From Chrysomallon squamiferum (taxonomy: Eukaryota > Animalia > Mollusca), in assembly GCA_012295275.1 (NCBI GenBank), contig CM022674.1, positions 9,238,001-9,302,000 of the forward strand: 64,000 nt of DNA. Reading direction: 5' to 3'. Positions 1 to 64,000 of this stretch are shown in pieces. The notes below the pieces were generated by a model, which was given only the letters and a program-made list of their open reading frames with translations, did no database searches and was not told the DNA's origin. How positions within the stretch are numbered: the first letter of the stretch is position 1; the number at the start of each line of letters is the position of its first letter. Position numbers and translations under genes: made by a program.

Positions 1-3000
1 TGTCGTTCCTGTTCTTCCTGTTCTTGGATTTCAGCAAGAGACATTGATGATTTAGGCTTTATTTTGCTGTCATTTTCAGCCCACTTAGCAGATGGGGGAA
101 GCTAAAAATAACATGTGAACCGTTTAAACAACATTCATAGGGTAAAAATAACAGTTTTGAATGTTCAAAAAAAGCTTGGCATACTGATCAATGACTTGAT
201 TTTTATTTCTCTGATGCCAAAAATAATTTCAGTATTTTTTATATGTTCACCTGCATGTTTGCAAGTTGTTCCCTCTGTTGTTGTTGTAACTTGTACAGTG
301 CTTCTTGCTGCTGTCGCTGTTGTTCCTGCTGACGCTGTAATTCTTGTTGATGTTGATGCTGATGCTGTAGTTCCTGCTGACGCTGCATTTCCTGCTGTAA
401 ATTTTTAAACATATACCTTTTTGTACAATATAATGCATAATTAATTATAATTTTTTGTTATCAAATCTACAAACAGGTAAAATCAACCTTTCCATCTATA
501 ACAAATTAAGGAAATTCACTGAATTATTACTAATGTTTGCTTTTACCTGCATCTGTTGTCTCTGTATCTCCACCTGTCTCCGCTTCTCTTCCTCTGCTGC
601 CTGTTTTTGCAGTTCCTGCTGCCGTAAGAGTTCTTGCTGCCTTTGAGCTTCCTATTCAAGATCATTTTTTTTATTAACAACATTTGACTGAAGATTTATC
701 CTAAAACTAAGTCTGTTCTTTTCAAGTCAAAGTAGTAAATTAATTTCTTAAATAATTTAAAACAATGTAATCTTGCTATGTATTTCCCCCAAAAACCTGT
801 TAAACTAAGCTGCCAACCTGCTGTCGAAGTACTTCTTCTCTTCTTTCTCTTTCTTTGGCTTCTTCCATCTGTTGTTTTGCCTCCTGAATACGTTGTTCTG
901 CTTCATTCCTTTTCCTTTTCTCCAGTTCTAATCTTTGTTTTTCTTCCTGTTCTTGTCTCTGCCTTTCTTCCTCTTTTCTTCTGTTTTCCATCTCTGCCTT
1001 GAGAATCCTCTCTGCAGCCTCCTTCTCCTGCTTTTCCCTCTCCTGCTGCTCCAGTCTTATTCTTAATTCCTCTTTCTTTCTGGCCTCTTCCAGCCTCTGA
1101 TTTAAAAATCATTTTTAATATTAAATATTTCATTTTCTTAGTGTAAGAACACAAGGCTCAAGAATTACAAGGCATGTGGAATACGTATTTAATGCAATAA
1201 AATTGGAAATTATTAATTATTTTAAAGAGTTTCTTCAAGCATCTAAGTTTAGAAAGATTAATCAAACTTATTTATCTCAAATAATCAAGCAGACTATTTA
1301 GAATTAAAAAACAATACATTATTATTTTTTAAAGTGAAAATTTTACCTTGAACTCTGTTTGTTTTTGTCTTTCCAGTTCCTCCTTTTCTCTCATCACCTG
1401 TTCCCGCTGTCTCCTCAACTCCTCTTGTTGTCGGTGGATTTCTTCTTGAGCTCGCTGAAACTCTTCCAGTTTTCTCCTCTGTTCTTCCTCCACTTGCAGC
1501 TGTATTATATTTATTAACAAAATAACTTAAATCTATTCATATCCAGTCTTAAAAACAAAGACAATGATGGGAGGCTATGAAGGAATGGCAGTTATAAAAT
1601 CAGTGTTTTACTGAAAAATAATCTAATTATCTATCTATAAACAATATAAATTAAGCAACACCCAATTCATAGAGCTAAAGGAAAAAATGTATTTTTGTTG
1701 ATGATTTATTGACAGATGACATCTTGCTGAATAGCATCTCTTTTGTGGGATATTCAATGTAACAGTTTTGAAATCAAGTTTGTAATGATCAGATATCATA
1801 CTCTCTTCTGTCAATCTGCAATGAATATTCAGTACCATGACCATCATGAGATATGGAGGAATGTCCCTTAGACAAATTCGATGTCAACTTTGGCACAATA
1901 TTTCCATTATTCAAGTCTGTTGAATAAACACTGGGCTAAAAAATGATGCTGAAGATCATCCAAGACTTGGCAGACCCCGTAAAACAACAGAGAGGATAGA
2001 ACATTGTTGAGACCTGTTTGGTGCTCTTCCTTGGGAATCGAGCACATCTTTAAAACAACAGTGGTTACAAAGGAGAGCCATCTGCTGCAAGACCTTTAGG
2101 AATTGGATAAAACCAGGGCCAGAAGACAATCAAGAGTATGAAACTATATCCAGATCATAAAGCAGCACAACCTGCCTGGTGTAATCAAAATGTTTGCTGG
2201 AAAACTGCATTATTGGAGAATTCACTTTTCTGCTGAGTCATTTCTCACTGCATTTGGTGGGTGGCTGTAAATGTGGAGATTAAGGAACAGAGTCATGGTT
2301 CCAGCAACATCCAGGATGTGTGTCCCTTTTGGGGGTGGGTCAGTCATTGTATGGGATGCATTTCCTTAGGTTCCAAGATGGACCTCATAACCTGGTAACC
2401 GTAATTGGTCTCGGTATGAACAGGAAATCTTTCAAAATCTGTAACATTCAAATCCGCAATATCACATCATGGTATTATGGCTATGTTTCTTCTCATACCT
2501 TTCTGATCACTGAAAATTTCACACTGTATGGCACTTTTTGATACATTTCATGTATAAGTTCATTAAGTTGCTCACTCTAAGCAAATTCAGTTGTTGTTTA
2601 ATATCCATATGTATATACAGAATTCTATATCAGGCACATTTATATACCTTATACATACACACATACAGACACACATACACAAAATTAATTATTTATAACT
2701 GCTTACATTTTTCTGGGATTCCATTTGCGAAAGAAGATTATTTGATGAATCATTTGGCTTGGGCTGCTCAAGTTCCCATACACTGGTAGGCTGAGCCCAC
2801 GAACCTAGAATCACATTTAAGAATTAACAAATTGTCTTCAGTAAACCTTTTGTCAGTATTTCTAATGAAAATATCAAAACAATAAAATAATAAGGAGACA
2901 AAACAGAAAATAAAACAAATTTTAAAAATAATAACACAGGAAGAAATTCAAAAATTAATAAAAAGCAAAAGAAGTGATATAATAAATGCTTACAAGGTAT

Positions 3001-6000
3001 ATTCTGTTTATCCTGGACCTCAACTGCTGCCATTGACTGTGTTGTTGACTGTTGGAATGTTGGAGTTGGGACACCATTAGATTCTGCAGCAACTTGTCTA
3101 GAAAAACATTGTCTCATCTTTTTAAATGTAATACTTTTCTAATTCAAATAACTTTTTTGTTCTGGTGTACATGCCATCATACATTTATGATATTTAAGGG
3201 ATAGAAATATAAATGCATTTGAAAATATTTTTCATTAACGAATGCCTTTAACATTTAACAGGATACATTTCAAACATTATCTAAATGTATCCTCCAATAT
3301 AAAGTTACAGGCCTCAGTGAATTTGTAATTATAAGAAGATAATTAACTTAAGCAAGAAATACTCGTAACAAACTCACTGTGGTGACAGTCTTTCTGCCTG
3401 CTGTTGCTGCTGCTGCTGCATTTGTTGCAGCTGCTGAAAAAGAAGAGGCTGTGTCTGCATCAACATCTGTGTAGCAAGCTGCTGCTGCTGGGCAGGAGGG
3501 AGAGATTTAAATGATTCCTGTTCTTGCATCTCAGACATCATGTGCATTGTCATTTGTCTATAGGTAATTGTCAAAGTTAAAAACATATCAGAAACAGGTG
3601 AACAAGAAAAGTTTACAAAAAAATTTGTTTTGAGAAAATGAATAGATGATAATGGAATCAATTAATTTATTTTATTTTTACAATTAAATAACAATGTTCA
3701 GAAAATTATTTGCTATGGTAATTTATTATCAATTTAAAACAAAGTCAGAAATAAAACACTTTGGTCACTGTAGGATCATTCTAATTTGTAATAGGAAAAA
3801 ACACATTAATTCTTTGTTTGCTAATGCCTAGTCTTCTTTTTTCAGTATTTTTAATTTTCAAAACTGTAGAGCCATGGGACCCCCCCCCCCAACACACAAA
3901 AAAAAAAAAACCAAGGAAAAACCCTGCTACAATCAAATTCTCAGTGTCACTATGTCTGGCTACAGTATCACCCAAACAGTTTTCTTCCCAAATAACTGCC
4001 AGTGAATTACAAAGATGAAATGTTAGCAGCTGAAAAAGTTACATTAAAGGATTACCTCATAACTAACTGTTGTTGTAAAAGCTGCTGCATAATCAACTGT
4101 TGCTGCATCATTTCCAACTGATTTGTCAAGGGTGGGCCAGAATGAACGGCAGTGGGTTGGGCTGGAAGAGGCTGAGGAGATGGAGCTTTCACAGCAGATT
4201 CATTTCCAGCAGATGACATAGTATTGTTCTATTAATAACAAACATACACATATACAACAGACATCTCAAGAGATGGAGAAAGAGATCAATAATTCAAAAA
4301 GATGAAAAACACCCACAAAAACCAGACAATAGAAAGTGCAAAACTACAGAAACACACATACACACAGGGATTAATTTGATCCTGTCTTAATTTCTCAGCT
4401 TTATTCTTTGAAGGTAAGAAGGACCTGACTCATTAAGGCTATGCCAACCCACTCATACATACATATTTAAAAAAAAAAAAAAAAAAAAAAAACACTTTGA
4501 AAGTGCTCATTACATACCAAAAGAGGTGGTGGTGAAGGTCCACCTAAGAATGGAACTCGTCCCCATCTCTTTATAAGCTCACCTGCCAATACACAATATG
4601 TTAGTTGATTAATGTTTTACTAGGATTCAAATGGCTACATAATAATTTTATATTTTGTAATATTATAATTTCAGGCAGTGTAATGAATGATAAAAAATAT
4701 ATTAAAATTATTTACCTGAAAATATCTGGATAAGGAACGGACTGGGCAAAAGTTGTTGTCATAGAGTTAAAATAAATAATAAAACACCTGAAGAGATATA
4801 TATGTAAATATATTTTGTTTATACAATACCTAATTGTTGAAATCTCTCATCACAGCCACGTCTCACTAAAAGATTCATTGTGAAATAGCCTGCACTAAAC
4901 CACTGAGCCATTTCTTCAGGTGTGAATGGTCCTGGAATAAAAACAAATTTAGAGGCAATAAAACATATCTCAACCTTTATATCCACTGCTTTTTTTAAAG
5001 CCATTCTAAGCCATACATTATTTAAAAGTAATTTTGCATTTGAACACATATTTACACGAGCACTATGAAATTCCAAATCTATTACATGTAAAAATTATAA
5101 CCAGAATCAAAGACAGCCGATGAATAAAGATGAAAAGACAAACTTAAAAACAGAAATGAAATGAAATTAACTATTTAATTGAACAAAATTTATATATATA
5201 TATATATATCAGGAAAGTAATGTTTATTAGTATAAGTTTGGAATTGTTGCGTTTCTTACCCTGAGTGTCTCCCTGAGGATCTCGGTAAAACCACTTCATT
5301 GCATTTACAGTTGAGGCTGTGGTGTTGTCCTCTTTCTTAGAACCACTCTCTTCCTTGGCCTAAATAAATAAAATATTTAAAAAATTAATCATGTTTTGTT
5401 CAAAACATCAGTAGAAATCTATGACTTTGAAATTACTTTAAAGCTCTATATGTGCATGATTTTAAAGATGTGTATTACACTGATGATGATCTATTAAGTT
5501 TACAAACACTTGAAAAAATAAAAAGAAAAATAAATAAAAAGAAAAAGAAATCAGATTAAAATAATGATCTTTTAATAGACCAAAAAAATTTAATAAAATA
5601 AAATAAAATGTTGCAATGTCTATCTGGTTATTAGAGTATTTATTTTGGGATTCCAAGTGAAGTCATAAATCTTGCAGCCATTTTCATCCTCTAGCTGGAA
5701 CACTAGTACACAAATACAAACTCAGAAGCAAATTTTTCATTCTGCTACACTTTATTAAAAAAAAATAAAAAAAAATCAACAAAAAACCTTCAAAAAACTA
5801 ACATATCATTCATAAAACTAAAACAAATGATAGCTTTGGTTCACAATATATACTGTTCCTGTTGGACTTTAAAAATCAGTGCAAACCTGTTAAATATAAA
5901 GATTATTGTTCATTAGACTTAGAGCAGAGAGATTTCTTTTCTTTTCTTTTTTTTAAATTTTATTTAAGCCAGTACTCTAAAGAGAAATGAATATACAAAA

Positions 6001-9000
6001 TTAACTTATTTTCACATACTTAAATTATGTCATAAATAATTTACAAGTACACTTTTGTTAGCTCAATACTAACTTCATACGTTACATTTGCCACTAGATT
6101 CTCAGCTTCCTTTTCAAGTCTGTCTAGAACTTCCTTTTCCACAGGAGCAGATTTAGATTTAACTGCTTCAATTCCATCAGTATGTTTTGTACTCACTGCT
6201 TTGTCAGGCTTTGAACTCTCTGTAGCAAGCTTTTTACTAGGGACAGCACTTTGTTTTTCTGACTTTACTTTTTGCTTTTCCATTTTCTTGCATTCTGGAG
6301 ATACAGGCTTTTTATCAGCAGCTTCTGAAGATGCATTTTCTTTTAAAGGTTTTGGTTTTTTAGCACTTTCCTTTTAAAAAATAGAAGTAATTATCTAAAA
6401 TTAATATCTAGGAAAATTAATTATAGAACATAAATTACAGTCATTCTAAAACAGCAGTTAGATTATGTAAAAGAGAACAAAAGCTAATAAAAAAACAAAT
6501 ATAATTGATTAGTAGTGCATACCATGTCAAATGATACTCTGCAAAATGACAAATATGTCGTATTTTTTATTTTTTTTAATTAAGGCACTGAAACAGAAGT
6601 TTGGAAACAAGTTTGGATTTTTGGCCAAAAATGGATCAAGAACAATATTCAGATTCTTTCTCAGCAGCCTGTTTATCAAACTGTTTAGCTAAGGACTCTA
6701 AATCTGCAGTGCCAGTGAATTAACAGATATAAAAAATATCACTAACATTTCGTTTGGGTAAAGTAAACAAACACTCACTTTTCTCAGATCTTTTGGAGCA
6801 TTCTGTTTATTGGTTAGGTTATTCTCGTTCATGGATAATTCACATGATTTCAGGCTTGTTTCTTCCTTAGGTGTCAATTTGCTGGTTTTGCTCAATATAT
6901 TATCAGATACTTTCCCTGAATGTAAAACAGGTTTATCTTCTCCAACGTTCTTCTTTTCACCATCCTTTTAACAGATATATTGTTAATTTATTTTCTTTTA
7001 ATCAACAAATAATTAATACAAATAGCACTTGTGGTCTAATTGGAATTGGTTTGGGTCCAGCATATATTCACAATACGAGATTATTTCTAAAAATTGTGTT
7101 ATAATTATTTTAATTAGAAACTATTCAGTTTATGGTTAATTAATCAAATATGTTTAAATACCTTTATATCAGTTGTAACAAATTGTCCACTTGCATCAAA
7201 TGTCCCCAGACCATCCATGTCTTCATCTCCTGTTACACTCCACTCTGGTACATCTGCAAAATCTATACCCTTTAAGCTTTTCAGGATTCAGACAAAATAT
7301 TAAATCACTGTTGTCAAAATAGCAGCTGATTCATTAATCTTAATAAAACGTGTCAGTATTTTTTCAATATTCAAATATAAATAAAACTGATAATTTTCTA
7401 TCAAACAAAAAGAAGAAAAATGATACAAGTGTTAGTACCTTGAACAATGCTAAAAAAAACAACTAAAAATATAAGAAAATACTTAAGATAGAAATCAGAG
7501 CAAACAATGAAAAAATTAAGTTATTTTCTAAGCCAGATGACCAAATGAATGGAATACTGACCATCTGCATCCCAAGATTCATTGCTTCTACTTGTCCTGA
7601 GATTTAATGATTTTTCTTCTGTTTCACGTGTTCTTTCCCTATTCTGACCATTTGTCTTTCTGTCAAGATCAAAACCTGCTCTAATATTAGGGTCGCGCCA
7701 ATTGCCTTTTGCTCCTAAAAGTTAAGAGATGAAATATTTAGAAATTCCTAAACTTTGACAGACTGATAAGTTACATTAAGACTTTCACTGTGTGTATTTT
7801 AAAATAACTATCTGGTGCTTGTAAAATGCTTTAAACAATCATTATTTAACTGGAGCTATGACAATAATTTGTTCCAACAAAGATTCATGGTTTGACCAGT
7901 CTGCAATTTTGTAACAATGCTTTCTAATTTACGTCAGTAAATTATATAATCTGTGAACATCATATTAAAAAATCAACAATGAATGTTTATGGCAACTAAC
8001 AGCAAAAGGGCAATCAGCATGTCAGAAGCAACAAAAACAAGAAAAGATACCTGCTTTACTTATAGATTGTTAGCTTCCTGCATTGATGTGTGTCTTGTAT
8101 TATTCATAAAACATTTTTCTGAACATAAGCTTGCAATAACATACTGAAATTTTAAATATGTTTCTGGTCACAGCAAAATATCACCAGACTGGTATTTTTT
8201 TTTTCCTATTCCATTCTGATCTACAAACAGCCTGAATTAGGCTTTCAAGAAAGTGACAGAATCTGTATTGTGTAATCACCCCATCTGTCTTTCACTCCCA
8301 CACGTCGCCAGTCCCCATCCTCCTCCTCATCCTTACCCCTCCAGTTTTCACTGCTAAGAGATCGTGTATATTCTCTACGAGCAGGCCCAATTACATCTTC
8401 TTGGTTTCTTGACGAGAAACTGCGTTCAAACTTTTTACCACTGAAATTTAAAGTATCTCAATAAAATAAATCTGTTCTGAAAGAGAATGAACTTTATGAT
8501 ATATATATTATTTTCAGAAATTAAGGAATTTTGTGAACTATCAGGCCCACATAACATGGACACTGAGGAAACAGCATTTACAAAATGTCATCTGTTGCAT
8601 CTTTGCAAAATAAGCCATTTTAAGATTACAATCACTGCAGAATACAAAATTGTATTTTTATAATATTATTTTTTTAAACAGTTTTAATAATTACTATTTA
8701 ATGTTAAAATAGAAATCAGAAATAAAAACTGCATCTGAACTTTTTTAACGTTACAATCTACAATCATAGAGAAAAAGATTTTTTTTTTTTTATTGTTACA
8801 AAATAAATTACAGGTTAGCTTACACTTCTTCCCAGCCATCTTTATTTGACCTTGGTGGTGGTCTACCATACCCTCCTGTCTCCCCATTCTCCATTGACAT
8901 TCCCCTTGAAATGTAACCTTCTCCACGTCCTCGACCTGTAGAAGAAAATTTTATGACATCAAACTAGTAAAATGTAATTTATTGGTGAATAGATTTTAAT

Positions 9001-9967
9001 CCATTGTACAACAAATACAAATATGTAAGCTGTTATGTAAAATAATTATATTTCAAATGTATAAATCCTATTGCCATTTAAAAATAATCGATTTAGTAAT
9101 TCAAATTAAAAGTAGGTAAATGTGCTGTATACCTCGTCCTCGTCCCCTGTCAGGAATACCTCCTCTGCCTCGCACTGGTGGACCTCCACGTCCCATTCCT
9201 CGCAGAACTGTAATACTATTCACTGACTGAGACATTAACCTCTGTCAACATAAATCAGATTAGATTTTTTAGATAATTTCACAAGTTGCTTTTAAGTGGA
9301 TCTGGGATTTGTGAGAAGAAAATTTTAATTATATTTAAAATAAAAAAAAAAAAAAAAAAAAAAAATATAAATGAAATAAAATTATTTAAATAAAAAACTA
9401 TTCTTCTTAAAAAAGAAAGAAACAGAACCCTAAAAACAAAACAAAAAAACAAGACTTTCTTGTTGAAAACCCACATCAAAGTCCATTATATTTAAGCTAT
9501 GTAATATTCAATTCAGCTGTAACATCCAAATTTATAATTTTGGGTTCAAATGTATTTCTTGCAAACCTGTTCTTCTTCTGAGAGAGGTATTAAAGCTAGA
9601 GGTTTCTGCGTTTCTTCTGAATAAACTGGAGGACAGGCTACCAAATCTGCCGGTGCTTCATATTTCTCTTGAAATAGTGCTAGCATTTCTTCCCTCCCAT
9701 AGCGATATTCAGCCAGCTTGAATTTGCCCAAGCTTGGAGTTGGTGGAGGTGATGCAACAGTGTTTCCATCAGACAGTGCACGAAGCCTGTAGAAAAGACA
9801 AATAAGCGAAGAACTAATAAAACCTAATTTCTCAAAAATGAATTACAAAAATACTGTTTGCAAATGATTAAATGAATAAAAAATGAATTCTAAAAATCAT
9901 TTAGCAAAGGAATTGTCAACAACAAAAAGTGTTACCATTCAGGTCCAAACTTCAGTGTGTCTGCCAT
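1..9967 (-). CDS. GIGYF: GRB10-interacting GYF protein (GIGYF1/2 family), about 21 coding exons, 3' end beyond window start
   Basis: ATG at 9967 gives MADTLKFGPEW|LRALSDG (GIGYF N-terminus); 4EHP-binding motif YRYGREEMLAL (~9690); GYF domain over exons ~5260-5359 (KWFYRDPQGDTQG), 4829-4932 (PFTPEEMAQWFSAGYF...LVRRGCD) and 4517-4582 (ELIKRWGRVPF); Q-rich and E/R/Q coiled-coil exons at 250-4230; GT-AG introns. Confidence 0.95.
1830..2420 (+). mobile_element. Degenerate Tc1/mariner transposase remnant in a GIGYF intron
   Basis: Frameshifted fragments DHPRLGRPRKTT (~1955-1990), IHFSAES (degenerate FSDES, ~2220) and GGGSVIVW (~2330-2355) match Tc1 transposase motifs. Confidence 0.75.
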
Positions 9968-10539
9968 TTTATCTCTTCAATTTCAAAGTAACTGAAAAAT
10001 AAAATACTTTGAGTGTATATTTGGTCATTGGGATAAATTGTATTATTTATTTATTTTTACATTAAATATTTAAATGCTTTTTAACAATTCAGATAAAAAT
10101 AGATAATCATAATGCATTCTTTTTTACATTTGTTCCAAAATATTTTTTTATTGTAAAATTAATCACATTATCATCATTATCGATTATGAATCAGTCACAA
10201 GGTATAAACTTTTAAAATGGATAACTTAATTATTGAATTAATGTTATCGTATTGTATAATCGTAATATATATATATAAACATTTATAATTATTTGGCAAA
10301 TAATAAATTATACTATCGCTAAATAAACAGCATACGCCAACGAACTGGACTATAATTTTTGGGGAGGGCCATGTTACATTAAGTTTTTACATATTAACTT
10401 TCCTCACTCCAGATGTCAAGTCCCAAAACGCACATAAAGTACTATAAATTAAACATTAATCGCTTCATTAAAGACTGTCAAATTTATCAATAATTTTGGT
10501 GGTGACAAAATCGTAAAATAATTTAGTTTAAAGGATTTA

Positions 10540-10615
10540 CCACTCAATTTAACGAGCTTGCACACGAAAACATAAACCAAGATGGCTGTTTAGCAGTATA
10601 ATGTCACGTGACAAT
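10540..10615 (-). promoter_or_regulatory. Probable GIGYF 5' non-coding exon/promoter with YY1-like site and palindromic E-box
   Basis: Minus-strand donor (plus TTTACC) near 10540; CAAGATGGC at 10578-10586; perfect palindrome TGTCACGTGACA at 10602-10613. Confidence 0.45.
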
Positions 10616-10975
10616 AAAAGTTCATACACTTGACCTCAAACCGAACCGGACATAAAACTAAACCTAGGAATGTCATGCGATAAAAATTAATTGCATCTTT
10701 GTTTGATAAAATATAATATCACGTTTGCTTATATTTGTAAATTACAAAATAACGGATTTAGTTTAATTTTGATAACCAAACTTAAACAATACAAATAAAT
10801 TTATGAGAGCTACGGCAACAATTTTTGTTAAGATATTACCTAATAGTAATAGTAATACCTGTAATATTACATTATGATTATGATTGTGTAATCTTTAATG
10901 ATTTCGGTTTTTAATTAATACAAATTCGGGTAATGCGTTTGTCATATCTGTTATTCTATATACTGGATTTATTGA

Positions 10976-11009
<34 letters not shown>

Positions 11010-12451
11010 GTTTATGGATGTTCTATCATTTACAACAGACATTAACAAGGAAGCTCACATCTGGTATGTGGTACAGCAAACACATACATTCTAGATAATT
11101 TAAAAAAAAAAAATATATATATATATATATAAAAAGTCAAAAAAATAAAAAAATAAAAAAAATTCAAACAAAACATCTACAACAATAAAAAATAAGAATG
11201 ATAAAAACACAAAAACAGAAACAAAAAGAAGTGGAAGAAGTAAAAGTAAAGAAATGAAAAAAAAATATAAATGTAAAAATAAAAATATATAACATAAAAT
11301 AAAATAAAATAAAATAAAATAAAATTAAATAAAAGCTAAGTTAACAAAAATAAAAGAATTAGTATGCAAAAAGAGTAATAACAAACAAACATACAAAGAA
11401 ATAAATAAGATAGATAAATAAAAAGAACTGAAGCAGGGAGTAAAATGAGGTAGAATTCAAATATACAGAAAAGAAAGAAGAACCAATGTCTTACATGATT
11501 TGAAATAACAAGGGAAAATATTTTTGAAATAAAAATAAAATAAATAAAATAAAGTAAAATAAAATAAATAAATAAAGACAAACAAAAAATAATATAAAGA
11601 ACCACAAAGCATACATATAACAAAAAACTAATAATAAATGAAAGATATTTTAATATGAGAAATAATAAGGAACTAATAATAAAGGTATAAAATAAAAATA
11701 AATAAATAAATAAAATAAAATAATTAAAAATGGGATGTGTGTGACGACATGATTTTAGAAACTATGCTGTTATCAACTAAGACAAAATTTAAAGGCTCTT
11801 ATCTGAATTTCATGACATGACATTCATCATTAATCTTCATTACTTTACTAGTGGATGTTGCTGTTTGATGAGTAATACACAGTTTCTTGGATTTAGTAGC
11901 AGGTTTTGTCTCATTTTTATGCAGATGTCAACATGATTATAATCTGTATAAAGCTGCATTCTCACTGTACAATTTGCTGCACATTATTGATGTTAGGTTA
12001 AACCAAAACAACACTAAAAATTATTTCATACCATTAGTTTTAGGAAGTAAAAAAATAAAAAAACATTATATATGTATATAATATCAATCAAACCATTCAT
12101 AGGGCATTGATTAAAATGCTTCTTTCCAAGAAAAAACACTAATAAGAATCAAGGCTGTGACTTGTATACCTTAGACTTGTGCCCTAAGCATTGCGGTTGT
12201 CTAGCAAGACAGTGTGTGAGTAAACTACATCTCACAGTTTAAAATTATCAGGATGTAATCCAGTATTAGACAATCTTTATGTAAAAACTAATATTAAATC
12301 TCAACAATTAGATATGTCAACATGTTCTAATCACTGAACTTGAATGATTACAATTTTTTTTTTTTTTTTTATTATTTAAGAAAGAAATATAAACTTCATT
12401 TAAAATTATACAGCTGTAATAACTAATTACCTACTTGTAAATTGTACAAAA

Positions 12452-12491
<40 letters not shown>

Positions 12492-12938
12492 AGAAGTTGG
12501 TATTGTATGTCACACTTTGACTTTTGCTTTATGAAATGTTAGTTGGTGTAACCTGAAATAGATATAACAAATTTCCTCTGTCAGTACTCATTGCTGTGTG
12601 ATTTAAAACTTTAGCATATATGTTCAAAGATACCTGCTTATGGTTTAGGAAATCCTGGCTTAGTGATATCTGTAAACTAGTCATATATGAAATACAATTT
12701 CTACAGGAATGGACCTATGACTGAATAAGGGTGGGTGCTATAAATTGATTTGTGCATGATGCTTTGCTATGTTCTTAATAAAAAAACCAACAACAATAAA
12801 ATTAAAATAATAATAACAATTAAAACAAATTTCAAAAATAAAAATTAATAAAATTAGTTGTTAGAAGTTGTTTATTAAATTTTAAAGCTTTCACCAAATT
12901 AACCCTCTTAGTTCCATCCTGAAATACTGTGAAAGCGG

Positions 12939-12945
12939 TATAAAA
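12939..12945 (+). promoter_or_regulatory. TATA box upstream of the LPMO-like gene
   Basis: TATAAAA about 50 bp upstream of the ATG at 12994. Confidence 0.45.
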
Positions 12946-12993
12946 TAGGTCCAACATATATCATTCACTTAGAACAAGTTAAATCAAGAAAAG

Positions 12994-13257
12994 ATGCATG
13001 ATTTATGTGTGATTATCTTTTCAGTATATATTTTTTTGCCAGGTGTGTTTGGGAATGGGCGACTAATAGATCCACCCTCCCAGTCTTCTTTGTGGAGGCT
13101 ACAACACATCCATCAACTACAATGACGATGTTTTAAATTGTGGTGGATATTCTGTAAGTATTTGTGTGTGTGTGCATGTGTGCGTGTGTTTGTGTGTCGG
13201 GTTGTTGATATTGTTTTGTTGTTGTTGTATGTATAAGATATATATATGTAATAAGGC

Positions 13258-13303
<46 letters not shown>

Positions 13304-14442
13304 CTATATAGGTTAAATAAAAATTGTAAATAAATACATGCAAGGTAAATAACTGGGTAATATCAGATTCCAGTAATGATTTGCGATTTATATTACTTAA
13401 TTTCTTCAATTCATCTACATTATTAGATCATCAAAATTGTTGTTGTCCATTTACTTCGTAGTCTTCCACAGGTAATTTTGGTAATTTTGTAGCTAAAAAT
13501 CTCAAAAAGAAAATATATGTAATGGCAAAAAGAGCGGTTTAAGTAGTGGCATTTAAATCATAACACTTGATATAGAAATTAATATATGTAACAATCTATG
13601 CCTAGAAGTAATGAAGCCGGGGGAATATATGCTAAAGGAGTCATAACTAAAACCTACAGTGCTGGTGAAAAAATTAACATCACTGTGCAGATAACAGTCA
13701 ATCATGGAGGGTGGTTTGAATTCAGGTTGTGCGCAAACAATAATCCAGCAAAAATCATCACACAATCCTGTTTAGACGAACATGTTCTTCAGCTGGCCGG
13801 CGGCATTACTAGATACCATCTGAGTGGTGATGAATCCAACATGGTTATCACAGCAACTTTACCACCTATCCTGACATGTACCCAGTGTGTCCTCCAGTGG
13901 AAGTGGAATACTGGTATATTAAAAGAAAACTTAATATATATATTTTATTCTTTTTAAATTCAAGAATAGAGAATTGTCGAGGAGTCCATCTCTGGGTAGG
14001 AGTTGCTGTTTTGGACCATTGGTGCCAAACAAACTGTGCCAAGGGACTCTGTCCCCCCATGTACTGCTATTGTTCTGGTTCAGTTTCACATCAAAGTCTC
14101 CCTTACCTATTAACATTTTCCACAAAGAAGTTCAGCCATTTCACAAGTACTCGATCTGGAACAATGATATCAGGAAGTTCCTTGTTTGGAAGAACAGCAT
14201 CAGGAAGTAGCTCATCTCCAAATTTGGTGTTTACAAATACTCCATCCAGCAGTACAGTGACAGGAAATTCAAAGTCTAGGATTACAACAGCTTTAAATAC
14301 TACGCCGAGTTTATCTCACAGATGTCATGCCATCAACAACCTGGAAGGACAACCTGTATATTATACATTTTGTAACAGTGTTTGCAGTTCCAGCAGTTAC
14401 AATATTTGTCCTCCTTTGTTATGTGAATGTAGTTCACCTTAA
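12994..14442 (+). pseudogene. AA15-type lytic polysaccharide monooxygenase (chitin-binding type-4 fold) with two C-terminal Cys-rich modules; disrupted
   Basis: Signal peptide MHDLCVIIFSVYIFLPGVFG then NGRLIDPPSQSSLWR; frameshift at ~13099 before YNTSINYNDDVLNCGGYS|gtaag; PRSNEAGGIYAKG...NHGGWFEFRLC...LTCTQCVLQWKWNT (13601-13913); CRGVHLWVGVAVLDHWCQTNCAKGLCPPMYCYC, S/T linker, second Cys module ending at stop 14442. Confidence 0.8.
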
Positions 14443-14937
14443 TAAACACCCCTACCCCAACAATAAACACCTTAACAGTTGTTCTGAACAGTAACATAAT
14501 AAAATATTTTCAATAATTTGTATAATTTTTATGAATCTGAAACAAAATTTTGTACACTGATTTAATTCAATGAGATTATTAAAATCACAATAAATTAATA
14601 AATAAAATAAACTGAAATAAGTAACTTAAAGAAGCTTGGATAACTATCGCAGTCATTGTTTTTCTAATAATAATAATTAATCCATAAGCCTATGATTTTC
14701 CTGGAATAAGATCTTAATATATTTCCACACCTTCAGTAGGTGATATCAGTTAACTGTTCAAAATTCGTAACAGACCGCATAAAAATAAAATGTAAGAAAT
14801 TATTGTTAAAATCAAACTAGTATGTATATATATTGAACAAAACCCAATGTAAAAATTCTTGTACTGTTTTCTTCCCATCTGAGAATGTGTGAAGAGATGT
14901 ATTTTACCATAATCCCTTGTGCAAGTTAATTTCTGGA

Positions 14938-14939
<2 letters not shown>

Positions 14940-14976
<37 letters not shown>
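14940..14976. repeat. (TG)n microsatellite
   Basis: Pure TG run. Confidence 0.95.
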
Positions 14977-14977
<1 letters not shown>

Positions 14978-16358
14978 TACAGTCATTTTTACAGGTATAT
15001 TTTTTCATACATCATATAACATTAATTCTTGTTAAGAATCGCAGCAATTATCTTTAAACAGAATAGTTTTTACTTGAAACACTGGATAAAGTTTACTTGA
15101 TTGGCTTTGTACAACAGATTTATTAACTCAAACTGCTTATAAATAACATTATAACAAATAAATAATTTGTAAACATGAATATATTTTTTCCAATTACTTG
15201 TAGAGAACTAATATTATTTTAGAAGTCCTTTTTAAATTTCAGATATTTTTTAATTTATCCACTGCCAGACAATTTGGACAGTTCAGTTCCTAGATATTAC
15301 TATTACTAAATAAAGAAAAAAAAGAAGAAATTATAATCATTACGTCACTACACTCAGGGCAATTTGCTTAACTTTCTTCTATAATAGAGTATCTTTTTCC
15401 TGTCCAAAAATTCATTCATCCTTCAACAAATACACTTGAAGTCAGCAGTAGAATAAATCTCAAATAATTTAATATTCTGGACATATAATCCATTGTTTGC
15501 ACACTCAAACTGCTGGCATGTGTTTTTGGGAGGGTGATGACATCCCGACTAAAACATTTTACTGTGCTGTACATGGTGACATAAATATTGGAATTGTTGA
15601 AGTAAATATCTTGTACAAATAAAAAATGTGGGATGCACCAACCCCAGTTACTGAAAAGTTGCTTAATAATACATATTGTAGTAACATATATCATATTTTT
15701 TATCACTTTCATTATAACAGGTTTTCACTTTTCTCTTACAGTTCTTGTTTATACAAGATATCAGAATAACAACAGACAAACAGATATGCGTAAAATATTT
15801 TATGAACCGAATAGTTGAACAGATAACTAACAATGAACATGTCTTAAAGTTTGTCAACTACTACCACAATATCAATTATAAAAAGATAAAAACTGTCCTA
15901 TATTTGAAGAACAGACTAATTTAAATAAAATACCAAAGCTCTTATAAATATACAGACCTATTCTTTCATCATCAAGTTTCTGAACATTTCTTTAAAGACC
16001 ACTAATAAAATCAACAGTGTCTTCCAGTTTTCAAACTATTTAAACAAATTACTGGAAACAGATACGCTTGGTTTGATGTTTTAATTTTCAATTGTTGTCT
16101 TAATATTAAAGAAGTAACATATAAAATCAAGGGGAAAAGAGAAGAAAAAGACTATAGAATGTAATAAATTTAATAATAAAAATGTTCTTGTAAGGATTTA
16201 AAGTGTAGATCTTTTTTTCATTTTAAAGAATATATATATTAAATAAAAGGCTTAGGGGCAAACAACAACACACAAATAAAAAAAATAAAAAATAAATAAA
16301 AAATAATAAATCTGTTAAAATAACAGCTGACAAAATGTTTAGAATTTGTTCTAAATTT

Positions 16359-22302
<5,944 letters not shown>

Positions 22303-22599
22303 TTAAATTACAATAACAGTTAACAAATTCTTGAAATGAAACTAAAATGACCTTGATAAAAATCGACACTGGAGCTCGAAGGTGAAGGTTGTTTTTGTCC
22401 CAACGTTCTATTTCCCTCTCTTTTATGGGAAGCACCACATTTCTTAGACTGATTTAAAATGCACCTGAGCAAATTTCCTTTGGTGTTGTTAAACTATTGC
22501 TAGTAGTCTCATAATGGTAATTTCATTTTCATTATTTATTTTTTATTATTATTATTTTTATGCTGAACACATGTCAATATAATTTAGTTTGTGCATCAA

Positions 22600-22684
<85 letters not shown>

Positions 22685-22696
22685 TACATACATACA

Positions 22697-22732
<36 letters not shown>

Positions 22733-22762
22733 TATATGCATACACACATATATATTTATATA
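22600..22762. repeat. Compound (AAT)n/(TA)n/(TACA)n microsatellite
   Basis: Directly visible tandem runs. Confidence 0.9.
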
Positions 22763-23066
22763 TGATCAAATGTCAGAAACATTGGTAAGAAATTTATTTC
22801 TGATTTACAACACAACGCGTGTTGTTTCGACAAAAAAAAATTTAAAAAAGGAAAAAAAAAAAAAAAAATCAGGTCGGTTAAAGATAGAAGAAAAACAGAT
22901 ACATGTAATAAGCTTATTGTAGAAATAAATAATAAAACAGTTATGAAGCTCCAAATAATATATTTTCTCATTCATATTAGGTTATTTCTGTTCGAACATT
23001 TATTTATTTAATTTTTGTATTGTGTAATTTTTGAAATAAATATATCGTTATCTACATTCGTTTGAG

Positions 23067-23103
<37 letters not shown>

Positions 23104-23471
23104 AGAAAGAGAAATAAATAAAATAAAGTAAATAAATAAATAACTGATATTTATTATTTATTTAAAAACAAAAGCTCGATTACAGTAATTCTGAATTGAT
23201 ATTTTAAGCAAAGCATGTTATAAACTTAAATAAAAAGAACTATTACAGTGTTTTGGGAAAGGTATTTTGACGCAATATAGAGATGTAACATTTACGTTTA
23301 GGTTAGAAAGGTTATAATGACGTTGAAATGTTAAAGTGACGACATTTAGGGTAGATATTAGACATTAGAGTTACATTACACTCTCACCGGTATTAAATCA
23401 TATCAATTAATTAATATTAAATTATACATATTCTCTGTTTATTTAAATACATTGAATAAATGATCAAATAA

Positions 23472-25818
23472 CTATGTTCGGGTAGTGTCGTTAAATGATG
23501 TCTGTAACTCATGTTCTTCTGTTTCAGTTCTGTCTAACGTGTCCTCCAAAGCCTCGTTCTTAGTTTCGTTCAGAAGAAGGCACAAAGCTCCAGTAACAAA
23601 ACTGACAAAACCCATCACTAGATAGGGCGCCATTAAGTCACGTCCTCGTCCCTGTAATTATAATGTTTTAACATTTTGATACTAGGAAGAAAAACAAAAT
23701 AGCAATGATGATGATGATGATAATAAAGTAAATAATCCGTCATTAAGAATCAATAACAAAAGCAAAACATCGTTATGAACAAGAACAAAATTAAAAACAA
23801 ATTTTACCTAATGTAATTAAAAAAACGTATAGTATAAACTTATTCAAGATATAATTATATCCCTCTATCCACCCATTTTATTTTTGTTATTTTATTCTTC
23901 GATGTAGTGTTTTATTAATATCACACATCACTTACAAGCGCCAAAACCTGTGATGATACAATTCCACCAACTCGTGCTCCTGAATGACAGGCTGACATTC
24001 CTAGATTTCTGTAATAAGAACAGTCGGCTTCGTCCACAAAATTACAACATATACGTGCAATTCCTGTTATGTTAAATGTTTTCTTTCTTTGTTCAATCAG
24101 ACATTTTCATATTCTGGAAGAGCGACTTTCGATATTGGCCATATGTAAAAATATGTAAAGATATTAACTTGAAATTTAGGGTAATATCCAAGTCTTTAAT
24201 CATGTAAAGGTTATTATTATTATTTATTTATTTTCTACTTAATTAATTAATTTTTGTTTTTGGCTCACCCTGAATATAAGGAATAACTGGTTATTGTCTT
24301 AAGATGCTGTTGGGCATTCAGACTTTCACAGGTTATAGCTCATATCTTAAGACAGTAACCGATTATTCCCATTTTATATATATATATGGTTTTCTGCGTA
24401 TATGTTTCGTTACAAATTCTACTTTCTTCTAAGACGGTGCTATTATTTTTTTGAATTTTTACGTGTAAATTAATATATGTAAATTAATACCTGATTACTG
24501 TAGGATATTGTTCAGCGGAAAAAACTTCTAGACCGTGCCATGCTATTATTAACAAAGTTTTAGCTAGAACTGCAAGCACTGTGTTTAAGACACCCTCCGG
24601 TTCTGATGGCACTAAATAATATAAAAAAATATAAATATTTATTTGGGGAGTAGAGACGGTTTTCTTAAAAAAACAAAACAATTAAGTAATAGTAGAGACA
24701 AATACGACTCAGGTATAAAGTATCTGTAAAACAGAAGAATAAAAAAAAAAAATGAAATTAATTGATGTTTATAGTTTAAACTCTGATTTTATGTGTACAT
24801 GTATGTATGTACGCATGTACGCATATATGTATGTATATGTGTACGTACGCATGTATGTATATATATGTATGTATGTAAGTATGTATGTATATATCTATGT
24901 GAGTTAGTGAGGGTGTATCAATGTATGTGTGTATGAGAGTGATTGTATGTATGTGGTTTAATCTATATATGTATGTATGTATGCTATGTATGCATGTATG
25001 TATGTATACGCATGCATGCAAGCATGTATGTCTGCCTATATGTGTATATGTTTTTTAAATATCACGCCAGCTTATTACACAGAGTTAGCCAATTACCAAA
25101 CACAACTGCTACAGCTAGTACAAAGCAAGATATACTTGTTCCGCAGAAAGCTGATGCACAAGTCCAGCGTCGACCAATACTGAAATATATTAAATTAACA
25201 GTACATTCAAAAAAAATAAAATAATAATAATAAATAATAATAATAAAAAAATAAATTAAAAAAATTAAGAACAAAAATAAATAACCGACTGGTAGATACA
25301 AAGTAAAAATAAAATTTTGAATATAACAGTTCAAAGATCATCCCGGTCAGAATTGTGTTAGAAACCACCCAGAATAATTTTCTTGCCGACTGATGTTGTA
25401 TTTTTATTTTTTTATTTTTTTTTTGGCAATGAAATTAATTTTATCTAGAAAATTAACGTCCACTTTCTTGTATGCGCTTCAGATTTCTAAAATTAATTTT
25501 ACGAGCACGTATCTATTTTGTGACATAAATAAAACATATAGTTAGAACGTACCAGTTAGTAATGACAACAACCAACATTAAAGCAGGGAATTCGGTTACT
25601 TGCATTAACAACATGTTAACATAGAAATTTCCAGATAAATCGTCGACACCAAAACTTATTGCATAGAACACAATGGAGCTGGATGCCCTAGAAAAATAAC
25701 AATAGTTGTGTTAACAAAGGTATATATCACCGTAGACATAATGCAAGAATTAAAAATACATCAATGAATAGTTATACGCCTTCTACTATTATTGCTGCTG
25801 CAATTTCTGCTACTCTGT

Positions 25819-25877
<59 letters not shown>

Positions 25878-25890
25878 TTACTATTACTAT

Positions 25891-25928
<38 letters not shown>

Positions 25929-27675
25929 TTACTACTACTGCTACTGCTACTACTATACTACTACTACTCTGCTACTACAACTAGTAATAATAAAGTAAAT
26001 AAATAAATTAAAGTATAATAAATAAAGTATCTTCCTAATCATTAACGTTTTTGAGAAATCAAATAACATCAAATTTGTATCATCTGCTAGAGATGGGTGT
26101 TTTTTATAATATATTTATAACTACTCTTTTAAACTACTTGTTTCATCAACTCATTTAGAACTTATTCAGATGCCTGCATTCTATAAAATAATATTTACAC
26201 AACAATAAAATTAAACTAACATTCGAATACTTATACACATCATTTAGAAGCATATTTTATTCTATACAGCAGCCATATAAATAGAAATATGAAAACAAAG
26301 TTCAACTAATAAGTATTTACCAGCTAAAACAGAGTATGACGGTAGTTTTGACTGTTTGTGCAGTTCGAAACAGATCCAGGTAACTGTAGGTCTTAAGTCT
26401 AGCATGATTTTTCTGTTCCTCACTGGCGATTTTTTCTATTATCGTAGTGTCCGGCTCACCTCGACCATTGATTCTTGCTATTCGTACGACCAAAGCCTTG
26501 GCGTCAGAAACACGACCTTTAATAGCTAACCATCTAATGCTTTCAGGCATAAAACTTAAATTAGAACAAAAAACAACATTGATATTTGTTAAATGGTAAC
26601 TAGACAACATAAATGTAATGGTTTTATAATGGAATATTTCAAACAATATATGGAAATTAAAAAACTTACATACAGCCTATCACATAAGGTGCTGAAACGA
26701 CTGCTCCGGCAATGTGAAGGTGTGTCCAGTTAGGAGACAACCAAAATACGAGACATGCCAACATAATCCCAATCGGAAAAGCAGGAATTACAACCAAACC
26801 AACTCGCCATTTTCGGTTGACAAATTCCAGTTGATATATGTAATTGATAGCCTGCATGGCGCCAGCAGCGATACCCAGAATTACTCTGCAAGCAAAGAAG
26901 TTATTACTGTCGTCAGTACAAATAAATAATTAACACACCTCGTAGACTATTTTTTGATCTCACGGTATAAAAATTATAAAAAAGTTGGAGAAAATAGGAA
27001 ACTTGGAAAACTTTACTAGATCATACAATATTTATGTTTCAACATTTCAGATTAAAACGAATAATTTATTACGATATTATAGGTTTGTTTATATTTATAT
27101 TATTATGTTTATTTAATAAAATCACCTGAATGAGGTAAACATGATCCATGACGTCGAAAAGATACTGATTATATTTCCAACACACGTAATACTAATCGCT
27201 ACAAAGATTACTTTCTTTCTACCAAATATTCCAGCTGCCTGGCCTGCCATTACAGCTCCAGCAAGAACTCCGCCCATTTGTAATGCAATAATGAAATCAG
27301 AAATCCATTTCTTGTCACAGACCAAATCCCACTAAAAACAAATAAAACATCATACTAAAAAAAATAAAAGATTGTTCTTCTCCATATTATTATTATTATT
27401 ATTATTATTGTTGTTATTATTATTATTATTCATATTATTATCCTGTTTGCTATTTTTAAAACAAAGCTAAACTATTAGTGTATTGTCGAAAGAACAAATA
27501 CACAAATTCAATGAAAGCAAATATTAATTCTGTTATCTTCCACTTCATTGTGTATTATTATTATCATTATTATCTTCTACCTTTTTTTTTTATCTATCTG
27601 ATATTCTAATGCATGATATTTCTGTTTCTTTAATAAAAATAATTTAGTTAGAATTAAGCTATACATTTTTTTTAC

Positions 27676-27728
<53 letters not shown>

Positions 27729-28010
27729 GTAAGTAATTTTTACCTGACTGACAGCGGTGACCATTTCTTGTTTAAAGATTCTTACGTCACAAACACTGTT
27801 ATTTATATAACACATTCCTTCCATTATCTCATTCGTCTCATTTGTGCCATTTCCGTACGACATACACATCCAGGCGGGTTCAAGCCCAGCAAAAGCCATC
27901 ATAAGCAAACTCCAGGAAATAGGTATTTTTATGGTAGATAAAAATAGCACGAACAGTCGCTGAAATTTCCCGAAACCTCCAAGTTCATCAATAAGATTTT
28001 CAATATGCAT
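23472..28010 (-). CDS. SLC22-family (organic cation/anion transporter-like) MFS transporter, ~9 coding exons
   Basis: MHIENLIDELGGFGKFQR start; TAVSQ|WDLVCDKKW; GIFGRK; LEFVNRKWR; MPESIRWL; AEQYPTVIR; LLNETKNEALEDT...TRT* (stop 23472-23474). Approximate exons 27744-28010, 27126-27332, 26670-26885, 26320-26554, 25553-25687, 25070-25179, 24491-24611, 23936-24009, 23472-23651. Confidence 0.92.
24280..24369. repeat. Short inverted repeat/hairpin (mini-MITE-like)
   Basis: 26-bp arms GGAATAACTGGTTATTGTCTTAAGAT and ATCTTAAGACAGTAACCGATTATTCC, 3 mismatches, 38-nt loop. Confidence 0.7.
24790..25050. repeat. Degenerate (TATG)n/(TG)n low-complexity tract
   Basis: Repeated GTAT/TATG/CATG units. Confidence 0.8.
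25819..25966. repeat. (CTA)n/(TTA)n trinucleotide microsatellite
   Basis: About 48 TAC/TAT triplets; source of the spurious poly-L and poly-Y ORFs. Confidence 0.95.
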
Positions 28011-31000
28011 CTTGATAAATGTTTAGCACTGGTTTGATGACTCGTAAAACAAATAAAAGACAACTGATCTATTTGTATCTGAAGTCTGACAGTCATGTAA
28101 AACATATACCGTGTTATCCAGACATTACTCTGATATGTTCTCACTTTGACATTTGACGAGAAACCTGAAACTGAATATAGACACTTGAGTGTTTTTGTTT
28201 TTATACGTGTTATGTTAGGATATGTAAAGTCACACATAAACGTGTTGTCGCATCTCACATTGAAATATTGCTTCATGTGGAATCCAAAGAGAATAACAAA
28301 CAACAACATTTATCTTTTATTATTTAAAAATATCCAACTCTTTATAGACAAGAACTAAATTACAGTAATCAGAATAAAGTGTAGTTTATCTGCATATTGT
28401 TGACAAATATGCATTCATTTATGTATAATAAAACTATTTATAGGATTGCAGGATGAATTTAAGATTACAACAATATGACACCGTGTCACATTCTGTTAAG
28501 TCTTGAAACTGATTCTGAATATTTTCTTTTACAGCAAAACTATCATAATTGCCGAATGTATGCACTACATAACCGAGTTTTGAAGCTATCCAGCTAAAAA
28601 TGTGACAGAAATAAAAATAAAACGGAATTTTTTTTTTTAAAGATTATCAAAAGTAAATTATGATTCACAAAAAATGTGTATTACTTGGACGTTTTTTTCT
28701 TCTGTATGTGTAGGTTCATATAACAAAGTAAATTTAAACTCACAAACTGAAGCTTTCAAAATCTCCTGCTCTGGCAGTTTTTGGCGAGACAGATTACAGA
28801 TAAAACTGACATTGTCACTGGCTAACCATAAATAAATAAATAAAAGTGGAGTGGCCATGTTACATAATTCAGGGAATAACTTCGATGACTCGACAGTAAT
28901 GTTTTCTGATGCTGATAAAACGTAAATTTTATATAAAGTTTCATCCTTTATTCGTTACATGTAATGCATTTATTTAGACTGACAATAGGATTCAGTTTGT
29001 TCAACTGTTTGCTAATATTATAATTTATCTGTCTGTTTCTAGGACATTGTTGAAAGCAATTTGCATTCTGCAGGAAAACCGTTCGTCTGCAGTAGGTCTA
29101 CAGGAGATGTAAAATCCCTTGGTGGTGTAAAATCTTAGATAATTAATAAAGATAATTCAGAATAAACATCAGCAAATACAATTTTTCTGTATCATATAAA
29201 TTTATTTAATTAACCTAAATAACTGTAATGTACAGGCTCATTACATTATTTTAATCAAAGACTGATCTGTCTGGCCGGTTTTTTTCTGACTTGTAGTCTC
29301 TGAAAAGTCGAGTGATAACACGAACCAACTGAAAATCATTATTATATTATTTTATTTTATACTTGCACGTTTACAATTTTTCATATATTTATTTATTTAT
29401 TTATTTGTTTAACTGTTAATTTATCGACGTTCTTTCACTGAAGTGTGTTTTCAAACGTTTCAGTACTGGACTCAGTTACCGAATAACAACAAGAAAAAAT
29501 AACAGATTTTCAAACTTTTTTCACAGTATATTCCTAATTTTATTTTTAAAATGGATATATATAAATAAATAAATAAATAAATAAATAAATACCCCCCAAA
29601 ATGACATCCTACACTTTTTGTCAGATAAACAAACGTGGTGAAAGAATATCGATTAAGATTTGATCCAGGAACTTATATTGTCAGATTGTTTTTGTATTAA
29701 ATGAAACTTTAATTTTTTTTCTTACACGAAATTTTATCGCAGTTGTTCGACTGATGGCAAAAGTGTTTGTATTTCTTTGTAAAGAACTACGTCAAAAGTT
29801 TCCTATAGCAAGGCCATGGTTAGCAAAGAGCTGACCAACAGTTCCTTAAAAAAATAACTCAAATAAGTTTATTATTATTATTATTTTTATTTAAAGGACA
29901 CCCATGAAATTCACCATATACGCGAGAAATGACATGAACATGAAAATGTTTCTAATACGGTAATTTAATTTTTACCGTTTTTGAATTTATCAGATAATAT
30001 TCGAAACAAGATAAACAGAAATTATTTTAAGAAAGTGTATATTCTTTTACTTTTATATGTTTTTGGTTTTGCGAGGAGTTAAATTTATTTTGAATGTCCA
30101 TCATACAGCTGATCATGGGTACAGGTTTCCAATAAATATATATTTTTTTAATATTTATATTCTGTTTCAAATTAATGTCAAAACATAAAATAATGGCCTA
30201 CTGTTTTTCTTTTTGTTTTTAATTATACTTTTCTCTTCTCTCCAAATAAATTATTACGTTTTGTTTTTGTCGATATCATATAGGCTAAACTGTGTATTAA
30301 TAAATAAATAAATTAACTCATTTATTCATGAACTTCAGCTGAAAACAGCGAAATAGACAACTAACAATACTAACAATTATTATGATGATCATAAAATTAA
30401 AAATATGACGAAACTGAACTGATTTAAAGAGATATTAAATCGGCGAGTTTGTTGCATATAAATTACAATATATGAATGTGTGAGCGTGTCTATGTATTTG
30501 TATGGTGTGTTTGCGAGTACGTGAGACATGTGCATGTGTGTATCTACATAAGTATGCGTATTTATATATATGAGTGTATGGTATACATATGTGTTCGTGA
30601 GTGTGTGTGTGATATTCATGTATGCATCTCAAAATAAAAAGTCTACTATTTGTAGTGATTATTCATGAGGTTCTTTATCAGACGCGATTTCGAGTCACGG
30701 CCAAGGATTCAAAATTTTTGTGTGATTTATAAGACAATAGTTACCATGTGGCTGGAATCAGTTGATGTGTTACTCTAGTCTGCGCCTGACCCTTATCAAA
30801 AGTCAGTCTCCTTTTGTACCTGTGTAACAAAAAACTGTTGCTTTTGCGATAAAATTATTTCTTTGCATTTTATGTTATTCAACTATATCTTAATGAATCT
30901 CGTGCCACTTACTCCAGTGTTATATTTGGCGTGACAGACTATAATCACGAGTAATCACTCTTGCTATCAAACCACGACATTGCTATTTTCAGGTTCTGTA

Positions 31001-31023
31001 TTGTCTAGTTTGTGATTTAAGAG

Positions 31024-31077
31024 TATTTATAAACTGCTTGATCGCTGGGCTTTTTTTCTAAAATTCAACTTGACCAA
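31024..31077 (+). promoter_or_regulatory. TATA-like box and short 5' non-coding exon of the peptide-precursor gene
   Basis: TATTTATAAA at ~31024; donor CAA|GTAAGT at ~31077; matching acceptor TTTCACAG| two bases before the ATG at 31557. Confidence 0.5.
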
Positions 31078-31556
31078 GTAAGTATTTTTATTTCTTTGTT
31101 TTTTCTTTTTTAAATTATGAAATTATTTAAAAGCATTAGTTATGACAGTGAATAATTAGCTGTATAATCTCTTGTTAGAATAGCTTTTAGCTCAGTGTAT
31201 TTTTGTACGATTTTTGTTTTTATTTCTATTTCTTATGCGGATATAAAAAAGGCGTATTAACAGTATAAAACAACTTCAGCTTGACAACCATAACAAATCA
31301 TCCAGTTTCTCATCATTTACCCTAACATTCTTTCGAATTTCTAAATTTCTATCTCCTGTATAAACAATTTAGGAACTAAAATAATACTGAAGCATGACGA
31401 ATCGCGTTTTTATCGTTTCTTTTTCTGTGTTTAGATATATGTATGTTTTGTTTTTTAAAATCATCCGTTTCCCTCCTTTATTTGTCGTACGTGTGTCTGT
31501 GTATACGCATCTTTACGTGCTGAAAAATACCTCAGTTATTTTATTCTTTCACAGAT

Positions 31557-34500
31557 ATGAATCCTCTTGTCAGTTTGGTGCTACTGACATGCGTCATTGT
31601 GTCACCTGTTGTCTCGTTTTCATTAGGACTTATGCCACCAACAGACATACTGGAAAAGAAGTCAGGTGAAATGGAGATAACGCCTTCAGTAGCAGAACCA
31701 CCCCCAAAACCCGTAAAGACAGAAGCCACTTCGATTGACAGTGGAATGAGTTAGTATTTTTACTTAACTTATAAACTGATAAACGTAATATAATATATGT
31801 TATTGAACACTGTAAAACTTCGAATATTTGTTATTTTTGGTAACTTTAAAATTAATTAAGTCAGTTTTCTCATTTTCAGGGAGTGTATTCAGACAAGCGA
31901 TAAATAACGGTAACTTACAATGGGATCTCTGCAGAAAGCTATTATCAAAACATGATAATAACAAGAAGTAAGTAGTAAATATTCTAGTAAAGACGAACCT
32001 TAATGCGTAATAAGCAGTCCAACTTCCTTTTCAAGTCTAAATCAGTAAACACGTTTGCATCCTTTTCTTCTTATTAATTAAAATGTCTTTTATTTTAGGA
32101 TACAAAACTGGGAAGATCTTTCAGATGAAGAGGAAACAATAAAAACTAAGTTTCTGCAACTACGGAAGCATACTGTAGATTCATTTACGGAAGCATGCCA
32201 AACAATAAAAATAGTCAGCGAAATAGCGAACAAACTTAGAATAAAAGTCGAGCACAGGGAAGAGGGCGGCGAAGATGACGAAGAAAGCAATGGTCAAAAA
32301 GATAAAAGAGGGCACAGCATGAAGGGAAAGAGAAACAACAAAGATGACGGAGAAGATGACGTAGAAAGCAATGGCCAAAAAGATCAAAGAGGGCACAGCA
32401 TGAAGGGAGAGAGAAACAACAAAGATGACGGAGAAGATGACGAAGAAAGCAAGGTCCAAAATCATCAAAGATGGCACAGCATGAAGGGAAAGAGAAACAA
32501 CAAAGACGACGAAGAAAGCAATGGTCAAAAAGATAAAAGAGGGCACAGCATGAAGGGTAAGAGAAACAACAAAGATGACGGAGAAAGCAATGGCCAAAAT
32601 CATCAAAGAGGGCACAGCATGAAGGGAGAGAGAAACAACAAAGACTGTGGCGAAGGTGACGAAGAAAGCAATGACAAAAAAGATCAAAGAGGGCACAGCA
32701 TGAAGGGAAAGAGAAACAACAAAGACGACGGAGAGAGCAATGACAAAAAAGATCAAAGCTGGCACAGCATGAAGGGAAAGAGAAACAACAAAGAGGACGT
32801 CGAAGATGACGAAGAAAGTAATGGTCAAAACGATCAAGGATGGCACAACATGAAGGGAAAAAGAAACAACAAAGATGACGAAGAAGGCAATGGTCAAAAA
32901 GATAAAAGAGGGCACAGCATGAAGGGAAAAAGAAACAACAAAGATGACGAAGAAATTAATGGTCAAAAAGATAAAAGAGGGCACAGTATCAAGGGAAAGA
33001 GAAACAACAAAGATGATGAAGAAAGCAATGGTCAAAAAGATAAAAGAGGGCACAGCATGAAGGGAAAGAGAAACAACAAAGATGACAAAGAAGATGACGA
33101 AGAAAGTAATGGTCAAAATGATCAAAGAGGGCACAGCATGAAGGGAAAAAGAAACAACAAAGACGACGAAGAAAGCAATGGTCAAAAAGATAAAAGAGGG
33201 CACAGCATGAAGGGAAAGAGAAACAACAAAGAGGACGTCGAAGATGACGAAGAAAGTAATGGTCAAAACGATCAAGGATGGCACAGCATGAAGGGAAAAA
33301 GAAACAACAAAGATGACGAAGAAGGCAATGGTCAACAAGATAAAAGAGGGCACAGCATGAAGGGAAAAAGAAACAACAAAGATGACGAAGAAATTAATGG
33401 TCAAAAAGATAAAAGAGGGCACAGTATCAAGGGACAGAGAAACAACAAAGATGACGAAGAAAGCAATGGCCAAAAAGATAAAAGAGGGCACAGCATGAAG
33501 GGAAAGAGAAACAACAAAGACGACGAAGAAAGCAATGGTGAAAAAGATAAAAGAGGGCACAGCATGAAGGGAAAGAGAAACAACAAAGACGACGAAGAAA
33601 GCAATGGTCAAAAAGATAAAGAGGGCACAGCATGAAGGGAAAGAGAAACAACAAAGACGACGAAGAAAGCAAAGCAATGTCAAAAAAGATAAAAGTGGGC
33701 ACAGCATGAAGGAAAGAGAAAAACAAAGATGACGGAGAAGATGACGAAGAAAAAAAGAGAAAAAAAACAATGTCCAAAATCATCAAAGATGGCACAGCAT
33801 GAAGGGAAAGAGAAGAAACAATGGTCAAAAAGATAAAAGAGGGCACAGCATGAAGGGAGAGAGAAACAACAAAGATGACGGAGAAGATGACGAAGAAAGC
33901 AAGGTCCAAAATCATCAAAGATGGCACAGCATGAAGGGAAAGAGAAACGACAAAAACCATGGCGAAGGTGACGAAGAAAGCAATGGCCAAAAAGATCAAA
34001 GAGGGCACAGCATGAAGGGAAAGAGAAACAACAAAGATGACGTCGAAGTTGACGATAAAAGTAATGGTCAAAATGATCAAAGAGGGCACAGCATGAAGGG
34101 AAAAAGAAACAACAAAAAAAACGGTGAAAAGACGAAGAAAAGGCAATGGTCAAAAAAATAAAAAGAGGGCACAGCATAAAGGGAAAGAGAAACAACAAAG
34201 ATGACGTCGAAGTTGACGATAAAAGTAATGGTCAAAATGATCAAAGAGGGCACAGCATGAAGGGAAAAAGAAACAACAAAGAAGGCGGTGAAAATGACGA
34301 AGAAGGCAATGGTCAAAAAGATAAAAGAGGGCACAGCATAAAGGGAAAGAGAAACAACAAAGATGACGGCGAAGATGATGAAGAAAGCAATGGCCAAAAT
34401 CATCAGAGATGGCACACTATCAAGGGACAGAGAAACAACAAAGATGACCAAGAAAGCAATGGTCAAAAAGATAAAAGAGGGCAGAGCATGAAGGGAAAGA

Positions 34501-34923
34501 GAAACAACAAAGAAGGCAGTAAAGATGACGAAACAAGCAATGGCCAAAAATATAAAAGAGGGCACAGCATGGAGGGAAAGAGAAACAACAAAGAGGGTGG
34601 TAAAGACGAGAAAGAAAGCAATGGCCAAACAATCTACGAGGACACGGATTTCAGTAAGGTAGTTAAAATTTCCCTTTTCTGTAATAGTGTTGTTTATTTG
34701 ATTAACTGCTTCTGTTTTTGAATACTATTTATTAAAAAGTTAATTTTACTCTAAATAGTTTTGAAAACCTATATTTATTCAAAATACATTTACATCTAAT
34801 CTGGGTTTTTATTTTTTAATTATTATTATTTTTTAGACGGAGGTCTTTTTTCTTTATTATTTATTAAAATGAATTATATTTTAGTTTTCAGGTTCTTCAC
34901 TGAAAAATGGAAATAATAATTAA
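31557..34923 (+). CDS. Secreted repetitive prohormone-like precursor (putative GHSMK-amide family)
   Basis: Signal peptide MNPLVSLVLLTCVIVSPVVSFS; exons 31557-31749, 31880-31967 and 32099-~34655 join in frame (phases 1, 2) into the repeat ORF; terminal exon from 34892 (VLH* or SSLKNGNNN* depending on donor); frameshifts at ~33620-33800 and ~34115-34165 lie mostly in A runs. Confidence 0.8.
32270..34630 (+). repeat. Coding tandem array, ~31 units of 69 or 81 bp
   Basis: Core GGCACAGCATGAAGGGAAAGAGAAACAACAAAGA recurs at 69/81-bp spacing (23 or 27 codons). Confidence 0.97.
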
Positions 34924-35078
34924 TTCACTAGAATACTGTTACAAACTTTTATGCTATAAATATTACCTTCAAAGCCGCTACGTGTTTATCTTTTTGATTT
35001 TGTATTTCGAGATATAATTTGGTTTGTATGCAGAAAAGATATTAAAAATCAGCAATACCGTCATCACCATCATTTCTA

Positions 35079-35126
<48 letters not shown>

Positions 35127-37318
35127 TATAATTATAATGTCATTGAAATAAATTCAATAATTCTGCTTTTTTTCTTTATAAAGTACAGTTTAAAGTCAGT
35201 TTTTAGACATTTAATATTAATATTAAGTTAAGATTAGGCACTGGTTTAATTTTAATTATAGTTTTGAAAAAGTTACATCAGCCAAATTCTAAACCCTTTT
35301 CCCGCCTCTGCATAAATATTACTTGTATAAAACAGAAAAGTGAGAAATAGCTTTTCTAGATCAAGTGTTTAAGAATACAGAGCATTATGTCTGAACAAAT
35401 ATAATGATTTATCTTATGGATTTCCTATACATCTGTGATTCCATAAAACTTTTGAACAATACGAGCTGAAATGTCAAAAAGGTCCATGCATATCACTGAA
35501 CCACTAATTTTTAATTAAATTCCCAACAAGGAAAAAAAAAAAAAAAAAAAACTGCAAGAAAGAAATCAGGTTGCGGAAATATCTATGATACTATAAATCA
35601 GAATTATCATTAGAAAAAATAAATTACGTTTTACATATAATATATTTTTAAAAACGTTGGTTATATGATTTAAATAAAATAAAATAAAATAATTAGAAAA
35701 GGTTTCTAAACTCTGGTAGTATGATTGAAAAACAGCGTTATTATTACTATTATTATTATTATTCGAGTACTTTCACAAAAAACAATAATAAAATGTAACT
35801 AAACATTATATATATATAATTTTGACAAAATTGGCTGTGAACGCTTGAATTCAAACGACCATATCTAAGCATCCAATTGATTAATTTTGTTTAAATGGGT
35901 GATTTAAGAAGGATTCAAAAAATATATTCTTTTTTTTTTTTTTTTTTTATCTAGGGATAATTTAAAAAGTGATGATCTTTTGACTTTTATTTTGACCTTG
36001 TTGTTAAGCTGTCCTTGAAATAAATTTACTACACAATATAAACGGAAATGGATTTCTGAAATTTCTTGTTGAAATGAAGTTGCAGTATGCATATCTGAAC
36101 CTAACGTTAGAATGGCTGTGAATTTTCAGCAAAATAGTATGGGTTGAGGTTTATTCCATTGTATGATATGACTTGGTATTACCCAAAGAGTGCAGAAATT
36201 TGTTATATAATATATAACTCTGGTAAAAGAAAAAAAAGAAAAAGAAAATAAAATACATTTACTTTTCTAGTCTACTTTTGCATGAAGATTAGAAATATGG
36301 AGTATAAAAAGCCATGACTTCAATTTAATATAATTATTAGAGTTTAGAAAAATGGTTATTTGCAGCAATACTGGTCGAACGATACATAAAACAATATACC
36401 TTGAAAATATACAAAATATAGTTAAAATAGGTGGGGTTTTTTCCCCCATTTCCACCAGCACAGAATAATTGTGTCGGATGTGGAAATATTTAATTAAAAG
36501 TGTTTTTTTCGGTCGTTTCTGGATAACCTTTAGAAGCTTATTATAGAGGTGTTAAACACCAGAGTAACAGTATCGGTGACTTGTTGCTGTTTTATTTTTT
36601 CATGGAATTATTAATCCATATTTAATTGTCATAACATCTGCTGTGATCTTCGATATTGTCAACATCTTCAACGACACGTGATTCGTATATTACATCAAAC
36701 AGTCAGACAATCTATAATAAATCAATACATTTTATTTGCTGATCGACATAATTATAATAATCGAATTAAAATAATACAAATAACAACAACAACAACAACA
36801 ATAATAATAATGTAGTAATAGTAATGCAGTAAAAGAAAGTTGTTGTAGTAGTTATAAAACCACTGTTAGCAGTAGTGGTAAAGACAGTAGTTGGTATTAG
36901 TAGTAGAATTTTAGATGAATGCATTTACCTGTTGGTTTCGTTTGGTGAAAAACCAGATCATAATCGTCGAATTAACATCGAGCGTGATTCAAATAAAAAG
37001 AACAGTCTTCAAGACAAACACAAACTGATTTGTAATGGATAAATAATATAAATATATAAATATAAACAATAAATTTAAAAAAACATTTTTTCAACATTTG
37101 AGCGCAGAGATGTCCTATTTTATTTGCAAAATTAAGATAAGAATAAACAAAGATAAAGAGAGACATTAGTGATGAACTAACAGCATAATGGTGAGTTGAA
37201 ACTTAATACTAATAAACGTGACACCAAATGTGGTTGAGGGATAAATGCAGACAGAAAGACATTTCAAAATCTCACTTTGCATGCCTTTTCCTGAGCAAAA
37301 TTTGTAACCAATTCAGCT
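34855..37318 (+). repeat. Segmental duplication block A (copy A' at 40663-43141)
   Basis: Near-identical ~2.46 kb; visible differences mostly in homopolymer and microsatellite lengths. Confidence 0.97.
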
Positions 37319-40300
37319 GAAAAAGTGTGATCCATTCCTGTCATTTTGGAGCATAATGTGATAAACAGTGAATATCTCATGTAGCTTCAATCCACTATAC
37401 ATATATTATAAATCGAATAAAGCATTTTATGAGTTTTAAACAAGTTACTATAACTCATGAATTTTAATTTTTTAATGAACCAATTTATTGTACACCAGTG
37501 TTTGTCAACAGAAGTGTGAGCCAATCAGAAAGCACTGTTGATGTCATGTGACCTGAACTGACTTGTCATTATCCATCCTCTGAAGCATGGGCTTTGAGTC
37601 CATGTTACATCCGCAATATTTTGCTCACAACCATAAAATTGTTGAAATTAAGCACAATAGTAGTTAATAAGCATATCTATACTGCAAACATATTTTGACT
37701 GTTAGACGCCCAAGATTTTTCCAGTGACTGGTGACTTTGTTGACATTTTCAGAAATATCTTTACATCAATAATTTGATAAACTTCTTGATTAATAATAAA
37801 AAATAGATAGAGGTGGTAGAGGGTTTAGCAATGTGTTAAGATAACTGGGGTTTCACAATGTATGATATGGAAATGAAATGATATTAACATAGCTTTGAAA
37901 TTTACCACAGTAAACAGAATTACTCATTTAGCTAAATAAACATTGTCTCTTGTGGAACAGAAAACAAAAAATGCTGTGGACTAAATTCAATAAATTCATT
38001 GGGAAGAGATATTTATTCCTAATAAGCACAGAACACATTTATTTCTGTTACAAAAATAAAGGAGTTGATTGAATGATGATAGCTTTCAAAGGATAAATGA
38101 CTTCAGTTAAAAGCTCAGAGCTTTCTTCCACAAATAGTCAAATACAACTCAGAAATGCTGTGTTTGTGTGTATGTCAACATTTACAGCCTTTTTTTTCAT
38201 GAGAGGCAAGATGCCTTGTATAATTGGGATTTTGAGTATAGTAGAGCTGTGTGAATCATGGGACCAACAAATAAGTTCAGTTTACAGAAGTTTCACTGTG
38301 TCTTGAAATATTCAATATCTCAAAGGAAGTTACATCAGCATTTAGTATCATACAAATGTTTCTAATTATGAACAGTCAATGAAAGCATTTTTTTGAAAAA
38401 TTTGTTGAATAGATGTAAAAGAATATTTTTTTTCAGATCTTGGTTTTGAGCTGACATTCAAAACAGCTGATGATGCTGGATTAGCTCTAGTTAAATATGG
38501 AGAATTTCTCTATGAAAACCTTGTATTGTTTTCACCATCAGTTCAAGGTATGTTCCAAATATTTATTATTTTATATTTAATATTTAATAACAGTATTTGC
38601 AAACTGTATTTTCACTGACAGTGTTTTACTAGATCCACAGTCCATCCCATATTCATGAAATTGTAAACTTACTAGTGTAGTAAAGAGACAGAAATTATGC
38701 TTTCAGAAAGAAGTCATAACTAAAGAATGAGTTCTATCTTGTTACCTTTTCAGAGTTCATTTAATGAATACAGTTAGTAAGAATTAGTTTCCTCCCTCCC
38801 ACCATGTATGCCAGTATTTTGACTGGACCTGTTAAAAATTGTTCTAAAAAGTTATTATTAATATGTCAGAATATTTTATCCATCCATTCAGAATAATTTA
38901 CATTCTACTATTGTTAACATTATTTATATTTAAAAATAGTAAATTTCACTTCTTCTTTTTCCATAGAGTTTGGTGGTTCTATTGACATTCCGGCTATAAC
39001 AAATTTCATTGATGGTGGAGGAAATGTATTGGTTGCAGCAAGTTCTTCTATAGGTTTGTTGAATTTATATTCATTTAGTCATTACTTTCATTTAGTTAGA
39101 CAATTTAGATTAAACCTTATTTTTCAAATATTTACTTATATTTGCAATGAAAGGTTATTCTGATGATAGATTTATCTGCTCATTTTTTTTGATATCATGT
39201 CTTGAAGGTGATTGTATCATAATTATTTTAGTAATATGCTGTACTGTAAAAATGATTTATAACTACAGTAAAACCTGTCAAAACACAGAATTGTGCTGTT
39301 TCCTTTAAAATGGCCATATTTCTCTGAATTTTGGTTTGTATAAACTGGACAGAATTAAATTAACCTCAAATAACTACTCTTTAGTAGTTGTATGAATGAA
39401 TTCTTGATTTGTACATCTGTTGTGTGTGTATAGCATGTTTGCCTTTATTGTTTTTATGAAGGAGCAGAAATACTTCACTTCCATATAGAAATGTATCTCA
39501 TAAACATATAAACATATAACTCATTTTAATTCAACAAATAAATTAGTACATATTATATTTTTAATTAATATAAACATGGTAAAAGTAATGTTTATTTACA
39601 ATTAGTGGAGGTGCTGAAATGTTTCTATTCCATGGAGATATAGAATCAGTTAAATTTGTAAATTATCTTTAATATAAATGTGGAAAAGTAATATTTATTA
39701 TGAAAACTTATAAACGTTTTGCATGTCTCATCCAAGAAATCTTTGTTTCTTTACATAAAAATCTATCATAGCTGAAGTAGAAAAGGAAACAAGGAAACAT
39801 TTGTATATTTTATTAATAAACTTTATAATTACTGTAAAACTGAATATTTATTATGTATTTGCTTGTGTATGTACAGGTGATCCATTCTTGTGAGTTGGCC
39901 ACTGAGTGTGGAGTTGAATTTGATGAAGAGAAAACAGCTGTGATTGATCATCTCAACTATGATAAAGCTGATACTGGACATGTAAGAGTTTTATATTGCC
40001 ACTAGCAAAGTTCACCAATATTCATATTGATAAAGATATAAGCATACATGGAAGATTATGTAATTTGTTGTATTTTCAGTTATCATTATTTTCTTATGAT
40101 GAAACTGAAAAGAAGTCTAAAATAAATATGATTATTCAATAATGTTCTGATCTGTACATAAGAGGCTTTCCTTGCTTATTTTGTGTGGATTTTTTTTTTG
40201 TCTGTTGCAACCCATTTTATTTAGTTACTTACTAATGAATTGCTATTCAGATTGAAAAACCCTGCCCTAGATCATTCTAAGGATAGTCTTGACTGAATAA

Positions 40301-40666
40301 AGATTTACTTTCATCAAAATTTTCTAAATTGTTTATGATGTCATTTTTCCAAGATTAGAGTGTGCTAATTGTATGACACAAATCTACAGTTTTCACATAA
40401 CAAAGTCTCCCTTTTTTATGGACATCCTGTTTACAATATTTGGAAGATAAATCCTGGCAAAAATACTATCCCCCCAATAATGTCATCTTGATCTTGACTT
40501 ACAGAAAATTATAATATAAAAAAACTATTTACCAGCTGTATAGGATCCAAGGACTAAATGGCAATGCTTTAAAGTTAAAATATTTTCACAACAGTTTTTA
40601 AATTTTTTTAATTTTCTATTAATTTCAAAGGTTTATATATTTTCACTTTAAGATTACTCAAGTATT
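37317..40666 (+). repeat. Segmental duplication block B (copy B' at 45603-48954)
   Basis: Near-identical ~3.35 kb from CTGAAAAAGTGTGATCC to GATTACTCAAGTATT. Confidence 0.97.
38437..39981 (+). pseudogene. DDOST: Orphan duplicate of DDOST exons 2-4
   Basis: Exons 38437-38547, 38967-39053, 39877-39981; no exon 1 or promoter; exon 4 reads CCATTCTTGTGAG versus CCATTGCGCGAG in the intact gene (+1 nt, TGA at 39891). Confidence 0.85.
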
Positions 40667-40889
40667 ATTTATTAAAATGAATTATATTTTAGTTTTCAGG
40701 TTCTTCACTGAAAAATGGAAATAATAATTAATTCACTAGAATACTGTTACAAACTTTTATGCTATAAATATTACCTTCAAAGCCGCTCACGTGTTTATCT
40801 TTTTTTGATTTTGTATTTCGAGATATAATTTGGTTTGTATGCAGAAAAGATATTAAAAATCAGCAATACCGTCATCACCATCATTTCTA

Positions 40890-40937
<48 letters not shown>

Positions 40938-43141
40938 TATAATTATAATGTCATTGAAATAAATTCAATAATTCTGCTTTTTTTCTTTATAAAGTACAGT
41001 TTAAAGTCAGTTTTTAGACATTTAATATTAATATTAAGTTAAGATTAGGCACTGGTTTAATTTTAATTATAGTTTTGAAAAAGTTACATCAGCCAAATTC
41101 TAAACCCTTTTCCCGCCTCTGCATAAATATTACTTGTATAAAACAGAAAAGTGAGAAATAGTTTTTCTAGATCAAGTGTTTAAGAATACAGAGCATTATG
41201 TCTGAACAAATATAATGATATATCTTATGGATTTCCTATACATCTGTGATTCCATAAAACTTTTGAACAATACGAGCTGAAATGTCAAAAAGGTCCATGC
41301 ATATCACTGAACCACTAATTTTTAATTAAATTCCCAACAAGGAAAAAAAAAAAAAAAAAAAAAAAAAACCGACTGCAAGAAAGAAATCAGGTTGCGGAAA
41401 TATCTATGATACTATAAATCAGAATTATCATTAGAAAAAATAAATTACGTTTTACATATAATATATTTTTAAAAACGTTGGTTATATGATTTAAATAAAA
41501 TAAAATAAAATAATTAGAAAAGGTTTCTAAACTCTGGTAGTATGATTGAAAAACAGCGTTATTATTACTATTATTATTATTATTCGAGTACTTTCACAAA
41601 AACAATAATAAAATGTAACTAAACATATATATATATAATTTTGACAAAATTGGCTGTGAACGCTTGAATTCAAACGACCATATCTAAGCATCCAATTGAT
41701 TAATTTTGTTTAAATGGGTGATTTAAGAAGGATTCAAAAATATATTCTTTTTTTTTTTTTTTTTTTTTTATCTAGGGATAATTTAAAAAGTGATGATCTT
41801 TTGACTTTTATTTTGACCTTGTTGTTAAGCTGTCCTTGAAATAAATTTACTACACAATATAAACGGAAATGGATTTCTGAAATTTCTTGTTGAAATGAAG
41901 TTGCAGTATGCATATCTGAACCTAACGTTAGAATGGCTGTGAATTTTCAGCAAAATAGTATGGGTTGAGGTTTATTCCATTGTATGATATGACTTGGTAT
42001 TACCCAAAGAGTGCAGAAATTTGTTATATAATATATAACTCTGGTAAAAGAAAAAAAAAAAAAGAAAATAAAATACATTTACTTTTCTAGTCTACTTTTG
42101 CATGAAGATTAGAAATATGGAGTATAAAAAGCCATGACTTCAATTTAATATAATTATTAGAGTTTAGAAAAATGGTTATTTGCAGCAATACTGGTCGAAC
42201 GATACATAAAACAATATACCTTGAAAATATACAAAATATAGTTAAAATAGGTGGGGTTTTTCCCCCATTTCCACCAGCACAGAATAATTGTGTCGGATGT
42301 GGAAATATTTAATTAAAAGTGTTTTTTTCGGTCGTTTCTGGATAACCTTTAGAAGCTTATTATAGAGGTGTTAAACACCAGAGTAACAGTATCGGTGACT
42401 TGTTGCTGTTTTATTTTTTCATGGAATTATTAATCCATATTTAATTGTCATAACATCTGCTGTGATCTTCGATATTGTCAACATCTTCAACGACACGTGA
42501 TTCGTATATTACATCAAACAGTCAGACAATCTATAATAAATCAATACATTTTATTTGCTGATCGACATAATTATAATAATCGAATTAAAATAATACAAAT
42601 AAATAACAACAACAACAACAACAATAATAATAATGTAGTAATAGTAATGCAGTAAAAGAAAGTTGTTGTAGTAGTTATAAAACCACTGTTAGCAGTAGTG
42701 GTAAAGACAGTAGTTGGTATTAGTAGTAGAATTTTAGATGAATGCATTTACCTGTTGGTTTCGTTTGGTGAAAAACCAGATCATAATCGTCGAATTAACA
42801 TCGAGCGTGATTCAAATAAAAAGAACAGTCTTCAAGACAAACACAAACTGATTTGTAATGGATAAATAATATAAATATATAAATATAAACAATAAATTTA
42901 AAAAAACATTTTTTCAACATTTGAGCGCAGAGATGTCCTATTTTATTTGCAAAATTAAGATAAGAATAAACAAAGATAAAGAGAGACATTAGTGATGAAC
43001 TAACAGCATAATGGTGAGTTGAAACTTAATACTAATAAACGTGACACCAAATGTGGTTGAGGGATAAATGCAGACAGAAAGACATTTCAAAATCTCACTT
43101 TGCATGCCTTTTCCTGAGCAAAATTTGTAACCAATTCAGCT
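40663..43141 (+). repeat. Segmental duplication block A'
   Basis: Copy of 34855-37318, including the precursor gene's putative terminal exon and the hAT 3' tail. Confidence 0.97.
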
Positions 43142-44200
43142 AAATCAAGTGATGAAGCCTGAGCATGTTCAGTTGATATTGTTGATATTCTTTTGCAACA
43201 TTGTAGAACGAATGTAAGATTTTATAAGGCTGAGCTTTGAGAAACTATGCTCACCACTTGCCACTGATACTGGAAGTGTGAAAAGGATCCTGGATGCAAT
43301 AGCAACATTTGTGAAATTATCCAAAGTTTTTGTTGAAGTGTGAAAAGTAGTACTTCTTTTGGTGGCATAGCCTTCGAGCTATGGCTAATAGCTCACAGCA
43401 TAGATATTCAGCATCAGTATCTTTGTTTCCATTATGCTCCAAAGATTTTTCCAACTTCTTGCAGCCCTGAATTATATCATCAGTAGATTTATCGTTTACT
43501 TTTGTATACATTATACAGAAAGCCAAATTATAATTGTCCAGCTGTAGAAATCTCTCAACACATTGTATGGCCATGTCTAAAATTGCATAATAAAATCGTA
43601 CTTTAAACTTGTTTTGGATATTGTGGTGCCTGTTCTTGGGCATCATTTTCAAACTGCCGTTTCTTTCTCATGGTTCTAATTCGATCTGTTTCAAAGTCTG
43701 GCACTACCTCTAGTTCATTTGCATACACCAAAACCTTTTCCGACCTGCAGTCCAAAAGATATTTCTTAACTGTCCGCAACTGTCTGGTAGCTGCATTTAA
43801 ATCAGCTTCCTGAATTAGTAGTACCTTGTTTGTAAGGTGACTTCAAACATGATGTTGTACCATATAACACGTAATACTACAAATCTGAACTTACTGATTG
43901 CACCAGCAAGGGTCTTGGCTTGATATCGAGAATTATTGCCAGAGGGACCTGTTAAACATGTATCATTAAAGATCTGATCAGAGCATCAGATATACCACCT
44001 ATATGATATTTTAGTGGCTTAAGAGATTCTATCCGACTCTCCCATCTCGTTTCACACAAAACTTTAACAGTGATATCCAAGTCTGATATATATGACTGGT
44101 TAGAATTTGCCAACGCTTAATTTGATGAAGAGAAGTAGTTATAGATCTGTCCAGCGATACTGAAGAAAGAATTTCTCTGGACGAACGTATTTCAGGAAGA
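43087..44200 (-). mobile_element. Degenerate hAT transposase remnant (ZMYM1-like/hAT dimerisation domain)
   Basis: Minus-strand fragments VKVLCETRWESRIESLKPL (~44020-44075), FYYAILDMAIQ..ERF, FTNVAIASRILFTLPVSVASGEHSFSKLSLIKSYIRSTM (43203-43315) and AELVTNFAQEKACKVRF*; several frameshifts and stops. Confidence 0.85.
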
Positions 44201-45099
44201 ACCCCTCTTCCTCTGCTAGCCCCTTAATTTGTTCTGCTTTTCATTTCCGGTACTGGGCTCCATTGGGTTTTGGGTTTTTTTTTTTTTTAACGCATCGGCA
44301 CCTTCAAAAATATAAACATTTGTATTTTGTTTAGCGAATATTTAAATGTATTCATTGTAACAGAACAGTAATATCTTTCAGCAAATATAATTATAATCTT
44401 TTGAATAATTTTAACTTTGGAATAGCTATTGCAGTTATTTCGACTTCACAGATAAATAAATATATCTTACCATATAAGATAATATTAAATAAATTCTCCA
44501 TGAATCTGTCTTATAATCTGCTAGAGCCAGGACGTTAATTATTGATTTCATAAATTTCAAGAGAGTTATTTGTTCAGTAAAAATTTGTTTCGTTAACTGC
44601 TTTTGGTAAAGGCAGTTTGTTTAAAGAAAGTCAGTTAGTTTTTTCACTTAAGGCTGAATATATCTCGAAATTCGATTCGGGAAAGAGGAATGCAGCTTTC
44701 CTTAGATAGAGAATAAATGTATTGTTTGAAAACATGAAAATTTAACTGAAAAAATTATAGCATACAGATTAATTAGTTGCCCTAATAATAATAAATATAG
44801 CTGTATTTTACACTTCCTCTGTCATTGTCTCACACTGATTTGTCTACGACCATGATGCTTTCCAGCCTATAGGCTGATAGCCCTTGCCAGAATTTAGCAC
44901 ACAAAGAAGCGAGGCGGATTTTCTTTCTAATATTGTCTATAATGTTATACATGTATATCATTCTGTCAAAACTGATACAGTTTTAATGTTCAGCTTGCTT
45001 TGGAAAGCTAATAATTAAATTTTTTAGAAGCATTTTAGTTTACATATTTGTGTAGGTGCTCTAATCATGTGGGAGGAAGTAAAAGGATAAAAATAAAAG

Positions 45100-48000
45100 A
45101 TGGGAGGCGTGAAGCTTTTGGTTGTTGTAGGCATTTTGTTATTAGCTAAGGTTTATGCGGGTAATAAACGCACTTTAGTGTTGGTTGACAACTGGTCCAT
45201 AAGGGAGACACATTCAACATTTTTTAGATCTTTAAGAGGTAATATTGTTTTAATACTGTTTATAATAGATTAGGTACTTGTAGGCTGGTAAAAATGGTGC
45301 CACGTTGTGAGGGAGCAATCATTATTAAAAATGTACATGGTTAGGAAATAAAATCACAATGAATTAGTACTTGAGCAGTTTCTTTGGTTAAAAAATATTA
45401 ATAATTAAATGGAAAGAACCTTTGTAAGACATGGACAAATTGGTTCAAATGACAAACGTTTTTATTAAATTGACAAAATATTCAAAATTATTAATTTCCT
45501 AAAACATTATACATCATTGGAAAGAGCAAAAAATTACTATTGAAATGACACCATGATCTCATTGATAGCATTGATATGAAAATATTTTTTCTTCATAATC
45601 TACTGAAAAAGTGTGATCCATTCCTGTCATTTTGGAGCATAATGTGATAAACAGTGAATATCTCATGTAGCTTCAATCCACTATACATATATTATAAATC
45701 GAATAAAGCATTTTATGAGTTTTAAACAAGTTACTATAACTCATGAATTTTAATTTTTTAATGAACCAATTTATTGTACACCAGTGTTTGTCAACAGAAG
45801 TGTGAGCCAATCAGAAAGCACTGTTGATGTCATGTGATCTGAACTGACTTGTCATTATCCATCCTCTGAAGCATGGGCTTTGAGTCCATGTTACATCCGC
45901 AATATTTTGCTCACAACCATAAAATTGTTGAAATTAAGCACAATAGTAGTTAATAAGCATATCTATACTGCAAACATATTTTGACTGTTAGACGCCCAAG
46001 ATTTTTCCAGTGACTGGTGACTTTGTTGACATTTTCAGAAATATCTTTACATCAATAATTTGATAAACTTCTTGATTAATAATAAAAAATAGATAGAGGT
46101 GGCAGAGGGTTTAGCAATGTGTTAAGATAACTGGGGTTTCACAATGTATGATATGGATATGAAATGATATTAACATAGCTTTGAAATTTACCACAGTAAA
46201 CAGAATTACTCATTTAGCTAAATAAACATTGTCTCTTGTGGAACAGAAAACAAAAAATGCTGTGGACTAAATTCAATAAATTCATTGGGAAGAGATATTT
46301 ATTCCTAATAAGCACAGAACACATTTATTTCTGTTACAAAAATAAAGGAGTTGATTGAATGATGATAGCTTTCAAAGGATAAATGACTTCAGTTAAAAGC
46401 TCAGAGCTTTCTTCCACAAATAGTCAAATACAACTCAGAAATGCTATGTGTTTGTGTGTATGTCAACATTTACAGCCTTTTTTTTCATGAGAGGCAAGAT
46501 GCCTTGTATAATTGGGATTTTGAGTATAGTAGAGCTGTGTGAATCATGGGACCAACAAATAAGTTCAGTTTACAGAAGTTTCACTGTGTCTTGAAATATT
46601 CAATATCTCAAAGGAAGTTACATCAGCATTTAGTATCATACAAATGTTTCTAATTATGAACAGTCAATGAAAGCATTTTTTTGAAAAATTTGTTGAATAG
46701 ATGTAAAAGAATATTTTTTTTCAGATCTTGGTTTTGAGCTGACATTCAAAACAGCTGATGATGCTGGATTAGCTCTAGTTAAATATGGAGAATTTCTCTA
46801 TGAAAACCTTGTATTGTTTTCACCATCAGTTCAAGGTATGTTCCAAATATTTATTATTTTATATTTAATATTTAATAACAGTATTTGCAAACTGTATTTT
46901 CACTGACAGTGTTTTACTAGATCCACAGTCCATCCCATATTCATGAAATTGTAAACTTACTAGTGTAGTAAAGAGACAGAAATTATGCTTTCAGAAAGAA
47001 GTCATAACTAAAGAATGAGTTCTATCTTGTTACCTTTTCAGAGTTCATTTAATGAATACAGTTAGTAAGAATTAGTTTCCTCCCTCCCACCATGTATGCC
47101 AGTATTTTGACTGGACCTGTTAAAAATTGTTCTAAAAAGTTATTATTAATATGTCAGAATATTTTATCCATCCATTCAGAATAATTTACATTCTACTATT
47201 GTTAACATTATTTATATTTAAAAATAGTAAATTTCACTTCTTCTTTTTCCATAGAGTTTGGTGGTTCTATTGACATTCCGGCTATAACAAATTTCATTGA
47301 TGGTGGAGGAAATGTATTGGTTGCAGCAAGTTCTTCTATAGGTTTGTTGAATTTATATTCATTTAGTCATTACTTTCATTTAGTTAGACAATTTAGATTA
47401 AACCTTATTTTTCAAATATTTACTTATATTTGCAATGAAAGGTTATTCTGATGATAGATTTATCTGCTCATTTTTTTTGATATCATGTCTTGAAGGTGAT
47501 TGTATCATAATTATTTTAGTAATATGCTGTACTGTAAAAATGATTTATAACTACAGTAAAACCTGTCAAAACACAGAATTGTGCTGTTTCCTTTAAAAAT
47601 GGCCATATTTCTCTGAATTTTGGTTTGTATAAACTGGACAGAATTAAATTAACCTCAAATAACTACTCTTTAGTAGTTGTATGAATGAATTCTTGATTTG
47701 TACATCTGTTGTGTGTGTATAGCATGTTTGCCTTTATTGTTTTTATGAAGGAGCAGAAATATTTCACTTCCATATAGAAATGTATCTCATAAACATATAA
47801 ACATATAACTCATTTTAATTCAACAAATAAATTAGTACATATTATATTTTTAATTAATATAAACATGGTAAAAGTAATGTTTATTTACAATTAGTGGAGG
47901 TGCTGAAATGTTTCTATTCCATGGAGATATAGAATCAGTTAAATTTGTAAATTATCTTTAATATAAATGTGGAAAAGTAATATTTATTATGAAAACTTAT

Positions 48001-51000
48001 AAACGTTTTGCATGTCTCATCCAAGAAATCTTTGTTTCTTTACATAAAAATCTATCATAGCTGAAGTAGAAAAGGAAACAAGGAAACATTTGTATATTTT
48101 ATTAATAAACTTTATAATTACTGTAAAACTGAATATTTATTATGTATTTGCTTGTGTATGTACAGGTGATCCATTGCGCGAGTTGGCCACTGAGTGTGGA
48201 GTTGAATTTGATGAAGAGAAAACAGCTGTGATTGATCATCTCAACTATGATAAAGCTGATACTGGACATGTAAGAGTTTTATATTGCCACTAGCAAAGTT
48301 CACCAATATTCATATTGATAAAGATATAAGCATACATGGAAGATTATGTAATTTGTTGTATTTTCAGTTATCATTATTTTCTTATGATGAAACTGAAAAG
48401 AAGTCTAAAATATAAATATGATTATTCAATAATGTTCTGATCTGTACATAAGAGGCTTTCCTTGCTTATTTTGTGTGGATTTTTTTGTGTCTGTTGCAAC
48501 CCATTTTATTTAGTTACTTACTAATGAATTGCTATTCAGATTGAAAAACCCTGCCCTAGATCATTCTAAGGATAGTCTTGACTGAATAAAGATTTACTTT
48601 CATCAAAATTTTCTAAATTGTTTATGATGTCATTTTTCCAAGATTAGAGTGTGCTAATTGTATGACACAAATCTACAGTTTTCACATAACAAAGTCTCCC
48701 TTTTTTATGGACATCCTGTTTACAATATTTGGAAGATAAATCCTGGCAAAAATACTATCCCCCAATAATGTCAGCTTGATCTTGACTTACAGAAAATTAT
48801 AATATAAAAAAACTATTTACCAGCTGTATAGGATCCAAGGACTAAATGGCAATGCTTTAAAGTTAAAATATTTTCACAACAGTTTTTAAATTTTTTAAAT
48901 TTTCTATTAATTTCAAAGGTTTATATATTTTCACTTTAAGATTACTCAAGTATTGTTAAAAAAAAAAATTATTAACAATTAATTAAACAATAAGTGATGC
49001 AGTTAATTATAATAGTAAATTTTGATTTACAGCATACCTTGATTGTGGCTGATAGTGCCAACTTGCTTGATGCCCCAATGATTGTAGGCAAAAAGAACAC
49101 CTCACCCTTACTTTACAGAGGAGTTGGGTAAGCTTTATATGTATCATGTATGCATGTATTTTTTGTCATCTGCAGGTTTTTATCAATAATTTACAACTGA
49201 AAATATTAATTTATCAATTTTATGTTAATCTGATGTAGAATTCATTTTGGGGTAAAATTTATAGTTTCCAAAATCCATTTGAATTAATTCTTTCGAAATC
49301 AAATAACTATAAAGTTCCAAGTCAGTGAACCATTTATTATTTTAAAAATATAGTACCTGCTCTTGGTTGTTGTATTTAAATATGAAATTGTTTGTTTCAG
49401 TATGGTTGCTGATAGTGAGAATCCTCTTGTTCTCAGCATTCTTCATGCTTCATCCACTGCATACTCACACAACCCAAATGAGAAAATTGAAGAGGTGAAA
49501 CTACTCTTTAACAACTAGTGCAGTATTATTTAGAATTTTAGGAAACTGGATAAGTGAAAGAAAGTACATAAGTGTATATTGAATTTACATAATTTTATTG
49601 AAAAAGCTACTTTTGTCTGTTTGTCCACAAATAAGCTATGTAAGAATATTATGGGCCACAAATCTTACACTGATGAATCAAAGGAATGTTGACTCTCAGT
49701 TCAGTCTGTTTCATTTATATTTTAAGGATTACAGAATAAAAATTGTTTTCATATTTTCAAGTCTCAGAGTCTCTGTGTTTCTTTGTTGCAGTTTCCACAT
49801 GCAGTTGGTAAGAACACACTCCTGATAGCAGCTCTTCAAGCAAGAAATAATGCAAGAGTTGTGTTTTCGGGATCTATAGATTTTTTCAGTGATGAGTTTT
49901 TCCATTCGTCTATACAAAACGCAATTGCAGGAAAACAGTATGTGCTCTTAAAACATTTCATTATGGATATTAAACATATAATTTGATACTAGATTACATT
50001 TTGTTTAGAAATGTTAACAAATTTTATTTGTTGTTTTTTCACATGATGCCATATCCAGTTCCAGTGACTAAAATGTGTTACTTTTTGTCATAGAATTGTT
50101 GCTATTAATTAAGGAAACGAATTGTAGAGGTATTTTGTTACATCCTAATACTGGTAATCTTGAAAGGATCTATCTATTTATAATTCATAGAAAAATCTTT
50201 TTCATTTTTTTCCTTCAGATTTGACAAGTCTGGCAACCAGGAACTTGCACTCAACCTGGCTCGTTGGGTATTTAAAGATAAAGGAGTTCTCAGAGTTGGT
50301 CCTATCAGTCACCATAAAGTGGGCGAAACGAAACCTCCAGCTGCATATACCATCATGGATAATGTAGTATGTTAACATTTTGAGTATGGTTAGGCTTTAA
50401 AATATAATTTCCATAATCCATTTGAATTAATTCTTTTGAAATCAGATAAAAGACTTGACTTTGACTAGCAAAGACTGTAAAGTTCCAAGACAATAAACCA
50501 TTTATTCTTTTAAAAATATAGTACATGGTCTTTGTTGTTGTATTTAAATATGAAATTTTTTGTTTCAGAATCTTTAGATTTATGTTATTCTTCAGGAAAA
50601 CTTCAAAATAAATTGTTAAATGATTTTGTTCTTTTTTCTCAGCATTTTGATATTGTGATTGAGGAGCTTGTTGAAGGAGAATGGAAACACTTTAATGCTA
50701 AAGATGTTCAGCTTGAGTTTGTTCGCATTGATCCATTCATCCGTACAACACTTGACTATCAAAGTTGGTGTATTTTGTATTTTATTAATTTGTAAAAGCT
50801 GGAATAATGCTAATATTTAATAATGTTTCTTTTTTAAACTGAATTTTTATTTTTTGAGGTATTATTACTAATACATTGCACAGTAATGTCACTGTTTAAA
50901 GTGTTCAATTAACTGTACCTTTGGAATCAAACTTTTGGTATTTCAGTTTAAAATTAATCGATTTTTGTTTTTGTCTCTCTTTATTATGTTGTTATGATAA

Positions 51001-51657
51001 TTGATAATGTTTTGAAGATGAAAAGTCAGTGATGTTTTTTGATAATGATGTAAATATTAACTGTTGTAGATGGAAAGTTTTACAAGTCATTTACATTACC
51101 TGATGTCTATGGTGTGTACCAGTTCAGAGTGGATTATAACAGAGTAGGATATACACATCTGTTTAGCACCACCCAGGTAATTTATTGGGGTGTTCATTAT
51201 TGTTAAACCTAATTTGTACTAACATAAAACACTATAAAGAAATGTTACCACTTATGTAGTAGACTTTGGAAATTGTTTCCTTTGATTGAATTTAAAATTG
51301 TAATTTTTTTGGTGATGATAAATATTAAATTAGTTTTTGAGATGAAAACTGCTTTAGATGTTTTGAGGTTGTTAATTAACTTCAGAGACTTTTATTCAGT
51401 ATCTTTTCAATTTTTAGTAGTTTCATTTCTTTATGTCAGCTTAGATAATCTATGATTTGTTTCAAGATAATTTTATTGAAAACCAATTTTATTTATTGTA
51501 CTTACCAACTGAAAATCTTTTATATGGTCTAAATTCTTACTGTTGTTTGGAATGTATTTTTATTTTACAACAAAAGCTGTATAAATTACAAACATGTTCA
51601 CACTGATTTACCTGAATAGTCAAGAACAAATATATATATATATATATATCCATATAT

Positions 51658-51692
<35 letters not shown>

Positions 51693-51961
51693 ACATATAA
51701 AACTAATTTAGTGTATGTGACACCTTAAAAACAATTTTACAAGATGTAGAAGATAAATCCTAAAACAAGATACCGATGTTTCCAGCTATATCTCTCTTAT
51801 TTCAGGTATCGGTAAGACCACTAGAACACACACAGTATGAGCGATATATTCCATCAGCCTACCCATACTATGTCAGTGCATTCTCAATGATGTTTGGTGT
51901 TGCCATGATCAGCCTTGTTTTCCTACATTACAAAGAAGACCCAAAAGAGAAGAAAGAATAG
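45100..51961 (+). CDS. DDOST: Oligosaccharyltransferase 48-kDa subunit (OST48/Wbp1), 11 exons, 435 aa
   Basis: Exons 45100-45238, 46725-46835, 47255-47341, 48166-48269, 49033-49127, 49401-49494, 49792-49937, 50219-50366, 50643-50763, 51070-51176, 51806-51961 total 1308 nt in frame; [47 protein letters not shown] helix, C-terminal KEKKE. Confidence 0.97.
45298..45305 (+). promoter_or_regulatory. Possible XBP1/CREB3-type element in DDOST intron 1
   Basis: TGCCACGT 60 bp into intron 1 of an ER-translocon gene; motif match only. Confidence 0.3.
45603..48954 (+). repeat. Segmental duplication block B' (within intact DDOST)
   Basis: Copy of 37317-40666. Confidence 0.97.
50404..50568 (+). repeat. 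Diverged copy of the 3' end of DDOST intron 5 (49262-49400) inside intron 8
   Basis: Shared AATCCATTTGAATTAATTCTT...TAAAGTTCCAAG...AACCATTTATT...AAAAATATAGTAC...GTTGTTGTATTTAAATATGAAATT.TTTGTTTCAG. Confidence 0.85.
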
Positions 51962-53306
51962 ATTTATAATATTAATGTTGGCATACAATAGCAAATGACT
52001 GAATATATATCATTATAATACTCAAAATTTTGAAATAAAATGTAATATTTAATTACAGTTTAAATACAGATTTGTATTTTTAATTCAATACTGACTATTT
52101 TTTGCTGTCACATTAAAGCAAATAGATCATACCATTTACATATCTTATTGTCTGTCTGTTCATAATAGAAAGTTTTTTTATGTTTCAATAAATGTTATTA
52201 AGTGTTTGGTTGGTTTATTTCTTTCACTTCTGAATGAAGATAAAATTAAATGTAAAGTCCATTAATATTAATATATTATAGAATTGTGTCAACATTTATT
52301 GTTTCACAACAAAATAAATTTTCTCTGCTGACAGTTACACTGACTTACAATTCACTTGCTGTAATGCATTCATTTTTAGAATAATGTACTGTAACAAGTA
52401 GTTAATGCTGTTTTAATTCTCAATCTCAACATGATGATTTGTCAGATACAGATTTTTATAAAGATTTGTAATCCACTATGTACAATTTAGAAGTTACTAT
52501 TTAACAGCCATGAATATTTTGATGCACATTTGAGTCTTGCTGATATAAACCAGATGATTATGTACAGTGCATTACCCAAATATTTTGTATTGTATCTGAA
52601 ATGATTTTATAAAGGGTGTTATAAGTAATATTCAAAGGCAAAATTTTAACAATGAATTTGTATTTTATTTTATGTTTAATTTCACTACCAAAAGAGTTTT
52701 TGGTGAAAGAAAGATATAGTAAGTTTTCCTTCTCTCAAACCTAAAATAATATATAGAGTATTATTTTAACTTGGCTTTCATCTGTCACTTTAACACTGAA
52801 TAATGGAAAAACTATTTTATATTCTGCTGACTGAATTGCTGTCATTGTCAGTTTTATCCTGAAGTTTCATTGTGCAACTGTCATATCTAGCCTGTCTCTA
52901 AAGAGGCAGTTAATAACAAATTCAGAATGCAATTCAACTGACTGTAGAATCAGTTGAGGGGAAAAAAAAAGGTATATATACACATCAGTTTAGTGGTTAG
53001 AGCTTATTTTTTTTTTAATAACACAAGCTAACAATTATTAAATGTATATATATATAACTGCACAAATCCAATATTGGAATGTTATGTTATTTAATTAGTA
53101 TAAAATCAGTTGCAGGAATTATCTTATTATTAAATTTTTTAAATCAATTTATAAGTTTTAACAATTTAAATATAATTTAAAAGTCCAATATTCAGTTTAG
53201 AAATGTTAGTATCAGTGCAGATAAATGCAAATTGGGTGCAGTCCACAAGCTGTGTGTTCACACACTTATCTAGAACACAAACATTCACTTGTCTTGCACA
53301 CTCAAG

Positions 53307-54986
53307 ATGGTGCTTTTCCTTCTCTTTCTTTTGTTTAACATCTCTTTAGTAAGTAAAATCTGACATTTATATGCATTTTATACTCATTTTGTTTTTGTCA
53401 AGTTATTCAATAGAGGAATCGTATGCAATCTAGCCATTATTTATTGCCTATTCTACTATTGATAGATCGATGGTAACATATTTTCAGAAATATGAGTAGA
53501 TTGTATCTGCAATCTGATGATTAATTGGTTACTGATGTAACTACGGTTGATTTGTCTGTTCCTGATCACTGAGATATATTTGTACAGATATGTTCTATTT
53601 CAGACTCAATTTCTGCCAACTCACAAAGGAGAATTTGTTACAAAAATTGGTGACTACACCTTTGAGTATCATGATGAATCTGTAAGTTCAGTATTGTAAA
53701 AGTAACATACCATTAAAAGCTGATTATTTTTAGTTTATGATACAGTATTTGGTAGTCAGTATCTATGAAAAATCTCCTAAGGAAAGAAGAGAATGTAATA
53801 AGAAAATCTTTCTTTTTATTTACTATTTTTTTCAGAAATATAAATATTTATTTATTCTAATCACAATAAAGTTAATAAAGTTATTAGAATCAGTGATGCT
53901 TTTTAAATTGTATATTACTATTATTTAAAATTCTGATGTTAATTTATTAGTATTCACTTTCTCAGATGACATCAACTTGAGCTTGGGTCATTTTTTTTTG
54001 TAAAATGACCTAGTAAATAGAATAACTGACAGAGAATAATAATAATAATTTCTAAAAATAATTAATTAACTGTTTGTTATTCTAAAAGGGTTTGCTGCTG
54101 ATCATAATACGCTTGGACTGTTACATAGTTGATGTACCTCAAGGTTCCCCTCTTGCCACCATACTTGATAATCCTGTGACAAGAACAGATTTTCTGGTAA
54201 GATATGTTTCTTTTCCATAAATAAAATGTCATACAGATATATATAAAAATAAATAAAACAAAAGTATGTAAGCTAATTTATAGCTGCTAATGATATAATG
54301 AAAGGACAAATTTAAATAGTGTAAATGTAAATATTCTCTATTATAGCAGAAATATTATTCACTAGTATTAGTATCATAACATTATTTAACATTGTGCAAA
54401 ACTGGTGAAACGAAAAACCAGTTTAAATTAGGAGCTGGCAAAGTGGTCAGTTGGAGCATGCAAGGGGTTAATAAATGAAAAGAGGCCAAAACATTTATCA
54501 CCTTTACAAACAACAAATTATTACTTATTTTTTATTTTATATGATTGCAGGTTCATCAGAAATCAAGGATTCACTGAAGAGGCTGATGAGCTAAATATGT
54601 TCTCCATACTTCCATGCTACAAATTATTTATTTATTTTGTTTTCCTGTCTTAATAATGAACAACAAAACAGTATAGATAAAAAATATCTGAGCACTGCTG
54701 TTTTTGTGTAGTTATGTCATCTCATACAATTACATTTAACAATAGTTTAAACAAAAATGATATCCATAAATCTATTTATATCTGAAATGAAGAGAAATAC
54801 TGCTTTTTTATTTTTACATAATCTAATTTTCAGCCAAAAATTAAAACTATGATTGAAAACGGAGGCAGTCAGACTCCAACGACTATCAGTGCTGTGAACA
54901 CTAGATATCATGACCCACTGGTGAGAGCAATGTGTTTCATCACAGAGATTTACAACCTTGACGTCAGCTCACTCCTTAACACATAA
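53307..54986 (+). CDS. Small secreted protein, 126 aa, BRICHOS-like
   Basis: Four phase-0 exons with GT-AG sites: 53307-53348 MVLFLLFLLFNISL; 53604-53681 TQFLPTHKGEFVTKIGDYTFEYHDES; 54089-54196 GLLLIIIRLDCYIVDVPQGSPLATILDNPVTRTDFL; 54834-54986 PKIKTMIENGG...HDPLVRAMCFITEIYNLDVSSLLNT*. Confidence 0.75.
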
Positions 54987-56111
54987 AAAAACATGTGAAT
55001 AAAACCATTGAAAATGTACCTAATTTTGTTTTTGTTTTGATATTTTAATCTTACATTATTTACAATGACTAAAGATGTTATTATCTTGGACTTGAAAAAG
55101 TTTATGATTGGAATAAACTTTAAAAAAAAAAAAAAAAAAGTACAACCATATTGATACAAGAATTCAGATTTCGAAGAAAAATATTTATTATATAGTTTTA
55201 TATTTTTTGTTTTCTGCCGTAAGTATAACATCAAAACATTTACAAAATCATGCTGTGATGTTAAACATTTGTTCATTTCTTTTGTTCAAAACAACGCTGT
55301 TGTTATTAATTTCAGACAAACTGAGAAATATGTCACGAATTCTATGGTCATGCTACAAAAGCAAATAGTTATTTGATATTAACTTAAAAACACTGCTGGT
55401 TGAACTATATTGTATTAATATATTATGTTAAATATTTTTAATAACATTTTTAGGATATGAAATGAAATTTATCTTTCATATTACAAACATAATAAACATA
55501 ATACACAAAGACATATATACTGCAGATTGTTGTTAACTTTCTTAACCCAAGGCTTGATGAACAGAATTGTAAATCTTTACATTGAAATACTTGGTATTTT
55601 CAGAATACAATAGGACAGTTCATGTTCAGACTGTTATCTATCCTGCAACATTTAAAACTGATTATCTTAACAGTGTCATTATCTATTTAGAAAACCACCA
55701 TAAATTGTGTGTAATTAAATATAACATTTTTGCTCTTTGGCTATAAATAATGTTTACAGTATAATTTGGATCATCTAGGTCTAGGATAAATACAGATTAT
55801 ATTCATGGTGTGAAAGGAAATATTATTATTTAATACAATATAAATTGCTGTAAGTAGTTGTTTAGGGAAAATAAACAACAAATAAATGAATAAATATAAA
55901 TTAAAAACACATAAAGACACAAACCAATACAAAATTACATATTTTTTTAAAGTTACTTATGAGTTTATTGATCTACAAAGACTTCTACAAAGCTGTTATG
56001 CAAAAAACCCACAAAAAAACCCCATCTTTGTTCAGACTTCAAAACCCAATTTTACAAACATCATTCTAATCATCTTGTGGTTTGTCACTAGAGAAATAAA
56101 CTCAACTCCAT

Positions 56112-58064
56112 TCAGATCAGAAAATAGCGCTGAGCAAGAGCCAGTCGTCTTGAGGGAGGACAGGTTAAATAATTCTCCTTTTCCTTTGTTTTCTTGTTCA
56201 GCACATGGACCTTGAAGGACTGAGGATTAACTGCAAATTATGACAATAGCACAAAAAAAAAAAAAAATTAAAACCAAATTGATATTGTTAATGACATCCA
56301 TCATTATATATTTCTCCCTTATTTTAAATATTATTTGTAGTGTTTTTAATGCATGTATAACAACAAAACAGTATAGAAGATGAATGAATACAAGTAAACA
56401 CACTCCTAATCAAGAAATATGCACACACACACACACAGACACACGCACACACACACACACACACTACACTTGCATTTACAAACTTCCTTTTTGTAGCAAA
56501 AGAAATGTCATAATTCATAATTTGCTTCATAAATGGTTCTTACACTATATTCTTTAAAAATTAACAACTTACCTGATAAAAGTGGACAACAATCATTTCT
56601 TATCATGTCTTTTTTCTTGATATTTCTACAGTTCTTAACAGCCTCAGGCTTTTTACTGAGTCCATAACTTTCTACAGTTCCATTGTCAACTGAAGCCTAT
56701 AGTTAAAAATATAAATGAAATGTAAGCAGATAGCTAGCTATTCTTGAAAAATTTGTTGTTCCAATAATATTAAAATAACAAAAGAATTAAAGAGTTTTCA
56801 GTTATTTCCAGTCCAGTCATAAAAGCAAATAATAACAATACATAAAATATATTAATTAAACATAAAAAATTTAAAACAGTATTTCAGAAGACAAAGGATG
56901 GTAACTCTATAATGTGTGGTTTATTCAAACCTGAGATACAAAAACGACACTTCGTGGACCAACTGCTTTGCCATAAGCTCCAAACATTTTGCGTTGTTTC
57001 ACTGGTTGAGGTGTGGGAATTGAAGCATTGGGCATCCCTGACAAAATACAAATGAATACAGATTAAAAATATTTACATATTTTGCTGTGTTGATATATTA
57101 CAAATGCTAATTAAATATTTGACCGTAAATTTATATTTACCCATCTGTGCCCAGGCAATCTGTCCTCCTTTGATAATTATTTCAGGTTTAGTGCCAAAGA
57201 ATGCAGGATCCCATAGTACCAAATCAGCCATTTTGTTAACCTTAAATGATGTGCACAAAATTTCTGTTACTGTTTTGATATAGCTATTTATTTACTGCAC
57301 AGTGTAATACAATGATTTAAAAAATAATTAATAAAATTATAACAAAAGAAAAAGAATAGAAAAAAGATAGAAACAGAAAGAGCAACAACCATTATACAAC
57401 AATAACAAAACACTTTACTGATACCTAATCCCATCACAGATATAAATTACTAAAGCTGACGTACAGTTGAATAAAATACCTCAACAGATCCAATGAGATG
57501 AGACATTCCATGTGCTACAGCTGAGTTGATAGTGTACTTAGCAATATACCTCAACACTCTCTCATTGTCATTGGCACCCTGTTGTATACAAAACAAATTA
57601 TTCAAATTTTGCAATTTTTAACAACATTACAGTAATCAACTATTATTCTCATTCTTCAAGAGTGAGATTAAAAAAGCAATTTTAACCTTAGGATATTCCA
57701 TAACAAAGATATTCTCTTCCCATTAACGTACTGTAATTTTTACAAACCTGACTTCTGATTTGTCAGTTATCATGTTAATAAATAACATCATAATCATTGT
57801 ATTTCTTTTTCTTGTGACTATTTTTTAAATTGTATTTCATTTCTTTCTTTCTTTTATATATATAAGAAAGAAAGAAAGAAACGAAATAGTTTGCATACAT
57901 ATAGCTGCCATAGTTCTTTAGTATAAAAAAGAATTAAATTTCCAAATACCTTTTCTTCAGGTAGTCTTCCTCTGAATCGTTTCATCTTATCTGCTGTTTG
58001 CCATGTTCGGGTGATCACCTCACCCACTCTACCCATAGCCTGAACAATAAGTTAAATATCAGTA

Positions 58065-58110
<46 letters not shown>

Positions 58111-61100
58111 AAAACCACACACACACACACTGAAGGAACAATATTCATTTATTTAAAGTTTATTATTTTTTCTTCATTTGTCACAATTTGTAGTTAATCA
58201 TCAGTTCTTCAAGGATTTGAGTTTAATCAAAGTAATTTACTGATGTCTGATTTGTCTTGAAATCATAAGAAAAACAATTTGTTAAATCAGAAAATTTATT
58301 CTGAGTGATTATAAGAATCATAATACCTGCGAGTCTGAAGCAATCATACTAATGGCTCCTAAGTCATGCAAAATGTCTTCAGCTGCTATTGTCTCTGCTC
58401 TGATACGTGACTCAGCAAAGGCAACATCTTCTTTCAGATTTCTGCAGTGAAAAGCAAACAATTATAAAGAAAGGAAAGTCAGAGAGACATGAATATAAAT
58501 ATAGATTTATACAGCGACAAAGAGTTTCTCTTTGGAGGTATAACAAAGTGAGGGATATAAATAAACCCAATTATATAAAAACAGACTGATAGAGATTTTT
58601 ATCAACTCACGGGTCGAGATGATGACAGAACATCAACATGTCCAGATGTTCATCAATTGTATTGAAAGTGTAAGGCCTGGTAGGGTTTGTTGATGATGGC
58701 AGCACATTTTCCTGTCCACAGACTTTAATAATATCAGGTGCATGACCTCCACCTGCACCCTCTGTATGATAGGTGTGGATTGTTCTCCCTTTAAATGCTT
58801 CTACTGTTTGCTCAACACAAGCTGACTCATTCAGAGTATCAGTGTGAATCATTACCTGTATTTTATAAACAGTGATAAGAAACTGGGTGAAATGAATGGA
58901 AATGAAAAAAAATATATATTTTTACTAGATTGCATGTTACCAAACATTGGATATCAGTCTGAATCATTTTAATAAAATTTGAAATACTAGTACATAACTT
59001 AAATTGTTTACCTGGACATCATACTTATCAGCTGCTCTTAGACAAGTATCTATAGCTGATGGAGTAGAACCCCAGTCCTCATGTAGTTTCAAACTGGAAA
59101 TTACAGATATTTCATATTATACATATATTAAAAACATTAGCAGTGGTAAATTGAAATCGATCATCAGGGAGAGTAAAGAAAACAAGCATATCTTGCACTA
59201 CTACAAACATATTCAAAAATTAATTAGGCTCACCCCATTGCTCCAGCACAAATTTGTTCTTCTAATTCTGTAGCTATTCCAGATGACAATGAAGTATTAC
59301 CTTTGCCAGTAAATCCAAAGTTTAAAGGAAAAGCATCAGTACTTTGCAGCATGTGTCTAAAATAAAGAATATGTTATGGTACACAGATATTCCTTTTTAT
59401 CAAAACAACCAACTCTGCTCAAAGATAAGAAATAAGTTTCATTTTAAGTTAAATGAAACAGCAGTAATACTTGAAATTCTTTATGAGTGATAACTGTACA
59501 TGTACCTGTATATTTCATTAATTATAAACATAAATACATTTTAAGTATAACCTTCTACTACATCTTTAGTTTATTTACTTAAGAATTTTACCTGACTGGA
59601 TCTGTAGACAATTGCAGTAGCTGAAACTGGAAATATTATTTACTATAGGCTGCATGAAAGAGATATTTTCTGAATTAGAATCAGGAAGTTAATGTATTAT
59701 TATTTGGTAAGGTTATGAAAAAGTGGGTCTTGAAAGCTGTGTGTATTTCTGTGGACTGTATAATTCCTGTACAATATGTGCAAATGTTCTCTGTCCATAG
59801 CCAACTAATACCACTGCTGGAATGGAGAAATTTGTGTGTGTGAGATAATGTTGTACATTTTTTTGAGATCTGATAGATAGGCTTGTGATAACCTTTGGAA
59901 GCTAAACTTTGCAGTTCTTGCTAATACATGTAGCCAATAAAGCATTATCAAGACTTGTCTTATATGATCCATCTTCTTTTTCTTGTGACTATTTGTACCA
60001 GCTGCAAATACTGCAATTGCCCTTGTTACAGATAGTCAGTTCTGGGAGGGTCACTAGAGATGTGACAAAATTGACTGCTACATCTTTGTTAAGATAGGTC
60101 ACATCTAGCCTATATTTCTGAGCAGAACAGACATGTGTCCCATATCAGTTTCACTCAACAAGTAAATGGTTATCTTCATAAATGCTGTTTCTGTGCTGTG
60201 GCCAGGTCACTAAGCAGGTTGATGTTTTTCTAGCAGGTTGTTAATTAACACTATTAGACAAGAGAGCACCTTTGAAAGGAACGTTAGGTTGGTTACTAAT
60301 TTTTATTACTTAGTATTTTCCCGCCCTTCCTGCTTTTTTAAGCAATGGTCTAACTGTAGCATGCTTTAGCGATTTGGAACATTTCCAGTCTTAGCAGACA
60401 TATTGATTATGTTGGTATCAGGTTCAACTAAATATTCTGGAAGCAGATTCAATGGAATAAAATATTTGCTCACTTGATGTTGTTAGGTCCTGGTGTGCAT
60501 GTTGTAGCATTTGTTCCTGTAGCAGGTCCCGTGCCACCTCCAAACATGGTGGTTAAACCAGAAGCAATTGCATCTCGAGCTAGCTGTGGGCAGATGAAGT
60601 GCACATGACCATCAAGACCTCCAGCAGTCAGAATTAAACCTTCTCCTGCTATGGCCTCAGTCCCACATCCAACTATCAGATTCTTACAAATGTTAATAAA
60701 TAAATATTATCTGCCAGTTGGATATTAATATTTTTCATTGTTAACTTATGTTTCATAAACCAACCATTATATACATAAACAAATTATTGTTACGTGAAAC
60801 ATTTTATTTATTTATCTATCAATCTACACACACAAATACATCCACACATACACACCCACACCCATACACAACACACACACACATATAAAATTAATAACAA
60901 TAACTGAATTGTCAAAATAAAATTAATCAATATAGTTTTGTACTTACAGGATCAACACCATCCATTATGTCAGGATTTCCAGCTTTTCCAATTCCAGCTA
61001 TCAGTCCATCCTGTTAATACATACATTTTAGAAATACAATTCTTGTAGAAATACTATGAAAAATTGTTCTGTCTAAACTTAATGGAAAAAATATTGTAAA

Positions 61101-62963
61101 TTGCAACACCAAAGTGAATGTCATACATAATAAAAATTAATGGTTAATAGAGCCTTTACCTTAATTCCAAGATCAGCTTTGATGATTCCAGTTACTGCAT
61201 CCACAATGAGGGCATTGGTAATAACACAGTCAAGTGATTCAGAACATGATCTGTTTGCTCCCTGCCCCATCCCTTCTCGCAAAACCTAAATGAATATAAC
61301 AATTAACAATCAACAGCAGTGTGCACATTATCAAAGGGTTTATTATTTATTAAGATATGTGAAATTTGTTAATCATAAATATTGTTTTAAATAAATAATT
61401 TGATATTTAGATATCTAACCTTTCCACCTCCAAACTTGAGTTCATCTCCATGACTTGTACAGTCTTTCTCCACTTCTATCACAAGATCTGTGTCACCAAG
61501 CCGAACCTAAAATGACACAAAATACTAACACAGAGCTTATCTCACTTGTTCTCAAATGCACTTTCTAATTTTGACACTACTCATCTGGATTCTCATGTCG
61601 CAAATTATTTCTCTCACACCAAAATCTTGACTAATTATTTGCACCATCAAAGATTTTAAAACGAGTTGTCTTTAAGATGTTATTATGTGTGTGTGTATGT
61701 GTGTGTGTGTGTGTGTGTGTTGTCATCTTAAAGCCTAATTAAAGCCTTCCACTTTTTTGAGCTGTGAATCAATCCAAAGGCTGCTGGCTAGTTATACATA
61801 CACCTTCAAAAGCAGTTCATGCATGTGTGCATAAACATGTACATACTTTAAATTGTTTACCTTGTCACCAGTGGTTGGTCCAAATGTGTGAATATATTTA
61901 AAACCACTGACCACTGCTGGCTCTGCTGGAGAAATGCAAGTCTGAAAATTAATTGAAAATAGAAACAAATAATAAAAAGGATAGTCTTAAAATATAAAAA
62001 TAAACAAACATCTGAACCCTCTGTTAAAATAATAAAGAAGAAAAACAAAAATACTTGTTTTTGACTGAATCATTCTAGGTAACAGTTATCAATATAATCT
62101 CTCTCTTTTACTTGCAGAGTAATCACAAACACAAAATAAACACACAAACACCAAGACAGATGTGTGTGTGTGTAAGTTCATGCATGTTGTAAGCTGGTTT
62201 ACAATATACAATCTTTCTCATGTATTCAAATAAAAAAACTCATCTTTTTTATCTCTCTCAAATACACACACAATACAATCCATTTCCACAAAGCATACAA
62301 GTGTTTCACTCTCTGAAATAAACTGATTATGCAGCTACCTGAATTTTATGTCTAAATCCTTCTTTTTCTATTTTTGCTTCAATCACTTTCACCTTTTCCA
62401 AGTCAACTTTCCCATCACAAATACCATTACCTCCATGTACAATCCTGAAATGAGATTAACAAGATTATTAGTATTAATTTCGCAGTAATTATTACTTTCA
62501 CTTTGTATATATATCTATATATATATATATAAAACAGAAATTAAATAAATTACCAACAACAAAATAATAATAATAATTTTACTGTTTTAAAAAAAATCCA
62601 GAAACACTAGAAAACATTTATAAACAAGAATGATTATTTTGTTTTAAATGAAAAATAAGAGAAATTCAAACCTGTTCCCACCAATATTAACCAAGGACAC
62701 AGTTCTTTCATCTCCTGGCTCAAATCGAACAGCTGTACCTGGTATGATATCCTGAAAGGAATGTCAGGATAAATTAAAAACTTATCAAAATGAAGAGTAT
62801 TACAACTTTCTCTTCAGCCATACTGACTAGTCTATGTTTATACAGAGAATAAAAAATATGATGTAATGAAATATAAAATACTTACCAATCTTCTGCCATA
62901 AGCAGCAAGTCTATCAAACTCCAGAGCCTTGTTTACTTCAATGAAATGATAATGACTTCCCAC
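56112..62963 (-). CDS. Urease, eukaryotic single-chain type; beta and alpha regions in ~18 exons, 5' part beyond window end
   Basis: [28 protein letters not shown]|VRLGDT, KFGGGK|[66 protein letters not shown]|[28 protein letters not shown] (stop 56112-56114). Confidence 0.97.
57849..57925. repeat. Truncated copy of the MITE-like arm at 63850-63975
   Basis: AAGAAAGAAAGAAAGAAACGAAA.AGTT.GCATA.ATATAGCTGCC.TA.TTCTTTAGTA shared. Confidence 0.75.
59850..60430 (-). mobile_element. Decayed L2/CR1-group LINE ORF2 remnant in a urease intron
   Basis: Minus-strand [14 protein letters not shown] / [14 protein letters not shown] / [11 protein letters not shown] (60270-60420) and [13 protein letters not shown] / RTDY / LQLVQ / [15 protein letters not shown] (59920-60090), matching L2-type RT N-terminal and C-terminal motifs. 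Confidence 0.8.
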
Positions 62964-63677
62964 CTACAGGATAAAAATTTAATGTTAGCAAGTTAAACAT
63001 TTAAATGGAATCAATATAAAAACCAAATATTCATAGTAACATTTAATTATATTTATTTTTCTTAGATTGAAATATTTGTTTTTTCAAAAAAGTCAAATGT
63101 TAGATATACACATATAAATGTTTAATAAAGTTGCTTCTTTGCCATCCTCAGTGAAAATGTTTTAAATAAAATTTTTTATATATACAGCAGGCCAACTATA
63201 CAAGATTATTATCATGCAAAACAAATATATTGGAAGTACTGAAATACTATCCTATAATACTGTTATTCTAAATATCATTTATAAATAGACTTCATAAATT
63301 TCAGCAAAATTTGTTAATTAATTCAACTCATTTTGAAAATGACATATTACAATTTTAGATACTATTCTTTAAGTTTGATATTCATATAGATCTTTTTACT
63401 GAAAAGATCAATTACTATGGGGATGTCTTGATATTTAATAATGTTAACTATGAAATAATTTGCAGTTCTGAGTAATTACAAAAGTTAATTATTCCACTAT
63501 AACTTTAACTGAACATTTAAGGAAAATACATTATGAGTAGAGGGGTAATCGTGACAAGAGAAAAAAAACTAAAAATACAAAATAAATAAAGTAAAGAAAG
63601 TAAAACAAAAACTTAATGAATATAAAAAGTAAATGAACTGCGAATATCTAGGTGAAATGGTCTATGAATATATATCC

Positions 63678-63975
63678 TGCAGACGTCACAAGCTGTACTG
63701 TGTTACCAAAGAACTACGGCAGCTTTATGTGTGTGAACTATTTCGTTTTATGCACACTGGATGTAGCTGTGACAATCGTAGAGGCGCTATACGCAGTAAC
63801 ATCTCAAAAGAAAAATGCATGTGCACGATTTTTTTAAAATTTTAGTTTCGTTTCTTTCTTTCTTATATATATATATATATATAAAGAAAGAAAGAAAGAA
63901 ACGAAACAGTTCGCATAAATATAGCTGCCGTAATTCTTTAGTAATACAATACTGAATACAGCTTGTGACGTCTGC
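63678..63975. mobile_element. MITE-like fold-back element in a urease intron
   Basis: TGCAGACGTCACAAGCTGTA...AAAGAACTACGGCAGCT.TAT...GAACT.TTTCGTTT (63678-63749) is the imperfect reverse complement of 63899-63975. Confidence 0.75.
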
Positions 63976-64000
63976 ATGCAACATAAATTGTATTAAAAGT

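Follow-up and report, generated by a model that had tools for sequence, protein, structure and literature searches.

The repeat array analysed here raises the question of whether a gene of Chrysomallon squamiferum, the scaly-foot snail, encodes a precursor that is cut into many small amidated peptides, or a single charged protein that stays whole. The gene lies on the + strand within the 64,000-nucleotide stretch of contig CM022674.1 that we examined (the window), and it spans 31557–34923, with exon junctions predicted from the sequence. In a survey of molluscan proneuropeptides, lineage-specific innovations are described as few (PMC6425005). If the gene is a true precursor, it would be one such lineage-specific innovation in a model vent animal, and it would provide exact peptide masses, a tissue, and two testable functions, a gill signal and copper binding. 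If the product is not cut, it would be a more ordinary gill polyampholyte.

The array holds exactly 31 cassettes, matching the count of about 31 in the original prediction, and every variant named there is present. The pentapeptide core is GHSMK in 18 cassettes, WHSMK in five and GHSIK in four, and WHNMK, WHTIK, GQSMK and GHSME occur once each. The second position of the peptide is His in 30 of 31 cassettes, and the first position varies (Gly in 24, Trp in 7). The spacing from unit to unit is exactly 69 or 81 nt in 25 of the 30 intervals; in these the clean copies differ in length by 12 nt and the frame is kept. The array was built by block duplication, with 295 of 300 nt identical at an offset of 438 nt.

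We found that the leader can be joined to the array in frame (Table 1). From a start ATG at 31557, removal of the GT-AG introns 31750–31879 and 31968–32098 gives an open frame that runs from the leader into the array. The three-exon join proposed at the outset is therefore upheld, although its coordinates were one base off. The acceptor sites 31879, 32098 and 34891 rank between the 98th and 100th percentile among all AG sites, scored with a splice matrix trained on 11–12 sites of the urease gene within the window. The exons have a GC content (0.45, 0.34 and 0.40) above that of the introns (0.21, 0.29 and 0.20). The donor of exon 1 is less certain, as 31750 reaches the 71st percentile only and donors 31666 and 31741 also fit. 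Fourteen of 324 alternative three-exon joins are open, all of which use donor 31968 and retain the leader, and a direct join of exon 1 to exon 3 from donor 31661 is likewise open. With a T content of only 8% in the array, an open frame counts for little by itself. The AG acceptor just ahead of the ATG is likely the end of an intron in the 5′-UTR. An antisense frame of 532 aa (32181–33779) was set aside as a shadow of the purine-rich coding repeat.

Table 1. Predicted features of the array gene, in window coordinates.
Feature	Position	Strand	Basis or remark
Pyrimidine tract and AG acceptor, 2 bases upstream of ATG	31540–31554	+	Acceptor at 89th percentile among AG sites
Coding exon 1: predicted signal peptide (about residues 1–20) and Pro-rich linker	31557–31749	+	Hydropathy
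Intron 1, GT-AG, phase 1; placement of donor less sure	31750–31879	+	Splice model
Coding exon 2, 29 aa, Cys82	31880–31967	+	Splice model
Intron 2, GT-AG, phase 2	31968–32098	+	Donor 96th, acceptor 100th percentile
Start of exon 3: pro-region without repeats (Cys127; one long helix predicted), followed by the first acidic spacer	32099–32309	+	AlphaFold2
Cassette array, 31 x [GW]-H-S-[MI]-K-G-[KEQ]-R separated by acidic spacers, repeating every 69 or 81 nt	32310–34583	+	Sequence
Garbled patch 1: four units, small indels, frame lost	33555–33840	+	Unit intervals
Garbled patch 2: three small indels within one unit, after which the original frame resumes	34084–34166	+	Unit intervals
Last open piece, 169 aa, six cassettes, without signal peptide; matches repeats of CsqKR_Scaf192_1.66	34146–34653	+	Sequence
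Intron 3, donor 34654 or 34659	34654–34891	+	Donors 78th and 96th, acceptor 99th percentile
Short terminal coding exon (fourth)	34892–34923	+	Stop 34921–34923 (donor 34654) or 34901–34903 (donor 34659)

Given this splice model, hydropathy supports the hydrophobic leader that had been put forward as a signal peptide: the Kyte-Doolittle value peaks at 3.4 over residues 7–15 and elsewhere reaches at most 0.48 over 19 aa. A pro-region of about 145 aa follows, containing Cys82 and Cys127, and the first cassette begins at residue 165; both cysteines had been predicted correctly, within a non-repetitive region estimated at about 130 aa. AlphaFold2, run without an alignment, predicts a helix (9–55) in the exon-3 part of the pro-region (mean pLDDT 84.9). 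A coiled-coil reading of this helix was rejected, as 707 of 5000 shuffles match its amphipathic moment. No Pfam family was found at E 0.1 in any of the four gene pieces scanned, exon 2 lying outside the scan.

In the assembled sequence the spliced frame is 605 aa long and includes 18 of the 31 cassettes, with a stop that ends at 33635. The expectation that the leader and pro-region are spliced into all of the cassettes thus holds for these 18 and fails for the remainder, of which seven are found in a middle part with a shifted frame and six in the last open piece. Five of the 30 intervals, grouped in two patches, contain 12 small indels in all, and the A runs there are lengthened. Three net one-base slips bring back the first frame at 34167, and the clean copies have no in-frame stops. 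The garbled patches resemble what we take to be unpolished long-read consensus, and the frameshifts are probably consensus errors; the full protein would then have about 955 aa. We give very little credence to the alternative that the frameshifts are real and that the gene is decaying or yields a truncated 605-aa product. The frame-breaking indels in five intervals and a dN/dS among copies just weakly below 1 would fit such decay, but the indels cluster in just two patches, where A runs are lengthened, and leave 25 intervals clean, the slips re-establish the frame, and the matching published model described below is strongly enriched in the gill. A truncated form of 605 aa would still bear 18 cassettes.

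A published gene model of Chrysomallon squamiferum, CsqKR_Scaf192_1.66, contains units GHSIK-GKR and GHSME-GKR within residues 6–161 (PMC7142155, Supplementary Data 3). The GHSME variant, unique within the array, is shared with this model, and the scaffold of the model also carries a urease accessory gene. From the match in sequence, CsqKR_Scaf192_1.66 is taken as the array gene, and it appears to cover just the last six cassettes, without the leader. If it encodes a precursor, the gene was overlooked because the published model is apparently only a 3′ fragment that lacks a signal peptide. PMC7142155 files the model under low-complexity (RLCD) genes, with no peptide reading seen there, and the words ‘neuropeptide’ and ‘prohormone’ do not occur in its main text. 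Another entry, CsqKR_Scaf451_2.40, is labelled ‘neuropeptide precursor’ in the scale list; its identifier differs from that of CsqKR_Scaf192_1.66, and it was taken as another gene.

In the source data of PMC7142155, CsqKR_Scaf192_1.66 is gill-high with a fold change of 41.5 (n = 5, five tissues, bulk), an enrichment relative to scale, foot, mantle and oesophageal gland, with the nerve cord outside the comparison. Gill is the valid reading of this enrichment because the same paper does not include the model in its annotated lists for scale and mantle. The ‘Scale’ column in one sheet of PMC7142155 duplicates the gill column row by row. A neuroendocrine convertase, 7B2 and an amidating lyase are encoded in this species; in the annotated lists found, among which there was none for gill, they show enrichment in the epithelium of mantle or scale and not in gill. 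Since these processing components peak there, general nerve content is an unlikely source of the gill enrichment; their peak outside the gill also counts mildly against classical processing in the gill. The gill of the scaly-foot snail is described as carrying sensory bursicles and a putative osphradium (PMC4470333). Neither a ‘Scaf192’ row nor the motif was among the listed supplement rows of PMC11871041, where identifiers may differ and the listed sheets hold no sequences, and the motif was not found in the supplements of PMC7736800.

The processing signals are more degenerate than the KR-peptide-GKR grammar of the original prediction. This grammar is complete in 13 of 31 cassettes, and the other 18 lack the upstream KR or the GKR. 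Nine cassettes have a single R ahead of the peptide followed by GKR, three have GKR with no upstream basic site, and six are without GKR (GER in three, GQR in two, one garbled). GKR is therefore present in 25 of 31 cassettes, and GKR together with a basic site on both sides in 22. With four damaged copies set aside, all 27 undamaged ones share an unchanged Gly and last Arg in G-x-R, and 24 keep the Arg ahead of the peptide. GKR is replaced by GER or GQR in five of these 27 copies, and no amidation is expected there. In shuffles of one unit, both Arg fall in a convertase context ([KR]R and one G[KR]R) in 1.4% of 200,000 cases, for a pattern that was picked post hoc; as the copies derive from one ancestral unit, this rate is modest support for a processing grammar.

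We detected no purifying selection specific to the peptide among the paralogous copies, peptide and spacer behaving alike. Over 20 codons there are 10 synonymous and 27 non-synonymous changes (37 in total), and dN/dS among copies is about 0.45–0.7 in the peptide and 0.5–0.9 in the spacer. The spacer motif NNK is as invariant as the peptide, and His2 is conserved no better than Lys5, Gly, Arg or NNK.

Protein, profile and literature searches matched no described precursor, in keeping with the original remark that the peptide is not recognised from known lophotrochozoan families. A word-indexed protein search with the 507-aa exon-3 frame over lengths 278–888 returned none from 7,993 candidates, and the exon 1 query against longer proteins returned 0 of 33 at E 10; the protein collection used in both includes Gigantopelta proteins. 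A phmmer search with 108 aa against 1.84 billion representatives gave no genuine homologue. Its sole match, P0001, was discarded because the score is summed over a repeat protein of bacteria (best BLASTP alignment 25.4 bits, 23%). The ESM Atlas gave no usable match. In metagenome contigs, none of 594 pattern matches was confirmed, and none of 18 single matches to a degenerate pattern encodes HSMKGKR. GHSMK and its variants are unreported in a full-text literature search, most subscription papers being outside its scope, and no paper on this gene was seen, judged by title, in the literature on Chrysomallon and neuropeptides.

The neighbours of the gene include a GYF-domain gene, an LPMO, a triosephosphate isomerase, a sugar/organic-ion transporter, OST48 and the urease. 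Across 669 residues the urease shares 86.4% identity with that of Gigantopelta aegis, the next best value being 76.6%. A tree of 23 rows, with three partial rows excluded and no named limpet, vetigastropod or caenogastropod included, places it as sister to Gigantopelta at 100/100, so that a peltospirid-type vent snail is the likely host. The best match to the window's urease in the protein collection is at 93%, and none is near-identical. Hence, the blank for homologues of the array gene says little about its expression.

Our preferred explanation, which we hold tentatively and at somewhat less than an even chance, is that the gene is a lineage-specific precursor processed in gill cells into amidated pentapeptides that serve as a local signal. 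That the precursor is processed at all we consider rather probable. Its predicted architecture, with a leader, a pro-region and 31 cassettes of which 25 end in G-K-R, is precursor-like, as had been proposed. A convertase would cut at KR or single R, carboxypeptidase E would trim the basic residues, and PAM would amidate the Gly. The predicted products are GHSMK-NH2, WHSMK-NH2 and GHSIK-NH2 (calculated [M+H]+ 558.282, 687.340 and 540.325), N-extended forms and acidic spacers, and each chain could release up to 22 free pentapeptide amides, three N-extended amides and some non-amidated forms. The source would be specialised gill cells, either secretory epithelium or sensory bursicles, and not general nerves, and the peptides would act on a receptor governing cilia, muscle, blood flow or conspecifics. 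We settle on a local signal since amidated peptides in identical tandem copies are, for the most part, ligands of receptors. A hydrophilic pentapeptide with a Lys-amide end is unlike most known neuropeptides, and we count this polar end, the degenerate sites, the lack of peptide-specific purifying selection and the blank for homologues against the signal. The original interpretation is partly supported, in its precursor-like architecture; the identity as a neuropeptide or pheromone is putative, and the one piece of expression evidence is the gill enrichment of the matching model. The novelty is probably that of a new, lineage-restricted peptide precursor with a known architecture.

It is possible, if doubtful, that the product is instead a largely uncut, disordered polyampholyte of the gill, placed in its mucus, its glycocalyx, the matrix of secretory granules or the filament skeleton, in which the KR and GKR motifs merely belong to the basic block. 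The charged composition of the repeat (K 72, D 59, N 56, G 54, E 42 and R 31 among 415 residues) fits such a protein, as do a spacer conserved equally with the peptide, the repeated loss of KR or GKR, the cataloguing of the matching model as an RLCD gene, and an expression that is gill-specific and not nerve-wide. The convertase context of both unit Arg, at its shuffle rate of 1.4%, speaks against this. Furthermore, KR sites in a secreted disordered chain would be hard to shield from convertases, which we also count against an uncut polyampholyte. A polyampholyte of shell, adhesive or mucus had been named as the alternative from the start. It survives as a gill product and, judged by expression, fails as a shell or sclerite matrix protein, since neither the scale list nor the mantle list contains the model; of the traits of shell or sclerite RLCD genes, the repetitive low-complexity domain is present and the mantle or scale enrichment is absent.

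A cut precursor might also yield mucosal metal chelators or defence peptides, a reading that we regard as unlikely. Cleavage would expose an Xaa-His N-terminus whose amine, amide and imidazole nitrogens hold Cu(II), and other cations would be bound by the acidic spacers at the gill surface in the metal-rich vent water. His2 is kept in 30 of 31 cassettes although position 1 varies, and Xaa is not Pro. Xaa-His peptides are described as binding Cu(II) via three nitrogens, with a Kd of 0.24 pM for Cu(GHK) at pH 7.4, and GHTD and a WHW- analogue of alpha-factor as behaving like GHK (PMC7503498). The habitat is described as iron-enriched and a metal tolerance gene as responsive. Prepropeptides of the mussel gill, the myticalins, combine KR cleavage, amidation and an anionic part (PMC5577615). 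However, Lys5, Gly, Arg and the NNK of the spacer are at least as conserved as His2, every Xaa-His peptide binds copper, so that the chemistry is no proof of function, and the net charge is far lower than that of myticalins. The fullest form of this idea, which we hold still less probable, is a gill polyprotein that the scaly-foot lineage built on a precursor scaffold of neuropeptide type, and from which amidated Xaa-His pentapeptides are made in bulk and secreted to chelate copper, the acidic spacers being released along with them to bind cations; it would be an animal peptide metallophore for vent water, possibly signalling when copper-bound.

The closest known sequence is CsqKR_Scaf192_1.66 itself, which has the same repeat units and spacers as the array and apparently represents the last cassettes without a signal peptide. 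The precursor that we favour, processed into a local gill signal, is otherwise built like the multi-copy proneuropeptides of molluscs. These are defined by a signal peptide, repeated peptides at basic sites and a Gly amide donor (PMC6425005), and the peptide is not among the data rows listed for that survey. With the FMRFamide, achatin and LASGLV types the array gene shares a predicted signal peptide, no folded domain, repeats between mono- or dibasic sites, and Gly as amide donor. In contrast to them, it has a polar Lys-amide end, gill enrichment and no orthologue found.

The enterin precursors of Aplysia and Deroceras, which resemble the array gene most closely, share the multi-copy layout, the acidic spacers and the mixture of KR and single-R sites. 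Because such mixed sites occur in a true enterin precursor, we count them for processing here. Deroceras enterins end in G-H-S-F-V-G-K-R, in the same GHS-xx-GKR register, with acidic spacers and single-Arg sites, and the array gene could be a highly derived gastropod enterin paralogue whose HSFV-amide end drifted to HSMK-amide. We consider such descent very unlikely, as MK replaces the FV-amide end, none of 31 cassettes ends in FV, the enterins compared have 8–10 residues versus five here, and no enterin precursor scored in the protein searches.

Myticalins share gill expression, an intron right before the ATG, KR cleavage, a Gly amidation signal and an anionic segment, but are described with one peptide of 23–42 residues per precursor, a pI above 11 and over 10% Arg (PMC5577615), whereas the array encodes 31 pentapeptides with one Lys and no Arg. 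The predicted peptides begin with G-H or W-H, as do the Cu(II) binders described, GHK, GHTD-amide and yeast alpha-factor, which is a chemical analogy and not homology. Finally, the SPalpha/SPbeta pheromone precursors of Sepia officinalis are likewise described as lineage-specific, secreted, multi-peptide precursors of a non-neural tissue. They differ from the array gene in carrying five or six different, partly Cys-rich peptides of the oviduct gland, and not tandem identical copies.

The 5′ end of the precursor gene may lie in a candidate untranslated exon located upstream of the coding exons, and TATA-like words near 31241 and 31266 mark another possible start. We took a long minus-strand frame overlying the cassette repeat to be an antisense shadow of that repeat.

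Additional features in and around the precursor gene. The percentile is the rank among AG sites under a matrix trained on the splice sites of the urease gene in this window.
Feature	Position	Strand	Remarks
LPMO gene (PF03067)	13070–14439		a C-terminal part rich in Cys and in Ser/Thr comes after it
Candidate 5′-UTR exon	30993–31077		85 nt; acceptor at 92nd percentile, consensus donor CAA/GTAAGT at 31078
Open frame	32181–33779	minus	532 aa, Phe/Val/Leu-rich
Animal urease gene	56118–62963	minus	intron-rich; 86% identity to Gigantopelta urease

On the 3′ side, a 5.8-kb tandem duplication (34855–40685 versus 40663–48972; 98.8–99.3% identity) places a copy of the short terminal coding exon of the precursor gene at about 40700 and also includes part of an OST48/DDOST gene. 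The second duplicate carries an insertion of about 2.4 kb (43155–45603) that holds a decayed transposase-like frame. The duplication may represent an uncollapsed haplotype.

Among the neighboring genes, the LPMO, a copper enzyme, is probably unrelated to the peptide-precursor finding. In the tables of PMC7142155, the scaffold of CsqKR_Scaf192_1.66, the published model with the same repeat units as the precursor, also carries a urease accessory G gene that is enriched in the symbiont-bearing oesophageal gland. Within the part examined of source-data sheet S1 of that study, the gill column is duplicated row for row under ‘Scale highly expressed’. Its low-complexity table (Supplementary Data 3) lists, alongside CsqKR_Scaf192_1.66, both CsqKR_Scaf102_2.22, an unlabelled, multi-copy precursor-like repeat of period 42 ending in FHL-GKR, and CsqKR_Scaf269_4.6, a LASGLI-amide precursor.
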